NCBI GenBank assembly: GCA_026393755.1
Contig: JAPKZO010000039.1
Location: 134,096 to 198,095, forward strand
DNA: 64,000 nucleotides
DNA from: Acidobacteriota bacterium
GTDB taxonomy: Bacteria > Acidobacteriota > Vicinamibacteria > Vicinamibacterales > JAKQTR01
Reading direction: 5' to 3'
Shown here: one piece after another, positions 1-64,000 of the stretch
Numbering within the stretch: the stretch's first letter is position 1
Layout of the letters: each line of letters starts with the position of its first letter
Notes under the pieces: model-generated
Seen by the model: the letters and a program-made list of their open reading frames with translations, nothing else
What the model was told of the DNA's origin: nothing
Database searches by the model: none
Program-made: the position numbers and the translations under genes

Positions 1-102
1 GGCTCCACTCGCACCATTATCGTGTCGCTTGCCGATCGGGTGACTGAACGCCTGATCTTCGTCGAGCAACCCGTGCGCCGGGCGGCGGTGGTCAACGATG
101 AG

Positions 103-720
103 TTAGCCGCGAGGCTTCGAGAAGGCTAGCAGCCTAGTCGCCCCTATTTCTTGATCGTGACCTTCCCGTCGGTCGTCACCCGAAGGCTCCTGAACGCGGG
201 ATGTGATGACGTACTGCCGGCGGGCCCGAACGTCCACATCCCGTCGGGTGACTTTCACCGACACCTGGTGCGGTCGGCAATTGCGATCCGCCGGTTCCAC
301 TTCGATGCCCAGCAGGTATGCTCCCGAGAGTTCGCTGACGATGCGGTCGAAGTGCTGGCCCCACGTGCCGACAGCTTCCATGAATGTGCCGCCTGACGCG
401 GATGTCGCATTCTCGATGCCCTCACGCTCAATTACGTGGTCCTGCGCGGCTGTCGGCGATGCTCGGTATTTCACCTGGCCGAACTCAGGCTGCTCGACAT
501 AGAGCGTGTAAAGGGATATCTCTGCCGCGGCAAACGCGTTTGCGATGAGCGTGTACGAGGTGTTGGATTTCGAATCCGGCGGGGGGCTTCCACCCGACAC
601 CAGGAGCATCGTCTTCGGCCCGTCGACCTTCTGGAGCGCAAGCCCGAGGTCGCGGAGGGCATTGAGCGAGCGCTCGCCGCGCAACCGCTCCTGTGTTCGA
701 AGATAGCGCACCTCAACGGC
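103..720 (-). pseudogene. 5'-truncated VWA-domain protein, C-terminal part (Acidobacterial VWFA-related, TIGR03436-like)
   Basis: The ORF 103..822 is protein-like only from about VAVEVRYLRTQERL... onward (MLLVSGGSPPPDS, LYTLYVEQP, SGAYLLGIEVEPAD, HQVSVKVTRRDVDVRARRQYV). There is no N-terminal VWA/MIDAS part. The upstream 100 nt overlap a transposase fragment in another frame. Confidence 0.5.
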
Positions 721-925
721 CACGCCCCGGCGCCAGGCTCGGCCGCCCCATCGTCGGCGCATAGAACGTCTCGCATGCCTGCTCGACAAAGGCATCAAAG
801 CCCGCGTCGTCCAGAATGTCATTCAGCCGCTGGTAGAACGGATGCGCCGCCGTGCTCGGCAACTCCGCGACCGAAATCCAGAGGCTCTCTTGTCGGCGCC
901 GTTGCCGGCGTGTGCCCATCGCCAT
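713..925 (-). mobile_element. Remnant of an IS5/IS1182-type transposase (only about 65 aa of the N-terminal DUF772/InsH-like domain)
   Basis: The 70-aa ORF contains HPFYQRLNDILDDAGFDAFVEQACETFYAPTMGRPSLAPG, the conserved N-terminal block of InsH/IS5-type transposases. It stops right after GRPSLAPG, where full-length proteins continue for more than 250 aa. No DDE domain follows. Confidence 0.65.
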
Positions 926-992
926 GGGCGTCAGTGTAGTACAAGGGATCGATCATGTCGATCCCCCCGGGTCTTACCGACCACTTATCCCG

Positions 993-1015
993 TGACTTGC
1001 ACCACGGGCTGCTAG
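993..1015. repeat. 23-nt IS terminal sequence TGACTTGCACCACGGGCTGCTAG (exact second copy at 33543..33565)
   Basis: It lies 68 nt upstream of the transposase-fragment ATG (925, minus strand), which is the expected position for an IS end. It ends in CTAG, which contains the TAG stop of the GHMP kinase gene. The 23 nt are identical to 33543..33565. Confidence 0.65.
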
Positions 1016-2043
1016 GTCTCGTGTTCAGTCACGCGCAGCCCTTCGGCCGCGATCCGAACGGGCACCACTCGACAGTCGGGCACGGCCGCGGAGATGGCGG
1101 ATTCGAGCGCGGCTCGATCGGCCGGACCGAGCCCGCACAGAATCGTGAGCGACCCGCCCTCCCCGCCGGCGCCGTTGACGTGCCAGCCCGATGCGTGGTG
1201 CCGCCGCGCCAGATCGATGAGACGTTTCGCCTCCGCCGACACCAGCGCCGGATGCAGCCGGCGCTGTGCATCAGTGTTGTCGCGCATCGCGCGCCCGAGC
1301 GCACTGAGGTCGCCGGATCGGACCGCCTCGCGCGCCATGATGGCCGCCCGACGAAGATCCTGCAGCGCGGTTTGCGCAAGCGGGGTGTCGACGACGTCAC
1401 GAATCACGCGTTCGTGCATGGCCGTTGACTGGTGACGCTGCGCGAGCAGAATCAGCATGAGCCGCGCCTGCAACCGATCGCGGATTCCCGGCGGCAGGAC
1501 GATCGGATGGACGCGGATGCGCGGGTAGGCGTCAATCTCGATGTAGTTCACACCGCCATACGCAGCCGCCAGTTGATCCTGAATGCCGCTCTGCTGCCCC
1601 AGCCGTTCCGTTTCGACCTGTTGTGCCGCCGTCGCCACGGCGAGTCGGTCTACGGCATCACCCGCCAATCGCATCAAAGCGCCTACCAGCGCGACACAGA
1701 CGGATGCCGAGGTGCCGACGGCCGCGCCCGGCGGCATCCCTGAACGAACCCGCACATCCAGGCGCATTCCCTCCGGAACGCCGATCGACTCAATCGCCGC
1801 CTCGATCAACGGGTGGCGTCCCCACGGCCGGGAGCCGGGGACGAAGTCGTAGGTGTCGCCGAAGTTCTCGGCGTGAATCGTGACCGGGACATCGCCGGCC
1901 TGGCGCGCGCTCGTCTGCACGTCCACCTGAGCCCCAGGGGTGATGGCGATGTGAAACACCCCGCCGTGCCTGGCAAACCAGGTATCCGTCCACCCGCCAC
2001 AGTCGCAGATTCTGGTCGGCGCGGTCGCGGTGATGTGTCGCAT
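1012..2043 (-). CDS. GHMP-family sugar/sugar-phosphate kinase
   Basis: 343-aa ORF with the GHMP ATP-binding motif GMPPGAAVGTSAS (PxGSGLGSSAA type). The C-terminal part (GWHVNGAGGEGGSLTIL) is typical of the GHMP C-domain. Confidence 0.8.
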   Translation of the reverse strand: MRHITATAPTRICDCGGWTDTWFARHGGVFHIAITPGAQVDVQTSARQAGDVPVTIHAENFGDTYDFVPGSRPWGRHPLIEAAIESIGVPEGMRLDVRVRSGMPPGAAVGTSASVCVALVGALMRLAGDAVDRLAVATAAQQVETERLGQQSGIQDQLAAAYGGVNYIEIDAYPRIRVHPIVLPPGIRDRLQARLMLILLAQRHQSTAMHERVIRDVVDTPLAQTALQDLRRAAIMAREAVRSGDLSALGRAMRDNTDAQRRLHPALVSAEAKRLIDLARRHHASGWHVNGAGGEGGSLTILCGLGPADRAALESAISAAVPDCRVVPVRIAAEGLRVTEHET

Positions 2044-2112
2044 TCCCTCTTACTTCTTACTACTTGCTACTTGCTTCTGCTACGATTTGCACGCACGTCG
2101 CTATCAGGAAGG

Positions 2113-4218
2113 ATGCTCATGCGCGCTCACCTGCTGCCTATCGCGGTCCTGACGCTGGCCGTGGCAACGTCGGCCGGCGCCGGATCTGGGTTCGCACAAC
2201 GGCCCGGACGCCCTGCTGCGGCGGCGGCAGCCCAGCCCGGTGCGACTCCAGTGCCACCGGCGGTGGCGTCGGTGGCGGAATCGGCGCAGCCGGGGGCCCT
2301 GTCGCCGCGCAACGCGAACTACTCGGTCGATGTCGCGCTGGATCATACCTCGCGGACGTTGAGCGGGCGGGAAGTCGTGACCTGGCGCAACATCACCAGT
2401 GCGAGCACGTCCGAACTGCGCTTCCACCTGTACTACAACGCCTGGAAGAACAGCCAGTCGACGTGGCTGCGTGAGCGGGCCCTCACCGAGCGCAAGCCGG
2501 ACACGATCGCGGAAGGTGACTGGGGCTGGATCGAGGTCGGTTCCGTGCGGCTGCTCACGGGCGGTTCGTCCCCCGTCGACCTCACGTCGCGCCGGCGCTA
2601 CATCAGTCCCGATGACGGCAACCCGAACGATCAGACGGTGCTCCAGGTGCCGCTGCCCGCGCCGGTCCAGCCAGGAGAGACGATCACCGTGGAGGTCACG
2701 TGGACGTCGAAAGTCCCGCGTACCTTCTCACGCACGGGCACGATCGGGAACTACTACTTCATCGCCCAGTGGTTTCCCAAGCTCGGCGTGCTCGAGCCGA
2801 GCGGCTGGAATTGCCACCAGTTCCACGCCGGTACGGAGTTCTTCTCGGACTATGGCGTCTATGACATACGGATGAAGGTGCCCACGCGATGGATCGTCGG
2901 CGCCAGCGGCCGGGAGCAGTCGCACACCGACAACGCGGACAGCACGACGACGTGGGTGTACCACGCCGAGGACGTGCACGATTTTGCGTGGACCACCAGC
3001 CCCGACTTCATCGAACGCCGGGCGCGATTCGATCACCCGTCACTGCCGTCAGTCGAGATGCGCCTGCTGCTGCAACCCGAGCACGCGGACCAGGCGGAGC
3101 GCCACTTCGATGCGACGCGGACGACCCTGCGGTTCTACGGTGAGTGGTTCGGCGCGTACCCCTATCCCAACATCACGATCATCGATCCCGCATGGCAAAG
3201 CGGCACCGGCGGGATGGAGTATCCGACGCTGTTCACGGCCGGATCCAGATACCTGGTGCCTGCGCAGGTCACGCAACCCGAGGGTGTCACGATCCACGAA
3301 GCCGGCCACCAGTTCTGGTACGCCCTCGTCGGCAATAACGAGTTTGAAGACGCGTGGCTCGACGAAGGGCTGAATACCTTCTCGACGGCCAGAGCGATCG
3401 AGGCGAATCCGCGGCTGAAGACGAATTTCTATTCCCGGAGGTACTTCGGGGGTTTCGTTCCGCACGTATTCCCGGACATGGTGATGTCGCGCGAAGTGTT
3501 CGGCAATCGGTTGAGCGGCTATCGTGTGGACGCCAAGTCGGACACGCCGGCCACACCGAGCTACAAGTACTTTCCCGCATCCGGCGGCGCGCTTTCGTAC
3601 GACAAGACGGCGCTCTGGCTGAACACCCTGGAGCGCCACCTCGGCTGGCCGACGATGCAGCGGATCATGTCCACGTTCTTCGAGCGCTGGAAGTTCAGGC
3701 ACCCGGCCCCGCAGGACTTCTTTGAGGTGGTCAACGAGGTGTCGGGCCAGGACATGACCTGGTTCTTCGACCAGGTGTATCGCAGTTCGAACGTGTTCGA
3801 CTACGGGGTCCAGACCGTGGCCAGCCAGCCGGTCCCGGGGCCGGGATACGTGGACCGCAACGGCAAGGTGGCCTTCGACAGCGGCACGGGGAGACCAGCG
3901 CGTGTCCGTTCGACGGTCGTGGTCCGGAGGTACGGCGAAGCGATCTTCCCGGTCGACGTCCAGGTGACGTTCGCCAATGGCGAGCAGGCGCGCGAACACT
4001 GGGACGGCCGCGAGCGCTGGATATCGTACGTCTACGAGCGCGGCGTCGGCGTCGAGACCGTTGTCGTCGATCCCGATCGAGTCCTGCTGCTCGACATCAA
4101 CCGGACCAACAACAGCTACCGGGCGCATCCAGTTTCTGGCCAGGCCGCGCAGAAATGGATGCTGAAGTGGATGGTGTGGCTGCAGGACGCGCTGGCCACG
4201 TACGCGTTCTTCATCTGA
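2113..4218 (+). CDS. M1-family zinc metallopeptidase (aminopeptidase N-like), secreted
   Basis: HEAGHQFWY (HExxH) is followed by WLDEGLNTF (third Zn ligand Glu), which is the gluzincin M1 signature. The internal ATG at 2113 gives the signal peptide MLMRAHLLPIAVLTLAVATSAGA. The ORF-track start at 1813 runs antisense through the GHMP gene and is rejected. Confidence 0.9.
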   Translation: MLMRAHLLPIAVLTLAVATSAGAGSGFAQRPGRPAAAAAAQPGATPVPPAVASVAESAQPGALSPRNANYSVDVALDHTSRTLSGREVVTWRNITSASTSELRFHLYYNAWKNSQSTWLRERALTERKPDTIAEGDWGWIEVGSVRLLTGGSSPVDLTSRRRYISPDDGNPNDQTVLQVPLPAPVQPGETITVEVTWTSKVPRTFSRTGTIGNYYFIAQWFPKLGVLEPSGWNCHQFHAGTEFFSDYGVYDIRMKVPTRWIVGASGREQSHTDNADSTTTWVYHAEDVHDFAWTTSPDFIERRARFDHPSLPSVEMRLLLQPEHADQAERHFDATRTTLRFYGEWFGAYPYPNITIIDPAWQSGTGGMEYPTLFTAGSRYLVPAQVTQPEGVTIHEAGHQFWYALVGNNEFEDAWLDEGLNTFSTARAIEANPRLKTNFYSRRYFGGFVPHVFPDMVMSREVFGNRLSGYRVDAKSDTPATPSYKYFPASGGALSYDKTALWLNTLERHLGWPTMQRIMSTFFERWKFRHPAPQDFFEVVNEVSGQDMTWFFDQVYRSSNVFDYGVQTVASQPVPGPGYVDRNGKVAFDSGTGRPARVRSTVVVRRYGEAIFPVDVQVTFANGEQAREHWDGRERWISYVYERGVGVETVVVDPDRVLLLDINRTNNSYRAHPVSGQAAQKWMLKWMVWLQDALATYAFFI

Positions 4219-4237
4219 TCTAGCGGGGCGAATCGCT

Positions 4238-5263
4238 ATGACGAACATCATCTCCGCGTTCACGGACGGTACGAGGCGCGTGTGGCGGGCACCGGTCATC
4301 CTGGCCGGCGTGTACCTGCTGATGCTCATCACGACGACGCTTCCTGGACTTGTGGTCCGGGAGGACATCGCCCTGTCGCTTGGCTCGAGCGCCGACGCCG
4401 ACACGATGGTGAATGGCGTCAGCCTGGAGTGGTGGGACCGGTTTGGCGAATCCGCGTCCGGCCTCAGCAAGAGCTTCTCGCCGACCATCATCGGATTCGG
4501 CGCGACCCTCGACAACGTGAGCCGGCTGCTCGACAACGGGTCACTGCCGATCGCCGTGGTGGGGTTGGCCGCCGCATACATGTTCGGCTGGCTGTTCCTG
4601 GCCGGCGGCATTCTGGATCGGTTCGCGCGCAGCCGAGCCACCCGGGGCCGCGCGTTCTTTGGCGCGTGCGGCGTGTACTTTCCGCGCTTCCTCCGCCTCG
4701 GCATCCTCGGCCTGGTCGGGTACTGGCTGCTCTTCGCATTCGTGCACGGGTGGCTCTTCGAGCGCGCGTGGAATGCGGTAACCCACGACCTGACCGTCGA
4801 GCGCACGGCATTTGTGCTGCGCCTGGCGTTGTACGCGGTATTCGGAGCGCTGCTCGCGATCTGGAATGTCGTTCTCGACTACGCGAAGATCCGCGCGGTG
4901 GTAGAAGACCGGTACAGCATGCTGGGAGCGATGCTGGCCGGATGGCGGTTCGTGATCCGCCGGCCCGCCGCGGCCGGCGGACTGTATCTGCTGAACGGGT
5001 TATGCCTCGTCATCGTCTTGATGCTTTATGCTGTGGTCGCGCCGGGAGCCGCAGGCGGCGGCCTCCAGATCTGGGCGGCATTTGCCATTGGCCAGATCTA
5101 CATCTTCGCGCGCCTCTTCGTGAAGCTGATGTTCTACGCGTCGCAGACGGCGCTGTTTCAGCAGTCGCTCGCTCACGCCGAGTACACGGCGGCGCCGGTT
5201 CCCTCATGGCCCGATTCGCCCGCAGCCGAGGCCATCGTCAACGCGGAGGAGCGGCGCGGATAG
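4238..5263 (+). CDS. Polytopic integral membrane protein of unknown function
   Basis: 341-aa ORF with several hydrophobic helices (VILAGVYLLMLITTTLPGLVV, IAVVGLAAAYMFGWLFLAGGIL, LGILGLVGYWLLFAFVHGWLF, LYLLNGLCLVIVLMLYAVVAP). It is tightly spaced between the M1 peptidase and nadE. Confidence 0.7.
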   Translation: MTNIISAFTDGTRRVWRAPVILAGVYLLMLITTTLPGLVVREDIALSLGSSADADTMVNGVSLEWWDRFGESASGLSKSFSPTIIGFGATLDNVSRLLDNGSLPIAVVGLAAAYMFGWLFLAGGILDRFARSRATRGRAFFGACGVYFPRFLRLGILGLVGYWLLFAFVHGWLFERAWNAVTHDLTVERTAFVLRLALYAVFGALLAIWNVVLDYAKIRAVVEDRYSMLGAMLAGWRFVIRRPAAAGGLYLLNGLCLVIVLMLYAVVAPGAAGGGLQIWAAFAIGQIYIFARLFVKLMFYASQTALFQQSLAHAEYTAAPVPSWPDSPAAEAIVNAEERRG

Positions 5264-5277
5264 GCTATAGTCAAATC

Positions 5278-6081
5278 ATGTCCATCTTCGTCGATCAGAT
5301 GGCGGTCTGGCTGCGACAGCAGGTCGCAGACGCCAACGAGAAAGGCATAGTCGTCGGATTGAGCGGAGGCGTGGACTCGGCCGTCGTCGCTCGGGTCGCC
5401 CAGTTGGCCATGGGAGACGCGGTCCTCGGCGTGATCATGCCTGCCCACAGCGATCACCAGGACCAGCAGGACGCGAGGCTGGTCGCCGAGCGCTTCAAGC
5501 TCCCGGTCGTTGTCGTGGACCTGTCGGCGGCTTACGACGATCTGCTTGACATCATCGGACAGGCGCTGGACAACCAGGCTGGAAGGGGCGCGGCAGCGAC
5601 CGAGGCGCCGTCCAGGCTGGCGCTCGCAAACCTGAAGCCGCGCTTGCGCATGACGACGTTGTACGCCGTGGCCAATCGCTACGGCTATCTGGTGGCGGGG
5701 ACCGGCAACCGGAGCGAGATCGCGATCGGGTACTTCACGAAGTACGGGGACGGCGGCGTGGATGTGCTGCCCCTGGGTGCGCTGGTCAAGAGTCAGGTGC
5801 GCGAGTTGGCGCGCGAACTGGATGTGCCGAGGGGCATCATCGAGAAGGCGCCCAGCGCGGGGCTCTGGCGCGGCCAGACCGACGAGGGCGAGATGGGGTT
5901 CAGCTACGCCGAACTCGAGCGGTTCCTGCGCGAGGGCCCGGCCGCCGTGCCCCCCGCGGTGACGCTGAAGATTGAGGCGCTGGCACGGGCCAGCGATCAC
6001 AAGCGGCGGATGCCACCCGTGTTCGAGCCGGTTCCGCGCGAGAGCGCGCCGGCCGACCTGCTCCCGGCAGTTCGCGATTGA
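5278..6081 (+). CDS. nadE: NH3-dependent NAD+ synthetase
   Basis: The internal ATG at 5278 of ORF 4282..6081 gives MSIFVDQMAVWLRQQV...GIVVGLSGGVDSAVVA (SGGxDS PP-loop), then YLVAGTGNRSEIAIGYFTKYGDGGVDVLPLG and DEGEMGFSYAELERFL. These are typical NadE blocks. Confidence 0.9.
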   Translation: MSIFVDQMAVWLRQQVADANEKGIVVGLSGGVDSAVVARVAQLAMGDAVLGVIMPAHSDHQDQQDARLVAERFKLPVVVVDLSAAYDDLLDIIGQALDNQAGRGAAATEAPSRLALANLKPRLRMTTLYAVANRYGYLVAGTGNRSEIAIGYFTKYGDGGVDVLPLGALVKSQVRELARELDVPRGIIEKAPSAGLWRGQTDEGEMGFSYAELERFLREGPAAVPPAVTLKIEALARASDHKRRMPPVFEPVPRESAPADLLPAVRD

Positions 6082-6087
6082 TCGGCG

Positions 6088-7119
6088 GTGGCCATGACAC
6101 ACACGATCACGCTCATTCCTGGCGACGGCATCGGTCCGGAAGTGACTGCCGCGGTGGTGCGTATTCTCAAGGCGTCCGGGGCGGCGATCGAGTGGGAGCG
6201 CCACGACGCGGGCATCGTCGCGCTCGAGCGGCACGGCACCACGCTGCCCCATCCCCTGCTCGACTCGGTCGAGCACAACCGTGTGGCGCTCAAGGGCCCC
6301 CTGACCACGCCCATAGGCGCCGGATTCACGAGCGTGAACGTCGGCCTGCGCAGGGCGCTCGATCTCTACGCGAATCTGAGACCGGTCTACAATCTGCCGG
6401 GCGTGCAGTCGCGGTTCCAGAACGTCGATCTGGTGCTGGTGCGCGAGAACACCGAGGATCTCTACTCGGGGCTCGAGCACGAAGTGATTCCGGGGGTCGT
6501 CGAGAGCCTGAAGATCATCACCGAGCGGGCCTCGCTGCGCATCGCGCGGTTCGCCTTCGAGTACGCGCGCACGCACGGACGAACACGGGTGACGGCGGTG
6601 CACAAGGCCAACATCATGAAGCTCAGTGATGGCCTGTTCATCGATTGTGCACGCACCGTGGCGCGGGACTTTCTCGATCTGGCCTACGACGAGCGGATTG
6701 TCGATGCCGCCTGCATGCACCTGGTGATGACGCCCGAGAAGTTCGACGTGCTGCTCATGCCGAACCTGTACGGCGATATTCTGTCGGACTTGTGCGCGGG
6801 CCTGGTCGGCGGCCTCGGCGTGGTGGGCAGCGGGAACATGGGGACCAGCGTCGCCGTGTTCGAAGCGGTGCACGGCACCGCGCCGGATATTGCCGGCAAG
6901 AACCTGGCAAATCCGATGGCGCTCCTGCTGTCGGCGGTCATGATGTTGAGGCACATCGGGGAATCGGAACGCGCCGAGGCGGTGACGCAGGCCCTGACCA
7001 GGGTGGTCGCCGATCCCCGCACACGGACCCGCGATCTGGGCGGTACCGCCACCACGACGGAATTCACCGAGGCCGTCTGCCGCGACATCGAACACACAGG
7101 CGCGCAGGCGCGGGCCTGA
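6088..7119 (+). CDS. NAD-dependent isocitrate dehydrogenase (IDH3 / beta-decarboxylating dehydrogenase family)
   Basis: 343 aa with ITLIPGDGIGPEV, LVLVRENTEDLYSGLEH, NLYGDILSDLCAGLVGGLG, HGTAPDIAGKNLANPMALLLSAVMMLRH. These resemble the mitochondrial IDH3-type subfamily. Isopropylmalate or homoisocitrate specificity cannot be excluded by eye. Confidence 0.8.
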   Translation: MAMTHTITLIPGDGIGPEVTAAVVRILKASGAAIEWERHDAGIVALERHGTTLPHPLLDSVEHNRVALKGPLTTPIGAGFTSVNVGLRRALDLYANLRPVYNLPGVQSRFQNVDLVLVRENTEDLYSGLEHEVIPGVVESLKIITERASLRIARFAFEYARTHGRTRVTAVHKANIMKLSDGLFIDCARTVARDFLDLAYDERIVDAACMHLVMTPEKFDVLLMPNLYGDILSDLCAGLVGGLGVVGSGNMGTSVAVFEAVHGTAPDIAGKNLANPMALLLSAVMMLRHIGESERAEAVTQALTRVVADPRTRTRDLGGTATTTEFTEAVCRDIEHTGAQARA

Positions 7120-7136
7120 GCGCAAATCGAACGCCA

Positions 7137-8273
7137 ATGCGACACCCCGAACTGCTCGACGACATCACGCGCGCGGTGCTCGCTCGCGACGAGGTGGTCC
7201 GGTTGCTGCAGGGCACGCACGGCGACAGCGCGCCCGAATCGAAGGAGCGCGTCCATGCGTACATTGACGAACTGCACACGACGCAGCGGTACTTCCTCTA
7301 TCACGCGCTGCGGCACCCGCTCTATCCGATCCTGCGGAAGATCAAGCGGATCGTGGAACGCATCGACTCGCTGCAGGCGACGCTTCAGACCAGCCGGGTG
7401 ATATACGCGTCGAACCACCGGAGCCACACCGACTACCTCGTGGAGCCGATCATTCTCGACGATCATGGCATCCGGCCGCCGATCACGGCGGCAGGCATCA
7501 ACCTGTTCGGGGGGGCGCTCGGCCTGCTGCACCGGCACGTGACCGGGGCCATCCCCATCCGCCGCAACACGAAGGACCCGATCTATCTGACGACGCTCAA
7601 GGCCTACGTCGCCGAATTGCTGCATCGCCGGGATCTGCTGTTCTACATCGAGGGGGGACGCTCGTATACCGGCGAACTGAAAGCGCCCAAGACCGGTCTG
7701 CTGCATGCGGCCATGCAGGCCGAACTGCCGAACGTGGTCATCGTGCCGGTGGCGATTGCCTACGATCTGGTGCTCGAGGACCGCATTGTGGCGCGCCAGG
7801 GCGTCAAACGGCGGCAGCGGTCGTTTGCCCGGGAGCTGGCCGAAATGGCCACGATCGCCGTGGGGTATCGATCGCGCGCGTTCGTCACTTTCGGTGATTC
7901 GATCCCGCTGAACGGGTATTCGCACGAATCGCGGCGTGACGTGCTCGATTTGGCGCACCGCACTCGGGATGCGATCGGCAAGCTCTACAAGGTGCTGCCC
8001 ACGGCCCTGGTCTCGGCGGCGATGAAGTCTTCGCTGACCAGGCGGGATCTTGAGTCGCGCGTCGCCACCCTGCTCGACCAACTGGCCGGGAATCAGGCCA
8101 ACATGGGCGTGCGTGACGCGCGGCAGGCGGTCGACGACGGCGTGGCCGCGCTCGCCAGACGCGGGATCCTCCACGTGGAACGCAGCCGGATTCGCGTGCG
8201 TGATCGCGGACTTCTCCGTTATTATGCCAAGTCGATTCAACATCTTCTTCCATCTGTCCCGAACAGGACCTGA
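7137..8273 (+). CDS. PlsB/PlsC-like glycerolipid acyltransferase
   Basis: The internal ATG at 7137 gives MRHPELLDD.... The acyltransferase H(x)4D block NHRSHTDY and the FYIEGGRSYTGEL block are present. The ORF-track start at 6645 overlaps the IDH gene. Confidence 0.75.
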   Translation: MRHPELLDDITRAVLARDEVVRLLQGTHGDSAPESKERVHAYIDELHTTQRYFLYHALRHPLYPILRKIKRIVERIDSLQATLQTSRVIYASNHRSHTDYLVEPIILDDHGIRPPITAAGINLFGGALGLLHRHVTGAIPIRRNTKDPIYLTTLKAYVAELLHRRDLLFYIEGGRSYTGELKAPKTGLLHAAMQAELPNVVIVPVAIAYDLVLEDRIVARQGVKRRQRSFARELAEMATIAVGYRSRAFVTFGDSIPLNGYSHESRRDVLDLAHRTRDAIGKLYKVLPTALVSAAMKSSLTRRDLESRVATLLDQLAGNQANMGVRDARQAVDDGVAALARRGILHVERSRIRVRDRGLLRYYAKSIQHLLPSVPNRT

Positions 8274-8275
8274 TC

Positions 8276-9211
8276 ATGCTGGATGCGTTGTCAAAATCGT
8301 TCTTCCACGCCCTGGCCCGCAGCCAGTCCATCGAGCGTCTCGCGTCGCGGTACGGCATGGCCAGGCCGACCAGCTTCGGCCGGCGCTTTATCGCAGGCGA
8401 AACCGTTGAGGAGGCGATCGCGGCCGCCCGCGTGATCGAGGCGCAGGGCATGCTGCTCACGCTCGATCAACTCGGCGAGAGCGTCACGAGCGCGGAGGAA
8501 GCCGCTACCGCGACCAGGGGATGCCTGAACCTGATCGACAGCGTGGTGGCGGCCGGCGTCGATCGCAACGTCTCCGTCAAGCTCACGCAGTTGGGCCTGG
8601 ATGTCGGCGTTGAGGTCTGTTGCGGCAACCTGCGGCGAATCCTCACGCTCGCCGCACAGCACGGCATGTTCGTTCGTGTCGATATCGAGAACACGCCCTA
8701 CCTCCAGAAGACCTTCGATGTGTTTGCCACGATGTGGAGCGAAGGGTTCCGTAACACGGGCGTGGCGGTTCAGTCAGCGGTCCTTCGCAGCGAAGACGAT
8801 GCCCGCGCGATGTGCAAGGCCGGCATCCGGGTCAGGCTGGTCAAGGGCGCCTACAAGGAGCCCCCGATCCTCGCGCATCAGGCCAAGGCCGATGTTGATG
8901 CGGCTTACCTCCGGATCATGAAGACGCTGCTCGCCGATGGCGTGTGTCCCGCGATCGCGACTCACGATCCCGCCATGATTGAGGCGACCAAGGCCTTCGC
9001 GGCCGAGCGGCACATCACGAAGGACAAGTACGAATTCCAGATGCTCTACGGCATCCGGCGTGATGTGCAGGCGTCGCTCGTGCGGGACGGATACCGGTTG
9101 CGGGTCTACGTTCCATTCGGGAAGCAGTGGTTTCCCTACTTCATGCGGCGGCTGGGCGAGCGTCCGGCCAACGTGGGATTCGTTCTCAAGGGCATCTTCG
9201 GAGAACGCTGA
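8276..9211 (+). CDS. Monofunctional proline dehydrogenase
   Basis: 311 aa. The pattern LTLDQLGE...VSVKLTQLG...VRVDIE...RLVKGAY...ATHD...QMLYGIR...YVPFG is typical of the PutA-type proline dehydrogenase TIM barrel. Confidence 0.8.
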   Translation: MLDALSKSFFHALARSQSIERLASRYGMARPTSFGRRFIAGETVEEAIAAARVIEAQGMLLTLDQLGESVTSAEEAATATRGCLNLIDSVVAAGVDRNVSVKLTQLGLDVGVEVCCGNLRRILTLAAQHGMFVRVDIENTPYLQKTFDVFATMWSEGFRNTGVAVQSAVLRSEDDARAMCKAGIRVRLVKGAYKEPPILAHQAKADVDAAYLRIMKTLLADGVCPAIATHDPAMIEATKAFAAERHITKDKYEFQMLYGIRRDVQASLVRDGYRLRVYVPFGKQWFPYFMRRLGERPANVGFVLKGIFGER

Positions 9212-9267
9212 CGGCTGTCCCGTTCGACGCGGCGACCGCCCCGCCATCTCAGCCCTCCGAGGGCTTG

Positions 9268-10644
9268 GTGCAGATTGCCCGTGCCATCGGTGAGGCCGGT
9301 GGTCGCGCCCTCGTGGTCGGCGGGTGGGTCCGCGATCGCATCCTCGAAATTCCCTCTAAAGACATCGACATCGAGGTCTACGGCATCGCCGCCCCGGCGC
9401 TGCGAGCCCTGCTCGAACGCTTCGGGCGGGTCGACACGGTCGGCGAGCAGTTCACCGTCTTCAAGATGGGCGGCCTCGACGTGGCCCTGCCACGACGGGA
9501 ATCCAGGATCGGCCACGGCCACCGCGGCTTCGACGTGCAGGGCGATCCGTCGATGTCGATCGCCGAGGCCTCACGGCGGCGCGACTTCACCATCAATGCC
9601 ATTTCGTGGGATCCGCTGACCGGCGAGTACCTCGACCCGTGCCATGGCCGGGAGGATCTCGATCGGCGCATCCTGCGCGCCGTGGACGCGTCGACCTTCG
9701 GCGATGACAGCCTGCGCGTGCTGCGCGCCCTTCAGTTCGCGGCACGATTCGATCTCCTGGTTGAGGACCGGACCCGCGCGCTGTGCCGGTCGATCGCGCT
9801 CGACGATCTGCCAGGCGAACGGGTCTTCGGGGAGATCGAAAAGCTGCTGCTCTGGGCCCGCCGGCCGTCCGTGGGATTCGCGCTGGGCCTGGATCTCGGC
9901 GTGATCGCCCGCGTGATGCCGGAGATGGCCGCGCTGGTCGGATGTCGGCAGGAGCCCGAATGGCATCCTGAGGGTGACGTCTGGGTGCACACGCTGATGG
10001 TGATCGACCACGCCCGCGTAGCCATCGACGACCTCGATCGGGCGAGGGGTCTGACGGTCATGTTGGGGGCTGTGTGCCACGACTTCGGCAAGCCGGCAAC
10101 CACGGCGCTGGTTGACGGCCGCATCCGCTCACCCAATCACGAACCTGTCGGTGTGCCCTCGACCCTGGCGTGCCTCGACCGCCTCAACGTCCATACCGTC
10201 GACGGCTTCGACGCGCGCCATCACATCGTCGGCCTGGTGGCGTACCACCTGGCGCCAGGCATGTGGCACAAGGCCGCGACACCGGTGGGTGACGGAGCGT
10301 TCAGACGGCTCGCACAGAAGGTGGATCTCGAACTGCTCGCCCGGCTGGCCCGGGCCGACTGCCGGGGCCGCACGGGCAATTTCGACTGCTCGGCCATGGA
10401 CTGGTTTGTCGAGCGGGCGCGGGCGCTCGGGGTCGAGCACCGCCCGCCCGAACCGCTGCTCAAGGGCCGGCATCTGCTCGCCATGGATCTCGAACCGGGC
10501 CCAAGAATCGGTCGAATCGTGAAGGCCGTCTACGAGCGCCAGTTGGATGGCTCTGTCGCAACTTTGGAAGATGCGATCGCCGCTGCCCGCGAGATTCTCT
10601 CGCTCCCGAGCCCACCTCCACCAAACCAGTCCTCCGTCCAGTGA
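9268..10644 (+). CDS. cca: CCA-adding tRNA nucleotidyltransferase with HD domain
   Basis: Motifs GGWVRDRIL, DIDIEV, RRDFTINA and an HD domain (HTLMV...CHDFGKP). The start is uncertain. ATG 9127 overlaps the proline dehydrogenase gene by 85 nt, so TTG 9265, GTG 9268 or CTG 9208 are alternatives. Confidence 0.85.
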   Translation: MQIARAIGEAGGRALVVGGWVRDRILEIPSKDIDIEVYGIAAPALRALLERFGRVDTVGEQFTVFKMGGLDVALPRRESRIGHGHRGFDVQGDPSMSIAEASRRRDFTINAISWDPLTGEYLDPCHGREDLDRRILRAVDASTFGDDSLRVLRALQFAARFDLLVEDRTRALCRSIALDDLPGERVFGEIEKLLLWARRPSVGFALGLDLGVIARVMPEMAALVGCRQEPEWHPEGDVWVHTLMVIDHARVAIDDLDRARGLTVMLGAVCHDFGKPATTALVDGRIRSPNHEPVGVPSTLACLDRLNVHTVDGFDARHHIVGLVAYHLAPGMWHKAATPVGDGAFRRLAQKVDLELLARLARADCRGRTGNFDCSAMDWFVERARALGVEHRPPEPLLKGRHLLAMDLEPGPRIGRIVKAVYERQLDGSVATLEDAIAAAREILSLPSPPPPNQSSVQ

Positions 10645-10840
10645 GGCTTCCGGGCCGCCCACAGTTCCTGGTGTGTCGCCGATCGGTCCATCCCTCGTTC
10701 TGCGGGCCACCGACCCGCGAAAATGAGACTGAGATGAGAAAAGGGGCCAGGCCCCAATTCGCCAGGGGCGCTCGGCGCAGGTTCCGGCCCGGCGCCTCTT
10801 GGTTGCGACGAAGTGCACCGATGTGGCACAATATTTGGAT

Positions 10841-11146
10841 ATGGCAGGTCTTGAATTGGATCCCGTTGACTCTCCGGTGCCTCAACCTGAGACACCCGCC
10901 GGCAGTGCTGCCCCGGCACCAGCGCCCCAGATAACGGCCGCCGTCCTGCGGTTTCAGTCATGCCGGTGGCGCGAGAAGGCCGAAGACGGAGTGCCAGACC
11001 ACTGCACGCACAGAGACGTCCAGCCAATGGCCGGGACGTGCGGGTTCGATCCAGACGCCTGGTGTCCGGATTGCGGCTTTTACAAGGTTCGCCGGAACCC
11101 GCATAAGCATGTGCCGCAGGTGCCGGAGAATCGCATCTACTACTAG
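10841..11146 (+). CDS. Small Cys/His-rich hypothetical protein (about 101 aa)
   Basis: ORF 10799..11146 with the most plausible ATG at 10841 (MAGLELDP...). The C-terminal half reads SCRWREK...DHCTHRD...GTCGFDPDAWCPDCGFYK, a zinc-ribbon-like spacing. No family was recognised, and coding status rests on ORF shape only. Confidence 0.45.
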   Translation: MAGLELDPVDSPVPQPETPAGSAAPAPAPQITAAVLRFQSCRWREKAEDGVPDHCTHRDVQPMAGTCGFDPDAWCPDCGFYKVRRNPHKHVPQVPENRIYY

Positions 11147-11286
11147 CCGAATCCGACCGCCCCTGTTCCCGCTGCTTGCTGCTTGCCTTTGACTTCCGTC
11201 TCGCGCCCGGCGTCTGCCTGCTGATCACCGACGACCGACGACCGGCGCAGTGCATCTTCAACGCACGGGCTCGAGGAATCGCTCCC

Positions 11287-12177
11287 CTACGGCGTCTCGG
11301 AGAACTCATGGGCGAGTTCGGCCCACTCGCCGTCGGGCGCCAGATTGCGGTAGCTTTGCCAGTGGATGCGGGCATCAGCTGGACGTTCGGCCTTCTCGAG
11401 CACGACGGCCAGATAGAGATGCACCTCCGGGTAGCCCGGGCAGATCGCCAGCGCCCGGCGATAATAACGCTCGGCGTCGGCAAACCGTCCAAGATCGTGA
11501 TGGATGTTGCCCAGATTGAAGTGGCCCTCGAAGACGTCGGGGTCGAGGCCGATCGCGTGCTGGTACAGCGCCTGCGCCTCGATGAGTTCATCGGACGCGT
11601 AGTGGATGTTGGCCAGATTGATGACCGCTGGCACCAGATGCGGATCCGACTCAAGCGCCTTCCGGTACGCCGCCGCGGCCCTCTCCTGGTTCTCGATGGT
11701 CCCGTCATCGAGTGTCGACGCGAGGCGGAAGTACTGCTCGGCCAGAGACGGATCAGCCGGCGCTGATTCCGCAGCAGCGATTCCGGCACTCTCGAGCGAG
11801 GCTCGGGCCTGGACCACGACCGGCGGTTGATTGAGCACCACAACCTGTCCCGGCCTGGCGTCCTTCCGGAAATCGAGTACGAGTTGCCCGGCGCGAGTCG
11901 TCTTGATCGCCCGGAGTACGGCTCTGAACGAGGCCCCACGCTGGAGTTCGCCGTGGAGCCGACGCACGACCAGCAGGTCCTGGAACAGGATCGACCGCTC
12001 CCCGGAGGGAGTGATCGCAATCTGAATGATGTCGTGCTTCTGAAGCTCGCGGAGAAATTCCTCGCGGATCGATCGATACATCGCCAGCACTTCGTCGAGC
12101 TTGTACGACTGCGCCGGCTGCGGCCGGTCTGAGTCGTTTGCTGCCGCCACGGGAACCGGTCCCTGAGGCGCATCCAT
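11287..12177 (-). CDS. MerR-like HTH domain fused to TPR repeats
   Basis: ATG at 12177 (MDAPQGP...). The N-terminal YKLDEVLAMYRSIREEFLRELQKHDII...RSILFQDLLVVRRLHGELQRGASF resembles a MerR-type HTH. The C-terminal part has 3-4 TPR units (AAAAYRKALESDP, AQALYQHAIGLDP, AERYYRRALAICP). Confidence 0.75.
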   Translation of the reverse strand: MDAPQGPVPVAAANDSDRPQPAQSYKLDEVLAMYRSIREEFLRELQKHDIIQIAITPSGERSILFQDLLVVRRLHGELQRGASFRAVLRAIKTTRAGQLVLDFRKDARPGQVVVLNQPPVVVQARASLESAGIAAAESAPADPSLAEQYFRLASTLDDGTIENQERAAAAYRKALESDPHLVPAVINLANIHYASDELIEAQALYQHAIGLDPDVFEGHFNLGNIHHDLGRFADAERYYRRALAICPGYPEVHLYLAVVLEKAERPADARIHWQSYRNLAPDGEWAELAHEFSETP

Positions 12178-12499
12178 CGACGAAGATGACACCGCGTCCC
12201 CCTCTAGGTCCTTCGATCCACAGTTTCGGCGACGAACGCGTTCACGCGGAGCCTGGCGCTGAGCGAGTGTCTCGCACCGGGTCGCCTCGCGAAGGTGCAG
12301 TCGCAACTGCTGGTCGAAGCACCACGCAACGGTAGTGGACGACCCCAGTCAAGTCAACTCGCCAACCACCGGACTCCAACCGATATCGAACCCGCTGCGT
12401 CACCTGCCGGCGACACGCAGTCCCACGGGGGCCACAGGTGGGGCGGGTATGCCGGCCGAGCTGCCTGGGGTCTGATGGTTTTTAGGCCAGATCCTCAAT

Positions 12500-12543
12500 C
12501 TGGCAATAGGTACTGAGATTGCATAGATGCTGGGTATTGCCAG
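12500..12543. promoter_or_regulatory. Perfect 9-bp inverted repeat CTGGCAATA-N26-TATTGCCAG in an AT-rich leader upstream of the PEGA gene
   Basis: Read directly: 12500-12508 CTGGCAATA and 12535-12543 TATTGCCAG. It lies 19 nt upstream of the ATG at 12562, and the RBS GAGGAG is at 12549. It could be an operator or a 5'-UTR stem. Confidence 0.3.
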
Positions 12544-12561
12544 TATCCGAGGAGACTGATT

Positions 12562-13554
12562 ATGCGAGTCAAGAACATGCTTCTCTCGGCTGCCGTCATC
12601 GGCAGCTTCATAGTGCTATCGCCTGCCGTCGCCGCTGCGCAGCACCGCGGAGGCGGACACGCGGTCGCACGTCCGCAGGTTGCACGTCCGCAGGTCGCGC
12701 GCCCGCAGCCCGTCGGCCGGATCGTCGGGCGGGGATCGTTCGGAATGGGGGCGTACTGGGGCCCGTCGTACTACAGCAGCCTCACGTGGGGGTTCCCGCG
12801 ATGGTGGTATCCGTTCGGGTACGTGCCCTACTGGTATGGGCCGTATTGGTACAAACCGTACGGGTATCGTGGAGACGATCTGGGCAGCTCGATCAAGCTT
12901 GATGTCAAGCCGAAGACCACGGACGTGTTCGTCGATGGCTATTACGCGGGAGCCGCCGCCGACTTCGGCGGCTGGTTCCGGAGCCTCAACGTTGCTCCGG
13001 GCAACCACGAGGTCACGCTATGGTCTCTGGGCTATCGAACAGTCACGCAGCAAGTCCACGTGCAGTTTGAGGGGCAATTGAAGTTGAGCTGCCAGATGGT
13101 ACCGCTCGCGACAGGCGAATTGCAGGACGCGAGACCGGTGCCTCCTCCCGTCGCGCAAACGCCACGGGCCCGTCGCGATCTCTCCGTGGCGCCCGATCAG
13201 CCGGCGCCACCGGATCGTCCGGCCCGGCCTCGACGGCCAGCGCCTCGTTCACAGCCGCCGGAACCGCAGCAGCCGGCACGGTCGCAACCGGCTCCTTCTC
13301 CCGCGGTCGGCGAGACGCCGGACTACGCGCAGCTGACAATCAAGGCTCAGCCAGGCGGGGTCCAGGTCTTCATCGATGGCGAGGCCTGGCACAGTTCGCC
13401 GGGAGCTGATCGCCTGGTCGTGCATCTGCCGGTTGGCGTGCATCACATCGAGATTCGAAAAGACGGGTTCCGGACATTCAAGACGGATGTCGAAATCCGA
13501 AGCGGCGAACCCACGACGTTGAACGTGAGCTTGTCGGGCCAGGACGCGGGCTAG
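12562..13554 (+). CDS. Secreted protein with two PEGA domains
   Basis: Signal peptide MRVKNMLLSAAVIGSFIVLSPAVAAAQ. There are two PEGA-like modules (KLDVKPKTTDVFVDGYYAG...GNHEVTLWSLGYRT and LTIKAQPGGVQVFIDGEAW...GVHHIEIRKDGFRTF), separated by a Pro-rich linker. Confidence 0.85.
   Translation: MRVKNMLLSAAVIGSFIVLSPAVAAAQHRGGGHAVARPQVARPQVARPQPVGRIVGRGSFGMGAYWGPSYYSSLTWGFPRWWYPFGYVPYWYGPYWYKPYGYRGDDLGSSIKLDVKPKTTDVFVDGYYAGAAADFGGWFRSLNVAPGNHEVTLWSLGYRTVTQQVHVQFEGQLKLSCQMVPLATGELQDARPVPPPVAQTPRARRDLSVAPDQPAPPDRPARPRRPAPRSQPPEPQQPARSQPAPSPAVGETPDYAQLTIKAQPGGVQVFIDGEAWHSSPGADRLVVHLPVGVHHIEIRKDGFRTFKTDVEIRSGEPTTLNVSLSGQDAG
12667..12711 (+). repeat. 15-nt tandem repeat x3 (GCACGTCCGCAGGTY) encoding (ARPQV)3 inside the PEGA gene
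   Basis: Read directly: units at 12667-12681, 12682-12696 and 12697-12711. The third unit is degenerate. Confidence 0.8.
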
Positions 13555-14633
13555 TTGACCTGGCGCAGCGGAATGATCGGCGCCTTGCGGAAGCTCTGGA
13601 TCGACACCTGCGCGGCCGTGCGCTCGGCAGCGGCGACAAACGCGAGCGCTGCGGGCGACGTCGGATCACTCAAGATGATCGGCACGCCGGTGTCACCACC
13701 CACCCGCAGGGGTTCGGAAATCGGGACCCGACCCAGAAACGGCACGTGCATCTGCCCGGCCAGTTTCTCGCCCCCTCCGCTGCCGAAAATGTCGCTCTCG
13801 TGGCGGCACGACGGGCACACGAAGTGGCTCATGTTCTCGATGAGGCCGAGGATGGGGATCTCCAGCTTCTGATACATCGCGATCGCACGCCTGGTATCGG
13901 CAAGCGACACCTGCTGAGGCGTGGTCACGACAATCGCGCCAGCCACGAACACGATCTGGCTCAGGCTGAGCACGACGTCGCCGGTGCCCGGAGGCAGATC
14001 GATCACCAGGTAGTCGAGATTGTCCCACCGCACCTCTTGAAAGAACTGGCGGATGACGCCGTGCAGCATCGGGCCTCGCCAGATCACCGGCGCATCATCT
14101 GTGGCGAGGAAGCCCATCGACACGACCTGCAGGTCGTACTTCTCGGCGGGCAGGATCTTCTCGCCGTCGCTGCCGAGTGGGGCGTCGATCCCCAGCATGA
14201 TCGGCACATTCGGGCCGTAGATGTCGCCGTCAATTATGCCGACCCGGCTGCCCGTCCTCGCGAGCGCCAGCGCGAGGTTCACCGCCACGGTGGTCTTGCC
14301 GACGCCGCCCTTGCCCGCGCCGACCGCAATCACGTTCTTGACGCCTGGGACGGACCCCTTGTTCAGGTCCTGCGACACCGCGGCCCGCACCTGCGCCGTC
14401 ATCCTGATGTCGACGTCGGTAACTCCCGGGATCTGCAATACGGCCGCCCGGGCCTGCTCCTTCATCTGCTCCCTCACGGGGCAGGCCGGTGTCGTGAGCT
14501 CAATGGTGACGGCCACGCGCCCGCCGTCGATCGCGACGTCCTTCACGAAGCCAAGCGAGACGATGTCCTTGTGGAGATCGGGGTCTGAGACGCCGGACAG
14601 CGCCTGGAGAATCTGTGCCTGTTCGAGTGCCAT
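13551..14633 (-). CDS. apbC: Mrp/NBP35 (ApbC) Fe-S cluster carrier ATPase
   Basis: N-terminal DUF59-like domain, deviant Walker A AVGAGKGGVGKTTVAVNLA, and the CPSC (CxxC) cluster-binding motif in ENMSHFVCPSCRHESDIFG. Confidence 0.9.
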   Translation of the reverse strand: MALEQAQILQALSGVSDPDLHKDIVSLGFVKDVAIDGGRVAVTIELTTPACPVREQMKEQARAAVLQIPGVTDVDIRMTAQVRAAVSQDLNKGSVPGVKNVIAVGAGKGGVGKTTVAVNLALALARTGSRVGIIDGDIYGPNVPIMLGIDAPLGSDGEKILPAEKYDLQVVSMGFLATDDAPVIWRGPMLHGVIRQFFQEVRWDNLDYLVIDLPPGTGDVVLSLSQIVFVAGAIVVTTPQQVSLADTRRAIAMYQKLEIPILGLIENMSHFVCPSCRHESDIFGSGGGEKLAGQMHVPFLGRVPISEPLRVGGDTGVPIILSDPTSPAALAFVAAAERTAAQVSIQSFRKAPIIPLRQVN

Positions 14634-14733
14634 GAACTCAGCTTATCGGCTTTGGGGACGCCCTGGCAACGTACGGAAAGGAATGGAATGAAACTGAATT
14701 CCCGCGCATTGAGGCCGAGCCTCGCGAGACCGT

Positions 14734-14991
14734 CTACTGAAAATCGCTGAGGCGGCGGTTGATCTCGGCGAGCGCGCTCATCAACTGCTGGCGACGCGCC
14801 TCGTGGACCATGGTGGCCAGTTGCCGCTCGATGTCGGCCCGGGCCAGGCGCAGCGACTCAGTCGCCCGAACGCGCTCGGGATCGAGCGGCGGCCCCCCCT
14901 GCCTGGACAGGCGACGGCTTTCCTGCATCTCTTCCATGCGCTCCTCGATCCGTGAGGTCGCGTCGATTAGTCCCTCGCCAGCATCGCCCAT
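14734..14991 (-). CDS. Small charged coiled-coil hypothetical protein (85 aa)
   Basis: The ORF lies between the citrate synthase and mrp genes on the same strand. It has a heptad-like E/R-rich sequence and no recognisable family. Confidence 0.4.
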   Translation of the reverse strand: MGDAGEGLIDATSRIEERMEEMQESRRLSRQGGPPLDPERVRATESLRLARADIERQLATMVHEARRQQLMSALAEINRRLSDFQ

Positions 14992-15057
14992 GCGGTCTCC
15001 GGTCCTTTCTGCGACGGGTCTGTCGTTGTTGTCTGGAGTTGATTATAGCGGGAAGGC

Positions 15058-16353
15058 CTACGGTTTCGCGGCCGCGGCCCTGGCGGCTTCGCCTTCGAGC
15101 CACTTCGAGGTCACCGACTTGGGGCGCGTGATCGGCAGACCGAGGGCCCTGGCCATCACCGCCTGTGAGCACACGCCAAGCGCGCGTGACACGCTGAAGA
15201 GCACGGTGTAGTACGCGAATTCGGTCAGGCCGTAATGATAGAGCAGCGCTCCAGAAGCAGCGTCCACGTTGGGCCAGGGATCCTTGATCTTCTGTATCGT
15301 CTTGAGGATGTCCGGCACCGTGTCGAACACATTCGACACGGTCTGGAACACCGGGTCGTCAGCCATGTACTTCTTGCCGAACGCGAGGAACGCATTGAAG
15401 CGAGGGTCTGTGATCCGCAGCACCGCGTGTCCGTACCCCGGGATCACGCGGCCGGAAGCCAGTGTCTCCTGCGCGTAGGTCCTGATCTGGTCCTTGGTCG
15501 GCCGGCCGCCGAACTGCCTGTTGGTGTCGAGCACCCACGCCAGACATTCCTGGTTCGCCAGGCCGTGCAGCGGTCCCGCCAGGCCGTTCAACCCGGCCGA
15601 CAGCGAGTAGTAGAGATCCGACAGCGCCGAATTCACCGTGGCCGTCGTCATCGCGCTCACGTTTCCGCTCTCGTGGTCGGAGTGCAGCACCATGTAAAGG
15701 CGCATCAACTTCGCGAAGTTCCCGGTCGGATCGGCGATGCCAAGCATCGCCGCGTAGTCGGCTGCCCAGTCAAGCTCGGGGTTCGGGGCAATGCGGGGGC
15801 CCGTGCCGAAACGCCTGCGGTAGACGCCCGCCGCGATTTCGGGCAGGACGGCGACGATCCTGAGTGCATCTTCGAGCGTGGCAACCCAGTACTCGTCCTT
15901 CCTCATGCCCGCGTCGTAGCGCTGGCGGAAGACGGACTCCCGTTCCATGACGAGGATGGCGGTGTTCAGCATCACCATCGGGTGCGAATCGGCGGGCATC
16001 GCCGACAAGACGTCCCAGACGTAGTCGGGCACCCTGGCGCGGGCTCGCAACTCGGCCTGTAAATCGGCCAGTTCGTCGGCCTTGGGCGTCTCGCCCGTGA
16101 GCAGCAGCCACAGCGTCTCTTCGGGCAGCTGCTCGGTCAACTGCCCGACGGGGATGCCGCGGATGATGAGCCCCTTATCCGGCGGCACTTCCGACGTATC
16201 GCACACCAGCGACTTGACGCCCCGCATGCCGCCGTACGCCTGCTCGATGGTGCACTCCGAGATCTTGACGGCGCCGCTCCCCTTGGTGAGCTTCTTGACG
16301 TTCTCGCGCAGGCCTGGAACCTGCTGTGCCAGTCTTGCCTGTAATTTCGACAT
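15058..16353 (-). CDS. Citrate synthase, eukaryote-like type (paralog 1)
   Basis: ATG at 16353 (MSKLQARL...). Motifs LHSDHESGNVSAMT, GLAGPLHGLANQE, PGYGHAVLRITDPR, WPNVDAASG, which carry the catalytic His/His/Asp blocks of dimeric mitochondrial-type citrate synthases. Confidence 0.9.
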   Translation of the reverse strand: MSKLQARLAQQVPGLRENVKKLTKGSGAVKISECTIEQAYGGMRGVKSLVCDTSEVPPDKGLIIRGIPVGQLTEQLPEETLWLLLTGETPKADELADLQAELRARARVPDYVWDVLSAMPADSHPMVMLNTAILVMERESVFRQRYDAGMRKDEYWVATLEDALRIVAVLPEIAAGVYRRRFGTGPRIAPNPELDWAADYAAMLGIADPTGNFAKLMRLYMVLHSDHESGNVSAMTTATVNSALSDLYYSLSAGLNGLAGPLHGLANQECLAWVLDTNRQFGGRPTKDQIRTYAQETLASGRVIPGYGHAVLRITDPRFNAFLAFGKKYMADDPVFQTVSNVFDTVPDILKTIQKIKDPWPNVDAASGALLYHYGLTEFAYYTVLFSVSRALGVCSQAVMARALGLPITRPKSVTSKWLEGEAARAAAAKP

Positions 16354-16735
16354 ACGAGTTCTCCTGCTGACCCGCGTTGGGCGGGGGGCGCACCACAAGA
16401 GCAAGGAGCCACTGTGCGCCAGACGAGGCCGGCGGTGCCTGCTGACAAGGGGGCTCGACGGGCGATGTTGCCGCGCGCGAACCGTGGTGGGCCGTAACCG
16501 GAATCCACGAGGGGCTACGGGGTCTTACCCGTCTTCTCGGTGAGCAGCCACAATCTTGTAATATAGCCTGCGCGGCGGGCAAAGAACGGACAAATGCGGC
16601 AGAGGATGGCGCCTGCGACGGCGCAGGGTTCCCTCGATTCCTGTAGACCGGCGCACGCCATTTTAGAGTATTATCGGGTCCGCCTCCGCGGGATTATTCC
16701 GACCCCCTATTATCCACTCTGAAGGAGAGAATCGC

Positions 16736-18064
16736 ATGGCCTTAAAGGAAACGCTCAAGCAGAAGATCGATGAATTCCGCCCAAGAACCACGAAGCTCGT
16801 GAAGGAATTCGGCAAGGTCATCATCGACCAGGTCACCATCGACCAGGCGATTGGCGGCGCCCGCGACATCCGGTCTCTCGTCACGGACATTTCCTACCTG
16901 GATCCGCAGGAAGGAATCCGGTTCCGTGGCAAGACCATTCCCGAAACGTTCGAGGCGCTTCCGAAGGCCCCGGGCTCCAAGTATCCGACCGTGGAGTCGT
17001 TCTGGTATTTCCTGCTGACCGGTGAAGTGCCGACCCAGACGCAGGTCGACGAAGTCGTGGCCGAGTGGAAGATCCGCCAGGCCGTACCGCAGTACGTGTT
17101 CGACGCGATCCGCGCGCTGCCGCGCGACAGCCACCCGATGGTGATGTTGTCGGTCGGGCTGCTGGCGCTGCAGAAGGATTCCAAGTTCAAGAACTTCTAC
17201 AACTCAGGCAAGTTCAACAAGATGTCGGCGTGGGAGTACGTCTACGAAGACGCCTCCGACATCGTGGCGCGCATCCCTGTCATCGCGGCGTTCATCTACA
17301 ACCTCAAGTTCCGGGGCGACAAGCAGAACGCCATCGACCCGACGCTCGACATGGGCGCGAATTTCGCGCACATGATCGGACAGTGCGAAGCGTACAAGGA
17401 TGTCGCGCGGATGTACTTCATCCTGCACTCCGACCATGAGTCGGGCAACGTCTCGGCGCACACGACGCACCTGGTGCACTCGGCGCTGTCGGATCCCTAC
17501 TACGCCTATTCGGCGGGCCTCAATGGCCTGGCGGGCCCACTGCACGGCCTCGCCAACCAGGAAGTGCTCGACTGGACGATCAAGTTCCAGCAGAAGTACT
17601 GCGCGACGACCGAGCCGACCAAGGAACTGATCACCAAGGCGCTCTGGGAGACGCTGAACGCCGGCCAGGTGGTTCCGGGCTATGGCCACGCGGTGCTCCG
17701 CAAGACCGACCCCCGCTACATGTCGCAGCGCGAGTTCTGTCTGGCGACTCCGGGCCTGAGGGACGACCCGCTATTCAAGCTGGTCTCCATGATCTTCGAG
17801 GTCGCGCCGATCGTGCTCACCGAGCACGGCAAGACGAAGAACCCCTGGCCCAACGTCGACGCACAGTCCGGCGTCATCCAGTGGTATTTCGGCCTGAAGG
17901 AACGGGATTTCTACACGGTCCTGTTCGGCGTCGGCCGTGCGCTGGGCTGCATGGCGAATATCACCTGGGACCGCGGACTCGGCTATGCCCTCGAGCGGCC
18001 GAAGTCGGTGACCACGGCGATGCTCGAGAAGTGGGCGGCGGAAGGCGGCCGCAAGCTCGCGTAG
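16736..18064 (+). CDS. Citrate synthase, eukaryote-like type (paralog 2)
   Basis: Motifs LHSDHESGNVSAHTTHLVHSALSDPY, GLAGPLHGLANQEVL, PGYGHAVLRKTDPRY, WPNVDAQSG. The RBS GAAGGAGAG precedes the ATG at 16736. Confidence 0.9.
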   Translation: MALKETLKQKIDEFRPRTTKLVKEFGKVIIDQVTIDQAIGGARDIRSLVTDISYLDPQEGIRFRGKTIPETFEALPKAPGSKYPTVESFWYFLLTGEVPTQTQVDEVVAEWKIRQAVPQYVFDAIRALPRDSHPMVMLSVGLLALQKDSKFKNFYNSGKFNKMSAWEYVYEDASDIVARIPVIAAFIYNLKFRGDKQNAIDPTLDMGANFAHMIGQCEAYKDVARMYFILHSDHESGNVSAHTTHLVHSALSDPYYAYSAGLNGLAGPLHGLANQEVLDWTIKFQQKYCATTEPTKELITKALWETLNAGQVVPGYGHAVLRKTDPRYMSQREFCLATPGLRDDPLFKLVSMIFEVAPIVLTEHGKTKNPWPNVDAQSGVIQWYFGLKERDFYTVLFGVGRALGCMANITWDRGLGYALERPKSVTTAMLEKWAAEGGRKLA

Positions 18065-18098
18065 GGCTCTGACGAGTTCATCACGACAGACACGCGAA

Positions 18099-18134
18099 GG
18101 GGGATGCCGGCAGCGGCATCCCCCGTTTTGTTTC
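18099..18134 (+). terminator. Rho-independent terminator after citrate synthase paralog 2
   Basis: GGGGGATGCC-ggcagc-GGCATCCCCC (10-bp perfect stem) followed by GTTTTGTTTC, 35 nt after the stop codon. Confidence 0.75.
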
Positions 18135-18198
18135 TGCTCGTGCGAACTGGGAGCAAAGCGACGGGAACCCGGACGACCCGGGCACCCGCGCCTGTCAC

Positions 18199-20502
18199 TT
18201 ACCTCGCGCCAACCGGGGCCGGCGGCACCATCCGGCCGACCGATGCCTGCAGGTCGGTCGACACGGCGGTGATGGCCGCCAGGTTGACGATCTCGGCGAC
18301 GGTCATGCCGTGCTGCAGCACGTTGATGGGCTTTCTCATGCCCATCAGGATTGGCCCGATCGCGTCGGCGTTCCCGAGGCGCTGCACCAGCTTGTAGCCG
18401 ATGTTGCCGGACGTCAGGTCCGGGAACACCAGCACGTTGGCGTCGCCCTTGATGCGCGAGTGCGGGTAGTTCTTCTCGACGATTTCCTCGACGACGGCCG
18501 TGTCGAGGTGCATTTCCCCGTCAACGACCAATCCCGGGAACTTCTTGCGGACGATCTCGACCGCGTCGGCCACCTTCTTGGAAATCGGGTGCGGCACCGA
18601 TCCGAAGCTCGAAAACGCCAGCATGGCAACCTTCGGATCCGTGTCGAAGGTGCGGGCCAGATCGGCGGCGAGACCGGCAATCTCGGCCAGTTCCTCGGCG
18701 GTCGGCTGGATATTGACCATCGTATCGGCGCAGAAGAAGATGCGGTCCTTCAGCACCAGCAGGTGCGCCGCCGACACGCGCGACACCCCGGGCTTGAGGC
18801 CCACGATCTGGATGGCCGGCCGGATCGTCTCGGGGTACGCCTTGAACATGCCGCCGACGTACCCATCGGCATCGCCGTTGTGGACCATCATCAGCCCGTA
18901 GATGGTGGGATCGCGGACCATGTCCAGCGCCGCCAACAGCGTCACGCCCTTGCGCTGGCGCAGTTGGTACAGCGACTCGGCGTAGGCCTGTTCGTTCTTC
19001 TCGTTGGGCACGTCGACCATTTCGAAGTCGACCTGATCGATGCCCAGCCGATGCGCTCTCGCGAGGATCTCGGTCTTCCGGCCCAGCAGCACCGGCATCG
19101 CAATGTGCTGATCGATGATGTCGCGCGCGGCGCGGATAATCGAATCGTGTTCGCCTTCGGGGAACACGATCCGGCGCGGCTTGTCCGTGCGGGCCTTGCG
19201 CGTCACGAAGTGCATGATCTTGCGCGACGGCCCCAGCAGCCGTTCGAGCGTTTCGCGGTACGCATCCCAGTCGGTGATGGGCTTACGCGCCACGCCGGTG
19301 TCGCAGGCGGCCTTGGCGACGGCGGATGCCTCCCAGGTCAGCACCCGCGGATCGAACGGCTTCGGAATGAGGTACTCGCGGCCAAACGACATCGCGTCAA
19401 CGCCGTAGGCCTTCAGCACGACCTCGGGCACATCCTCCTTCGCCAGCGCCGCCAGGGCGCGCGCCGCCGCCATCTTCATCTCGTTGTTGATCGCCGTGGC
19501 CCGCACATCGAGGGCGCCGCGGAAGATGAACGGGAACCCCAGGACGTTGTTGACCTGGTTCGGATAGTCGGACCGGCCGCTGGCCATGATGACGTCCTTG
19601 CGGGTCGCCAGCGCCAGTTGGTACTCGATTTCCGGATCAGGGTTCGCCATCGCGAAGACGATCGGATTCGCCGCCATCGTCTTCAGCATCTCGGGCGTGA
19701 CCAGGTCCTTGGCCGACACGCCCACGAAGACATCAGCGCCCTTCATGGCCTCTGTCAGCGTGCGGAGTTTCGTGTCGACGGCGAACCGCTGCTTGTAAGG
19801 GTTCATCTTCTCGGTTCGGCCGTTCCAGATCACGCCGACGGTATCGATGAAGAGGATGTTCTCCTTCTTGACGCCGAGGTTCAGGTACATCTCGGCGCAC
19901 GCGATGCCGGCCGCGCCGGCGCCCGTGAAGACGACCCTTACCTGATCGATCTTCTTATTGACGACCTCCAGCGCATTGACCAGCGCCGCACCCGAGATGA
20001 TCGCCGTCCCGTGCTGATCGTCGTGGAACACGGGGATGTTCATGATCTTCTTGAGCGCCTCCTCGATGTAGAAACACTCGGGCGCCTTGATGTCCTCGAG
20101 GTTGATGCCGCCGAACGTCGGCTCCAGCGCCTTGACGATCCTGACGATTTCGTCCGGATCGTGAGTGTTGACCTCGAGGTCGAACACGTCAACGCCCGCG
20201 AACCTCTTGAACAGCACGCCCTTGCCTTCCATCACCGGTTTGCCGGCCATGGCCCCGATGTCGCCCAGGCCCAGCACGGCCGTGCCGTTCGACACGACCG
20301 CCACCAGGTTGCCCTTGCCGGTAAAGCGGTAGGCTGCCTCGGGATCCTTCTCGATTTCGAGGCAGGGACGCGCGACCCAGGGCGTGTACGCGAGGGACAG
20401 GTCGCGCTGGGTCAGGCAGGGCTTCGAAGTGATGACTTCGAGCTTCCCCGGCCTTGGTTTCTCGTGGTACTCAAACACATCGTCGTCGCTGATCTTGATC
20501 AT
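18199..20502 (-). CDS. maeB: NADP-dependent malic enzyme with C-terminal phosphotransacetylase-like domain
   Basis: 767 aa. The N-terminal malic-enzyme domain ([34 protein letters not shown]) is followed by a roughly 330-aa PTA-like domain, which is the MaeB architecture. Confidence 0.9.
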
Positions 20503-20719
20503 GACAGTGGCCTCACCTGGAACCTGATGAGCAAAGAACGCTTCCGCGGGGGACGTTAGGAAGTGATGGCGGCCGGCCCCTATGCCTCCAGCCGAAGAAT
20601 GGCGCTGTATAGATTATCCCATCTCGAGCGGATCAGACAAAGGCACGGACGACCGCGAAGCCGACCCCGCCACACGCATGTCGCACCGTGGCGCTGATCA
20701 ACCGAGGCGCGGGCCAGGG

Positions 20720-22045
20720 TCACGCGGCTGCCGGCGACGAGCCAGACCGCGGCGCCGGGGTGCCACGCCGGGTGATCTTGCGCCCGCGGTACGACCGGGC
20801 CAGCTCCATGAATACATCGAGGTCTCGATCGAGATTGGCCCGGACGCCATCGAAGTAGGTATTGCGAATCGGAATGTCATCGTGGTCCGCGCTGACGCGC
20901 GGGTACACGGCCTCGGTCACGATGCCATTCATGCACGTGAACGGCGACACATCAACCACGCCGTCGCAGCCCTGACGGTAGTAGCACACGGCCTTGCCCA
21001 CGCTCAGGGTCATCTCCCCAAGCGCTCCTGTATGCGGCAGGTAGGGCTGTGATGCCTCGAGCACCTCGCGGATCGATGGCTCTTCGTACCCTCGAAGCTC
21101 CTCCCTGAACACCCGATACAGCCGGTGCTCGTCGCGCCCCTGGACGAAGTCCGAGATCTTGGCCCCCAACATGGCTTTCGAGAACCGGAGGCCCTTCCGG
21201 CGCAACCGCTTCTGGTGCTCCTCGTTGGTGTACCGCACCCACTCGACAAGGGGGGCAAGCACGCACTCGCCGCCCAGGTCCTCGATTTTTCGGATGAGCG
21301 TGTTGTTGGCGAACGGAGTCAATCGACAGTAAATCTCGCCGAGCACCCCGATGAGCACCCGGTCGCCAGCCTGGCGGGTCGCGATCTGCTGAAACTGCCG
21401 GCGCGCGCCCGCCAGCGCGGCCTCGAGTTGCTGCATCCGGATCGTGTGGGTCACTCCGGGACGCTCCAGCACGCGTGCGACGTTCGCGATCGCATCATCA
21501 TGCACTCGATCCGTGTCGCCCCTGGTGACCTCGTAGGGCCGAGTCCGGTGGACCATCGCTCGCAGAACGTCCGCACACACCAGGCCGCGAAGGGCGGTGC
21601 GCATCAACTCGCGCGCATGAACGCCGATCCCTCCGTACCCGTCCCGGCTGCTGGGTGAGAAAACCGTCACTTGGTCGAGTGCGAGGTGCTTGAGGACGCC
21701 CGTGATATACGGCGCGTACTGGCCGAACCGGCATGGCCCGTCGGCCGTCGTCATGAAAAAGGCTGTTCGCTCCGGTACGAACCCCGGCTGTTCGGTGACC
21801 TTCAGGAAGTTCCCGAGCGTGATCTTGGCGGGCAGGCACTCCTCGCCAGAGGTGTGGCGCCCCCCGAGTTCCAGGGTCCGCTGATCGCTTTCCGGACAGA
21901 TCTCGGCGTCGACCCCCACGCTGCGGAACGCCGCAGCGAACGCGATCGACGAGCCGCGGCCCATTTCCGGGATCCACAACTTGCGCCCGGCCAGCGGACC
22001 GCCCGGTTGATCGACTGGTGTGCCAGGACGCTCGCCTGTGCTCAC
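20720..22045 (-). CDS. DUF2229-type subunit of an acyl-CoA-dehydratase-activase-related system
   Basis: Contains GPCRFGQY, GEIYCRL and SPFTCMNG, blocks typical of the C-terminal part of large 'activase-related' proteins. The GTG start at 22045 overlaps the upstream stop (GTGA), and ATG 22081 is the alternative. Confidence 0.75.
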   Translation of the reverse strand: MSTGERPGTPVDQPGGPLAGRKLWIPEMGRGSSIAFAAAFRSVGVDAEICPESDQRTLELGGRHTSGEECLPAKITLGNFLKVTEQPGFVPERTAFFMTTADGPCRFGQYAPYITGVLKHLALDQVTVFSPSSRDGYGGIGVHARELMRTALRGLVCADVLRAMVHRTRPYEVTRGDTDRVHDDAIANVARVLERPGVTHTIRMQQLEAALAGARRQFQQIATRQAGDRVLIGVLGEIYCRLTPFANNTLIRKIEDLGGECVLAPLVEWVRYTNEEHQKRLRRKGLRFSKAMLGAKISDFVQGRDEHRLYRVFREELRGYEEPSIREVLEASQPYLPHTGALGEMTLSVGKAVCYYRQGCDGVVDVSPFTCMNGIVTEAVYPRVSADHDDIPIRNTYFDGVRANLDRDLDVFMELARSYRGRKITRRGTPAPRSGSSPAAA

Positions 22046-25000
22046 TGCAGAACCCCCTTGCTCTCCAGGTACGCCTCGCACCGCGTCAGGATGCCCGCGT
22101 CGTTGTTGTGGCCGTCGAACTGCAGTGTCAGAAACGGCCTCCCGGATACGTCAAGCACCCCGTGCTTGACGTACGAATCGGGTCCGCACTTGAAGTTGGT
22201 GATGTAGATGAGGTGGAGATTGGGCCGGTCGCGCGTGAAGGAGGCGGCCGCCAGGACACGGGCGCCCGAATGCCAGTACATCGTGTCCTCGTGCCACCGC
22301 TGGCCATCCGCCTCCGCGGCGAGGAAATCGAATCCCAGGACGTTGGCGCCGTAATATTTCCTGAGCTTGGTCGCCACATCGAGGCTGACGCCACGGTCGT
22401 AGATGTTGTAGGACCGGCCGAGCAGGACCACGCCAGGCTCGCCCGTCTCGTCGAGCGTCGCGAGAGCCCGTCGGCCAGCCTCGGCGATCGATGACTGGAA
22501 CTGACCCATCGCCTCGAACCCCACTCGGACAGCCCGCTGAACCTGACGGGCGCGCCAGCGAAGGCCGATCGCCCCGAACGCCTCCGCGAGCGACGCCGCC
22601 ACCACAGCAGCGCCGCCATTGAACCAGAGTGTCGGCGCAACCACCTTGTGCCGATGCTCGAAGATGAACGGCGCCGCGCGCACCACAAACGGCAGTGTCT
22701 GGTTCCAGGGACAGAAGAAGGACGGCTTCTCCTGTGGATCCCCGGGCGCGGAGATGCTGTTGGGCACAAACACGAAGTCGACGCCCTTCTCCAGCAGCGA
22801 ACGGATGTGACCGTGAGCGACCTGCACCGGAAAACACGGCTCGGCCACGGTCGCCTCGAGGCCGCGTTTCGCGATTTGATTGTTCGTCGGCTCCGAAAGC
22901 AGGACCCGAACGTCGAGCTCCTTGAACACCGCCAGCCAGAACGGGGCCCAGTCATACGTCGAAAGGCAGAACGGCAGTCCGACGACCGGACCGCTGCCCG
23001 CTTCAGGGTTGTACGTCGCGATCAATTCGCGCTCCCGAAACGACACGAGATCCTCGATGGCCGGCTGGCGATCGGACCGGGCGGCCTTGCGGTAGCGCAC
23101 GGCGCACTTGTCACCCCAGTAGGTCTGTTCCCCGTCGATCGTAAAGCGCTGCATCTGGCACTCGTTCGTGCATCCCTTGCAGGTGAACTCGGACATGTCG
23201 TAGTCCACCTGGTCGATCGCAAATCCCCGGAACGACGTCGGACGGCCGTCCCTCATCTTCTCCCGCGCCAGGTGCGCAACCCCCAGCGCGCCGATGACGC
23301 CGTTGAACGGGGGCACGATGACGCGCTTGCCGATGATGGCACTTATGGCCGCGGCGACGGCATCGTTGTAGGCCGTGCCGCCCTGGAAGAAGACGACCTC
23401 GCCAATCCGCCGGCCCCGGACGACCCGGTTGATGTAGTTGGTGGCCACCGACAGGGCCAGTCCCGCGACGACGTCCTTGAGCTCCGCCCCGTCACGCAGA
23501 CGGTTGTTGACGTCGCGCTCCATGAACACGGTGCAGCGCTCTCCGAGCTGGATGGGAGCGTCGCTCGACATCGCCAACGCCGCGAATTCGCCTTCTATCC
23601 GAATGCCCAGCTCCTTTGCGCGCTCCTCGAGGAAGCTGCCCGTGCCCGCGGCGCACGCCTCGTTCATCGCGAAGTCGACGACGATGCCATCCTGCAGACC
23701 GATGAACTTCGCGTCCTGGCCGCCAATTTCGAAGATCGTGTCAACGCCAAGGCCGAGCAGGGTCTTGTCCAGGATCACCGCTCCGGTCTTATGAGCCGTG
23801 ATCTCGTCCTTGACGGCGTCGGCGCCGATCAGCTCCGCGATCAGTTCCCGTCCAGACCCGGTGGTCCCGACGCCGCAAATGCGAATCCGATCACCGAGCG
23901 CTTCCTGGATCCCGCGCAGCCCGCTGGCCACCACTTCGATCGGCCGGGCGTTGGTGCGTAGGTACATCTCCTTCAGCACGGCGCCGTCGCCGTCGATCAC
24001 GACCAGGTTCGTACTGACAGACCCGATGTCGATGCCGAGATAGGCGTCGACCGTGCCGCGCAGTTCCTCGGTCGGCTTCGCGGTCAGTTGCTCCCGCAAC
24101 AGCAGGACATTGTCGAGCGTCAGCGCGGGGGCGCGCGGAAACTGGTGGGTGCTCGGCGCATTCCCGGCCAGGACCAGTGAAGAGGCCGAACTGGCCGAGC
24201 CGCGGGCGCGGTCCGAGGCCAGCAGGGCGGCCCCGATGGCCCCGAACGAGGCGTGTTCAGGGGGAACCAGCAGTGTGCCAGGCTCCCATCCGAACACCCG
24301 CTCCAACGCTCGCGAGACTTCGCTGTTGGCCGCGACGCCGCCGACAAACGCGATGTCGCGTTCGAGCGAGCGCCCCCTGGTAATCGAGCTCTTGAAGTTG
24401 CGCGCAACGGCCTCGCACAGGCCCTTCAGGATCTCCTCGGGCGCGAAGCCCCGCTGCTGGGCATGCACCATGTCGCTCTTCGCGAACACCGAACAGCGTC
24501 CGGCGATCTGCGCGGTCCGCCGCGCCGTGCTCGCGATCTGCCCGGTGTCCTCGATGCGGAACTGAAGCCGGCCAGCCTGCTGATCAAGGAATGCCCCGGT
24601 GCCAGCCGCGCAGTCACCATTCGTGTTGAAATCCGAAATCCGGAGCCGGCCACCCTCGCCGTGGTTGTCGAAGCGGACGTACTTCGACGTCTCACCCCCG
24701 ATCTCAAACAGGGTCCGCACGCCCGGCAGCAAGGCCTCGACGGCCCGCGCGACGACCCGGACCTCGCTCACCGGCTCGATCTGGAACGCCCGAGCGAGCA
24801 TCTCGGCGCCGGCGCCCGTGCCGGCGATCGAACCAAGGGCGGCCCGGCCGATACCGCCGAGCAGGCGTTCGAGGGTCGCGTGCGCCTGCGCCGCAGGGGC
24901 GCCGGATATCCGCACATAGGGACCGACGCAGAGCCGGCCATGGCCAACCGACTCGTTGTGCAGCGGGCGCGGTGGCTGAAACCCGTGGTTGTCCGTCAGG

Positions 25001-25092
25001 CGCTGAAGGTACTCGGCATCCTCAGGCGCGTCCGAGAACACCGCAGTGTTAATGCTGACCGACCCGACATCGATCCCGATATGTATCGCCAT
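22042..25092 (-). CDS. Double BcrA/BadF/HgdC-type ATPase ('CoA-enzyme activase') fused to an HgdB/DUF2229-like domain
   Basis: ATG at 25092 (MAIHIGIDVGSVS). There are two ASKHA ATPase modules, each with a cluster-bridging Cys motif (GDCAAGTGAFLDQQA / RCSVFAKSD, and NEACAAGTGSFLEERA / RCTVFMERD). The second module starts at AYLGIDIGSVSTN. The Cys-rich segment FTCKGCTNECQ follows. Confidence 0.85.
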   Translation of the reverse strand: MAIHIGIDVGSVSINTAVFSDAPEDAEYLQRLTDNHGFQPPRPLHNESVGHGRLCVGPYVRISGAPAAQAHATLERLLGGIGRAALGSIAGTGAGAEMLARAFQIEPVSEVRVVARAVEALLPGVRTLFEIGGETSKYVRFDNHGEGGRLRISDFNTNGDCAAGTGAFLDQQAGRLQFRIEDTGQIASTARRTAQIAGRCSVFAKSDMVHAQQRGFAPEEILKGLCEAVARNFKSSITRGRSLERDIAFVGGVAANSEVSRALERVFGWEPGTLLVPPEHASFGAIGAALLASDRARGSASSASSLVLAGNAPSTHQFPRAPALTLDNVLLLREQLTAKPTEELRGTVDAYLGIDIGSVSTNLVVIDGDGAVLKEMYLRTNARPIEVVASGLRGIQEALGDRIRICGVGTTGSGRELIAELIGADAVKDEITAHKTGAVILDKTLLGLGVDTIFEIGGQDAKFIGLQDGIVVDFAMNEACAAGTGSFLEERAKELGIRIEGEFAALAMSSDAPIQLGERCTVFMERDVNNRLRDGAELKDVVAGLALSVATNYINRVVRGRRIGEVVFFQGGTAYNDAVAAAISAIIGKRVIVPPFNGVIGALGVAHLAREKMRDGRPTSFRGFAIDQVDYDMSEFTCKGCTNECQMQRFTIDGEQTYWGDKCAVRYRKAARSDRQPAIEDLVSFRERELIATYNPEAGSGPVVGLPFCLSTYDWAPFWLAVFKELDVRVLLSEPTNNQIAKRGLEATVAEPCFPVQVAHGHIRSLLEKGVDFVFVPNSISAPGDPQEKPSFFCPWNQTLPFVVRAAPFIFEHRHKVVAPTLWFNGGAAVVAASLAEAFGAIGLRWRARQVQRAVRVGFEAMGQFQSSIAEAGRRALATLDETGEPGVVLLGRSYNIYDRGVSLDVATKLRKYYGANVLGFDFLAAEADGQRWHEDTMYWHSGARVLAAASFTRDRPNLHLIYITNFKCGPDSYVKHGVLDVSGRPFLTLQFDGHNNDAGILTRCEAYLESKGVLQ

Positions 25093-25393
25093 GGGGCTGA
25101 GGCAGATTCCAAACAGTGTGACATGGTGTCGACACGAGATTTCGCGGCCACCGGTTCTAATTATCATACCAGAACCGTCCGGAATCCCCTGTCGATGTTC
25201 CGCACCGCCCGGGTCGGCCAACCTCCCGGTTCAACCTCCCGGTTCTTGACACCACGATCGGCTTGGACGCACGATGGGTGTGGGCCGCGGCTCACCCGAT
25301 CCGCCCGCGCCCCCGAGAGAACGGCGGACGAACGCCCCCTGATACCTCCCCCGGCCGAAAACACGCCGCACCGGGCACGACGAAAGGCCCACG

Positions 25394-27121
25394 ATGAAGA
25401 CGTTTGCCATCAAGGTCGATCCGCTCACCAACGAGGAATACTGGGAAGTGTTCCTGCGCGGCCAGCAACTGCTCAGCGATCCCCTGCTCAACAAGGCGTC
25501 CGCCTTCACCGAAGAGGAGCGGATCGCGCTCGACCTGGTGGGCCTGCTGCGGTCTGGCGTGTCTGAACTCGACATGCAGGAACAGCGCACGCTGGAAGCC
25601 TACCGGCGCAAGCCCGGGGACGATCTGGAGAAGTACATCTATCTCCAGGGCCTGATGGATCGGAACGAAGTCCTGTTCTACCGCCTGCTGGTGAACAACC
25701 TCCCCGAAATGCTCCCCATCATCTACACGCCGACGGTTGGCCAGGCCTGCCTGCAATTGAGCAAGATCACGCGGCGGTACCGCGGCGTTTACATCAGCCC
25801 CGAGAGCGTCGGCCGCATCGATCAGATGCTGCAGAGCCTCTCGCTGCCGAGCGTCAACCTGATTGTCGTCACCGACGGCGAGCGCATCCTGGGACTGGGC
25901 GATCTGGGGTCCGACGGCATGGGCATCCCGGTCGGCAAGGTCAAGCTCTACGTCGCCGCCGGGGGCCTGCATCCGGCCTGCTGCCTCCCGGTCTGCCTCG
26001 ACGTGGGCACCAACAACGAGGCGCTCCTGAACGACCCGCTCTATCTCGGGTGGAAGCACCCGCGGCTCGATGGCGACGAGTATTGGGATTTCGTCGAAAA
26101 GTTCGTGCTGGGCGTGAAGCGCAACCTCCCCGAGGCGCTGGTCCAGTGGGAGGATTTCGCGAAACACAAGGCGTTCACGCTGCTCGAACGCTACCAGGAG
26201 CGCCTCCTCTCGTTCGACGACGACATCCAGGGCACCGGCGCCGTGGCGATTGCGTCGATCATGACGGCGATGCGCATCAAGAAGAGCCGCATCAGCGACG
26301 AGCGATTCGTGAGTGCCGGCATGGGCCAGGCCGGCGTCGGGATCGCGATGAACATCCGCACGCTGATGAAGGCCTCTGGACTGAACGACGAGGAAATCCG
26401 GCGCCGCATCTTCGCCATCGACGTCCCGGGCTTGCTGATGCACGACACTCCCGGCCTGTCGAAGTGGCAGAAGCCTTTCGCCCAGGATCGCGAGACGGTC
26501 GCCGGGTGGACGCTTCACTCCCAGGGCCGGATTGATCTGCTCGACGTCGTCACCAACGCGCACCCCACGGTGGTGGTCGGCGTGACCGCCCAACCCGGCC
26601 TCTTCAGCCAGGACATCCTGTCGGCGATCGCCCGGAGGGAGCGGCGGCCTGTCGTGCTGGTGCTCTCCAACCCGACGAGCAAGTCGGAGTGCACGCCAGA
26701 CGATGTGGCGCGCGCCACCGATGGACACGGCCTGATCGCGACGGGCAGTCCGTTCCCAGACACGTCGTGGGAGGGGCGGACCATCACGACGTCGCAGTGC
26801 AACAACCTCTACATGTTCCCGGGCGTGGGCCTTGGCGCGCTGGTCGCGAAAGCGCCCAAGGTGACCCATGCCATGTTCTTTGCCGCCAGCCGGGCGCTCT
26901 CCGCCATGGTGACGCCGGCCCAGGAACAACAGGGCTGTCTCCTCCCGCCGATGGACGACATCAGGGCGGTGTCGCGGGTGATCGCGAAGGCGGTCGCCAT
27001 CGAGGCACGCGACGCCGGGCTGGGGCGGCTCATGGACGATCAGAAGATCAGTTCCGTGATTGCGCAGGCACAATGGGAACCCGGTTACGCGCCATATCGG
27101 CCTGGGCGGCTGATCTGGTGA
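25394..27121 (+). CDS. maeA: NAD-dependent malic enzyme (large SfcA/MaeA type)
   Basis: 575 aa with LLNKASAFTEEER, IYTPTVGQAC, VTDGERILGLGDLG, FDDDIQGTGAV, GMGQAGVGIA, LSNPTSKSECT. Confidence 0.9.
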   Translation: MKTFAIKVDPLTNEEYWEVFLRGQQLLSDPLLNKASAFTEEERIALDLVGLLRSGVSELDMQEQRTLEAYRRKPGDDLEKYIYLQGLMDRNEVLFYRLLVNNLPEMLPIIYTPTVGQACLQLSKITRRYRGVYISPESVGRIDQMLQSLSLPSVNLIVVTDGERILGLGDLGSDGMGIPVGKVKLYVAAGGLHPACCLPVCLDVGTNNEALLNDPLYLGWKHPRLDGDEYWDFVEKFVLGVKRNLPEALVQWEDFAKHKAFTLLERYQERLLSFDDDIQGTGAVAIASIMTAMRIKKSRISDERFVSAGMGQAGVGIAMNIRTLMKASGLNDEEIRRRIFAIDVPGLLMHDTPGLSKWQKPFAQDRETVAGWTLHSQGRIDLLDVVTNAHPTVVVGVTAQPGLFSQDILSAIARRERRPVVLVLSNPTSKSECTPDDVARATDGHGLIATGSPFPDTSWEGRTITTSQCNNLYMFPGVGLGALVAKAPKVTHAMFFAASRALSAMVTPAQEQQGCLLPPMDDIRAVSRVIAKAVAIEARDAGLGRLMDDQKISSVIAQAQWEPGYAPYRPGRLIW

Positions 27122-27267
27122 GCCCCCCAGACAGACGCCGCTGCCCGCGGCGCGTGACGCGGTGTCGCTCGACCAGGTATGGTGTGACGCCCCCGGCTTT
27201 CTTCCGGTAGAATCCTACGAGTCTTGGGAGTATCGACGGCGTCCAGTTGGCTGGTGCGGCGCGACTC

Positions 27268-28437
27268 ATGAAGATCTGCATCGTCACTGAGTACTACTAT
27301 CCGCTCCTCGGCGGCATCAGCGAGCACGTCCATAATTCGGGCCTGCAGCTCGTCCGCCTGGGCCACGAGGTCTGGATCATCACGTCGAACCAGCCCCGGC
27401 GGGAGGAGACCGAGAAGTACTGGCCGGACGACAGTCCGTTCACCATCGTGCGGCTCGGCCGCGGTTGCCGCGTGCGCTCAAACGGCTCAGTGGCCGGCGT
27501 GACGCTGGGATTCAGGCGCCTGTGGGCGGACATGCGCGCCGTGATGCTGAGGGAGCGGTTCGACATCGTGCACGTCCACTCCCCCCTCGTCCCGACGCTG
27601 CCGGCGCTCGCGATCCTCGCGGCCCCAGGCCCAATAGTGGCGACGTTTCACAGCTCCTTCGGCTACTACCGGAGCTACTGGATCCTGCGGAAGGTGATCC
27701 AGAGCCAGTTCCTGGACAGGCTCAACGGACAGATCGCGGTATCACAAAGCTGCGTGCGCGCGCTCGAGCCGTACTTCCGGGTGAGCGCCCGGATTATCCC
27801 GAACGGTATCGACGTCGACGCGTTCTCACCGACTGCCCCGAAACTGTCGAAGTACGACGATGGCAAGCTGAATCTGCTCTTTCTGAGCCGAATCGAGCCG
27901 CGCACCGGGCTGGACGTGGTGCTCCGAGCCTTCGAGATCATCAAACGCCAGCGGCCCGACGTTCGCCTCATCGTGGTCGGCGATGGCCCGGGGCGCGCGG
28001 AGTACGAACGGAGCGTGCCGCGGGAGTACGCGCACGACGTCGAGTTCGTTGGCCGGGTGCTGGCCGAGCGCGCGTCGTACTACCGGACGGCCGACGTCTA
28101 TTGCGCCCCCATCAGCACGGCATCGTTCGGTATGACGCTGCTCGAGGCCATGGCGTCGGCGACGCCGATCGTCGCGACCGAGAACGACGGCTATCGCGAC
28201 CTGCTTGGGCCCGAAGAGGGCGTCCTGGTGCCGTACGGCAGCGCCCAGGCGTTTGCCGACGCGATTCTGCCGCTGCTGGCCGACAAGGACCTCCGCCTGC
28301 GGATGGGACGGGCCGGCATCGCGAAGGCCGCCGGCTATGCGTGGCCGAAGGTCGCCGGGCAGGTGGTCGCCTTCTACGAGGAGATCCTGAGCCGTTCTCG
28401 CGGAAGCCGGGAACGCCCCGCACACAGCCCCCGATGA
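27268..28437 (+). CDS. GT4-family glycosyltransferase (PimA-like)
   Basis: ATG at 27268 gives MKICIVTEYYYPLLGGISEHV. The C-terminal E(x)7E region reads FGMTLLEAMASATPIVAT. Confidence 0.85.
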   Translation: MKICIVTEYYYPLLGGISEHVHNSGLQLVRLGHEVWIITSNQPRREETEKYWPDDSPFTIVRLGRGCRVRSNGSVAGVTLGFRRLWADMRAVMLRERFDIVHVHSPLVPTLPALAILAAPGPIVATFHSSFGYYRSYWILRKVIQSQFLDRLNGQIAVSQSCVRALEPYFRVSARIIPNGIDVDAFSPTAPKLSKYDDGKLNLLFLSRIEPRTGLDVVLRAFEIIKRQRPDVRLIVVGDGPGRAEYERSVPREYAHDVEFVGRVLAERASYYRTADVYCAPISTASFGMTLLEAMASATPIVATENDGYRDLLGPEEGVLVPYGSAQAFADAILPLLADKDLRLRMGRAGIAKAAGYAWPKVAGQVVAFYEEILSRSRGSRERPAHSPR

Positions 28438-29246
28438 TCTACCGCGTCATCGCCCTCGTCACGCTGGCGCATGTCGGTGCGGCCTTTGTCGTCAGCCGCC
28501 TGGCCCAGGCCTTGTCGCTGTTCCCGGTCGTTGGCGTGGGCCAGTGGATCGCGGTCTTTCTCCTGCTCGATGCCGTCGCGCTCTACGCGATGCTCGAGCG
28601 GCGGGCTCTGGTGTTCGGACGCATCTGGTGGCGGGGACCCGTGCAATACGCGGTCATCTCGCTGACATTCGATGACGGGCCGAACGAACCCCACACGTCG
28701 CGCGTGCTCGACGTGCTTGAGCGCGCCCAAGTCAAGGCGACGTTCTTTGTGCTCGGGGCCAATGCCGAGCGCTATCCGGAGACCGTACGGCGCATCGTGG
28801 CCGACGGCCACGAACTCGGCAACCACACCGTTGATCACGCCGTGCTTCCCCTGCGGGGCCCGCGCCACATCCGGGCGGCCATTCGCGGGGCCTCCGACAT
28901 CATCGAGCGGATCGGCGGCGTGCGCCCGCGCCTGTTCCGGGCGCCGCATGGCTGGCGGAATCCGTGGGTGGATCGGGTCGCACGCGAGGAGGGCTGCGAG
29001 CCCGTCGCGTGGACGCTGGGCGTGTACGACACGGACCGGCCCGGAGCCGACGTGATCCGAAGACGCGTCATCGACGGCGTGAGCAACGGATGCATCGTTC
29101 TGCTGCACGACGGCCGCGGCCTGGAGCTGCGCGCGGACGCGAGCCAGGTGGCGGAGGCTCTGCCTGGCATCATCGATGAGGCCCGCCGGCGCGGCTACCG
29201 CTTCGCGACCGTCGGCCAGCTGATCGCCGGGGAGCGTCGGCGATGA
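28434..29246 (+). CDS. Membrane-anchored polysaccharide deacetylase (NodB homology domain)
   Basis: ATG at 28434 overlaps the GT4 stop (ATGA). There are two N-terminal TM helices, then TFDDGPN, HELGNHTVDH, RAPHGW, LLHDG, which are the NodB motifs. Confidence 0.85.
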   Translation: MIYRVIALVTLAHVGAAFVVSRLAQALSLFPVVGVGQWIAVFLLLDAVALYAMLERRALVFGRIWWRGPVQYAVISLTFDDGPNEPHTSRVLDVLERAQVKATFFVLGANAERYPETVRRIVADGHELGNHTVDHAVLPLRGPRHIRAAIRGASDIIERIGGVRPRLFRAPHGWRNPWVDRVAREEGCEPVAWTLGVYDTDRPGADVIRRRVIDGVSNGCIVLLHDGRGLELRADASQVAEALPGIIDEARRRGYRFATVGQLIAGERRR

Positions 29247-30190
29247 AAGCCCGCGCGAGCTTCGTCGCGCTGGCCATCGCCCTCATCGTGATGGCGGTGA
29301 TCCTGCACCGGCTCGACTGGCAGGCCGTCATCGCGACCTGGGCGCGCGTGATCTGGCCGTGGGTGGTCGCGTCGGCCGCCGTCAACATCGTTGACAGCTG
29401 GGTCCAGGGGCTGCGGTGGCGGACGGTGCTCGGCGCCAGCGATGTCGCCGTGCGGGCGAGCATGGCGTTCTGGGCGATGCTGGTCGGAACCGTCGGCAAC
29501 GTCCTGCTGCCGTTCAAGCTGGGAGAGGCGGCGCGGGCGTGGGCCGTGGCGCGGCTGGCCAAGGCGCCGATCGCGACAGTGGCCTCTACCGTGGTGCTCG
29601 ATCGACTGGTCGATCTGGCGGCCCTTGTCATCCTGTTGATGGTGATTCCGCCGATCGTCGGCCCGATCGTTGGCGTCAGACTGCCGAGTCTTCGCGCCCT
29701 GCTGGTTGTGGTCTGCGGGGCGTTGCTGCTCGTGGCGCTGGCCGCCGCGGGGTGGCGGCGCCTTCGGTGGCACCGCAGGAACAGCGGCGCCGGCGGATTC
29801 GGGCCGCGGATCGAGTCGTTTGTGCGCGGCCTGAACGCGCTGAGACAGCATCACATTCTGGCGCAGGCGATCGCCTGGGCCATCGGCTCATGGTGCACGC
29901 GGGTGATCGTCGTGTGGATCATGTTCCACGCATTCGGGCTCGACTGGCCCGTGATGCGGGCGGCGATGATCCTGTTGATCATCAACGTCAGCATCGCGGT
30001 GGTGGCCACGCCCGGCAATATCGGCACGTTCGAATTGGCCGCGGCAGGGGCGCTCAGGCTGTTTGGCGCAACGCCGGAAGTGGCGATGAGCTTCGCCGTC
30101 ATCCTCCATGTGGCGGAAGTCGCGCCCACGGCCCTGCTTGGCGCGCTCGCCATCTGGAAGTTCGGGCTGACGCTGAGGCGCCCGGACTAG
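29243..30190 (+). CDS. Lysylphosphatidylglycerol-synthase-TM-region-like (UPF0104, flippase-like) membrane protein
   Basis: ATG at 29243 overlaps the deacetylase stop (ATGA). The protein is a 315-aa polytopic membrane protein with RW(R/K) and GNxLLPxKLGE-type motifs (GNVLLPFKLGEAAR). Confidence 0.7.
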   Translation: MKARASFVALAIALIVMAVILHRLDWQAVIATWARVIWPWVVASAAVNIVDSWVQGLRWRTVLGASDVAVRASMAFWAMLVGTVGNVLLPFKLGEAARAWAVARLAKAPIATVASTVVLDRLVDLAALVILLMVIPPIVGPIVGVRLPSLRALLVVVCGALLLVALAAAGWRRLRWHRRNSGAGGFGPRIESFVRGLNALRQHHILAQAIAWAIGSWCTRVIVVWIMFHAFGLDWPVMRAAMILLIINVSIAVVATPGNIGTFELAAAGALRLFGATPEVAMSFAVILHVAEVAPTALLGALAIWKFGLTLRRPD

Positions 30191-30900
30191 CGCGTCAATG
30201 CGAGGACGACCGCGTCAGCGTCCGACAGATTCTCAAACACGATACCGGCGCCGGCCGCTCGGAGTGCCGCCTGGTCGAAGCCGCCGGTCGCGACGGCGAC
30301 AGAGTTGACCCCGGCCTTCCTCGCGGCGTCCACATCGAGCGGCGTATCGCCGATGATGATGACGTCTGATGATTCCACTGGAGGACAACCCGCTTCGGCG
30401 GCCCGGGCGACGGCAACTGGTACCAACTCGTGCCGGAGGGCGGCATCTCCGCCGTACGCGCCGCAGTGGAAGTGGCGCCAGAGGTCGAAGTAGGCGAGCT
30501 TGATCCTGGCGCCATCCACGTAGTTCCCGGTCAACAACCCGAGAAACACCGTGTCGATGGCGGCCAGGCGGCCGATCAGTTCGGGAACGCCAGGCAGTGC
30601 GCCTTTGAACCAGCGGCGGGACGCACCGCTGGCGGGTGGGGGCACCGGCGAATCAATCTCGTGTTCGAGCAGCGTGAGGTAGGCCGAGGTGAAGTCGGCA
30701 AGATGACCTGCCGACGGCTCAATCCCGAACGTCGCCAGCGCATCCGACAGAATCGCCGGATCGGTCCGTCCCGCCATCGGCACACCCCGAAAGGCGTCGG
30801 GAACGCCAAAGACAGCCTCGAACGCCCGGTTCATCGCGCGCACGCCGGCGCCGCCGGTCAGCACGAGGGTCCCGTCTACATCGAACAGCAGGAGTTTCAC
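30187..30900 (-). CDS. HAD-superfamily hydrolase (phosphoglycolate-phosphatase-like)
   Basis: Motif I LLLFDVDGTLV and motif IV IIIGDTPLDVDAA. The GTG at 30900 overlaps the PHP gene stop (GTGA). The ORF-track ATG at 30933 would overlap by 37 nt. Confidence 0.8.
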   Translation of the reverse strand: MKLLLFDVDGTLVLTGGAGVRAMNRAFEAVFGVPDAFRGVPMAGRTDPAILSDALATFGIEPSAGHLADFTSAYLTLLEHEIDSPVPPPASGASRRWFKGALPGVPELIGRLAAIDTVFLGLLTGNYVDGARIKLAYFDLWRHFHCGAYGGDAALRHELVPVAVARAAEAGCPPVESSDVIIIGDTPLDVDAARKAGVNSVAVATGGFDQAALRAAGAGIVFENLSDADAVVLALTR

Positions 30901-31805
30901 AGGGTGATACCTCGAAGCCCGGCCCGGCGGCACAAGTCGTCGAAATCGCGGGCGGGCAGGACGAAGCGACCGAGGCCGCCCGGGTGATGCGACTGGTCAC
31001 CGTGATAGTCGGATCCGCCCGTGACGCCAAGGTTCAGTCGGCGGGCCAGCGCCAGATAGCGACTTGTGTCCGCGTCGGCATGATCGGCGTGGTAGACCTC
31101 GAGCGCATCAAGACCGGCGCCCGCGAGGTCGGCGATGACGCGGTCAATCCCGGCCACACCCGGATGCGCCAGCGATGCGATCCCGCCGGCGTCCTTGATG
31201 ATCCGGATGGCGCGCCTGACGGTCACCCCGGCCCTCGGCTCATACGCCGGGGCGCGCTCCCCGACGTACTGTTGAAAGGCGTCCTGCCGCCGCTGGACGT
31301 GGCCCGCATCGACAAGGGCCTGCGCGATGGCCGGTCTGGACACCGGTCTGTCGCCGGCCGACGCGATCACCTGTTCGATATCGATCGGCACGCCCATCGA
31401 CGCCAGCCGTACGCCAATCACGCGTGCGCGGCGGATGCGGTCCCGGCGCTGATCGGCCAGGAACGCGGCCAGGGCTGGCGCGAGCGGATCGAAGAAGTAC
31501 CCCAGCACGTGCACGTCCTTGCGCCGCCACACCGCCGTGATCTCGATGCCGGACACGAACCCCAGGCCCGCACACCGTGCGGCCGCCTCCGCCGCGGGAA
31601 TCGCCGCAGTCGTGTCGTGGTCGGTGACGGCGACGACCGACAGGCCGGCCGACGCGCAGTTCGCCACGAGCGCTTCGGGCGCGTCCACGCCATCGGAGGC
31701 CGTCGAATGCAGGTGCAGATCGATCAACGGTGACGGGCGGCCCGGATGCGGAGAGGCGTCGGGGTTCTGCACGGACAACGTCCTTCGATTCATGAGGTCG
31801 GTCAC
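30897..31805 (-). CDS. PHP-domain metal-dependent phosphoesterase (TrpH/YciV-like)
   Basis: IDLHLHSTASDG, AVTDHDT, GIEI..., AHP and GGSDYHG, the typical PHP His/Asp ladder. Confidence 0.85.
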   Translation of the reverse strand: MTDLMNRRTLSVQNPDASPHPGRPSPLIDLHLHSTASDGVDAPEALVANCASAGLSVVAVTDHDTTAAIPAAEAAARCAGLGFVSGIEITAVWRRKDVHVLGYFFDPLAPALAAFLADQRRDRIRRARVIGVRLASMGVPIDIEQVIASAGDRPVSRPAIAQALVDAGHVQRRQDAFQQYVGERAPAYEPRAGVTVRRAIRIIKDAGGIASLAHPGVAGIDRVIADLAGAGLDALEVYHADHADADTSRYLALARRLNLGVTGGSDYHGDQSHHPGGLGRFVLPARDFDDLCRRAGLRGITL

Positions 31806-31893
31806 GAGGGCATCTATTCAGGACGTCGTGCTGAGTGAGCGCTTTCGCCGGATCGCATTGGGGGAGTGCGCCACGTCATTGCGAGTCGAAGCA

Positions 31894-32880
31894 TTACGCC
31901 CGGCGTCGGGCGGAACGGGCACGGCGCGCCGCGCGGGCCTCGTTCTCCCGCTTCGTCAGACTGATGTACTCGCGCAGCAGGAGATCGAGATGCCCGCGTT
32001 CCTCGTCGGCGAATTCCAGGAAGATCTGTTTGCCGGTGGAATCCTCGAATCGCTCGCCGTATCGCTTGAAGAAGCGATGCGACGTCCGCTCGCATCGGAT
32101 GCCGATCTTGAGCGCCTGTCGATCGTCCACGCCTCGCGCCACTTCTTCGGCCGCCGCCGCGAACAATCCGTTGGCGGCTCCCTTGAAGAACAGGAACGTC
32201 GGCCGCGACTCGAGCTGCGGATCCTGCTGCAGCAGCTTCTGATAGCGCGACTCGAGCGCGGACAGGTGATCGCGTTCCTCGTCGGCCAGCTTCTGGAACA
32301 CCCGCCTGCCCCGCGCGTCCCGGGTCGTCCTGGCGGCACGCGTGTAGAACTCGAGGCCGCTGCGTTCGGTGGCAATGGCGATCCTCAATGCATCGCGGGC
32401 AAACACCATTTCACTGGTGTCGCCATCGACCACCGCGGGCTTGCCTGTGCGGCACTCGTCACAGGTGCCGTAGATCTGCAGCACGCTCTGGCGAGCGGAG
32501 AAGCTCCTGGCGGCCGCGACTTCCTCGATCAGGGCTTCGATGTCGGAGCTGAGGAATTCGAGCGACCGGTTGCACGTCTTGCAGATGAGATGGAAGTGGC
32601 GCGGATGCCGATACGAGTGCTCAAACCGGAACCGGCCTTCGCCGAAATCCACCTTGCGGGCGATACCGGCCTCCACCATCCACTGCAGCGTCCGATAGAC
32701 GGTCGCCCGGCTGATGCGCGCGTCCTCGCGATGGATCAGGTCCACCAGATCGTCGGCCGAGAGATGGCCTTCGTGCTTGAGGAAGACCCCGAGGATGCGC
32801 TCACGCTTGGTGGAGCGTTTGCCGCCTGGCAGGGCCAAACGGGAAACGTCCGGCACGACGGGATCAGCTGGCGTTGACAT
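31894..32880 (-). CDS. Fur-family transcriptional regulator fused to a rubrerythrin/ferritin-like diiron domain
   Basis: ATG at 32880. The N-terminal half is Fur-like (ISRATVYRTLQWMVEAG; HFHLICKTC...YGTCDEC, two CxxC pairs). The C-terminal half has two E...ExxH pairs (ATERSGLEFY...LADEERDHL and RCERTSHRFF...FADEERGHL). Confidence 0.8.
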   Translation of the reverse strand: MSTPADPVVPDVSRLALPGGKRSTKRERILGVFLKHEGHLSADDLVDLIHREDARISRATVYRTLQWMVEAGIARKVDFGEGRFRFEHSYRHPRHFHLICKTCNRSLEFLSSDIEALIEEVAAARSFSARQSVLQIYGTCDECRTGKPAVVDGDTSEMVFARDALRIAIATERSGLEFYTRAARTTRDARGRRVFQKLADEERDHLSALESRYQKLLQQDPQLESRPTFLFFKGAANGLFAAAAEEVARGVDDRQALKIGIRCERTSHRFFKRYGERFEDSTGKQIFLEFADEERGHLDLLLREYISLTKRENEARAARRARSARRRA

Positions 32881-32948
32881 CGTGGGGAAACAAGGTCGGG
32901 CCACTTCTTCAAGAGTTGGTTGGGAAAAGCGGCCCGGCCCCTTTTCCC

Positions 32949-33281
32949 TTATTCTGCGCTGAACGACGATCCGCAACCGCAAGTCGACTTCGCGTTGGGG
33001 TTGCGAATGGTAAACCCGCCGCCCGTCACGCTGTCAACGAAATCCACTTCCGCGCCCCCGAGGTACCGGGCGCTGATCGGATCGATAAACAACTTCACGC
33101 CGTTCGATTCGAACGACTGGTCGCCGGGTCCCGGACTGTCTTCGATCATCAGGCCGTACTGAAATCCCGAACAGCCGCCTCCCTGCACGAAGACGCGAAG
33201 ACCGCTTTCTGTTTTCTGTTCTTCAGCCAGCAACTCGTTGATCCGGGCGGCGGCCGATGCCGAAACGTTCACCATGTTCAA
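32949..33281 (-). CDS. erpA: Fe-S cluster insertion protein, A-type carrier (ErpA/IscA, HesB family)
   Basis: 110 aa with GLRVFVQGGGCSGFQY and the C-terminal CGCGSSF, which is the HesB signature. Confidence 0.9.
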   Translation of the reverse strand: MNMVNVSASAAARINELLAEEQKTESGLRVFVQGGGCSGFQYGLMIEDSPGPGDQSFESNGVKLFIDPISARYLGGAEVDFVDSVTGGGFTIRNPNAKSTCGCGSSFSAE

Positions 33282-33312
33282 CTCCCTGCGGGTGGTCTAT
33301 GCACCCGTTCTG

Positions 33313-33318
33313 ATTATA
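33313..33318 (-). promoter_or_regulatory. Candidate -10 hexamer TATAAT for the erpA / fur-rbr transcription unit
   Basis: A perfect TATAAT on the minus strand lies about 32 nt upstream of the erpA ATG. No good -35 hexamer is seen at 16-18 nt spacing. Confidence 0.3.
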
Positions 33319-33399
33319 GCGTGATGACCGAGCGTGAGGCGACTGCCCCGCCTCCACTTGCCGATCGAAATTCGCCATATCATGTTATGTTACAGCGAG

Positions 33400-33565
33400 T
33401 TAGCAGCCCGTGGCGGAAGTCGGTCGTCGCACCGAGACCGTCGATGCGGCCGGATCGCAAGGCGCGAAACGCGAGAATATCGGGAATATTTGAGCGTTGA
33501 GCAACGCCGCGAGGCGGTATGCAGCGTCGGTCGAATGCAGACTGACTTGCACCACGGGCTGCTAG
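33400..33565. mobile_element. MITE-like element (166 bp) with imperfect 23-nt terminal inverted repeats related to the IS end at 993..1015
   Basis: The left arm at 33400-33422 (TTAGCAGCCCGTGGCGGAAGTCG) matches the reverse complement of the right arm at 33543-33565 (CTAGCAGCCCGTGGTGCAAGTCA) at 19/23 positions. The right arm is identical to 993-1015. Both ends abut TAG/CTAG. There is no coding capacity. Confidence 0.6.
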
Positions 33566-33630
33566 CCCGTTCGACGCGGTGCTGATGCGCCTGGCTCAGG
33601 GCTAATCCAGAGCCAAGGTCTTGAATTCGT

Positions 33631-33664
33631 CCTGAGTCGAAGCCCGCCCTTCGGCAAGCTCAGG
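33631..33664. repeat. REP-like imperfect hairpin CCTGAG-t-CGAAG-cccgcc-CTTCG-gcaag-CTCAGG
   Basis: Read directly in the intergenic region upstream of the aldehyde dehydrogenase gene. A further CTCAGG copy is at 33595-33600. Confidence 0.35.
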
Positions 33665-33718
33665 GCGTGGCGAGGGGCCTCCAGGATCCTTCACAACACG
33701 CCCCCTGGAGTCGCAACC

Positions 33719-35152
33719 GTGACCCACCAATACCCTTTTTACCTGGCCGGCGAGTGGGAAACGTCAACCCACCAGCTCGCCGTCACCAACCCGTACGACG
33801 ATTCAGTCGTCGCGGCCACATGGCTGGCCGCCGACGCTGACGTCGAGCGGGCGACGGCGGGGGCCGTCGAGGCAGCGCCCACTATGCGTCGGCTCCCGGC
33901 CTACCGCCGGGCGGAGATCCTGGCACAGGCTTCAGCCGTGCTGATCAGACGACGCGACGAGATCGGACGGGCGCTCGCCGGTGAAGCCGGCAAACCCATC
34001 AGGGACGCGCTGACGGAGGTCGATCGGGCCGCCATGACCTTCCACGTCGCAAGCGAAGAGGCCCGCCGGCTGGGTGGTGAGGTCATCCCGCTCGACCTGG
34101 CCGCCCACGGTCAGGGCCGCACGGCTATCCTGCGTCGCGTGCCGCTCGGACCGGTCTCGGGGATCTCCCCGTTCAACTTCCCGCTCAACCTCTCGGCGCA
34201 CAAGATCGCGCCGGCGATCGCGGCCGGCAACACGATGGTGCTCAAGCCTGCGTCGAAGACGCCGCTGTCGGCGCTGTTCCTGGCGTCGGCACTCGACGAG
34301 GCCGGCCTTCCCAAAGGCGCGCTCAGCGTGCTGCCGATGTCGCGCGAACTGGGCGACCGGCTCGTGACCGATGATCGGTTCAAACTGCTGACCTTCACGG
34401 GCTCGTCGCCAGTCGGCTGGGCGATGAAGGCGCGCGCCGGGAAGAAGAAGGTCCTCCTCGAACTTGGCGGCAACGCCGGCGTCATTGTCGATGCCAGCGC
34501 CAACCTGGCGTACGCCGCGCGGCGGGTGGTGACAGGCGGGTTTGCGTACGCGGGACAAAGCTGCATCTCGGTGCAGCGCGTCTTCGTGCATGCGGACGTG
34601 TACGACGCGTTCGTCACGCTGTTGATTGAAAAGCTGTCCGGGCTGGTCATCGGCGATCCGCTCGACCCGGCCACCGACCTCGGCCCCATGATCGACGCGG
34701 GCGAAGTGGATCGGATCGAGGCGTGGGTGAAGGAAGCGGTCGCGCAGGGCGCGCGCGTGCTGACCGGCGGTTCGCCCATCAGCCGCTCGATTTTTGCCCC
34801 GACGGTCCTCGAGCAGGTGCCGGAACGATCCAGGATCTGCGCGCAGGAAGTGTTCGCGCCGGTCATCGGATTGTACCGGTTCACCGACTTCAATGACGCC
34901 ATGGCCGCCGTGAACCGGTCGAGTTTCGGCCTGCAGGCCGGCGTCTTCACCAACGATCTGCTCCACACGTTGGCAGCCTACGACACCCTCGAAGCCGGCG
35001 GCATCATCGTCAACGACGTGCCCACCTGGCGGATTGATCACATGCCCTACGGAGGCGTCAAGGACTCGGGCACTGGGCGCGAAGGTCCACGCTACGCGAT
35101 CGAAGAAATGACCGAACCCCGGCTGCTCGTGATCAACAGGGAGATGGCGTAA
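33719..35152 (+). CDS. NAD(P)-dependent aldehyde dehydrogenase
   Basis: GTG start. 477 aa with FNFPLNL, LKPASKTP, the catalytic LELGGNAG (Glu) and GQSCISVQR (Cys), and PYGGVKDSGTGREG. Confidence 0.9.
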   Translation: MTHQYPFYLAGEWETSTHQLAVTNPYDDSVVAATWLAADADVERATAGAVEAAPTMRRLPAYRRAEILAQASAVLIRRRDEIGRALAGEAGKPIRDALTEVDRAAMTFHVASEEARRLGGEVIPLDLAAHGQGRTAILRRVPLGPVSGISPFNFPLNLSAHKIAPAIAAGNTMVLKPASKTPLSALFLASALDEAGLPKGALSVLPMSRELGDRLVTDDRFKLLTFTGSSPVGWAMKARAGKKKVLLELGGNAGVIVDASANLAYAARRVVTGGFAYAGQSCISVQRVFVHADVYDAFVTLLIEKLSGLVIGDPLDPATDLGPMIDAGEVDRIEAWVKEAVAQGARVLTGGSPISRSIFAPTVLEQVPERSRICAQEVFAPVIGLYRFTDFNDAMAAVNRSSFGLQAGVFTNDLLHTLAAYDTLEAGGIIVNDVPTWRIDHMPYGGVKDSGTGREGPRYAIEEMTEPRLLVINREMA

Positions 35153-35289
35153 CGGCCCAACCGAAATTGTTTCGCGCATCCTGTCGGTGAACGCTCGGCA
35201 TTTACGGTAGAATGCGCTGAATTCTCGAGTCGCCCGGCGGCCACGGGAGCCGCTCAGCCGGGACGGCTGCGAATATGAGGTCCATCGAC

Positions 35290-35613
35290 ATGGCGCACAC
35301 GTATCACGAACTGAAGGACAAGACGGTCTTCGATCTGCGCGAGATTGCCAAAGAGATTCAGCATGACGCCGTGCAGGGGTACTCGCAGATGAACAAGGAT
35401 CATCTGCTGGTTGCGATCTGCAAGGCCTTGAATATCCCCATTCACGAGCATCACGATGTGGTGGGGATCAATAAGGCCGCCCTTAAGGCACGCATTCGCG
35501 TCCTGAAGAAGGAGCGGGATGCAGCCGTCGAGGCGCACGATCACGCGAAACTCAAAGCGATTCGGTCCCACATCCACGGCCTCGACCGCCAGATCAAGAA
35601 GCACATGATGTAG
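35290..35613 (+). CDS. Small His-rich protein with a Rho-N/SAP-like N-terminal motif
   Basis: MAHTYHELKDKTVFDLREIAKEI...MNKDHLLVAICKAL resembles the Rho_N helix-hairpin. There are 12 His in 107 aa (HEHHD, HDH, SHIH). The GC content is visibly lower than in the neighbours. Confidence 0.6.
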   Translation: MAHTYHELKDKTVFDLREIAKEIQHDAVQGYSQMNKDHLLVAICKALNIPIHEHHDVVGINKAALKARIRVLKKERDAAVEAHDHAKLKAIRSHIHGLDRQIKKHMM

Positions 35614-35673
35614 ACGGTGTGCCGGCGGGGTCGGCGTACAGCCGCCAGCAATCCCGCGCTACACTATCGGACC

Positions 35674-37464
35674 ATGTGTGGAATCTTCGGCATCGTTACG
35701 CGAGACGACCAACCCCTGGGCGAGATCCTGCTCGGCGCGGCGCGGCGTCTGTCTTACCGCGGTTACGACTCGGTGGGCGCCGCGACCATCGATCGCGCGG
35801 GTCACGTCGATCTGCGGAAGGACGTCGGCAAGGTTGACGAAGTCGCGCCGCGCCTCGGTTTCTCGGCGCTGAGAGGCCACCGTGGCATCGTCCAGCTCCG
35901 CTGGGCCACGTTCGGCGCCCCGTCGCAGATCAACGCGCAGCCGCATCTCGACAGCGACGGCGACCTGGTCGGCGCCCACAACGGCAATGTCGTCAATAAC
36001 GTCGCACTCAGGCAGGAATTCATCGCCGAGGGCCTGACCGTCCGTTCAACCAACGACGGCGAGTCCTGCGTCCACGCCGTCGAGCGATACGTGAATCAGG
36101 GCCTCGACATGGTGGAGGCGATCCGCCGCGCCTACGACGTGCTCGAGGGCGACTACGCGTTTGTGATCGCGTCGGTCCACGACGAACGCTTGTACGCTTT
36201 CAAGAAGGGCTCAGGCCTGGTCGTCGGCCTGGGGGACGGTTTTACGTGCTGCTCGTCCGACCTGCCCTCGCTGCTGCCGCTGACGACCCGCATCGTGCGC
36301 CTGCGCGACGGCGAGATCGTCGTGCTCGATCCCGGTGGCGCCAGTCTCTGGAGCGTGGCCGACGGCGCGCGCGTCGAGCGCGATCCCGAAGTGTTCACCA
36401 AGGGCATGGACGCGGCCGTCAAGGGCGGCTACGAGCACTTCATGCTCAAGGAGATCCACGAGCAGCCGGACGTCGCACGGGAGCTGCTCCACCTGTTCGA
36501 GGCGTCGCGCCATGTGGACGTAATGGCGTCCGCCATGCGATCGGCGCAGCATCTCTACTACGTCGGATGCGGCACGAGCTACCACGCAGGCATGGTGGGG
36601 GCGGTGTACGCGGCCAGGCTCGCCGGCCGGTCCGCAATCCCGGTGCTGGCCCCGCAGTTTGTGGCGCAGTACGGGCCCACACTCACCAAAGACGATGCGG
36701 TAGTTTTTGTGAGCCAGAGCGGAGAGACCAAGGACGTCCTGAGCGCGCTCGACGTCGCCGAACGAGCGGGCACCAGGTGCCTGGGCCTGCTCAATGTGCT
36801 GGGTTCATCGCTGGCGCACCATGCGAGCGCCTACCTGCCGCTGGCGTGCGGGTACGAAATCAGCGTGCCGGCGACCAAGACCTTCCTCAACCAGGTGCTC
36901 GCCTTCCTCTATCTGGCGATGCGGATCGGCGGCCACGACACCAAGGCGCTGCGGACGGTGCCGGATCTGCTGGAACAGACGATCGACACAACCGACGCCC
37001 ACGTCGATCGAATCCTGCCCAGCGTCAATCCGAGAAGCGACCTCTACACCCTCGGCTATGGCCTGACATACGGCATCGCGCTCGAAGGCGCATTGAAGCT
37101 TAAGGAGATCACGTACGCCCACTGCGAGGGGATGCTGAGCACCGAATTCAAGCACGGCCCGCTCAGCGCCGTCGACGAGGGCTACCCGGTGATCTTCGTC
37201 GTCGGCCCGGACGATGTGCCGTTGCTGATCAGCGCCATCAACGAAGTCACCGTCAGGGGCGGACGCGCCATCGCCATCGCGGAGCCGGACAGCCGGCTGA
37301 CCGGCAACGCCCACGATATCGTGCCGCTTCCGGCCGCCGGCGCCTTGATCAATCCTCTGCTGGCGACGATTCCCTTGCAGATGTTGTCCTACAAGATGAG
37401 CGTCGCCCGAGGGCACGATCCCGACTTTCCGAGAAACCTGAGTAAGACCCTGACGGTTGACTGA
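35674..37464 (+). CDS. glmS: Glutamine--fructose-6-phosphate aminotransferase
   Basis: The internal ATG at 35674 gives the N-terminal nucleophile MCGIFGIV. Two SIS domains are present (YYVGCGTSYHAG, FVSQSGETKD, EGALKLKEITY), and the protein ends in LSKTLTVD. Confidence 0.95.
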   Translation: MCGIFGIVTRDDQPLGEILLGAARRLSYRGYDSVGAATIDRAGHVDLRKDVGKVDEVAPRLGFSALRGHRGIVQLRWATFGAPSQINAQPHLDSDGDLVGAHNGNVVNNVALRQEFIAEGLTVRSTNDGESCVHAVERYVNQGLDMVEAIRRAYDVLEGDYAFVIASVHDERLYAFKKGSGLVVGLGDGFTCCSSDLPSLLPLTTRIVRLRDGEIVVLDPGGASLWSVADGARVERDPEVFTKGMDAAVKGGYEHFMLKEIHEQPDVARELLHLFEASRHVDVMASAMRSAQHLYYVGCGTSYHAGMVGAVYAARLAGRSAIPVLAPQFVAQYGPTLTKDDAVVFVSQSGETKDVLSALDVAERAGTRCLGLLNVLGSSLAHHASAYLPLACGYEISVPATKTFLNQVLAFLYLAMRIGGHDTKALRTVPDLLEQTIDTTDAHVDRILPSVNPRSDLYTLGYGLTYGIALEGALKLKEITYAHCEGMLSTEFKHGPLSAVDEGYPVIFVVGPDDVPLLISAINEVTVRGGRAIAIAEPDSRLTGNAHDIVPLPAAGALINPLLATIPLQMLSYKMSVARGHDPDFPRNLSKTLTVD

Positions 37465-37694
37465 GAGCCTCACGCCTGGTCCTTCCGCCAGGACCCTGGC
37501 CCGGATCGCGGCCACGAAGAAGCTCAATGTGGGCAAGCCGATTCGATGAGCGCTCAGGCCGGGTCCCTGACCTGAGCCGTAACTTCAAGGAAACGGAGGA
37601 GTTGACCACCCGCGCGATATCCGGTGGCCTCGGCGCCCCCGCCTCGTGTATGATTCGACTTTCTGGAAACTGCTACTGGAGGAGGTCCCCTACG

Positions 37695-38243
37695 ATGAAG
37701 CGCTTTGTGGTCCTCGTGTGCGCGATGAGTCTTGTGGCGGCTGGCTGCGACAAGAGCATCAGCCCTGCGGTGCCGACCGGGTTGGTCACACTTGTGGCCC
37801 AGTTGGCAGGCGCGTCAAACGTGCCGCCGGCGGGTTATCTCGGTGGCGCCACGGCTCTTGAAGCCGGCGCGACCGGATCGCTCCAGATGACGATGACGCC
37901 GACAACTGGCGGCGACTACACGGCGAGCTTCTCCCTCTCTCTCAGAGGCCTGTTGACGCAGGGCGTGCTCCCGTACCCGCTCGACAACGGGTCAGCCATT
38001 GTGGCGGGCTACGTCCACCAGGGAGCGGCTGGCGCGCTTGGGGCGCCGGTGGTGGCGCTTCCGATATCGCAGACGGCTCCAATTCTGAGCCCGACCGGTA
38101 CAGTGCTCATCACCATCAACGGCGTGACTGTGACGTCGGCTGTCGCCAGCGGGATTCTCGCCAACCCGGCCGGGTACTACTTCAACCTCTACTCGGGGCT
38201 GAACACGGCCGGCGTTCTGCGCGGTCAACTGGTCAGACAGTAA
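37695..38243 (+). CDS. CHRD-domain lipoprotein
   Basis: The RBS GGAGG is at 37681 and the ATG at 37695. The lipobox is MKRFVVLVCAMSLVAAGC. GYVHQGAAGALGAPVVAL and YFNLYS...GVLRGQL match the CHRD pattern (H-x-G..G..GpVv ... G.lRGQl). Confidence 0.7.
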   Translation: MKRFVVLVCAMSLVAAGCDKSISPAVPTGLVTLVAQLAGASNVPPAGYLGGATALEAGATGSLQMTMTPTTGGDYTASFSLSLRGLLTQGVLPYPLDNGSAIVAGYVHQGAAGALGAPVVALPISQTAPILSPTGTVLITINGVTVTSAVASGILANPAGYYFNLYSGLNTAGVLRGQLVRQ

Positions 38244-38285
38244 GGACGCCCCCCGTGGCAACCGGGGTCAGGCGGTAGGTGTGGG

Positions 38286-38330
38286 AACAGGCCGGATCGT
38301 CCCGACGGGCGGTCCGGCCTGTTTCTATCT
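38286..38330. terminator. Bidirectional hairpin terminator between convergent genes
   Basis: AACAGGCCGGA-N16-TCCGGCCTGTT (11-bp stem) followed by TCTATCT. It sits between the stops at 38243 (+) and 38336 (-). Confidence 0.6.
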
Positions 38331-38335
38331 AATCG

Positions 38336-39331
38336 CTACCTCTGCTTGAAGCCGGCCGGGATTTCCACGTCGCCAGCTGCTACGGCTGTCTCAATCGACA
38401 ACACCTCGGTGACCGTTGTCAGGATTGTGGTGCGCGTCTTGGCGCCTGGAGCGCCAGCCGTGCCTTCCGCCGCCGGCTCAGGTTTCTTCTTCCGGCCGAG
38501 CAGTCCGCCTAACGCGCCTCCGATCGGGCTGCCGCCGCCGCTGTCCTTGTTGGCCCGCGTGTCGGAGCCGCCTGGGCCCGACGCGCCAGCCACCGTCATC
38601 GTGGTCAACATCGGCGTGCCATCGAGCCGCTGGCCTTCTGACTGGATGCGCGCCATCGCGTCCTTCATCCCGGGGTACGTGGCCATCACCTGTGCCAGAT
38701 CGCGCGCAGCCGGCACGGCCTGATCGCCATAGAGCTTCTGGAAGTACTTCATCTCGAACGCCATGTGCTCCTGCAGCGCGGGAACCTTCGGCGCCATCCA
38801 CATGTCCGATGTAAGAATCATGCCGCCCGCATCCTCGACGGTCTTGCCCTTCTCGTGCACCGTCAGCGTCATGATGACCTGATCACACGAGGCGCCCGCA
38901 ACCAGTCTCTTCTCGCCGGTCTTCTTGATGTCGACGTTGAACTCCATCTCCGGCTGCTTGGCGTCGGACTTCTCCCGGGAGGCCTCCTGCTTTCCCTTGG
39001 CCATCGCTTTCTGGAACTCGGCGCGCATTTCGTCGAACGTCTTGACCGTGTACGTCTTGGCGCGCAGATCGAGGCGATACACCTTCTCGGCATCCAGATC
39101 GACCAGTTCCGCGCTCGTGTCGGTGGTCGACATCCGCCGGTTCCCTTTGACGGCGATGGTCGTGACCGTGCCCTCCTTCATGGCCTTGCCGCCGAACATC
39201 CCGGCAACGCTGCCGAGCACGCCTTCCAACTTGATCTGGGTCTTCTGCTGCGACTTGACGTCGGCGCTGAGGCCGAATGTTGAGGTCAGCACGAGAATTG
39301 CGCTCAGCAGCGCGACAGAACGGGTTCGCAT
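38336..39331 (-). CDS. Secreted hypothetical protein
   Basis: The RBS AGGAGG precedes the ATG at 39331 (MRTRSVALLSAILVLTSTFGLSA, a signal peptide). The protein has a K/E-rich middle and a Gly-rich C-terminal region. No family was recognised. Confidence 0.7.
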   Translation of the reverse strand: MRTRSVALLSAILVLTSTFGLSADVKSQQKTQIKLEGVLGSVAGMFGGKAMKEGTVTTIAVKGNRRMSTTDTSAELVDLDAEKVYRLDLRAKTYTVKTFDEMRAEFQKAMAKGKQEASREKSDAKQPEMEFNVDIKKTGEKRLVAGASCDQVIMTLTVHEKGKTVEDAGGMILTSDMWMAPKVPALQEHMAFEMKYFQKLYGDQAVPAARDLAQVMATYPGMKDAMARIQSEGQRLDGTPMLTTMTVAGASGPGGSDTRANKDSGGGSPIGGALGGLLGRKKKPEPAAEGTAGAPGAKTRTTILTTVTEVLSIETAVAAGDVEIPAGFKQR

Positions 39332-39462
39332 ATCGGATTGTCCTCCTGCCGGATCGGCTCCGGGTGTCGTGATCGCCATTCCCACGAGAGCCGCGTGGCC
39401 ACCACGACGGCCCGGGAGGTTGCCCGGCGCGGGATGCGTGTGCCTTCATTATAGGCCGTGTT

Positions 39463-42400
39463 CTATTGGACGCCGCCCTTGGGGATTCGCTTCTCGTACG
39501 CGGGACGTGCCGGTCCTTTCGGCGCCGCCGCCACGCGATCCATCACTTCCTTGATGGCTCGCTGCAACTGCGGGTCGACGCCCTTGGCGAGCTCGGTAGG
39601 ATCGTCTTCCACGCTGATATCCGGCTCGACGCCGTGTCCTTCGGCGAACCATTGCCCCTTCGGATCGTACATCCGGAACGTCGGGACGGTGACGCTACCG
39701 CCGTCGGCCAGCGACGGTGCGCCGCTGATGCCGATCAGGCCGCCCCACGTCCGCGTGCCGACGAGCAGCCCGAGACCAGCCTCGCGGAAGTACGTGGGAA
39801 ACGCGTCGCCGCCTGATCCGCTCCATCCGTTAATCAGCATGACCTCGGGCCCGCGGTGCGCGACCGGAGGCCACTGCTGGCTCGCGCCGTCGCGGACGGC
39901 CCAGTACGCCAGGATGGGACGGTTGAGCAGCTCGATGAAGCGGTCCGGGATCTGCCCGCCGCTGTTCCACCGCTCGTCGATGACGAGGCCGTCCTTCTTC
40001 CACTGCGCCATGAACTGCCGCATGAGCTCGTTCTGCGCGTCCACGCCGGTGCTCTGCACGTAGATGTAGCCGACCTTGCCGCCGGTCGCCTTGTCGACGA
40101 TCTGCCGGCGCTGCTCCATCCACGCGCGAAAGCGCAACTCGACCTCGCTGGAGAGACACTTCACGACCACTTGCCGCGCGCCCGTCGTCGAAGGCGTCGC
40201 GTTCACCGTCAGCACGACCGTCTTGTCACCCAGGCCCTGGAACGCGGCCCAGGGATCGGTCCTGGCGTCGATGGCCACGCCGTTCACCGCGAGGACGTAC
40301 TCGCCCGGCTTGACGTTGAGACCGGGCTCGTCGAGCGGCGAGCGCACGCTGGCGTCCCACGGCCCCCCGCGGACGATCTGCTTGATGCGATACGCGCCAC
40401 CGGCAAGCTCCCAGTCCACCCCGAGCAGGCCGACCGACCGCTGCGGCGCCTGTTCTATGTCGCCGCCGCCGTGATACGTGTGCGACGCATTCAGCTCGCC
40501 GATGAACTCACCGATCAGGAAATCCACGTCCCAGCGCGTCACCGCCTCGTCCAGCAGCCGGCCGTAGCGCGTCCGCAACGCGGCCCAGTCCACGCCGTGC
40601 ATGTTCGGGTCGTAGAAGAAATCGCGCTCGAAGCGATAGACGTCGGCGAAGATCTGGCGCCACTCGGCGCGGGGATCCACCGGTGCTTCCATGTCGGCGG
40701 TCGCCAGGGGCTTCTCGAATTTCTGCGCCGGCTTGATGTCGAGAATGGCGAACTTCCGCTTGCTCGCCACGAGCATCTTCTTGCCGTCGAAGGTCACCTC
40801 GAACCCGCCGGCTTCGTCCAGGACCGTCTTCTCCTCGCGCTCGGCGAGATCGAAGTACACGATCGGGCTCTTCTCCTCGCCGGAGCCGGCCCGTGGCAGG
40901 CGCCGGTACAGCAACTTGCCTTTGATCGCCTGCAGGTCGGCGTAACTGCCCGCCTTGGGGGGCAGTACGATGGCGCGCGATTCAAAATCGTCGAGGTCGA
41001 TCTCGACGCTGGCCGGCGCCGCCGGGCTCGCTTCTTCCTTCTTGTCGTCCGGCTTCGGCTGCTCGCCCTGCTTGTCCTCCGGCTTGTCGGTCTTCCCGGC
41101 CGGCTGTCCCTTCTTGTCAGCCGGCTTGTTGCCGGCATCGGGGGCCGCATTCTCCACGTCGTTGCGCGCGGCCAGTGGAGACGTGACGTCCTTCCGCAGC
41201 GGAAGGACCACCAGCCGCGTCGGATTCGGATACGTCCAGCTGTTGTCGAAGCTGCCGTAGACCGGCTCGAACTCACGATCCGACGCGTAGAACAGGTACT
41301 TCCCTTCCGGATCGAAAGTCGGCTGCGTGTCGTTCAGATAGCCGGTCGTCGCCTGGTGCAGTTTTGCCGCCTTCGTGTCGTACAGGAACACCGCGCTGTT
41401 GGCGCTGGCCGTCGGCCGAGCGTAGGTCAGCCACCGTGAGTCGGGCGACCACTGGAAGCGGAAGTTCTCGAGGCCGTCATGCGCGATCCAGTCGGGGCAC
41501 TGGTCGATTGCGGTCGTGCGGTTCCCGTCGAGGTCGTGAATGCGGATGCGCATTGCCTGGTCGATGAACGCCAACTTCTTGCTGTCGGGCGACCACTGCG
41601 GCGGGTAGCGGAACCCCGCACCGAGTTTGGTGACGGTCTGTTCCGGACCCGTCCCATCCGCCGGACGCAGGGTCAGCTCGTACTCGCCGCTGCGATCGCT
41701 CCAGTACGCAAGGGTCTTTCCATCGGGGGACCACCGCGGATAGCGCTCCGCCACGCCCGACGAACGGGTCATGTTGACGACGGCGCCGAATTCCGCCGGC
41801 ACCGTCAACACGTCGCCGCGCGCCTCGAACACGGCGCGCTTGCCGGTTGGCGACACGGCGGCATTCTGGATGAGCGGTTCCACTTTCGCGGTCCGTTGTC
41901 TGAGCGTCGCTTCGTCGGTGACGACGCTCACCGGAACTTCCGCCGGCTTTTCCGTGGCGAGATCGAGAAAGTACAACCGTCCGCCGGCCTGGAAGACGAT
42001 GCCGTCCGGGCCGAGCGAGGGGAACGTGATGTCGAAGTCATCGAACCGGGTGACCTGGCGCACCTTCCCGCTCGTCACGCTGTAGGCCCAGATGTTGTTG
42101 CGCTGGTTTGCGCCGCGGTCCGAGAGGAAGTAGATCGTATCGCCGTGCCACATCGGCTGCGCGTCGTTGGCCTCGTTGGCAGTGATGTTCTTCGACGCGA
42201 ACGTCTTCAAATCGAAGAGCCACAGATCCGGCGCCCACCCGCCGCGGTACCGCTTCCAGTTTCGGAAGTCCTGTGACATCGGCATGTAGACGAACTGCCT
42301 GCCGTCAGGGGAGTACGTGCCAAATTCGCCGTACGGGACGGGGAGTTTCTCGGGCAGACCTCCCTCGACGCCGACCGTGAAGAACTGGCTGAAGCGCTGG

Positions 42401-42813
42401 CGGCCGCTCTCGCGGCCAGACGCGAACAGGACCCGCGTGCCGTCCGGTGTCCACCCGATCACGCGGTCACCCATCGGATGATGGGTGAGACGCACGGGTT
42501 CGCCGCCGGCAGCCGGAATCACGTAGACATCGGTGTTGCCGTCGTACGAGGCGCTGTAAGCAATCTTCGTTCCGTCAGGAGAAAACCGTGGGAACGATTC
42601 CTCACCGGGCGGCGAGCTGAGTCGCACGGCCGTGCCGCCCTTCTTCGAGACGAGCCAGATATCACCCGCGTACACGAAGGCAATCTGGTTCTTTGAGACC
42701 GCCGGATAGCGCAGCATCCGCGCATCGATTTGCGCCGAAGCTGCTGTCGCGCAGCCGGCAACGGCCAGACAGGCAAGCACAACGATGGACTTCGAACTGA
42801 TCATGTGTGACAA
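39463..42813 (-). CDS. Tricorn-protease-like S41 peptidase (TolB-like beta-propellers + PDZ + S41 catalytic domain)
   Basis: 1116 aa with a signal peptide and repeated propeller blades (P.FSPDG..IAY, SPDGK.L). PDZ region KPGEYVLAVNG. The S41 core has GYIYVQS, DERWNSGG and INGWSGSGGDAF. Confidence 0.85.
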   Translation of the reverse strand: MSHMISSKSIVVLACLAVAGCATAASAQIDARMLRYPAVSKNQIAFVYAGDIWLVSKKGGTAVRLSSPPGEESFPRFSPDGTKIAYSASYDGNTDVYVIPAAGGEPVRLTHHPMGDRVIGWTPDGTRVLFASGRESGRQRFSQFFTVGVEGGLPEKLPVPYGEFGTYSPDGRQFVYMPMSQDFRNWKRYRGGWAPDLWLFDLKTFASKNITANEANDAQPMWHGDTIYFLSDRGANQRNNIWAYSVTSGKVRQVTRFDDFDITFPSLGPDGIVFQAGGRLYFLDLATEKPAEVPVSVVTDEATLRQRTAKVEPLIQNAAVSPTGKRAVFEARGDVLTVPAEFGAVVNMTRSSGVAERYPRWSPDGKTLAYWSDRSGEYELTLRPADGTGPEQTVTKLGAGFRYPPQWSPDSKKLAFIDQAMRIRIHDLDGNRTTAIDQCPDWIAHDGLENFRFQWSPDSRWLTYARPTASANSAVFLYDTKAAKLHQATTGYLNDTQPTFDPEGKYLFYASDREFEPVYGSFDNSWTYPNPTRLVVLPLRKDVTSPLAARNDVENAAPDAGNKPADKKGQPAGKTDKPEDKQGEQPKPDDKKEEASPAAPASVEIDLDDFESRAIVLPPKAGSYADLQAIKGKLLYRRLPRAGSGEEKSPIVYFDLAEREEKTVLDEAGGFEVTFDGKKMLVASKRKFAILDIKPAQKFEKPLATADMEAPVDPRAEWRQIFADVYRFERDFFYDPNMHGVDWAALRTRYGRLLDEAVTRWDVDFLIGEFIGELNASHTYHGGGDIEQAPQRSVGLLGVDWELAGGAYRIKQIVRGGPWDASVRSPLDEPGLNVKPGEYVLAVNGVAIDARTDPWAAFQGLGDKTVVLTVNATPSTTGARQVVVKCLSSEVELRFRAWMEQRRQIVDKATGGKVGYIYVQSTGVDAQNELMRQFMAQWKKDGLVIDERWNSGGQIPDRFIELLNRPILAYWAVRDGASQQWPPVAHRGPEVMLINGWSGSGGDAFPTYFREAGLGLLVGTRTWGGLIGISGAPSLADGGSVTVPTFRMYDPKGQWFAEGHGVEPDISVEDDPTELAKGVDPQLQRAIKEVMDRVAAAPKGPARPAYEKRIPKGGVQ

Positions 42814-42880
42814 CTCCCGATGTAAGGCACGACTATCCAGGATGGTCCAGCGGAGCGCAAGACGGAAGCGCCCGGTTCGC

Positions 42881-43366
42881 TCAACGGCCGAACTTCATCT
42901 GCACCGTGCCCGGCGCACGCACCACTGGGGGATCCGCGTGGTAGATCACCCACACGAAGTTCACGCGGCCCGGTTCCTCCTCGATCGGCCCATCCGCGGT
43001 GCCGGGGTGCCAGCCCTCGAACACGGCCCTGCGCGTCGGGCCGTACGGCTTGGTGCCCCAACGTTTCCAGTCGCCGACCGCAATGGGCGCGATCCGCCAC
43101 TTCCCGTTGGAACTGCCGAACGTCCACGTGCCGTCCGGGAGGATCTCCAACCTCGTGGAAACAGCCGTAATGGTGGTCCCGGCGCCGCCGCGGTCGTAGA
43201 AGAGACGCTCGGAGTAGACCCGCCAGCTTCCCGCGATGGTCTGGCCTCCGCCAGTCTGACCGGGCGTCATCGCCGCGAGCACGACCCACGCAACCGCCGT
43301 GGCAAGAAGCGTGAAACGAATCTGCCGAATCCCAATTGTGACGCCATGACAACGAAGCATGTCCAT
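42881..43366 (-). CDS. Small secreted hypothetical protein
   Basis: 161-aa ORF with a hydrophobic N-terminal segment (FTLLATAVAWVVLAAM), lying between two protease genes on the same strand. No family was recognised. Confidence 0.55.
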   Translation of the reverse strand: MDMLRCHGVTIGIRQIRFTLLATAVAWVVLAAMTPGQTGGGQTIAGSWRVYSERLFYDRGGAGTTITAVSTRLEILPDGTWTFGSSNGKWRIAPIAVGDWKRWGTKPYGPTRRAVFEGWHPGTADGPIEEEPGRVNFVWVIYHADPPVVRAPGTVQMKFGR

Positions 43367-43396
43367 TCCCCCGGCCGCTCGCCCGCCCGAGCGGCG

Positions 43397-45544
43397 CTAC
43401 TTCGCGACAGCCGGGGCAAACGTCCCCGGCAGCGTCATCTTCAGTTCCCTCACCAGGAATCCGAACACATCGGCGCGTTCCTCGATCTGCTTGGCCGTCG
43501 GCTTGCCGGCGCCATGCCCGGCCTTCGTCTCGATGCGGATCAGCACGGGAGCGGTTCCCGCCTGCGCGGCCTGAAGAGTGGCCGCGAACTTGAAGCTGTG
43601 GGCGGGCACGACGCGATCGTCGTGATCGGCAGTCGTCACGAGCGTTGCAGGGTACTTCGTGCCGGGCTTGATGTTGTGCAGCGGCGAATACTTGATGTTG
43701 ATCTCGAAGCCCTCCTTCGTGTCGGGATCGCCGTAGTCGGACTTCCAGGCCCAGCCAATGGTGAACTTGTGGTAGCGCAGCATGTCCATCACGCCGACCG
43801 CCGGCAGCGCCGCCCCAAACAAATCGGGGCGCTGCGTCAGGCAAGCGCCCACCAGCAGGCCGCCATTGCTCCCGCCGGCGATCGCGAGTTTCGGCGTGGA
43901 CGTGTACTTCTCATGGATCAGGTACTCGGCGGCGGCCATGAAGTCGTCGAACACGTTCTGCTTGTTCTTCAGCCGCCCTCCGTCGTACCAGGCCTGGCCG
44001 TACTCCCCGCCGCCCCGAAGGTTGGCGACCGCATACACGCCACCCATTTCGAGCCAGGCGGCCGTGGCCGGCGAGAAGGCCGGCGTCGAACTGATGTTGA
44101 AACCGCCGTAGCCGTACAGTTCCGTCGGATTGCGCCCGTTCCTCGTCACCCACCTGGCGTGCGTGATGAACATCGGGATCTTCGTGCCGTCCTTCGATGC
44201 GTAGAACACCTGCTCGGTCTGGTACCGGCTTGAATCGAAATCCACGCTGGGCTTCTTGAAGACGGTGCTGGTTTCCTTCCCAAAGTTGTACCGGTAGATC
44301 GTCGTGGGATACGTGAACGACGTGAAGGCGTAGAACGCCTCCTGGTGCTTCCGGCGCCCGCGCAGTTCCGGGACAGACCCGATCCCCGGAAGCGTGATCT
44401 CCTTTGGATTGGATCCGTCGAGTTCGTAGACGCGCACCGCACTCTTCGCGTCGGTCATCCAGATCGTCACGAACTGGTCGTTGATCATCGTGACGCTCTC
44501 GAGCACGTCCCGTCCGCGCGCCTCCGGGATCACCGTCATCGCACCGGCAGCCCCGCTCTTGCGGTTGATGAAGACCAGCCGGTACCGTGGCGCGTCATTG
44601 TTGGTGAGCACGTAGAACATGTCGCCGTCATTGCCCACGACGGTGTACGCCGCGTCGAAATCGTTGAGAAACGGCTCGATCCGGCCGAGAGGATTCTTCA
44701 GGTCGCGCACAAACACCCGGTTGCGGTTGTCGGTGCCCTCGGTCTGGTACACCAGCAGGAACCGCCCGTCGTCAGTCACGTCGGCGGCAAAGCCCCAGTC
44801 GGGCTTGTCTGGCCGCTCGTACGCCATCACGTCGGCGTCCTGCGGCGTCCCGACCTTGTGGAAGACGAGTTTCTGGTTCTTGTTGACCGCCTGAAGCAGG
44901 TTCCGGTCGGTGGGCGCGTCGTACCGGCAGTAGTAGAAGCCGGATCCGTCCTTGAGCCAGGCCGCCCCGCTGAACTTCGACCACTTGAGCGTCTCCGGCA
45001 GGTCCTTGTTGGTGGCGACCTCCCGGATCTTCCACTCCTGCCAGTCGGACCCGGCCGCCGCGATCGAATAGGCCATGTAGCGGCCGTCTTCGGAAAACGA
45101 CTTCTCGCCAAGCGCCACGGTGCCATCAGCCGAGAGAGTGTTCGGATCGAGCAGCACCTCTGGCGCCACATCGAGCGCCTTCGTCTTGTAGATGACCGAC
45201 TGATTCTGAAGACCGTCGTTCCTGCTGAATATGTACCAGTCGCCTTCGCGCGATGGCGCGCTGTAGCGCTCGTAGTTCCAGAGCTTCATAAGCCGCGCCT
45301 TGATGCGCGCGCGCTCGGGGATCTGGTCGAGATACCCGAACGTGATCGTGTTCTCGGCCTCGATCCACGCTCGGGTGTCCGGCGCGTCGGCATCCTCAAG
45401 CCAGCGATACGGATCCGCGATCATCGTGCCGAAGAAGTTGTCGACCTGCGCCACCTTCTTCGCGTCGGGGTACTTGAGGGTTCCGGATTGTGCGGTGATT
45501 GACACGGACATCAGCAACAACAGCACTGCAAGGCGTCGGTTCAT
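43397..45544 (-). CDS. Prolyl oligopeptidase (S9A family)
   Basis: Signal peptide, then DPYRWLED at the start of the mature protein. The nucleophile motif is AIAGGSNGGLLVGA (GGSNGG). DDRVVPAHS and GHGAGKP provide the catalytic Asp/His blocks. Confidence 0.9.
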   Translation of the reverse strand: MNRRLAVLLLLMSVSITAQSGTLKYPDAKKVAQVDNFFGTMIADPYRWLEDADAPDTRAWIEAENTITFGYLDQIPERARIKARLMKLWNYERYSAPSREGDWYIFSRNDGLQNQSVIYKTKALDVAPEVLLDPNTLSADGTVALGEKSFSEDGRYMAYSIAAAGSDWQEWKIREVATNKDLPETLKWSKFSGAAWLKDGSGFYYCRYDAPTDRNLLQAVNKNQKLVFHKVGTPQDADVMAYERPDKPDWGFAADVTDDGRFLLVYQTEGTDNRNRVFVRDLKNPLGRIEPFLNDFDAAYTVVGNDGDMFYVLTNNDAPRYRLVFINRKSGAAGAMTVIPEARGRDVLESVTMINDQFVTIWMTDAKSAVRVYELDGSNPKEITLPGIGSVPELRGRRKHQEAFYAFTSFTYPTTIYRYNFGKETSTVFKKPSVDFDSSRYQTEQVFYASKDGTKIPMFITHARWVTRNGRNPTELYGYGGFNISSTPAFSPATAAWLEMGGVYAVANLRGGGEYGQAWYDGGRLKNKQNVFDDFMAAAEYLIHEKYTSTPKLAIAGGSNGGLLVGACLTQRPDLFGAALPAVGVMDMLRYHKFTIGWAWKSDYGDPDTKEGFEINIKYSPLHNIKPGTKYPATLVTTADHDDRVVPAHSFKFAATLQAAQAGTAPVLIRIETKAGHGAGKPTAKQIEERADVFGFLVRELKMTLPGTFAPAVAK

Positions 45545-45791
45545 AACGGTCCCTCGACAGGCCCGGCAGCGGGCCAGAGAGCCATTATGCCATCAAGGTA
45601 TTGCCTCCGGACGCGGACTCCAATATCGTACTGGGACCGGCGCCGCGGCGACGGCGCCAGACGCGCGTCGCCCGTCGATGGCGCGCGGCGGTTTCGTCGT
45701 CGATGTCCAGTCCGAACACATTCGGGAACGCACGGGCTGGGAGAGGGGCTGTGGTCGCGTTCGCCAGGCATTCTGAAGGGACAAGGAAGCA

Positions 45792-46820
45792 ATGGTCAGG
45801 ATTTTCCGATTTGCCATCATCGCGTTCTTCATCTCTGTCGGCGCGGGCATGGCTCAGACGCAGGCTCCGGCCGCGGCGGCGGCGCCAGGCTGGCACGGCA
45901 AGGGCAGGATGGGCGGCAGAGTCATCGACGAGGCGGGAAAGCTCGTCCCGGGCGTGACGATCAAGTTCCAGTTCATTCCCGCCAATGCGGGTCCCGAGGT
46001 CGTGACCGACGCCAAGGGAGAATGGAGACTCCAGAACATCGCCGAAGGCATGTGGTCGCTGCAGTACTGGAAGGACGGGTTCGACCCGCGAATGATCCCG
46101 GTTCAGGTCGGCGGCAAGGTCAAGGAACCCCTCATCGAACTGAAGATGACCAAAGAGGGCACCGATCCCAGCTTCGCGGTGCCGTACGGCAATGATCAGG
46201 CACGGGCCCTGATCGGACAGAAGAAGGTTGCCGAAGCCAAGGCGGTCTATGCGAAGCTGCTCGCGACCTATCCCACGTACAATCGCCTGCATCTGGCGCT
46301 CTCGCAGTGCCTGGACATGGAAGGCAAGTTCGCCGAGTCCGCCGCCGAGCTGCAGCTGTATGTCACGGCGAACCCGACTGACGTGCGCGTCAAGACCTAT
46401 CTCGGCACGGAGTACATCAAGGCGAAGCAGTACGCTGAAGCGTGGCAGGTCTACTCTTCGATCGATCTGACGCAAATCACCGATCCGCTCGACCTCAACG
46501 ACCCGGGGTTCATGCTGCTGCGAGCCTCCAAGTCAGACGAGGCCTACAAGTACTTCAACCTCGCCGTCACGCGGTTCCCGGAGGAAGCGTCCGGCTACTA
46601 CTACCGGGGCGTCGCGTCGCGGCACTTCGCCGGGACCATCGACAAGACCAAGACGGCCGAAATCAAGACGCACCTGATCGCGGCGCAGGGCGACATGACC
46701 AAGTTCCTCGAGATGGCCGGGCCCACCGCCGCCACTGCGGACGACACGACCAAGCAGAACATGACGATGGCCAAACAGGTGGTGGACGAGATCGCAAAGT
46801 TGCTGACGCAATTGAAGTAG
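45792..46820 (+). CDS. Secreted protein with a carboxypeptidase-regulatory-like (CarboxypepD_reg) domain and TPR repeats
   Basis: Signal peptide MVRIFRFAIIAFFISVGAGMA. GRVIDEAGKLVPGVTIKF...KGEWRLQNIAEGMWSLQYWKDGF is the prealbumin-like fold motif. TPR-like helices follow. Confidence 0.7.
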   Translation: MVRIFRFAIIAFFISVGAGMAQTQAPAAAAAPGWHGKGRMGGRVIDEAGKLVPGVTIKFQFIPANAGPEVVTDAKGEWRLQNIAEGMWSLQYWKDGFDPRMIPVQVGGKVKEPLIELKMTKEGTDPSFAVPYGNDQARALIGQKKVAEAKAVYAKLLATYPTYNRLHLALSQCLDMEGKFAESAAELQLYVTANPTDVRVKTYLGTEYIKAKQYAEAWQVYSSIDLTQITDPLDLNDPGFMLLRASKSDEAYKYFNLAVTRFPEEASGYYYRGVASRHFAGTIDKTKTAEIKTHLIAAQGDMTKFLEMAGPTAATADDTTKQNMTMAKQVVDEIAKLLTQLK

Positions 46821-46861
46821 TCGCTCTTCCCGGGCGCGCGCGGCACCTGGATGCTCCTCTC

Positions 46862-46895
46862 ACGACCCTGGCCGGCTTCTGCCGGCCGGGGTCGT
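46862..46895 (+). terminator. Strong hairpin (15-bp stem, one G-U pair) after the TPR protein gene
   Basis: ACGACCCTGGCCGGC-ttct-GCCGGCCGGGGTCGT lies 42 nt after the stop. The U-tract is weak (TCGTGT). Confidence 0.45.
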
Positions 46896-46947
46896 TCGTG
46901 TACGGCAGAACTTGACACCAGCTCGCGCTCCATGCTCGTATTGGAGC

Positions 46948-47295
46948 ATGTGGCGGGTTCTTCGGTGCGCCGCGATTGCGTACCTGGCGGTGGCGATGCT
47001 CAACGCCACGGCTGGCGTCTGTCTCTGCCGCGACAGGGGCCCCGATTCCCCCACTCATCAGCCCGAATCCCAAAGCTGCTGCCATCGCCACGCGCCGGTG
47101 GTCGGCGGAACCGGGATGACGTGCTGCCACATTGAGCTCGTGCCGCGCGCCGCGACGTCTCCCGATGTCGTGGTTGTCGCGCCGCCCCTGTTCGTCTCGA
47201 CGCCGGTCGCCACGTGCGACGCCCGCATCGATGCCCGCCCTGTGAAGGCGTTGACGTGCGGTTCATCCCCACCTGTCCGAATCTTGCGCGTCTGA
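46948..47295 (+). CDS. Small membrane-anchored Cys/His-rich protein upstream of cusC (czcI-like position)
   Basis: ORF 46912..47295. From ATG 46948 it reads MWRVLRCAAIAYLAVAML (an anchor), then CLC, CCHRH and TCCH motifs, with 9 Cys in total. It is on the same strand and 136 nt upstream of the efflux operon. No family was recognised. Confidence 0.45.
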   Translation: MWRVLRCAAIAYLAVAMLNATAGVCLCRDRGPDSPTHQPESQSCCHRHAPVVGGTGMTCCHIELVPRAATSPDVVVVAPPLFVSTPVATCDARIDARPVKALTCGSSPPVRILRV

Positions 47296-47430
47296 TTCGC
47301 CCTGACGCCGGAGGAGTGCCTGTCCTTCGGCTTGCCCTGCTGTTTCTCATTGCGTGTGTGTAACAGGTTTCGTACGCCGGCGCCTGCCGCGTACGGGGTG
47401 ACGGGTCCGCCGTCGCGGCGTGGAGGATTC

Positions 47431-48795
47431 ATGAACGCGGTCTCGATTCGGAAAGTGATTCCGGCGGTAGTGGTGACGCTGCTGCTCGTGGCGCCGTGGG
47501 CCGCCGCAGGCCAGGACGCCCGGCCTCAGCCCGGAGCCGATCCGGTCCTGGAGGCGCTAGTCGCCGAGGCGTTGGCGCGCAATCCTGACGTGGCCGCCGC
47601 ACAGGCGGCTATCAAGGCGGCGCACGCTCGCCCGGGTCAAGTCGGCGCACTGCCCGATCCGATGGTCTCTTTGATCTTGACGAACGACGGCTGGGCACCG
47701 AGCCTCGGCAGCATGCCAATGACGACGCTTGGGTTGATGGCGAGTCAGGAGCTGCCCTACCCGGGTAAGCGACAGCAGCGCATGGAGGTGGCGATGAGCG
47801 AAGCCCGCCAGGGCGAGCCGCAGCTGACCCGTACGAGGCTCGCGATTGAGGCCGCTGTGACGCGCGCCTACTACGGGCTGCTCCTCGCTCGCGAACTGGC
47901 CGAGCTCACGAAGGAACAACGCGAACTGTGGCGGCAGGTGGAGGTGGTCACCAGGGCGCGCTACGCCGTCGGCGAGGGCGCCCAGCAGGACGTGCTGCGC
48001 GTCCAGGTCGAAGTGACCCGCATCGAACAGCGCGCAATCGAACAGGCATCCGAAGCGGAATTGCGGCTCGCTGAGCTGAATCGTCTCCTGGCGCGGCCGA
48101 TCGAGGCACGCATCGAAACGTCAGCCAAGCTCGCACTTCACCCGATGACCGCATCGCTGCCAGACATGATCGAACAGGCCCGCACCTCCAGCCCGGACCT
48201 CGCCGCGGCCAGACTCGCCGTGGCCACGGAGCGGTCGGTCCTCGCCCTTGCCAAGCTCGACTTCAAGCCCGACTTCTCCGTTCAAGCCAGCTACATGAAC
48301 CGGGGGGGCCTGAGTCCGATGTGGCTGGCCGGCGTCGGGGTGAGCTGGCCGTTCAACAAGGCGAAACGCCAAAGCGCCGTTGCCGAATCGCAGCTGCGGT
48401 CAGAACGCGACGACCGGGTGATTGAGTCGATTGAACTGCAGTTGCGTTTGCGGACGCAGGAACGATACACGCGAGCCCGGACCGCCGAGAAGATCGTCGA
48501 CCTCTACGATCAGGGCATTGTCCCGCAGGACCGCATGACGGTCGAGGCCGCGATCGCCAATTACCAGTCCGGCCGCGTGCCGTTTGTGTCGGTGCTCGAG
48601 GCGATGACATCCCTCTATGCGGACCGCTGGACACGGGAGACCCTCATCACCGACCACGCACGACTGCTCGCAAGCATCAAGGAAGCCAGCCTCGAGGCGT
48701 CACCAGAAATGGCGGCAGTCGGGGCCGTGACCGCGGCCCAGCCATCCGGAGTGCCGGGTGCGATGGGTGGGGGCATGGCAGGGCGCCAGGAGTAA
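47431..48795 (+). CDS. cusC: TolC-family outer membrane efflux protein (CusC/CzcC-like)
   Basis: The RBS GGAGG precedes the ATG at 47431, and a signal peptide is present. There are two repeated alpha/beta halves with the typical LxxAxxxNP(D/E)L motifs (ALARNPDVAAAQAA; ARTSSPDLAAARLA). Confidence 0.8.
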   Translation: MNAVSIRKVIPAVVVTLLLVAPWAAAGQDARPQPGADPVLEALVAEALARNPDVAAAQAAIKAAHARPGQVGALPDPMVSLILTNDGWAPSLGSMPMTTLGLMASQELPYPGKRQQRMEVAMSEARQGEPQLTRTRLAIEAAVTRAYYGLLLARELAELTKEQRELWRQVEVVTRARYAVGEGAQQDVLRVQVEVTRIEQRAIEQASEAELRLAELNRLLARPIEARIETSAKLALHPMTASLPDMIEQARTSSPDLAAARLAVATERSVLALAKLDFKPDFSVQASYMNRGGLSPMWLAGVGVSWPFNKAKRQSAVAESQLRSERDDRVIESIELQLRLRTQERYTRARTAEKIVDLYDQGIVPQDRMTVEAAIANYQSGRVPFVSVLEAMTSLYADRWTRETLITDHARLLASIKEASLEASPEMAAVGAVTAAQPSGVPGAMGGGMAGRQE

Positions 48796-50237
48796 TGACG
48801 ATGAAACGGATCACACGAAACGGAATGGTCGCAGCGGTGCTGGTGATGATCGTGGCCGGTGGCCTGACGTGGGCCGGCTGCCGCCGGGCGGCCCAGTCTG
48901 GAACGCCTGCGGCTGGTGCACACGCGGCGAAGTACCACTGCCCGATGCATCGCACGGTGGTGTCGGATGTTCCAGGCGACTGCCCGATCTGCGGCATGAG
49001 GCTGGTGCCGATCGAGCCCGCTACCCAACCGGCGCCAGCGGCCCAGGCGGCGCCCGCGACCGGAAGCCGCCGAATCCTGTTTTACCGATCGCCGATGGAC
49101 CCGAGCGTCCACTCAGACACACCCTCGAAGGACAGCATGGGCATGGACTTTCTGCCGGTCTACGAGGACGAGACCGCGGCGTCAGCCGGCGCCGTGGCCG
49201 GGCGGGCGCTCGTGTCGCTGACGCCTGAACGACGCAACCTGTTGGGCCTCCGCAGTGCGGACGTTCGCCTGATGCGCATCGAAAAGACGCTTCGGACCGT
49301 GGGCCGTGTGACAGCGGACGAGCGGCGCCTCGCCCACTTCCACACCAGGTTCGAGGGCACGGTCGAACGCCTGTACGTCGACTTCACGGGCATGTACGTG
49401 AAGAAGGGCGACCCCATGCTGGCGATCTACAGCCCGGACCTGGTCGCGACCCAGCAGGAGTACCTGCTCGCGCTGCGGGCGCGGAAGCAGCTCGGGTCGA
49501 GCGTGATCCCGTCGGTGGCGCAGGGCAGCGCGGACCTGCTGGAGGCGGCCCGACAACGCCTGCTCCAGTGGGACATCCGCCCGCAGGACATCGCCGAGGT
49601 CGAACGCACCGGCACGGTCAGGCGCACCTTCGACCTGTACTCCGAGGTCAACGGGTACGTCGTTCAGAAGAACGTCGTTCTCGGCATGCGCGTGATGCCA
49701 GCAGACACGCTCTTCGATCTCGCCGATCTCTCGCGCGTGTGGGTGCTCGCCGACGTCTACGAATCGGATCTGTCGACAGTACGGCTCGGGATGATGGCCG
49801 ACGTGACGCTGTCGTACCAGCCGGGAACGGCGTGGCGCGGCGCGGTCACGAATGTCGCCCCGACGGTTGAGGAGAAGACCCGCACGATCAAGGTTCGGAT
49901 CGAGGTCAACAACGCCAACGGTGCGCTCAAGCCCGACATGTACACGGATGTCCGCCTGCACACCGACATGGGCATGGGCCTGGTCGTGCCCGACAGCGCG
50001 ATTATCGACACGGGGGATCGCAAACTCGTGTTTCTCGACCGCCCCGACGGCGCCCTCGAACCCCGGGAGGTCGAAGTCGGCGTCAGAATCCCGGACGGCT
50101 ACCAGGTGCTGCGGGGCCTGGCACAAGGCGACCGCGTCGTGACCGCCGCCAACTTCCTCCTCGACTCGGAGTCGAGCTTGAATGCCGCCATCTCGGCCCT
50201 CACGTCGCAGGCGGCGCCAGGCCGCCAGAAGCGTTGA
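48795..50237 (+). CDS. cusB: RND efflux periplasmic adaptor (CusB/CzcB-like) with an N-terminal heavy-metal-binding domain
   Basis: The start overlaps the cusC stop (TAATG). YHCPMHRTVVSDVPGDCPICGMRLVP is the HMBD motif, and the protein continues with MFP barrel-sandwich and beta-barrel regions. Confidence 0.85.
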   Translation: MTMKRITRNGMVAAVLVMIVAGGLTWAGCRRAAQSGTPAAGAHAAKYHCPMHRTVVSDVPGDCPICGMRLVPIEPATQPAPAAQAAPATGSRRILFYRSPMDPSVHSDTPSKDSMGMDFLPVYEDETAASAGAVAGRALVSLTPERRNLLGLRSADVRLMRIEKTLRTVGRVTADERRLAHFHTRFEGTVERLYVDFTGMYVKKGDPMLAIYSPDLVATQQEYLLALRARKQLGSSVIPSVAQGSADLLEAARQRLLQWDIRPQDIAEVERTGTVRRTFDLYSEVNGYVVQKNVVLGMRVMPADTLFDLADLSRVWVLADVYESDLSTVRLGMMADVTLSYQPGTAWRGAVTNVAPTVEEKTRTIKVRIEVNNANGALKPDMYTDVRLHTDMGMGLVVPDSAIIDTGDRKLVFLDRPDGALEPREVEVGVRIPDGYQVLRGLAQGDRVVTAANFLLDSESSLNAAISALTSQAAPGRQKR

Positions 50238-50246
50238 GGATCGGCC

Positions 50247-53200
50247 ATGATTCACGCCATCATCCGCTTCAGCGCCCATAACCGGCTTCTGGTGCTGCTC
50301 GCCACGGCGGTCGTCGTGGCCTACGGCGTCTACACGCTGCAGCACATTCCGATCGACGCCATCCCGGATCTGTCGGACACCCAGGTCATCATCTACTCGC
50401 GGTGGGACCGCAGCCCCGACATCATCGAGGATCAGGTCACGTACCCGATCGTCTCGGCGATGCTCGGCACGCCGAAGGTGAAGACGATCCGCGGGTTCTC
50501 GGACTTCGGCTTCAGCTACGTCTACGTCATCTTCCAGGACGGCACCGACATCTACTGGGCGCGCAGCCGCGTGCTCGAGTACCTGTCGAAGATTCAGCCG
50601 CTGCTCCCGAGCGGCGTGAAGACCGAGATCGGCCCCGACGCGACGGGGGTCGGCTGGGTGTTCCAGTATGCGCTGGTCGACGATTCGGGCACGCAGTCGC
50701 TGGCCGATCTTCGGACGCTCCAGGACTGGAACCTGCGCTACCGGCTGCAATCGGTGCCGGGAGTCGCTGAGGTTGCCTCGATTGGCGGGTTTGTCCAGCA
50801 GTACCAGGTCACCGTCGATCCGAACCGCCTGAAGACGTATGACCTTGCGGTGATGGACGTCTCCGACGCGGTGCGGACCAGCAACAGTGAGGTCGGCGGC
50901 CGCCTGCTGGAGCTCGCGGGCAAGGAGTTCATGGTCCGCGGGCGTGGATACGTCAAGTCGAAGGGCGACCTTGAACAGATTGTGCTCAAGACCGACGCAC
51001 TCGGCACGCCCGTGCTTCTGCGCGACGTCGCCAACGTCGCCATCGGTCCCGAAATGCGCCGCGGCGTCTCTGATCTGGACGGCACCGGCGAGGCGGTCGG
51101 CGGCATCATCGTCATGCGCCACGCGGAGAACGCGCGCGAGGTCATCGGACGAGTCAAGGCGCGCCTCAAGGAACTCGAGACGTCCCTTCCGAAGGGCGTC
51201 CGGTTCGTGACCACGTACGATCGGTCGCAGTTGATCGACGAGTCGATTGCCAATCTCCGCCACGAGCTCCTCATGGAGATCGCCATCGTCAGCCTCGTCA
51301 TTCTGCTTTTCCTCTGGCACATCCCGTCGGCCATCGTCCCGATCATCACAATTCCCGTATCCGTGCTGCTGGCGTTCATTCCCATGCGGATGATGGGCAT
51401 TTCGTCGAACATCATGTCGCTGGCGGGCATCGCCATCTCCATCGGCGTGCTGGTAGACGGGGCCATCGTGGAGGTCGAGAACGCGTACAAGAAGCTCGAA
51501 CTCTGGCAGGAAGGCGGGCGCCAGGGCGACTATCACGCCGTGCGGCTCGAGGCGCTGCTTGAAGTGGGCCCGTCGGTGTTCTTTTCGCTGCTGGTGATCG
51601 CGGTGGCGTTCCTGCCGATTTTCACCTTGGTGGATCAGGAAGGCCGCCTGTTCACGCCGCTTGCCTGGACCAAGAACCTCACGCTGTTCATCGCGGCGAT
51701 GCTCGCGGTGACACTCGATCCGGCCCTCCGCATGCTCTTCACACGGATGGACTTCCCGACCTGGCGTCCCCGATTCCTGTCGTGGCTGGTCGGGCAGGTG
51801 ACGGTGGGCCGTTACTACGCGGAAGAGAAGCACCCGATCAGCCGGATGCTGTTCTGGATCTATGAGCCTGCATGCCGCCTGGTGCTGCGCTTTCCCAAGG
51901 CGACGATCGTGACGGCCGTGCTGATTGTCGTGTCCACGATCCCGATCTACCAGAAGCTGGGACACGAATTCATGCCGGCGCTGAACGAAGGCACGATCCT
52001 GTACATGCCGACGACGCTGCCGGGCATTTCGGTGAGCGAGGCGAGTCGACTGCTCCAGACGCAGGATCGGATTCTTAAGTCGTTTCCTGAGGTCGTGTCG
52101 GTGTTCGGCAAAGCCGGCCGCGCGGAGACGTCGACCGATCCCGCGCCGTTCTCGATGATGGAGACGACAGTCATCCTGAAGCCGCCGGCCGAGTGGCGGC
52201 CGAAAGTGCGCTGGTACTCCGACCGGGCGCCCGAGTGGCTCCAGGCGTTCCTGTTGCGCCGCATCTGGGCGGACCGCATCTCCTGGACCGAACTCACCGA
52301 TCAGATGGATGCCGCCTTGAAGATCCCCGGCACGACGAATGCCTGGACCATGCCCATCAAGGCGCGGATCGACATGCTCACCACCGGCGTGCGGACGCCG
52401 GTGGGCATCAAGGTGTTCGGTGCCGACGTGAAGCAGATTGAGGCTATCGGAGCGCGCCTCGAGGAGATCCTCCGCGCCGTGCCGGGCACGCGCAGCGTGT
52501 TCGCGGAGCGCGCCGCCGGCGGGTACTTCGTTGATTTCGATCTGAATCGGGAGGCGCTGGCCCGGTACGGTTTGTCGGTGGGCGCGGTGCAGGATGTCAT
52601 CATGTCGGCGGTCGGCGGCGAAAATGTCACCACTACGATCGAGGGCCGCGCGAGGTTCCCGGTCAACGTCCGGTACCCCCGCGCCTTGCGCGACGATCTC
52701 GATCGCCTCGGCCAGGTGCTGGTGATGACGCCGTCTGGCGCGCAGATCCCATTGGCGCAGGTGGCCGCCATACGCACCTTGACCGGCCCATCGATGATTC
52801 GCAACGAGAACGGGCTGCTCGCCGGCTACGTGTTCGTGGATATGACGGATAGCGACGTGGGAGGCTATGTGGAGCGCGCCCGCGCAGCGGTCGCCGCGAA
52901 GTTGACGCTGCCGAGCGGCTACTCGCTCGAGTGGAGCGGCCAGTACGAGAACATGCTGCGGGTGCGCGAGCGGCTGAAGGTGGTTGTCCCGATCACGCTG
53001 TTCCTGATCTTCTTCCTGCTCTACATGAACACGAAGTCCGCCTTCAAGGCGTCCGTCGTGATGCTGGCCGTGCCGTTCTCTGTCGTGGGCGCGGTGTGGC
53101 TGATGTACGTGCTCGGCTACAACGTGTCGATCGCCGCGTGGGTGGGCATGATCGCGCTCATGGGCCTCGATGCCGAAACCGGCGTCTTCATGCTGTTGTT

Positions 53201-53510
53201 CCTCGACCTCTCGTACGAAGAGGCGCGAGTGAAGGGGCGGCTGGCCACGCGGGAGGACTTGCACACGGCCATCATTCACGGCGCGGTCAAGCGCGTGCGC
53301 CCGAAGATGATGACGGTGGCGGCCGCCATGATGGGTCTGATGCCGATCATGTGGTCGATGGGCACGGGTGCCGACGTCATGAAACGCGTGGCGGCGCCCA
53401 TGGTGGGCGGGTTGGTCACGTCCTTCGCGATGGAGTTGCTGGTGTATCCGGCGATCTACCTGCTCTGGAAGCGGAGGTCCGTGCCGAAGAACGTGGATGC
53501 TACCGGCTGA
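50247..53510 (+). CDS. cusA: Heavy-metal efflux RND pump (CusA/CzcA family)
   Basis: 1087 aa with the typical HME-RND N-terminus MIHAIIRFSAHNRLLVLLATAVV and 12 TM segments. Contains LPKGVRFVTTYDRS, AGIAISIGVLVDGAIV, MGLDAETGVFML. Confidence 0.95.
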   Translation: MIHAIIRFSAHNRLLVLLATAVVVAYGVYTLQHIPIDAIPDLSDTQVIIYSRWDRSPDIIEDQVTYPIVSAMLGTPKVKTIRGFSDFGFSYVYVIFQDGTDIYWARSRVLEYLSKIQPLLPSGVKTEIGPDATGVGWVFQYALVDDSGTQSLADLRTLQDWNLRYRLQSVPGVAEVASIGGFVQQYQVTVDPNRLKTYDLAVMDVSDAVRTSNSEVGGRLLELAGKEFMVRGRGYVKSKGDLEQIVLKTDALGTPVLLRDVANVAIGPEMRRGVSDLDGTGEAVGGIIVMRHAENAREVIGRVKARLKELETSLPKGVRFVTTYDRSQLIDESIANLRHELLMEIAIVSLVILLFLWHIPSAIVPIITIPVSVLLAFIPMRMMGISSNIMSLAGIAISIGVLVDGAIVEVENAYKKLELWQEGGRQGDYHAVRLEALLEVGPSVFFSLLVIAVAFLPIFTLVDQEGRLFTPLAWTKNLTLFIAAMLAVTLDPALRMLFTRMDFPTWRPRFLSWLVGQVTVGRYYAEEKHPISRMLFWIYEPACRLVLRFPKATIVTAVLIVVSTIPIYQKLGHEFMPALNEGTILYMPTTLPGISVSEASRLLQTQDRILKSFPEVVSVFGKAGRAETSTDPAPFSMMETTVILKPPAEWRPKVRWYSDRAPEWLQAFLLRRIWADRISWTELTDQMDAALKIPGTTNAWTMPIKARIDMLTTGVRTPVGIKVFGADVKQIEAIGARLEEILRAVPGTRSVFAERAAGGYFVDFDLNREALARYGLSVGAVQDVIMSAVGGENVTTTIEGRARFPVNVRYPRALRDDLDRLGQVLVMTPSGAQIPLAQVAAIRTLTGPSMIRNENGLLAGYVFVDMTDSDVGGYVERARAAVAAKLTLPSGYSLEWSGQYENMLRVRERLKVVVPITLFLIFFLLYMNTKSAFKASVVMLAVPFSVVGAVWLMYVLGYNVSIAAWVGMIALMGLDAETGVFMLLFLDLSYEEARVKGRLATREDLHTAIIHGAVKRVRPKMMTVAAAMMGLMPIMWSMGTGADVMKRVAAPMVGGLVTSFAMELLVYPAIYLLWKRRSVPKNVDATG

Positions 53511-56247
53511 ACCAGTAGCTCACTTTGGCCATCACGACGTTGTCGGCGGGAGCGCCAACCAGGCTGGACATGTCCGAACCAAAGGCAAACTGTCCCGGCC
53601 GGGCGTAGTCTTCGCGCTGCTGCGTCCACACGAGGTAGACGGTCGAGCCTGGCTTGAATTCCCACCGGAAGACGGCGTTGACGCGAAGTGACTTGAAATT
53701 GAAATTCGGGTCGCCAAACGAGAACGGCGTCCCGCCGTCGCTGCCGGCCGGGTTGACGTTGTACGTGCCCGAGATCGGATCGAAGCCGATCGTACCGAGA
53801 TCAACGCCGTACCGTTGGAAGGTGAAGGTCCGCGGCGCCGCGGCCTGCTTGAAGTTGCTGTACCGGCCAACCGAGAGCAGGGGCTGCGCGAACACCTGCA
53901 GCGACATCCGCGGGCTGACCATGAGATTGACGCGCGTCGTCATGGACCATTCGGTCTGGTCGATCTCGCCAAACACATCTCGCCGGCCGAAGGTCGCCGA
54001 GGCGGCCGCATCGAGCGATGTCGTTACGTACTGCGCCACGCCGAACGACCGCAGCAGCGAAGGGCCGAGCTCAACGGTCAGGGCGGGGATCGGTTTCGCG
54101 GTGACGGTCACGGAGCCCGACGAATCCCACGAGTTCGATGAGGCTGTCGAGTAACTGCCATTCACGTTGAAGACGAGCAACTTTCGGCTGTCGGTGCTGA
54201 CCGAGGCGGTGTAGTTGCTGCCACCCGGGTCGCGCATCATCGGTCCGCCCCGCGTCAGGCGGTCGTCGAACGCGGTCATGACGTGTATCCCTGTCACATT
54301 AACCGACCAGTAATTCCGGAAGGTGGTTGAGCCGCTGAGGTAAGCTCCGTCACTCATCTTCTCGTGCGCGAAGTTCCACACGTACCACTTGACGGCAATC
54401 AGGTTTCGGGATCGGCTGAAGCGATCGGGTGTCGGCTTGAGCCAAAGGGCACCGGCGTGCATGCCCATCCGATCCGCCGTGTTCATGTACCCGACATCAT
54501 TGGCCTCATAGCCGGGGCTGACCGCCCAGAATGATGCGGCCGGCCGAAGACTGCCCGTGTTTCTCGTGAAGTCCGTCTGGAGATTCCAGCCCGTCAGTGC
54601 CTGCGCCGCCGGATCAAACGTGAGGTGTGTCGCGTCCGGACGCTGGAAGTAACGCGCTGACGCCCGTTCGAGCCGTGAGATCGCGGCCGGGGAACCCGCG
54701 ACGCGGCTGGCCGACAGGGCACCCGTCACGACGTAGTCGCGCCCGCTGCTGAGGAAGGCGTGGCCGTCCACACCGATGACGTACGCCTCATCAACGAGGC
54801 GATCTCGAAGGCTGTCAGTCTGCAGACTCCGATTCACCAGTGTCGCGAGCATCCCGATTCCCCCGCGCCGGCCCAGGTCGCGATACGCGCGCGCCGCCAC
54901 GTAGTTGGTCAGCGGTTCGATCTCGACGCGGCTGCGTGCCGAGCCGGTGGCGACATCGGCCCGCTCGGCCGAGGTCACCGCATCAATCAGATTGAACGTC
55001 CATCCGCTGGTCGTCTTGCCCGTGATCTTCGCCGCCCCGAGAATCGTCGTCGACCCCGGCGCATCGACGAAATCCCCACTGGCCGAACCCTGCGGCGCGC
55101 GGCCAATCCGGCGTGAATAGAACAGGGTCGGATTCGCTCGATTGAATCCCCAGGAACTGGACGCCCCGTTCCGGCCAAACCGGCTGAACACCTCGGATCC
55201 CTCGATGAAGAACGGCCGCTTCTCGTCGTAGAACGTCTCGAACGCCGACAGGTTGACGACGGCCGGGTCCACCTCGACCTGGCCGAAGTCAGGGTTGACC
55301 GTCGCATCCACAGTCACGTTGCTCGACACGCCCCATTTTGCGTCGATGCCGATGCTGCCTGCGAGGGTATGTCCGCTCGTGAACGGGTTGTCCGGCTCAA
55401 CGGTGCTCTTGGCCTCACCTTTCGCGGTGGCATAGGGCAGCAAGTCCAGGTGTCGGCGGCCCCGGACGCCGTCGAGATCGGTCACGTGCCCCGCTCGCGA
55501 CACGACGGCGCTGTCCTTCTTGGGCGCGAGCGACCACCAGTCTTCCTCATTGGTCCGTGTCACCGTGCGCACGAAGTTCACTCCCCACGTCTGGTGATCC
55601 GAGGCGGAGAACCTGAGCTGGGAAAATGGAATCCGCACCTCGGCCGTCCATCCCTGGTCGTCGATCGAGACAGCCGCCTCCCAGACGCCGTCCCATGAGT
55701 CGTCCTCGCTCGAATCGTTGAAGAGGACCCCGTCGCGCACGCTCCCGGCGGCCGTGACGGCAAAGAGGGCGCCGGTCAGGTGATCGTGGTGGGGATCGAT
55801 GCCGATGATGAGAGTGTCGGCCACGCCGCCCGAATCGGCATCGCGACGGGTGAGGCGATGGGCGATCTTCCCGGCCTCGCGGTCGAACATTCGCGCCCCG
55901 AAATAGATGGCGTCCGCGTCATACAGGATCCGAACCTCCGTGCGCTCTTCGGCAGGCGTGCCCTCGTTCGGATCGCGCTGAATGAAATGGGTGGCCGGCT
56001 CGGCCCGCTGCCAGTCCGCCTCGTCGAGACGGCCGTCGATTACGATGTGGCCCACGGTTCTGACGGCCCGAGCGCTGGGTACAGCCGCGGGTGTGGAGGG
56101 AGCGGCGGCCGGCTGTGCCCCGCACACGCTCGCAAAGATGAGGATGGAGATCAGGGCTCCGAATATCCCTCGTGCCCGTCGAATCGTCGATGTACCCGCC
56201 ACCATCGCTCCTGACTGCGGACGGAGGACCGTCTCAAGGTTAGACAC
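53500..56247 (-). CDS. Secreted CBM9-like + DUF5916 family protein
   Basis: After the signal peptide comes IVIDGRLDEADWQRAEP...FIQRDPNEG.PA.ERTEVRILYDADAIYFGARMFD, typical of the N-terminus of this family. A long beta-rich C-terminal region ends in KVSYWFSR. The 3' end overlaps cusA by 11 nt, convergently. Confidence 0.75.
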   Translation of the reverse strand: MSNLETVLRPQSGAMVAGTSTIRRARGIFGALISILIFASVCGAQPAAAPSTPAAVPSARAVRTVGHIVIDGRLDEADWQRAEPATHFIQRDPNEGTPAEERTEVRILYDADAIYFGARMFDREAGKIAHRLTRRDADSGGVADTLIIGIDPHHDHLTGALFAVTAAGSVRDGVLFNDSSEDDSWDGVWEAAVSIDDQGWTAEVRIPFSQLRFSASDHQTWGVNFVRTVTRTNEEDWWSLAPKKDSAVVSRAGHVTDLDGVRGRRHLDLLPYATAKGEAKSTVEPDNPFTSGHTLAGSIGIDAKWGVSSNVTVDATVNPDFGQVEVDPAVVNLSAFETFYDEKRPFFIEGSEVFSRFGRNGASSSWGFNRANPTLFYSRRIGRAPQGSASGDFVDAPGSTTILGAAKITGKTTSGWTFNLIDAVTSAERADVATGSARSRVEIEPLTNYVAARAYRDLGRRGGIGMLATLVNRSLQTDSLRDRLVDEAYVIGVDGHAFLSSGRDYVVTGALSASRVAGSPAAISRLERASARYFQRPDATHLTFDPAAQALTGWNLQTDFTRNTGSLRPAASFWAVSPGYEANDVGYMNTADRMGMHAGALWLKPTPDRFSRSRNLIAVKWYVWNFAHEKMSDGAYLSGSTTFRNYWSVNVTGIHVMTAFDDRLTRGGPMMRDPGGSNYTASVSTDSRKLLVFNVNGSYSTASSNSWDSSGSVTVTAKPIPALTVELGPSLLRSFGVAQYVTTSLDAAASATFGRRDVFGEIDQTEWSMTTRVNLMVSPRMSLQVFAQPLLSVGRYSNFKQAAAPRTFTFQRYGVDLGTIGFDPISGTYNVNPAGSDGGTPFSFGDPNFNFKSLRVNAVFRWEFKPGSTVYLVWTQQREDYARPGQFAFGSDMSSLVGAPADNVVMAKVSYWFSR

Positions 56248-56440
56248 ACGGCCTCAGGAGTTGGACGGGAGGGAGACCGGAATTGTTCTGTCGCCCCGTG
56301 CGATGGCCGTGCACCGTGCGCGTCTCGGGGTGCACACTCGCGCCCGTGGTTCCCGAACGCGTCCCGTTCATTCATAATGAGGCGGAGATGTTGCCAAGCC
56401 CTGCCGCCCATCTCGCCGTCTTCATCAAGATGACATCCCT

Positions 56441-57754
56441 GTGAATATCGCCCCGGATCGTCCGCTCCGCGCCAGATTCATTCTTGCCTTCTGGTTTCCG
56501 CTGGCAGCCACGTGGCTCATGATGGCGGTCGAAGGTCCGTACGTCGCCGCCATCATCGCGCGGATGCCCGATGCGGCATTCAACCTGGCGGCCTACGGTG
56601 TGGCGTTCGCGCTGGGGTGGCTCGCCGAATCGCCGATCATGATGCTGCTGACGGCGTCGAATGCGCTGGTGCACGACCGGCAGTCGTTTCTCGCCCTCCG
56701 GCGATTCACGCGGCTGTTGAACGCGGGCGTCACCGCGGTGCTGCTCGTCGGTGTCACCCCTCCGGTGTTTGCCTTTCTGACCGGCCGGCTGATCGGCCTG
56801 CCCCCCGAGGTGGCGCGCCTCGCGCACATCGCCACGGCGCTGCTGATTCCGTGGCCCGCGGCCATCGGCTATCGCCGGTTCTACCAGGGCATTCTCGTGC
56901 GCCATCATCTGACGCGGCGCGTCGCGTACGGCACGGTCGTCCGGTTGACCTTCATGTCGGTGACAGCCGCGGGTCTGGCGTGGACGACGACGCTTCCAGG
57001 CGCGGCAATCGGGGCGATGGCGCTCACGGCGGGTGTGGTGGCCGAAGCCGCCGCGAGCCGATGGATGGCACGGCAGATCGTCGCTCAGTTGCTGGCGGCA
57101 ACCGACGCGCCGTCGGCCTCAGCCCTGTCGCTGCGGGACATCGGCCGCTTCTACTATCCACTCGCACTCACCTCCGTGATTTCACTTATCACCGGGCCGC
57201 TGGTCACGTTCTTCCTCGGCCACAGCCGCTCGCCGATCGAGTCGCTCGCGGTCTGGCCGGTCATCAGCGCATTCGTGTTCCTGTTCAGAAGCGGCGGCAT
57301 TGGATACCAGGAAGTCGCCGTAGCCTTGATCGGAATCCGCCACCAGCACGTCCCTGAGGTGCGGCGCGTCGCCGGACTGCTGGCCGCAGCCGCCACCCTT
57401 GCCCTTGGGGTCATCGTCTTTACGCCCGTCGCCGACGTCTGGTTCCGGGTGGTGGCGGGCCTGCAGGGCGACCTGCGGGTATTCGCGATCGACGGAGCCC
57501 GCATCCTGGTGCTGCTGCCGGCGCTCGAGTACCTCCTCTCGTTCCAACGCGCGCGTCTGATTGTGGCGCGAAAGACCCGAATGGTGACCGTCGCCACCGC
57601 CATCGAAGCCGTCTGCCTCGCGGCTGCGCTCTTCCTGTCGGTGGGTACGTTCAACCTGGTGGGCGCTCTCGCCGCCGCGGTTGCGGTCATGCTGGGGCGG
57701 CTGGCCGCCAACGCGTACCTGCTGAGCCCGGCGAGCACGTCGGCCCGCGGTTGA
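56441..57754 (+). CDS. 12-TM membrane protein, MATE/MOP-superfamily-like
   Basis: GTG start, 437 aa, with internally duplicated 6+6 hydrophobic helices. The functional assignment is weak. Confidence 0.6.
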   Translation: MNIAPDRPLRARFILAFWFPLAATWLMMAVEGPYVAAIIARMPDAAFNLAAYGVAFALGWLAESPIMMLLTASNALVHDRQSFLALRRFTRLLNAGVTAVLLVGVTPPVFAFLTGRLIGLPPEVARLAHIATALLIPWPAAIGYRRFYQGILVRHHLTRRVAYGTVVRLTFMSVTAAGLAWTTTLPGAAIGAMALTAGVVAEAAASRWMARQIVAQLLAATDAPSASALSLRDIGRFYYPLALTSVISLITGPLVTFFLGHSRSPIESLAVWPVISAFVFLFRSGGIGYQEVAVALIGIRHQHVPEVRRVAGLLAAAATLALGVIVFTPVADVWFRVVAGLQGDLRVFAIDGARILVLLPALEYLLSFQRARLIVARKTRMVTVATAIEAVCLAAALFLSVGTFNLVGALAAAVAVMLGRLAANAYLLSPASTSARG

Positions 57755-57755
57755 C

Positions 57756-59513
57756 CTACTTCTTCCTTCGGGCCGTCACGGGGCCGGCCGGCGTTTGCAG
57801 CACGAGTACGGTTTCGCCAACGGTCGTCGCAAATGAGAGCGCCTGCTCGGCGCCACCCATTTCAAGCGAATAGACCACAAAGCGCCGGTTCGACACGGGC
57901 AGGTAGCGCAGTGCGGGGAGTTGCGGCATGCCGAGGATTCCCAGCAGACGCCGCGGCCCCCATACGTAGATGTTGAACACTGAGGCCTTCTCGAAATCGA
58001 GACGCACGATGGTCTGGACCGTGTCGCCTCCTCGGGGAACCGTCCCCAGCACGGCCGATTTGACGAACCTCCCGAGCCGTTGTTCGCGGTCGCGCATCAT
58101 CCCGGCTTCCTGCGTCTTGACGTCTTCGAGCGTTCTCTCACCGCCCATGGCCTCGCGCAAGCCCGAGCGATCTCCCTTGAACGAGCGCGATGAGATGTCG
58201 GCGGTTCTGGAGGTCAACTGGGCAAACCGCTCAGCCTGCCCCGCCGGCGGCGAAACGAGCGCCGCCATGGCTTCCTGATCATCGGCGCGGACGGCGAGTG
58301 CGTTGCCGTCGGCGGCGATCGCGATCGCGCCGCCCCCGGGCAGCGTCCAGCGGCCGGCGAGCGGCGCCAGCGTCTCGGGTGTGACGGTGACGACAACCGG
58401 TGGCATCGCCACCGCTCCGCCGAATAGAATCCGATCGAGGACCTGCACGACAGGGCTGGCCTTCATCTCCGCGTTGGTTGACGTCAGGAAGAGCATCGCG
58501 TCTTCGTCGGGGAACCGGAGGAACTCGGCCACATAGACGCCGTTCCCGCCGTTGTGTTGAACGACAGTCGTTCCCCGCACGGTCTTGCCGACAGCCCAGC
58601 CGTAGGCATAGAACGAGCGTGCGGCGGGTCCCTCGGCAACGTATGGCTTGACGTACTTTGCCCGCGCCTCCTTCGACAGGACCGCATCGCTGTTGAGCGC
58701 GCGGTGCCACGCCAGCATGTCGTCCAGCGTCGTGTGCAATCCGCCATTGCCGCGCAGCATCCAGTAGGGCGCCTCCGGCGGCTCGATGCGCTTGAGGATG
58801 GTGCCCCAGTCCTGGCCGTCGCGGTACCCGTGCGCAATGCGTGATGCCGCCCACGCTGGAGCTTTGTAGCCCGTCTCGAGCATGCCCGCCGGCTTCAGCA
58901 CGTGCTCGATCAGGTACGTCTCGTAGGACGTGCCGGACACCTTCTCCACGATCGCGGCCAGCAGGCTGTAACCGGCGTTCGAGTATTCGTAGCCACTGCC
59001 GGGCGGGAAGAGCAGCGTCGACTGCAGTGCGCGCCGCACGTATTCCTCACGCCCGACCGGCTCATAGTCGGTCGGACTGAAGTCCGATTCAAGGCCCGAT
59101 GAATGGGTCAGCAGATGATGCAGGGTGATGGCGGCCTTGTCGGCAGGCACGCCGTCGAGGTACTTGCTGGCCAGGTCGGTGACGGCGAGTCTTCCCTGCA
59201 TCTCAAGGGTGAGGATGGCGGCCGCCGTGAACTGCTTGGTGATGGAGCCCAGGTTGTACACGCTGGCGGTGGTCAGAGGAATGTTCCGCGCCCTATCGGC
59301 CAGGCCGTACGACTTCTTCAACAAGACGTCTTTGCCGCGAACCGCGAGCGCGCCGCCAGAAAAACCGAACCGTTCGAGCCGGGTCAGGTACTCGTCGAGC
59401 CGCTTGCCGACCTCGCCGCTCACGATAGGCCGGTCGTCGGCCAAAGCGGGGCCGGCGGCGGAGGCCAGAACCACGAGCATCGTCGCGAACAGAGATCGCA
59501 CGAATCGGCGCAT
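57756..59513 (-). CDS. Serine hydrolase of the beta-lactamase/PBP4* family
   Basis: ATG at 59513 gives the signal peptide MRRFVRSLFATMLVVLASAAGPALA. The SxxK motif LGSITKQF and a YSN motif (YEYSNAGY) are present, followed by an extra C-terminal domain of about 200 aa. Confidence 0.85.
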   Translation of the reverse strand: MRRFVRSLFATMLVVLASAAGPALADDRPIVSGEVGKRLDEYLTRLERFGFSGGALAVRGKDVLLKKSYGLADRARNIPLTTASVYNLGSITKQFTAAAILTLEMQGRLAVTDLASKYLDGVPADKAAITLHHLLTHSSGLESDFSPTDYEPVGREEYVRRALQSTLLFPPGSGYEYSNAGYSLLAAIVEKVSGTSYETYLIEHVLKPAGMLETGYKAPAWAASRIAHGYRDGQDWGTILKRIEPPEAPYWMLRGNGGLHTTLDDMLAWHRALNSDAVLSKEARAKYVKPYVAEGPAARSFYAYGWAVGKTVRGTTVVQHNGGNGVYVAEFLRFPDEDAMLFLTSTNAEMKASPVVQVLDRILFGGAVAMPPVVVTVTPETLAPLAGRWTLPGGGAIAIAADGNALAVRADDQEAMAALVSPPAGQAERFAQLTSRTADISSRSFKGDRSGLREAMGGERTLEDVKTQEAGMMRDREQRLGRFVKSAVLGTVPRGGDTVQTIVRLDFEKASVFNIYVWGPRRLLGILGMPQLPALRYLPVSNRRFVVYSLEMGGAEQALSFATTVGETVLVLQTPAGPVTARRKK

Positions 59514-59693
59514 GAACACCTCCACAATCTGAAACCCAGCATATCCCAGGGAAGTAGACGCGCTGCGGCCGGCGCCGGTTCGGTATGCAGGACAATCGCG
59601 CCGTCGGCCTCGTCCTACGCCAAACACGGACTGCGGTCGATGTTGTCGTGGAATTGTCTACAGTAGCAGCTTCGTCGAGCCGAAACATGAAGA

Positions 59694-60476
59694 ATGCAGG
59701 GACCGGCCCGCTTCGCACGGTGGATGAACGACCATCAACACAAGGATCGGAAGACCGGTCGTGTGTACCGCTACCACTCCCGGAGCGACGCCCATTCAAT
59801 TGCACTCTGCGAGGAAATCCTCAAGGACCTGCTCGACACTTCTCCCACTCTGCGCAAGCACGCCGCACTTGGAATCCTGTCGTACGAGATCAACTGCAGG
59901 TTCACGTGGCCGTCATCTGGCAAGACGAAGACGCTTGACCTCGCAATCGGAACGGCCCAAGATCCGCTTCCGCCGGCCGGTGGGGCACTAATCCGTCAGG
60001 GTGCCATCGCGGATGTCTTGATAGCCTGTGAGGCCAAGACGGTGATGACCGAGCACGGGAAATCCAAGCCTCGTGTGTACGACGAATTGAGCTCATCCCA
60101 CGAAATCGTCCACCAGGGTCGGCCCGATGCCATCGCAGCTGGAATCACCGTCGTCAATATCGCCTGGACCTTCGTCTCTCCGTTGCGCCGACAACCAGGT
60201 CAGGGAATATACGTTTCTGATCACAAGCAGCCTGAGGCGGCCGCTGGAATGCTCCTGCATTTGAGAGGATTGCCGATTCGGGACGAGGTCGGCAAGGTCG
60301 GATTTGATGCCTACGCTTCCGTCGTGATCGACTGCGACAACGTCACGAAAGTCAAGCTATGGACTGACCCACCCGCGCCACAGCCCGGCGACAGGGACCA
60401 CTACGCTACGTTCATCACTCGGATAAGCCGCTTCTACGACGAACGCTTCTCGACGCTGCCTGCGCGCCGGTACTAG
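59694..60476 (+). CDS. Hypothetical protein with a PD-(D/E)xK-like motif; candidate restriction endonuclease
   Basis: 260-aa ORF in a lower-GC segment. TLDLAIG ... (30 aa) ... LIACEAKTV fits a D-(x)n-ExK nuclease core. It is convergent with, and overlaps the 3' end of, a DNA methyltransferase. No family was recognised. ATG 59724 is an alternative start. Confidence 0.5.
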   Translation: MQGPARFARWMNDHQHKDRKTGRVYRYHSRSDAHSIALCEEILKDLLDTSPTLRKHAALGILSYEINCRFTWPSSGKTKTLDLAIGTAQDPLPPAGGALIRQGAIADVLIACEAKTVMTEHGKSKPRVYDELSSSHEIVHQGRPDAIAAGITVVNIAWTFVSPLRRQPGQGIYVSDHKQPEAAAGMLLHLRGLPIRDEVGKVGFDAYASVVIDCDNVTKVKLWTDPPAPQPGDRDHYATFITRISRFYDERFSTLPARRY

Positions 60477-61584
60477 GGCGCGGCCCCTGAGGTCTCGTCG
60501 TTCCCTTCTGTGTCCTGCTTTGACCGGACTCACTTCTGGCAGACTCAGAAGCGCTCGCTGGATGAAAACTGAAGTGTGCCCGCGAGAAGAAGTTGCTCTG
60601 CGATTCTGCAAGTCGGCTCTTCAGAAACTTGAAATACTCAGCATCCAGCTCAACCGATATGCTGTTACGTCCAGACTTGGATGCGGCCAGCGTTGTCGAG
60701 CCTGTGCCTCCAAATGGATCCAAGACGGTATCGCCGACGAAACTGAACATCCGAATGAGGCGTTCCGCGAGCTCTACTGGATAGGGAGCCGGGTGGTCCT
60801 TGGTTGACGCCCCTGTCAGTCCAGACCAGATCTGCTGAAACCACACGCGGTGATCTTCTGCAGAAATCACGCTCAAGATCCGGGCGGCGAGGGAGGGGGT
60901 TCTGTATCCACTAGCCTTGCGCTGCATCAGAATGAATTCGATGTCGTTCTTGATGACAGCATTCGGTTCGTAGGGTTTGCCAAGGAACCCTCCGCCACCT
61001 TCCACCTCGTACACCGCATTTGAGATTTTGTGCCAGATAATCGGCGCCAGATTGTCAAAACCGATCGCCCTGCACTGCTCTTGGATTGAAGCGTGCAAGG
61101 GAACCACCATGTGGCGTCCGCCATTCCGCTTGCGGGAAAGGCACACGTCACCGACGACGACTATGAGCCGGCCTCCCGGCACAAGCACTCGGAAACAATG
61201 TCGCCAGACCTTGCCGAGTTCCGTCAGAAACTCCTCATAGTCCTCGACGTGCCCGAGTTGACCCTCAGTATCGCGGTATTTCTTAAGCGTCCAGTATGGT
61301 GGTGACGTGACGACGAGATGAAGGCTCTCATCGGGTAAGAAGTCCAACGACCGAGAATCGTGGCAGTACAACGAATGGTGAGTGGGAATATCTCGGAGCC
61401 TGGAGTGGATCAGCCCGGTGAGTTTGGGATCTCGGGCGATCCTGGGAATGCCAGTCTTGTCGTTCTCCAGCGAGCCGATCTCTGGCGGGAGGAACGCATC
61501 GAGATCCGGCGCGAGTTGAGACGACGCGTCAGGGGTTTTCATCTTGGCTCTGCTAATCCTAACATCGTCCGCAAATGCGCGCAC
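60415..61584 (-). CDS. Beta-class N4-cytosine/N6-adenine DNA methyltransferase (N6_N4_Mtase family)
   Basis: Motif IV VVTSPPYW precedes motif I LDPFGGTGST (beta-class order). HPAPYPVELAERLI is also present. The ORF-track start at 61584 is a GTG, and ATG 61542 (MKTPDAS) is the alternative. The last 55 aa or so are low-complexity and overlap the neighbouring ORF. Confidence 0.9.
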   Translation of the reverse strand: MRAFADDVRISRAKMKTPDASSQLAPDLDAFLPPEIGSLENDKTGIPRIARDPKLTGLIHSRLRDIPTHHSLYCHDSRSLDFLPDESLHLVVTSPPYWTLKKYRDTEGQLGHVEDYEEFLTELGKVWRHCFRVLVPGGRLIVVVGDVCLSRKRNGGRHMVVPLHASIQEQCRAIGFDNLAPIIWHKISNAVYEVEGGGGFLGKPYEPNAVIKNDIEFILMQRKASGYRTPSLAARILSVISAEDHRVWFQQIWSGLTGASTKDHPAPYPVELAERLIRMFSFVGDTVLDPFGGTGSTTLAASKSGRNSISVELDAEYFKFLKSRLAESQSNFFSRAHFSFHPASASESARSESGQSRTQKGTTRPQGPRPSTGAQAASRSVRRRSGLSE

Positions 61585-61669
61585 GGACCTCGAATGGTCC
61601 CCTGAACAGCATCGTCATGTCGTCGTGCTCTGTGCCTCATCTCACACCGGACAGGCACTCTGTCGCCGG

Positions 61670-61735
61670 GTCCGAAGACCCGGCCAGGCCGCACCGCCTC
61701 GGCCTCAATCTCGCGACGCGTCCGAAGACCCGGCC
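61670..61735. repeat. 16-nt direct repeat GTCCGAAGACCCGGCC x2 (50-nt period); the first copy sits in the hairpin GCCGGGTC-cgaa-GACCCGGC
   Basis: Read directly at 61670-61685 and 61720-61735, in the non-coding stretch between the methyltransferase and the transposase remnant. Confidence 0.4.
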
Positions 61736-61846
61736 TTCAACGCTAGAGGCCCAGCCCGCCGATGCGTGCTGTCGGCCAATGTGTGACCCCGCTGTCTGGT
61801 TGTCCCGTCATTCATGCCAACCGCCGGTAGTTGTCAAAGTTGACCG

Positions 61847-62065
61847 ATGCGGCGGTTCACGTGCCTGACGAACGGATTTTCGAAGAAGGTCGAGAACCAC
61901 ATCTCGGCCGTGGCGCTTTACTTCATGTATTACAACTTCGCCCCAGTGCATCAGACGCTCCGCGTGACCCCCGCGATGGAGGCCGGTCTGGCGGACCACC
62001 TGTGGAGCCTCGGGGACACATTGCGCTTACTGGACGGGCAACAGGAGTTGGATACCCATCGTTGA
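61847..62065 (+). pseudogene. C-terminal remnant of an IS1/IS1595-like DDE transposase
   Basis: The 72-aa ORF MRRFTCLTNGFSKKVENHISAVALYFMYYNFAPVHQTLRVTPAMEAGLADHLWSL matches the conserved C-terminal tail (MRRFTRLTNAFSKK.ENH...HFMYYNF.R.HQTLRVTPAM.AG) of this transposase group. A stop codon lies immediately upstream, and no catalytic domain is present. Confidence 0.6.
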
Positions 62066-62283
62066 GCGCCCTGCGCCTGGATGTGCCGTGACGAGTAATT
62101 AGCCTCCGTCAGGAATCCCAGGCCTAAGCTAACGGAATACACCGCCGCGCAGAACAGGACAAAGCACAGCAACATATGGCCGACAATTCCAACGGTCCGT
62201 TCTTGATCGAGAGCCCGGCCGAGCGCAAAGAAAGAGAATAGGCCGAAGAAACACGACGCGAAAACAGACAGCGCAAGATCCAG

Positions 62284-63111
62284 TTGTGGTTCAACGGACT
62301 TTTGATGGTCGCGACCGTTCTGACGGCCGGGATTGTTCTGCGTCAGAACATGATTCTCGACGCGTCTCTTGCCGAGATGAGAAAGCAATCCGTCGCGGCC
62401 CAGGCCTCTGTGGGAGCCGCCCAAGATGCGGCTCGGGCCGCAAAGAATAGCGCTGCCTTGGCTGAAAGGCAGGTCGAATACGGCGCCATCGAAGCAAACG
62501 CCGCCAAGACTCAAGTCGCGCTCACTGAAGATTCGCTCCGAGCGAGATTGGCTATCACAAAGTACGAACTGCAACCGTTGGTGATCGGTGAACGCCCGAG
62601 ACTTCAGGTCGAAGTAGAGAATGTCGGCCATTCGGCTGCGATAGATCAACGGAGCGCCTTCTTCTCCATGCGCCTTCCGGCGCTCCTGATGTCGGACATT
62701 GGCAAGAAGCCGCACAGCGAGATCATGGCTGGAATCCGGGCAGAACCCTGGTTCCTGTACATCGTTACGCGCCCGAAGACCCTGAACGACCTGCAACTCG
62801 CTCAACTGCCCTATTTGCCACCGAATGCTGAGTTCAGCCTTCCCGAAAGGACGGAGGCGGGCGGTCTGGAGCCCGGCGCAAAATCCATCCACATGTCTCT
62901 GTATGCTAAACCCTTGACGGAGGGCTTGTTGAAAGAGATACAGGACAACGCAAGGCGGCCGGTGTTCTTTGGCCACTTCAGCTACGCCAGTTTTGGCAAA
63001 CGCCATGTGACGAGATTCTGTGCGTACACTTTGCCGCCAGGTGGAGAGATCGCAACATTGTCTGGACAGCCATTGATTGCCTGTGGCGGCAAGTGGAACC
63101 TCTCCGAATAG
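62284..63111 (+). CDS. Hypothetical N-terminally anchored protein with a coiled-coil segment (possibly a pseudogene, see the in-frame TAG at 62239)
   Basis: Protein-like composition: a TM helix LWFNGLLMVATVLTAGIVL, an Ala/Gln-rich helix, then a globular part. A TTG (62284) or ATG (62305) start is possible. An in-frame ATG at 62176 is separated from this ORF only by one TAG. Confidence 0.55.
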   Translation: MWFNGLLMVATVLTAGIVLRQNMILDASLAEMRKQSVAAQASVGAAQDAARAAKNSAALAERQVEYGAIEANAAKTQVALTEDSLRARLAITKYELQPLVIGERPRLQVEVENVGHSAAIDQRSAFFSMRLPALLMSDIGKKPHSEIMAGIRAEPWFLYIVTRPKTLNDLQLAQLPYLPPNAEFSLPERTEAGGLEPGAKSIHMSLYAKPLTEGLLKEIQDNARRPVFFGHFSYASFGKRHVTRFCAYTLPPGGEIATLSGQPLIACGGKWNLSE

Positions 63112-63353
63112 AAAGACCGCCAAGCAAAAGAGTAGGCCGCGACAAGCCTTCGGCCAAACCTGACCACTACCCAACCGCAGGAATCCAGCCGCGGCAGCAT
63201 CAGCTGTGATAGCCTCTCTCAAACACCGGGGCTTATTGTGTGCCCGCGCAGGTTTCCCCGCTTGCCGCGCCACACTTCTGCCTGCAGCACCCCGCTTTCT
63301 CATGGTCTGACGGCGCAGGGTCCTGCCCACCATTTTTCCATCAGGAGGACGCA

Positions 63354-64000
63354 GTGCGGATTACAGCAGGACGCGTCGGTCGAGCCACGGCTCGCGCGGC
63401 GACGCTGGCGGCCATCATCGGATGGCTGGCTGTCGCGCCGACCGGGGCCGCCGACACCACGAAGTACCACACTCACGCGGAGCTCTCTGCGGCGTTGAAG
63501 GCCGCGGCCGCCGCGCATCCGAATCTGGCGACGCTGGTGTCGATTGGCAAGTCGGCCGAAGGTCGAGACATCTGGGCGATCGAGATCGCCAATCAGTCAG
63601 GCACACCCGTCGACCAGCGGCCCGGCCTGCTCATCGCGGCCAACTTCGAAGGCGATCACCTGATCGGCAGCGAGCTGGCCGTCTACCTGGCCGACTATCT
63701 GCTCACCTCGTACGCCACGGACGCCGTCGTCAAGCAGCGTCTCGACAACCACGTCTTCTACATCGTGCCGCGCGTCAATCCTGACGGCGCCGAGCTGATG
63801 TTCGCGCCGGTCAAGACCGGCCGCCGCACCAACGGCACGAAGTTCGACGCCGACAACGACGGCCGGATCGACGAGGATGGGCCGGAGGATCTCAACAAGG
63901 ACGGTTTCATCACCGTGATGCGCGTCAAGGACCCGAAGGGTCCGTACATGGTTCATCCCGATGATGCCCGGCTGATGAAGCGCGCTGATCCAGCCAAGGG
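63354..64000 (+). CDS. M14-family zinc carboxypeptidase, 5' part (runs off the window); absent from the ORF track
   Basis: Manual translation from GTG 63354 (RBS AGGAGG at 63343): VRITAGRVGRATARAATLAAIIGWLAVAPTGAADTTKYHTHAELSAALKAAAAAHPNLATLVSIGKSAEGRDIWAIEIAN...FEGDHLIGSE...YIVPRVNPDGAE. This is the M14 N-terminal pattern, and the frame stays open to 64000. Confidence 0.8.
   Translation, partial: MRITAGRVGRATARAATLAAIIGWLAVAPTGAADTTKYHTHAELSAALKAAAAAHPNLATLVSIGKSAEGRDIWAIEIANQSGTPVDQRPGLLIAANFEGDHLIGSELAVYLADYLLTSYATDAVVKQRLDNHVFYIVPRVNPDGAELMFAPVKTGRRTNGTKFDADNDGRIDEDGPEDLNKDGFITVMRVKDPKGPYMVHPDDARLMKRADPAK

What the first reader, a model, noticed from the sequence alone, without database searches (positions are those of the whole stretch)
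31894..32880. Rosetta-stone fusion: Fur/PerR-like DNA-binding regulator plus a complete rubrerythrin-type diiron four-helix bundle
The N-terminal 150 aa or so carry a Fur-family winged helix and both structural CxxC pairs (CKTC, CDEC). The C-terminal 170 aa or so carry the full set of diiron ligands in two E...ExxH pairs (ERSGLEFY/DEERDHL and CERTSHRF/DEERGHL). Fur/PerR regulators and rubrerythrins are normally separate proteins, and in Desulfovibrio they are genetically linked as perR-rbr. A covalent fusion suggests a one-component regulator whose DNA binding is gated by the redox or occupancy state of a diiron site. The gene sits directly downstream of erpA (Fe-S carrier), which fits an iron or peroxide theme.
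Basis: partly seen in the sequence, partly recalled or inferred. Interest (0 to 1): 0.65.

Follow-up and report, generated by a model that had tools for sequence, protein, structure and literature searches.

The report
Fur regulator fused to diiron domain
This gene really does encode one protein joining an iron-sensing Fur-type DNA-binding regulator to a ferritin-like two-iron domain; the design is conserved across Acidobacteriota, is filed in databases only as "Fur family", and I found no published study of it.

Summary
Window 31894-32880 (minus strand) is one 328-aa ORF. It has a Fur domain (Pfam PF01475, E 3e-26, residues 20-137) and a ferritin-like four-helix bundle (PF02915, E 6e-11, residues about 158-309).

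The fusion is not an assembly artefact. It is a single uninterrupted ORF in 81 of 83 loci. Relatives were found in at least 491 GTDB species genomes and in thousands of protein clusters. Almost every named member is Acidobacteriota.

In 240 cluster representatives from two subfamilies (about 35% identical to each other), three ligand sets are essentially invariant:
- Fur regulatory site: H39, E87, H95, H97, E108.
- Structural Cys4 site: C100, C103, C140, C143.
- Diiron site: E172, E202, H205, E264, E294, H297.

The Fur domain keeps its own Fur-type (not PerR- or Zur-type) metal sensor, so the diiron site is unlikely to be the only gate. The C-domain is a six-ligand COG1633/TM1526-type domain, not a true rubrerythrin: it lacks the seventh Glu and has no separate rubredoxin module.

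The erpA-fusion-PHP gene order is conserved in Vicinamibacteria-type loci only.

Most likely it is an iron-responsive repressor with a second, diiron-based iron or oxidant input. That mechanism is inferred. I found no operator and no publication. I rate it a new variant of a known kind.

The parts
31894..32880 (-). Complete fusion gene: 328 codons plus stop, ATG at 32880.
   Evidence: ORF list and sequence. Both Pfam domains lie in one frame. The start matches the N-termini of homologues.
32446..32823 (-). Fur domain, residues 20-145: winged helix with recognition helix ATVYRTL (R63 invariant) plus the dimerisation domain. Regulatory-site ligands H39, E87, H95, H97, E108. Structural Cys4 site C100, C103, C140, C143.
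   Evidence: PF01475 E 3.2e-26. PDB sequence hits are Fur, Zur and PerR. Ligands were mapped onto C. jejuni Fur and M. tuberculosis FurB and are invariant in 240 representatives. The model superposes on holo-Fur with TM 0.84-0.90 and rmsd 1.3-1.8 A.
32410..32445 (-). Linker, residues 146-157 (GKPAVVDGDTSE). It is variable and modelled with lower confidence.
   Evidence: The pLDDT block for residues 151-160 is 67, against 82-98 on either side. The sequence varies in alignment A1.
31954..32409 (-). Ferritin-like four-helix bundle, residues 158-309. Diiron ligands: E172 (helix A), E202 and H205 (helix B), E264 (helix C), E294 and H297 (helix D). Second-shell Y179 and F271. Family-specific B-C crossover loop with invariant P227, F229, L230, F232.
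   Evidence: PF02915 E 5.6e-11. The C-terminal ferritin domain of NF009413 matches at E 7e-18. A profile hits 1vjx at 3.7e-11 and 2fzf at 6.7e-10. The AF2 domain model has pLDDT 91.7. Foldseek matches are dominated by ferritin-like proteins. Ligands are invariant.
31897..31953 (-). Arg-rich C-terminal tail, residues 310-328 (KRENEARAARRARSARRRA). Present in Vicinamibacteria-type members and absent from the second subfamily.
   Evidence: Alignment A1. It is modelled as a continuation of helix D.
32949..33281 (-). erpA (A-type Fe-S carrier), directly upstream on the same strand and probably co-transcribed.
   Evidence: NF010147 ErpA 135.3 bits against a cut-off of 117. It is adjacent in 82 of 82 related loci, with a gap of 22-180 nt.
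33313..33318 (-). Perfect TATAAT -10 box of the erpA promoter, 37 nt upstream of the erpA start.
   Evidence: TATAAT lies 20-75 nt upstream of erpA in 78 of 83 loci. A conserved TT sits at -35 with a 17-nt spacer.
32922..32948 (.). A 13+13 nt inverted repeat immediately after the erpA stop codon. It is a hairpin specific to this genome, not a conserved operator.
   Evidence: It is absent from the equivalent spacer of the related loci.
30897..31805 (-). PHP-domain metal-dependent phosphoesterase gene, 88 nt downstream on the same strand.
   Evidence: PF02811 E 7.6e-9. It is downstream in most related loci (roughly 70 of 82 by my count).

Best explanation
The gene encodes a lineage-specific Fur-family transcription factor of Acidobacteriota.

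Shown by sequence and model:
- An N-terminal winged helix and a Fur dimerisation domain.
- An intact structural Cys4 site and an intact Fur-type His3Glu2 regulatory metal site.
- A roughly 12-residue linker leading to a ferritin-like four-helix bundle with a complete six-ligand diiron site.

Inferred:
- The protein is a dimeric, metal-dependent repressor. Fe(II) at the Fur site provides the basic iron input.
- The fused diiron domain adds a second input. It either binds further iron, or it reacts with O2 or H2O2 (diferrous to diferric).
- That change passes through the short linker and the conserved B-C loop to the dimerisation/hinge region. It would change DNA affinity or drain Fe(II) from the regulatory site.
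- One polypeptide would then integrate iron supply with oxidant load. Other bacteria split this task between Fur and PerR, or between Fur and a trans-acting iron-binding partner such as Fpa/YlaN.
- In Vicinamibacteria-type genomes the gene is probably co-transcribed with erpA from a conserved sigma-70 promoter. This would tie its expression to Fe-S cluster delivery.
For: - Both domains pass Pfam cut-offs.
- The five Fur site-2 ligands, the four Cys and the six diiron ligands are each conserved in at least 119 of 120 representatives in both subfamilies, which share only about 35% identity. Selection therefore maintains both metal sites together.
- DNA-contact residue R63 is invariant.
- The full-length AF2 model is confident (pLDDT 85.5, pTM 0.78). 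Its Fur half matches DNA-bound and holo Fur structures at TM 0.84-0.90.
- The C-domain model has pLDDT 91.7, and its fold matches are dominated by ferritin-like proteins.
- The fusion is one ORF in 81 of 83 loci, and relatives were found in at least 491 species genomes.
- The best NCBIfam match to the C-domain is the ferritin domain of a multidomain oxidoreductase (NF009413, E 7e-18). This fits a redox-active diiron centre.
- Precedent for an iron-binding partner protein modulating Fur: Fpa/YlaN binds Fe(II), interacts with Fur and lowers its DNA binding (PMC11559061).
- Genetic perR-rbr linkage is noted in PMC12754779.
Against: - There is no experimental data of any kind.
- No operator was found. 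The window has no canonical Fur, PerR or Zur box (best 13 of 19). Nothing beyond the -10 and -35 elements is conserved in register at the erpA promoter. No motif is shared upstream of seven second-subfamily genes.
- Because the Fur site is intact, the protein could work as an ordinary Fur, with the extra domain doing something unrelated to DNA binding.
- Only a monomer was modelled, so the dimer geometry and any contact between the bundle and the Fur domain are unknown.
- A few divergent metagenomic members have lost diiron ligands (P0144, P0193, P0180). The domain can therefore persist without the metal site.
Confidence: 0.45

Rival explanations
1. Bifunctional 'trigger enzyme' or DNA-tethered detoxifier. 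The ferritin-like domain would be a working ferroxidase or peroxidase, like erythrin, rubrerythrin or Dps. The Fur domain would mainly place it on DNA, or report its catalytic state. The main role would be local protection against Fenton chemistry rather than signal integration.
For: - The diiron ligand set is complete and invariant, and the second-shell Tyr (Y179, seven residues after E172) is invariant. A Tyr at this spacing occurs in bacterioferritin and rubrerythrin (from my own knowledge, not checked here).
- Relatives of the domain are fused to NAD(P)H-type oxidoreductase modules (NF009413).
- Fold matches include Dps and bacterioferritin.
- Vicinamibacteria-type members carry an Arg-rich tail that could bind DNA non-specifically.
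Against: - There is no rubredoxin or other dedicated electron-donor module.
- The Fur regulatory site and the recognition helix are under the same strict conservation as in true regulators.
- A regulator is normally present in few copies, which is a poor basis for bulk detoxification.
- A cage assembly like ferritin or Dps is hard to reconcile with an N-terminal Fur dimer (inference).
Confidence: 0.2
2. Fe-S-based sensing. As reported for E. coli Fur, the Cys site would reversibly bind a [2Fe-2S] cluster, here supplied by the co-transcribed A-type carrier ErpA. The ferritin-like domain would act as iron donor or buffer, or as the oxidant-sensitive element that controls cluster occupancy.
For: - erpA is immediately upstream in 82 of 82 Vicinamibacteria-type loci, and the gap is as short as 22 nt.
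- All four Cys are invariant.
- E. coli Fur binds a [2Fe-2S] cluster through its Cys site, and this needs IscU (PMC10318462, PMC12538065, PMC11001641).
Against: - The erpA linkage is absent from all seven second-subfamily loci, although those proteins keep the same ligands.
- Cys4 in two CxxC pairs is the classical structural Zn site of most Fur proteins.
- The mononuclear site-2 ligands are also invariant.
Confidence: 0.1
3. The helical bundle is mainly an oligomerisation or stabilisation module, for example driving tetramer formation or replacing part of the Fur dimer interface. Its metal site would be structural and would not act in signalling.
For: - One divergent member (P0180) lacks the Fur dimerisation domain altogether. 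It joins the winged helix directly to a ligand-degenerate bundle.
- P0193 has lost both sets of metal ligands but keeps the architecture.
- I recall that rubrerythrin-like bundles commonly dimerise (from my own knowledge, not checked here).
Against: Six of six diiron ligands are conserved in at least 119 of 120 representatives in each subfamily. That is much stricter than a purely structural role usually needs. The degenerate members are single metagenomic sequences.
Confidence: 0.15
4. Artefact: two adjacent genes (fur and a ferritin-like gene) joined by a frameshift or assembly error in this contig.
For: None found. Two of 83 related loci (L015, L058) have an interrupted frame.
Against: One ORF in 81 of 83 independent loci. 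All 240 listed homologues from the two searches (about 290-400 aa) carry both Pfam domains. The linker is in frame, with no stop in any of these.
Confidence: 0.01

Closest known systems
Fur (ferric uptake regulator), e.g. Magnetospirillum gryphiswaldense Fur (4rb1-4rb3), Francisella Fur (5nhk), C. jejuni and H. pylori Fur
   Same: - Winged helix plus dimerisation domain.
- Structural Cys4 site.
- A His/Glu/His/His/Glu regulatory site identical in type to site 2 of H. pylori and C. jejuni Fur.
- About 30-35% identity. The model superposes on holo-Fur at TM 0.84-0.90.
   Different: - It carries about 180 extra C-terminal residues forming a diiron bundle.
- Site 3 (H, D, E, H) is lost in the Vicinamibacteria-type (R94, F96, S132), although mostly kept in the second subfamily.
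- It scores far below every NCBIfam Fur equivalog cut-off (69.8 against 220).
- No Fur box was found nearby.
PerR and the perR-rbr gene pairs of anaerobes and myxobacteria
   Same: A Fur-family regulator functionally tied to a rubrerythrin-type diiron protein. The fusion is the covalent version of that linkage (for the literature mention).
   Different: The regulatory ligands are Glu87 and Glu108, not the Asp85 and Asp104 that I recall as typical of B. subtilis PerR (from my own knowledge). The PerR models score 59.8 against a cut-off of 180. In perR-rbr pairs the rubrerythrin is a regulated target enzyme, not part of the regulator.
Fpa (YlaN)-Fur of Staphylococcus aureus and Bacillus
   Same: An Fe(II)-binding partner that uses O/N ligands, contacts Fur and changes its DNA binding (PMC11559061). 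A Fur-YlaN model also appears among the fold matches (9a4a). This is the nearest functional analogue of 'Fur plus an attached iron-binding module'.
   Different: Fpa is a separate small protein that acts in trans. It was not among the family or structure hits for the C-domain, has no E/ExxH diiron motif, and occurs in Gram-positive bacteria.
COG1633 / TM1526-type ferritin-like diiron-carboxylate proteins (1vjx, 2fzf, 2oh3) and the 'erythrin' domains of MbfA and NF009413-type proteins
   Same: A four-helix bundle made of two helix pairs, each giving E...ExxH. These are the best sequence and profile matches to the C-domain.
   Different: Those proteins stand alone or are fused to transporters or oxidoreductases, never (in what I retrieved) to a DNA-binding domain. 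The fusion family has its own conserved B-C loop (PxFLxF) and the N-terminal FARDAL motif.
Rubrerythrin in the strict sense (D. vulgaris, P. furiosus)
   Same: Pfam family PF02915, a diiron four-helix bundle and a second-shell Tyr on helix A.
   Different: There is no rubredoxin domain and no seventh ligand: helix C reads E264-R-T-S267, where I recall rubrerythrin having ExxE (from my own knowledge). Classical rubrerythrins are absent from the 13 PDB sequence hits and the top 50 fold hits.

Membership tests
Fur family (PF01475) | Winged-helix DNA-binding domain followed by an alpha/beta dimerisation domain. | tested here: met
   Pfam 92.3 bits against a cut-off of 23.1. The AF2 model superposes on Fur crystal structures at TM 0.84-0.90.
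Fur family (PF01475) | Structural Zn(Cys)4 site made of two CxxC pairs. | tested here: met
   C100, C103, C140 and C143 are present. They are invariant in 239-240 of 240 representatives. Metal identity was not testable.
Fur family (PF01475) | Regulatory metal site (site 2) ligands. | tested here: met
   H39, E87, H95, H97 and E108 align with the site-2 positions of C. jejuni Fur. They are invariant.
Fur family (PF01475) | Metal-dependent binding to a specific operator. | not testable with these tools
   No Fur, PerR or Zur box and no conserved operator was found. This needs EMSA, DAP-seq or ChIP-seq.
Fur in the strict sense (NCBIfam equivalogs NF051892, NF006999, NF051891) | Score above the curated equivalog cut-off. 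| tested here: not met
   69.8 against 220, 67.5 against 146 and 59.0 against 200.
PerR | Asp at the two carboxylate positions of the regulatory site, and a PerR equivalog score. | tested here: not met
   Glu87 and Glu108 occupy those positions. NF052545 scores 59.8 against 180 and NF047406 scores 36.9 against 200. The Asp rule itself comes from my own knowledge of B. subtilis PerR.
Zur | A Cys-containing regulatory site (C76 in M. tuberculosis FurB) and a Zur equivalog score. | tested here: not met
   S89 aligns with the Cys I recall as FurB C76 (alignment). NF008646 scores 57.1 against 167.
Ferritin-like superfamily, diiron-carboxylate four-helix bundle | Four-helix bundle with E / ExxH / E / ExxH ligands. 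| tested here: met
   E172, E202-x-x-H205, E264 and E294-x-x-H297 are invariant. Four long helices are modelled at pLDDT 91.7. Fold hits are dominated by ferritin-like proteins, though at weak E values of about 1e-3 and TM 0.55-0.6.
Ferritin-like superfamily, diiron-carboxylate four-helix bundle | Actually binds two Fe ions. | not testable with these tools
   Requires metal analysis and spectroscopy.
Rubrerythrin (strict sense) | Pfam PF02915 match. | tested here: met
   43.4 bits against a cut-off of 22.8.
Rubrerythrin (strict sense) | Rubredoxin-type Fe(Cys)4 domain fused to the bundle. | tested here: not met
   No rubredoxin domain hit. The only CxxC pairs belong to the Fur dimerisation domain.
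Rubrerythrin (strict sense) | Seventh ligand: a second Glu on helix C (ExxE). | tested here: not met
   Helix C reads E264-R-T-S267. Position 267 is Ser or Ala in all 240 representatives. The ExxE rule comes from my own knowledge of D. vulgaris rubrerythrin.
Ferritin / bacterioferritin / Dps cages | Assembly into 12- or 24-mer shells for iron storage. | not tested
   Only weak fold similarity.

The most novel reading that the evidence does not exclude
Acidobacteriota would use a new sensing mechanism within the Fur family. A reversible diiron redox switch would control DNA binding. Electrons might be relayed through the Fur Cys4 site, which sits just N-terminal to the bundle much as the rubredoxin centre does in a 'reverse rubrerythrin'. 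The protein would then report iron and peroxide or oxygen together, without the sacrificial histidine oxidation that PerR uses. It would serve as the phylum's master iron and oxidative-stress regulator.
Probability: 0.15. Interest if true: 0.8.

Novelty: new variant of a known kind. Interest (0 to 1): 0.55.

Why it matters
Fur-family proteins are the central iron and peroxide regulators of bacteria, and their sensing chemistry is still debated (mononuclear Fe(II), a [2Fe-2S] cluster, or partner proteins such as Fpa/YlaN).

Here an abundant and poorly studied soil phylum has permanently attached a complete diiron centre to an otherwise intact Fur. Every ligand of both metal sites has been kept across subfamilies that share only about 35% identity. 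This gives a natural, testable case of how a second metal or redox centre can be wired into a Fur regulator.

It also flags that the generic 'Fur family' annotation in thousands of Acidobacteriota genomes hides a distinct architecture. No new biology is shown yet. The value is a well-defined family, its ligands, and a clear set of experiments.

Tried and rejected
1. **Window palindrome as operator.** The inverted repeat at 32922-32948 between erpA and the fusion gene is not conserved. The spacer varies from 22 to 180 nt with unrelated sequence in the related loci. It is probably a genome-specific hairpin.

2. **Canonical boxes.** I scanned the whole window for E. coli Fur 19-mer and Fur, PerR and Zur 7-1-7 boxes. 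The best Fur match is 13 of 19 and lies inside a coding region. Nothing lies near erpA or the fusion gene.

3. **Conserved motif at the erpA promoter.** I searched 73 loci aligned on the -10 box. Only TATAAT and a TT at -35 carry information.

4. **GAATATCCAA.** This 10-mer stood out upstream of the gene in two second-subfamily genomes. It did not recur in four further genomes. What they share is only a TAGAAT-like -10 box. Rejected as an operator.

5. **Rfam.** A scan of 31500-34000 found no RNA family.

6. **Literature.** Six literature searches were run; the five aimed at a Fur-ferritin or Fur-rubrerythrin fusion found no description of one. Two papers were read in full and mention none. 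The sixth retrieved the Fur [2Fe-2S] and Fpa/YlaN papers.

7. **Broad genome scan.** A genome scan with an eight-sequence alignment failed for lack of a conserved stretch. A four-sequence alignment worked.

8. **Fold search of the full-length model.** It returned only Fur hits, so I modelled and searched the C-domain separately.

9. **Spread outside Acidobacteriota.** I could not show any. The only non-Acidobacteriota labels (L045 Acidimicrobiia, L057 Bifidobacteriaceae) encode Vicinamibacteria-type proteins (71-78% identical) with erpA directly upstream. They look like binning errors.
Full report
**Observation.** The stretch 31894-32880 is a single ORF on the minus strand: ATG at 32880, stop at 31894-31896, 328 aa. 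The ORF finder also lists a TTG start at 32982. That start would overlap erpA, and homologues begin at the same Met as the ATG, so I do not accept it.

Pfam finds FUR (PF01475, 92.3 bits, E 3.2e-26, residues 20-137) and Rubrerythrin (PF02915, 43.4 bits, E 5.6e-11, two stretches). DUF2383 and Ferritin_2 score below threshold over the same C-terminal region. The upstream neighbour is ErpA by the NCBIfam equivalog (135 bits against a cut-off of 117).

**Is the fusion real?** Yes. A search of 5.8 billion proteins gave 5395 hits at E<=1e-5 among the 8000 candidates scored. All of the top 120 (75-100% identical, 312-341 aa) carry both Pfam domains.

In the 80 best loci, plus two fetched earlier and the window itself (83 in all; the two earlier loci duplicate two of the 80), the Fur half is followed directly by the ferritin-like half. 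In 81 of these 83 the two halves are one uninterrupted ORF. The two exceptions, L015 and L058, are long-read MAG contigs and probably carry indel errors.

**How widely does it occur?** A search of 50%-identity representatives with the C-domain alone found 48 clusters at E<=1e-30 and 211 at E<=1e-10. These include full-length fusions only 30-40% identical to the window protein (P0179, P0197, P0214, P0224, P0246).

Re-searching with P0197 recovered a second subfamily of 268 proteins at E<=1e-10. Its named members are Acidobacteriota, Terriglobia or 'Acidobacteria bacterium'. Almost all named members of the first subfamily are Vicinamibacterales or Acidobacteriota. Two MAGs labelled Acidimicrobiia and Bifidobacteriaceae encode Vicinamibacteria-type proteins with erpA directly upstream, and are probably mis-binned.

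The nearest stand-alone relatives are proteins of about 170 aa at about 30% identity. One is from candidate division KSB1 and is named 'ferritin family protein'. The sources call the fusion only 'Fur family ferric uptake transcriptional regulator' or 'transcriptional repressor'.

**Anatomy of the Fur half.** I aligned it with C. jejuni Fur and M. tuberculosis FurB, taking those sequences from the PDB alignments.
- The window protein has H39, E87, H95, H97 and E108 at the positions of the regulatory site (site 2 in the H. pylori and C. jejuni numbering).
- C100, C103, C140 and C143 form the structural Cys4 site.
- The carboxylates are Glu, not the Asp I recall for PerR.
- The Cys ligand I recall for Zur (FurB C76) is Ser89 here. 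The domain is therefore Fur-like rather than PerR- or Zur-like.
- No NCBIfam equivalog cut-off is reached. The best is Bacillus-type Fur at 69.8 against 220.
- Site 3 (H, D, E, H) is replaced by R94, F96, E115 and S132 in the Vicinamibacteria-type. It is mostly retained (H, H, E, H) in the second subfamily.

**Anatomy of the C-half.** It carries E172 on helix A, E202-x-x-H205 on helix B, E264 on helix C and E294-x-x-H297 on helix D. The second-shell aromatics are Y179 and F271. This is the symmetric six-ligand set of bacterioferritin- or erythrin-type sites. The position that supplies rubrerythrin's extra helix-C Glu is Ser or Ala in every family member examined.

There is no rubredoxin domain. 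A profile of the domain hits TM1526 (1vjx, 3.7e-11), P. furiosus 2fzf (6.7e-10), COG1633 2oh3 and the encapsulated ferritins. It does not hit classical rubrerythrins. The strongest NCBIfam match is the C-terminal ferritin domain of a multidomain oxidoreductase (NF009413, E 7e-18, residues 136-306). A family-specific crossover loop (P227, F229, L230, F232) and an N-terminal FARDAL motif are invariant.

**Conservation.** I compared 240 cluster representatives, 120 from each subfamily, which share about 35% identity with each other. Each of the 15 ligand positions is conserved in at least 119 of 120 in both subfamilies. So is the DNA-contact Arg63. Both metal systems are therefore under joint purifying selection. 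This argues against a decaying remnant of either partner.

A few single metagenomic sequences are degenerate:
- P0144 has lost E172.
- P0193 has lost ligands of both sites.
- P0180 lacks the Fur dimerisation domain.

**Structure.** The AlphaFold2 model built on a 46-sequence alignment has mean pLDDT 85.5 and pTM 0.78. It shows a Fur fold, a lower-confidence linker (residues 146-157) and four long helices. The Fur half superposes best on metal-bound and DNA-bound Fur (4rb1-4rb3, 4raz, 5nhk, 5nbc; TM 0.80-0.90, rmsd 1.3-2.0 A). It fits apo forms poorly.

The C-domain modelled alone has pLDDT 91.7. Its PDB fold matches are dominated by ferritin-like proteins: the ferritin-like domain of Ava_4496, 2fzf, MJ0754, PA4880, bacterioferritins, Dps and 2oh3. 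The scores are modest (E about 1e-3, TM about 0.55-0.6), so it has no close solved homologue.

**Context.** On the minus strand the order is erpA (32949-33281), the fusion gene, a PHP-domain phosphoesterase (30897-31805) and a HAD hydrolase (30187-30933). erpA is directly upstream in 82 of 82 related loci. PHP is downstream in most of them, roughly 70 by my count.

The erpA-fusion spacer is 22-180 nt and is not conserved. The window's 27-nt palindrome is private to this genome. A perfect TATAAT lies 20-75 nt upstream of erpA in 78 of 83 loci, with TT at -35. The fusion gene is therefore probably co-transcribed with erpA from a conserved housekeeping-type promoter.

In seven second-subfamily loci the gene stands alone among unrelated housekeeping genes, and erpA is absent. 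The Fe-S theme is thus specific to one lineage and is not a property of the family.

**Mechanism.** What is shown: an intact Fur-type regulator and an intact diiron bundle sit in one chain, and both are strictly conserved. What is inferred: the protein is a dimeric Fe(II)-dependent repressor, and the diiron domain adds a second input, either iron load or O2/H2O2. I give this 0.45.

The rivals are:
- a DNA-tethered ferroxidase or peroxidase, or 'trigger enzyme' (0.2);
- a mainly structural or oligomerisation role (0.15);
- Fe-S-based sensing fed by ErpA, by analogy with the [2Fe-2S] form of E. coli Fur (PMC10318462, PMC12538065, PMC11001641) (0.1);
- an artefact (0.01).

The closest functional precedent for an iron-binding module attached to Fur is Fpa/YlaN, which acts in trans (PMC11559061). 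I found no operator, so the regulon is unknown.

**Novelty and verdict.** Six full-text searches were run; the five that looked for such a fusion found no description of one, and two papers read in full mention none. The sixth search was for the Fur [2Fe-2S] precedent. The library lacks many subscription papers, so this is absence of evidence only.

The sequences themselves are public and generically annotated. I therefore class it as a new variant of a known kind: a Fur-family regulator with a fused diiron ferritin-like domain, apparently specific to Acidobacteriota. Interest is 0.55. A metalloregulation specialist would want to test it, but nothing here shows new chemistry yet.

Noticed in passing
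Related loci, 125-186 nt upstream of erpA (e.g. L025, L043, L053, L059, L067, L004-L008). The equivalent window position is about 33396-33430 on the minus strand, where the motif is degenerate (GCTGCTAA).: A bipartite motif, GGAGAC or GGATCC, then 16-17 nt, then CGTCTAA. It lies about 110 nt upstream of the TATAAT box in 21 of 81 loci. The pattern occurs only 28 times in 1.66 Mb (both strands) of all loci, and 22 of those are upstream of erpA (one looks spurious). It resembles an ECF-sigma-type promoter, which would give the erpA-fusion operon a second, stress-inducible promoter.
   Followed up: partly
window 33375-33394 (minus strand): An AT-rich segment, TGTAACATAACATGATATGG, in a 65% GC genome. 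It sits between the divergent aldehyde dehydrogenase gene and erpA. A related ATAACA(T/C)GAT core is found in eight close relatives (L004-L008, L012, L046) that also have the aldehyde dehydrogenase neighbour. It is partly palindromic (ATAACATGATAT). It could be a regulator binding site, but it is not a canonical Fur box.
   Followed up: partly
window 25155-25169: One of the three most AT-rich 20-nt windows in the 64 kb. TTCTAATTATCATAC matches a PerR-type 7-1-7 box at 11 of 14 positions. It lies between a BcrAD/BadFG-type activase gene (22042-25221, minus) and a malic enzyme gene (25394-27121, plus).
   Followed up: no
L001 and L002 (Acidobacteriota MAG chromosomes), positions about 2400-5900: In these relatives a class I (Fe-S dependent) fumarase gene sits just upstream of erpA. 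A class II (iron-free) fumarase is transcribed divergently next to it. A 99-aa Fe-S_biosyn-like gene follows the PHP gene. This is an iron-dependent and iron-independent isozyme pair beside the regulator.
   Followed up: no
Proteins P0144, P0193, P0180 (metagenomic representatives): Degenerate family members. P0144 has lost E172 only. P0193 has lost ligands of both the Fur site and the diiron site. P0180 joins the winged helix directly to a ligand-less bundle with no Fur dimerisation domain. They may be paralogues with a metal-independent role.
   Followed up: partly
window 31897-31953 (residues 310-328): An Arg-rich C-terminal tail (KRENEARAARRARSARRRA) is present in Vicinamibacteria-type members but absent from the second subfamily. 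It may add non-specific DNA affinity, or it may simply reflect high GC content.
   Followed up: no
L045 (VFZH01000032.1, labelled Acidimicrobiia) and L057 (CAYHHH010000075.1, labelled Bifidobacteriaceae): These contigs encode Vicinamibacteria-type proteins (71-78% identical) with erpA directly upstream (PHP and HAD also follow in L057), yet sit in MAGs with unrelated taxonomic labels. This is probably mis-binning.
   Followed up: no
L015 and L058: These are the only two of 83 loci where the fusion ORF is interrupted. Both are MAG contigs from the same long-read series (MFD...), so indel errors are the likely cause.
   Followed up: no
window 15041-15050 (minus strand): The same extended -10 sequence as at the erpA promoter (CGCTATAATC) occurs once more in the window, in an intergenic gap downstream of the minus-strand gene at 15058-16404.
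   Followed up: no

Follow-up and report, generated by a model that had tools for sequence, protein, structure and literature searches.

A probable orthodox Type II restriction-modification cassette with a candidate endonuclease of an uncurated PD-(D/E)XK family, and an independent neighbouring insertion, in an acidobacterial genome

The segment at 59.64-61.59 kb of a 64-kb window (the whole stretch of acidobacterial DNA that was analysed) is, with a probability that we put at about 85%, a horizontally acquired, orthodox Type II restriction-modification (R-M) cassette, and the adjacent 1.59 kb is on the same reading a separate, later and functionally unlinked insertion. The cassette pairs ORF A, a candidate restriction endonuclease, with ORF B, a DNA methyltransferase gene that converges on it, and the second insertion carries two repeats, a transposase relic and an orphan reading frame, ORF D. 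The features on which the argument depends are the following.

59638..61593, no strand assigned: R-M cassette as a comparative unit, one blastn block with 89% DNA identity to the cassette of the closest relative, L093
59694..60476, forward strand: ORF A, 260 aa, candidate Type II restriction endonuclease (PD-(D/E)XK), from homologues, conserved residues, AF2 fold and methyltransferase linkage
59826-59828, forward strand: ORF A D45, on the first core helix
59937-59939, forward strand: ORF A putative catalytic D82
60030-60032, forward strand: ORF A putative catalytic E113
60036-60038, forward strand: ORF A putative catalytic K115
60415..60476, no strand assigned: 62-nt stretch shared by the 3' ends of convergent ORFs A and B, from the ORF coordinates
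60415..61542, reverse strand: ORF B, 375 aa, beta-class DNA amino-methyltransferase by PF01555, PADLOC, PDB and motif order
60697-60714, reverse strand: ORF B motif I, FGGTGS, aa 277
61294-61305, reverse strand: ORF B motif IV, SPPY, aa 80
61594..63180, no strand assigned: second insert, 1,587 bp, with two hairpin repeats, IS1 fragment and ORF D, from the breakpoints of the window-L093 alignment
61656..61735, forward strand: two 30-nt direct repeats, 50 nt apart, from a repeat search
61847..62077, forward strand: 3' fragment of an IS1-family transposase gene, a dead remnant, from tblastn to QND69621.1
62305..63111, forward strand: ORF D, 268 aa as annotated, a lineage-restricted orphan by family and protein searches and AF2

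The genes flanking this stretch are, by family searches, those of a beta-lactamase-fold serine hydrolase and an M14 peptidase. Between them the G+C content falls to 0.580 (59628-63353) vs 0.652 in the rest of the window, the lowest value among all 3.7-kb windows (mean 0.649, sd 0.016) and about 4 sd below their mean, with the cassette at 0.573 and the second insert (61594-63180) at 0.584. Codon usage differs in the same direction, GC3 being 0.70, 0.64 and 0.66 in the three island ORFs, 0.82 in the serine hydrolase, 0.84 in the upstream gene and 0.82 in the M14 peptidase. These values support the view that the low-GC stretch is compositionally foreign. A sequence-only reading of this DNA had proposed lower GC and a codon usage distinct from that of the flanks, and both are borne out (GC 0.580 vs 0.652; GC3 0.64-0.70 vs 0.80-0.84); each of the elements which it had listed is likewise present at the coordinates given above.

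ORF B matches PF01555 at 2.2e-36 (126.3 bits vs a cut-off of 26.7), the PADLOC MTase_II model at 5.7e-57 and, over 263 residues, PDB entry 2ZIE (TTHA0409 of Thermus thermophilus HB8) at 2e-106. Its likely start is the ATG at 61542, which is also used in L093, and the maximal ORF reaches a GTG at 61584. Motifs I and IV are both intact and SPPY lies N-terminal to FGGTGS, the beta-class order, such that ORF B is by motifs and family match a beta-class N6/N4 DNA amino-methyltransferase. The SPPY motif is the usual indicator of N4-cytosine methylation, and the next-best PDB relatives after TTHA0409, namely 8S9N (6.8e-14) and M.PvuII (3.6e-12), are annotated as cytosine-N4 enzymes; ORF B is thus probably N4-cytosine specific. 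TTHA0409 (2ZIE/2ZIF/2ZIG) is likewise of the beta class, with the same SPPY and FxGxG motifs, and methyltransferases of this class are described as dimeric (PMC7544214, PMC10406627). In the literature searched no target specificity for TTHA0409 was found, the entry being described as a 'putative' methylase. Unlike TTHA0409, ORF B has an extra C-terminal tail of 45-55 residues, which overlaps ORF A, and unlike the Thermus orthologue examined, which is solitary, it supplies the modification component of a cassette of two genes. That orthologue, from T. igniterrae and with 84% identity to TTHA0409, lies in a housekeeping setting, where it overlaps the gene of a pseudouridine synthase; no A-family gene was found near it by profile search. 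Across the genus Thermus B-type enzymes persist as solitary genes in a housekeeping operon, and the solitary orthologue implies that they can function without A.

The neighbouring ORF A belongs to none of the curated defence or restriction families: there was no match at E <= 0.1 in Pfam, NCBIfam or PADLOC, no sequence match in the PDB, and in PHROGs a single match to a function-less family (E 0.072). Searches with the whole family were equally sparse, 70 diverse members giving no consistent Pfam match at E <= 5 and a family profile giving nothing better than E 0.74 against the PDB. The family itself is large, with 877 homologues in one search and 494 clusters at 50% identity in another, found mainly in metagenome-assembled genomes (MAGs) of Planctomycetota, Acidobacteriota and Chloroflexota. 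Its conserved residues point to a nuclease. The series D82...E113-A-K115 is invariant across 63 close homologues, and over the 70 diverse ones D82 is kept in 67/70, an E or D at position 113 in 68/70 and K115 in 69/70, with D45 similarly conserved. In the AF2 model (pLDDT 93.2, pTM 0.91) the core is alpha-beta-beta-beta-alpha-beta (H33-58, E62-71, E78-88, E105-117, H124-142, E147-155), and D82 is placed on the second core strand and E113 and K115 on the third, so that the predicted fold has the arrangement which defines a PD-(D/E)XK core, strand 2 bearing an acidic residue and strand 3 the (D/E)xK.

Structural comparison gave weak matches. The top Foldseek hits in the PDB are restriction-type nucleases (BbvCI, NucC, the BspD6I small subunit, SgrAI, BstEII and PaqCI), and nearly all the top hits belong to the PD-(D/E)XK nucleases, at a best E of 2.2e-3 and TM of 0.2-0.38; the best match in BFVD, also weak, is a cyanophage 'restriction endonuclease' (E 1.4e-5, TM 0.34/0.44). 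The solved nucleases BbvCI B2 (6M9G), NucC (6UXG, 7ZGW), BspD6I small subunit (2P14), SgrAI and BstEII share the restriction-endonuclease-like core with an acidic residue and ExK on adjacent strands, but their similarity to ORF A is marginal (E 2e-3 to 0.3, TM 0.2-0.38, 10-15% identity) and unfit for family assignment or for specificity; the ORF A locus shows no CBASS or CRISPR context. We take ORF A for a Type II restriction endonuclease whose PD-(D/E)XK family has yet to be curated, its nuclease activity being a prediction. The sequence-only reading had called this protein unrecognisable, which holds for the curated libraries and fails in so far as ORF A has 877 relatives and an ordinary PD-(D/E)XK core.

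Evidence for a restriction function comes also from the company that the family keeps. In a survey of 80 GTDB species-representative genomes, covering many bacterial phyla and two archaeal MAGs, 77 loci had room on the contig, the remaining 3 ending at a contig edge, and in 77/77 a DNA methyltransferase adjoins the ORF A homologue. The partner is the same beta-class (ORF B-type) enzyme in 76 of these, of which 60 are tail-to-tail (60/80 of the species-representative loci, with small gaps or overlaps), 2 have A then B and 14 have B then A, the last order belonging to a divergent subfamily. At the one remaining locus (L082) the B-type enzyme is replaced by a 634-aa gamma-class N6_Mtase/Eco57I/TaqI_C methyltransferase directly upstream of the A homologue, and on two rhizobial plasmids an ORF A homologue with 37-38% identity stands beside a vsr-dcm (m5C) pair convergent to it. 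In three unrelated genomic contexts the ORF A homologues all have a convergent PF01555 methyltransferase. A family that switches the class of its methyltransferase, yet stays adjacent to it, bears the signature of a restriction enzyme, and three methyltransferase chemistries beside A fit a common target site in need of protection, rather than a partnership between particular proteins. Endonuclease and methyltransferase are thus co-inherited, as separate adjacent genes of the Type II R-M kind, and the proposal that the first two genes form such a pair gains support from their conservation across phyla with three partnered methyltransferase classes.

The same observations bear on the possibility that ORF A is a methyltransferase-associated PD-(D/E)XK protein other than a classical restriction enzyme, for example a nickase for mismatches or repair, a nuclease dependent on methylation, or a protein that has lost nuclease activity and regulates the methyltransferase by binding DNA. 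The weak fold matches do include non-restriction PD-(D/E)XK proteins such as NucC, Can2 and Cas4, and in Thermus the B-type methyltransferases occur alone. Against a dead protein, however, stands the retention of the D...(E/D)xK triad in nearly all 70 diverse members; the rhizobial loci possess a dedicated Vsr repair nuclease besides A; a methylation-dependent nuclease would be suicidal beside its cognate methylase; and the strict adjacency extends to three methyltransferase chemistries. We therefore regard such a function as unlikely.

As an orthodox Type II system the cassette resembles PvuII and BamHI, R-M systems of IIP-like type which combine a PD-(D/E)XK endonuclease with a beta-class N4-cytosine methyltransferase and have a controller protein gene. 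Here also there are two separate adjacent genes in a mobile, low-GC and patchily distributed cassette, a small nuclease of a single domain (~260 aa) that carries D...(D/E)xK, and a beta-class methyltransferase in which motif IV (SPPY/F) precedes motif I. ORF A differs in lacking detectable sequence similarity to solved restriction enzymes or to Pfam restriction-enzyme families, and the cassette differs from PvuII and BamHI in having no controller (C) protein gene. By analogy with such systems, ORF B would use SAM to mark a short specific sequence in the host chromosome, with N4-methylcytosine as the mark suggested by SPPY, and ORF A, as a putative Mg2+-dependent PD-(D/E)XK endonuclease with D82, E113 and K115 as catalytic residues, probably acting as a homodimer on a palindromic site, would cut that same sequence wherever it lacks the mark, for example in phage or plasmid DNA entering the cell. 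Since there is no controller protein, any control of the relative timing of restriction and modification would have to come from promoter strength or from convergent transcription.

The partners offer tentative hints to the sequence recognised. SPPY-type (probably m4C), m5C and m6A enzymes together would suggest a site with both C and A, the m5C partner found elsewhere being compatible with a cytosine in the recognition sequence, and the gamma-class (N6-adenine) partner at L082 is nearest to M.BseCI (ATCGAT) at 7e-18, a weak lead for the site. Within the 64-kb window no palindrome is clearly depleted beyond the generally rare CTAG and AAGCTT; CTCGAG, CAGCTG, AAGCTT and GTCGAC are lowest in the pooled host loci, a ranking made without a control set.

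The absence of obvious palindrome depletion would also fit a decaying system, in which ORF B is active and ORF A is inactive here, leaving a de facto orphan methylase for epigenetic marking. The endonuclease is often the first component lost from R-M systems, and solitary B-type genes do persist across Thermus. ORF A, however, is full length, with a start that agrees with the homologue consensus and an end likewise as in the family, and it retains every residue that is invariant in the 63 close homologues. It is, moreover, 96% identical to the L093 copy, compared with 83-88% DNA identity in the flanks, and hence appears to be under constraint. Decay is for these reasons very improbable, and we retain the reading of the cassette as a complete R-M system.

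Comparison of the site between relatives separates the cassette from its neighbour. L093 carries A and B at the same chromosomal locus, on a 2,086-bp segment in place of 175 bp of the cassette-free relatives L095-L097, and the occurrence of occupied (L093) and cassette-free versions of this site in close relatives is evidence that the cassette is mobile. Other genomes match its DNA by blastn only within 59700-61488. The cassette is patchy across taxa, from Acidobacteriota and Planctomycetota to Methanoregula, and its GC is below that of the flanks in 70/74 loci. The L093 cassette is without the IS1 tail and without the 275-aa ORF (the length of ORF D if started at TTG 62284), and 112 unrelated bases occupy the position of the second insert. 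What looks like one island thus arose from two independent events. Two short metagenome contigs, of the same strain, carry the only identical copies of the second insert, which apart from the IS1 tail has no DNA match in plasmids.

The sequence-only reading had gone further and proposed an undescribed or variant defence module that included the third ORF. All three frames do lie within one low-GC stretch, and ORF D, which would be a membrane-anchored effector or sensor in a single module of A, B and D, matches no known family and so leaves room for a new function. But no ORF D homologue is present at any of the 89 loci with a member of the ORF A family, L093 has A and B at the same site without it, a dead IS1 fragment lies between it and B, and it is found only in the 100% identical contigs of the same strain. 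Thus A and B co-occur, as that reading had wished to see examined for all three genes, whereas ORF D never accompanies the cassette; the recurrent co-occurrence expected of an ORF D-containing defence system is absent, and a joint module is extremely unlikely.

In biological terms the finding is ordinary, an acidobacterial genome with a mobile Type II R-M cassette. The consequences for annotation are wider. A PADLOC scan recognised only the methyltransferase of the cassette, and pipelines relying on Pfam, NCBIfam, PADLOC and PHROGs would probably report a methyltransferase on its own, both here and in hundreds of genomes from the environment, and so would undercount complete R-M systems, since these libraries give the nuclease no function. 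A profile built from the ORF A family alignments would repair this gap, and one characterised member would provide both a new restriction-enzyme family and the specificity of the TTHA0409-like methyltransferases, for which a crystal structure is in the PDB (2ZIE). That the family constitutes widespread uncharacterised Type II restriction endonucleases missed by defence pipelines, whose recognition sequence or cleavage geometry could be new among characterised enzymes, is a tentative suggestion about which we are more doubtful than hopeful. The occupied and cassette-free sites also offer a clean case of two independent insertions that could be mistaken for a single island.

Within the second insert, the segment 61847-62077 covers only residues 213-289 of the 294-aa 'IS1 family transposase' QND69621.1 (55% identity, E 2e-25), in agreement with the dead IS1-like tail proposed from the sequence. 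Its product would be the last 77 residues of such a transposase, with 55-61% identity to annotated examples; unlike an intact IS1 it comprises the last quarter of the gene with no N-terminal part, nothing upstream matches, and there is no second copy within the window, which makes it a relic rather than a mobile element. ORF D, hydrophobic at its N-terminus and with a long helix there, proved to have no recognisable family, as had been claimed: no library searched (including Pfam, NCBIfam, PADLOC and PHROGs) gave a match, and a search of 5.8 billion proteins returned only the self-hit (P0121). Its GC1/2/3 of 0.60/0.46/0.66 is compatible with forward-strand coding but still leaves room for the antisense shadow ORF, and in the AF2 single-sequence model (pLDDT 41) helix 2-68 is the sole confident part. 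The two repeats at 61656-61735 have the start of the methyltransferase gene on one side and the IS1 fragment on the other. The first 30-nt repeat alone contains a full G+C-rich hairpin (CCGGGTC-CGAA-GACCCGG). This hairpin appears in the predicted fold of the region, but that fold is no more stable than those of shuffled sequences (z = -1.3), and the repeat motif is not enriched elsewhere within the window.

The pairing of ORF A, a 260-aa candidate nuclease, with ORF B, a convergent beta-class methyltransferase, is best supported as an orthodox Type II restriction-modification (R-M) system. The two genes lie with a fragment of IS1 and an orphan reading frame, ORF D, in an island of an acidobacterial MAG, bounded by a serine hydrolase and an M14 peptidase gene:

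57756-59513, minus strand: serine hydrolase of the beta-lactamase fold (Pfam)
59694-60476, plus strand: ORF A, 260 aa
60415-61584, minus strand: maximal ORF of the convergent methyltransferase, ORF B
61847-62065: ORF of 72 codons, similar to the last part of an IS1 transposase
61951-63333, minus strand: antisense ORF of 460 aa, spanning the IS1 fragment and the whole of ORF D, with no family hits
62284-63111: ORF D, 275 aa
from 63354, plus strand: M14 peptidase (Pfam)

Between the two bounding genes the windowed GC drops from about 0.65 to 0.55-0.59. The segment 59628-63353, at 0.580 against 0.652 in the rest of the window, has the lowest GC of any 3.7-kb window (their mean is 0.649, with an sd of 0.016), and GC3 is 0.64-0.70 in the three island ORFs as against 0.80-0.84 in the flanking genes. 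The sequence-only reading, which had proposed a stretch of low GC and different codon usage holding a 260-aa ORF, a convergent methyltransferase, an IS1-like tail and a 275-aa ORF, is borne out on composition, and all four elements were found. As to the means of entry, a tRNA search found no tRNA as integration target and only short, chance-level matches were present among direct or inverted repeats flanking the island; an Rfam scan of the island returned a single sub-threshold chance match, and promoter and terminator scans gave counts no higher than the shuffled expectation. Just upstream of the IS1 fragment lies a pair of 30-nt direct repeats (61656-61685 and 61706-61735, 50 nt apart), of which the first alone contains the full G+C-rich hairpin (CCGGGTC-CGAA-GACCCGG); the rest of the window shows no enrichment of the repeats, and the stability of the region 61656-61735 is not above that of shuffled sequence.

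The linkage of the two genes reaches far beyond this genome. Three A homologues that were looked up all have a convergent PF01555 gene directly downstream, in unrelated neighbourhoods, and a survey of the A family restricted to one genome per GTDB species yielded 80 loci, distributed over Acidobacteriota, Planctomycetota, Chloroflexota, Armatimonadota, Bacillota, Elusimicrobia, Zixiibacteriota, Binatia and Actinomycetes as well as deltaproteobacterial MAGs, a MAG labelled Leptolyngbya and two archaeal Methanoregulaceae MAGs. Many of the hosts look like long-read assemblies, among them the multi-megabase MFD contigs of L031, L032, L034, L039 and L072. In 76 of the 80 loci tblastn places a B-type methyltransferase (51-73% identical) beside the A homologue: in 60 the genes are tail-to-tail as in the window, in two they are co-directional with A first, and in 14, all belonging to a divergent A subfamily with 35-40% identity to ORF A, the methyltransferase comes first. 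Three of the four loci without a B-type neighbour reach a contig edge just after A. In the fourth, at 1992-4693 of L082, an Acidimicrobiales MAG, the gene directly upstream of A encodes a 634-aa gamma-class N6-adenine methyltransferase with Eco57I, N6_Mtase and TaqI_C domains. On two rhizobial plasmids (L008, Sinorhizobium, 5019-7390; L009, Rhizobium, 5001-7390) A homologues with 37-38% identity, annotated 'hypothetical protein', each face a convergent vsr-dcm pair, in which dcm encodes a C5-cytosine methyltransferase and vsr its mismatch-repair nuclease. The A family always adjoins a DNA methyltransferase, and this may be of any of three unrelated classes; a constant methyltransferase neighbour of changing class is what would be expected of a restriction endonuclease that needs a protected target, rather than of a protein with one specific partner. 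The gene content and linkage of the cassette are matters of direct observation. The plasmid neighbourhoods also contain 'mobile mystery protein A/B', a SIR2 family protein, a DUF2726 protein and a VapBC pair, and may be mobile or defence-rich regions of symbiosis plasmids. In 70 of 74 loci the cassette is poorer in GC than its flanks, the mean difference being 5.2 points, and DNA similarity of other genomes to the window is limited to 59700-61488, both of which fit a mobile cassette.

ORF A, which the sequence-only reading had called unrecognisable, has no match in Pfam, NCBIfam, PADLOC or PDB sequences, and in PHROGs it meets only a family without an assigned function, at a chance-level E of 0.072; it is a member of none of the curated restriction-enzyme families in the libraries tested, though REBASE may already contain a putative or characterised entry. 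Searches with its profile against PDB sequences and Pfam scans of 70 diverse family members were equally empty. The family itself is substantial, with 877 matching proteins in an index of 5.8 billion, their source names all "hypothetical", and 494 clusters at 50% identity when 1.84 billion representatives are scanned exhaustively with HMMER. D82, E113 and K115 are invariant across 63 close homologues. The 70 diverse members, whose identity falls as low as 28%, include 67 with D82, 68 that are acidic at position 113, 69 with K115 and 69 with D45. A confident AlphaFold2 model built on the 63-sequence alignment (pLDDT 93.2, pTM 0.91) places helices at 33-58, a strand at 62-71, a strand at 78-88 carrying D82, a strand at 105-117 carrying E113 and K115, a helix at 124-142 and a strand at 147-155, a predicted core that has the canonical layout of a PD-(D/E)XK nuclease, each motif residue falling on the strand where it belongs. 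No closely related structure emerged from Foldseek. In PDB it ranks BbvCI B2 first (E 2.2e-3), ahead of NucC, TT1808, the BspD6I small subunit, SgrAI, BstEII, Can2, PaqCI and Cas4, all with TM-scores of only 0.2-0.38, and in BFVD first place goes to a cyanophage protein that carries the annotation "Restriction endonuclease" (E 1.4e-5, TM 0.34/0.44). Since the leading matches are nearly all PD-(D/E)XK nucleases, they support this fold class and no particular family within it; by topology and motif ORF A fits the superfamily. Motifs and fold class are observed features of the cassette. Longer proteins containing an A-like domain (P0181, P0248, P0196 and others) were considered as methyltransferase-nuclease fusions and rejected, having no methyltransferase domain; they are probably gene-call chimeras. 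At six loci (L057, L064, L065, L069, L072, L076) the A homologue aligns only piecewise or is truncated beside a methyltransferase that looks intact, which could reflect decay of the nuclease gene or, equally, indel errors of assembly or sequencing.

ORF B is by its profile matches a clear member of PF01555 (N6_N4_Mtase, 2.2e-36) and matches the PADLOC Type II methyltransferase models at 5.7e-57. Its closest characterised relative is TTHA0409 of Thermus thermophilus HB8, solved as a "putative modification methylase" (PDB 2ZIE; 2e-106 over 263 residues), and the next-best solved relatives are the cytosine-N4 enzymes 8S9N (6.8e-14) and M.PvuII (3.6e-12). Counted from the ATG at 61542, a start also used in the closest relative, motif IV (SPPY) stands at residue 80 and motif I (FGGTGS) at residue 277, an order that identifies the predicted enzyme as beta-class permuted. 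SPPY usually denotes N4-cytosine methylation, and by this rule the motif suggests the same for ORF B. The literature on TTHA0409 and Thermus methylomes turned up structural comparisons and no recognition sequence. Unlike the paired ORF B, the orthologue in Thermus igniterrae is solitary; it shares 84% identity with TTHA0409. The Thermus orthologue lies at 4001-4870 of L156/L157 (T. igniterrae and a metagenome contig), its start sharing 4 nt with the end of a pseudouridine synthase gene, in a housekeeping neighbourhood of ruvB, panB and an aminotransferase gene. A six-frame profile search near the T. igniterrae methylase found no A-family sequence or remnant, and the Thermus context was accordingly rejected as a source of a named R-M pair. 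Orthologues at 78-100% identity are on record for many named Thermus species, which suggests a domesticated orphan methyltransferase.

For the cassette of the window we infer catalysis, methylated base, oligomeric state and defence role. ORF B would mark a short, specific sequence by methylation, N4 of cytosine being the probable position, and ORF A, as a putative Mg2+-dependent PD-(D/E)XK enzyme using D82, E113 and K115, would cut the same sequence if unmethylated. As a system it would work like Type II R-M of the PvuII and BamHI type, with which it agrees in every membership trait that could be tested. No controller-protein gene is present at the cassette. The convergent 3' ends of ORF A and ORF B overlap by 62 nt, and the tail-to-tail arrangement recurs in the A family; this overlap is the sole obvious feature through which the expression of A and B might be coupled, and such coupling is speculative. 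Restriction enzymes are known for their diversity, and one more uncurated PD-(D/E)XK family beside a methyltransferase would be no surprise to a specialist. The value for annotation is that the libraries tested see the methyltransferase only and give the nuclease no function; the A family may also hold a new enzyme specificity.

From the mix of SPPY-type (probably m4C), m5C and m6A methyltransferases, the recognition sequence may be expected to include C as well as A, assuming that specificity is conserved across the A family. In L082 nature has swapped the methyltransferase, which could help to pin down the site; the gamma-class enzyme itself, whose nearest solved relatives are M.BseCI (ATCGAT; 7e-18) and M.TaqI (1e-6), is too distant for transfer of specificity. 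Palindrome avoidance was likewise rejected as a guide to the site. In the 64-kb window only CTAG (13 observed against 46 expected) and AAGCTT, the HindIII site (2 against 8.9), stand out, and over 69 and 15 pooled host loci CTCGAG, CAGCTG, AAGCTT and GTCGAC are lowest, in a comparison confined to genomes with the system; hexamer palindromes are generally rare in genomes. TGNCA is also low in the window (165 against 237 expected). The shortfalls of AAGCTT, CTAG and TGNCA may be due to other R-M systems of the host or to general biases.

The history of the island is revealed by metagenome contigs carrying orthologues of the serine hydrolase. The closest relative, L093 (hydrolase 84%, M14 peptidase 91% identical), has M14, ORF B (93%), ORF A (96%), a histidine phosphatase gene and the hydrolase in this order, and lacks both the IS1 fragment and ORF D. 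Window 59638-61593 aligns with the L093 cassette at 89% identity and the window from 63181 on with its M14 flank, while the 1,587 bp between (61594-63180) have no counterpart in L093, which has 112 unrelated bases there instead. L095-L097 represent the cassette-free site (M14, a histidine phosphatase of 174 aa, hydrolase), relative to which a 2,086-bp segment replaces 175 bp in L093. The island therefore comprises two separate insertions: the R-M cassette, common to the window and L093, and a second, lineage-specific one carrying the IS1 fragment and ORF D. The histidine phosphatase gene has been lost from the window.

Within the second insertion the IS1 piece corresponds only to residues 213-289 of an annotated IS1-family transposase 294 aa in length, at 55% identity and E 2e-25, with no transposase match upstream of the fragment and no other copy in the window. 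ORF D finds only itself among proteins and no family in any library searched; its DNA matches plasmids nowhere beyond the IS1 tail, and the only contigs found to carry it are two short ones with 100% identity to the window. Its GC by codon position (0.60/0.46/0.66) is compatible with coding on the plus strand and not decisive, because the 460-aa antisense ORF gives the mirror pattern; that ORF runs antisense to a recognisable coding remnant over the IS1 fragment and is most likely a shadow ORF due to high GC, yet because of it the plus strand is only the probable coding strand around ORF D. A single-sequence AlphaFold model (pLDDT 41) was unusable, an N-terminal helix at 2-68 alone being predicted with some confidence. 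ORF D, which may have arrived with the IS, is probably, if not provably, a lineage-specific gene. It never occurs beside the cassette elsewhere, whether at the A-bearing loci or among the relatives of the site including L093, and there is no ground for tying it to the R-M system. The R-M pair proposed in the sequence-only reading stands, and the three-gene novel defence module proposed with it finds no support.

Among related Acidobacteria the M14-hydrolase interval (59444-63353 in the window; L093-L125) is variable in content. We rejected its interpretation as a defence hotspot, the other occupants being a UvrA-like gene and the histidine phosphatase. In the more distant relatives L099, L102, L108 and L122 the interval holds a gene of about 1,690 aa, the L099 copy of which is UvrA-like by Pfam, and in L104 and L107 ORF A again adjoins the hydrolase.
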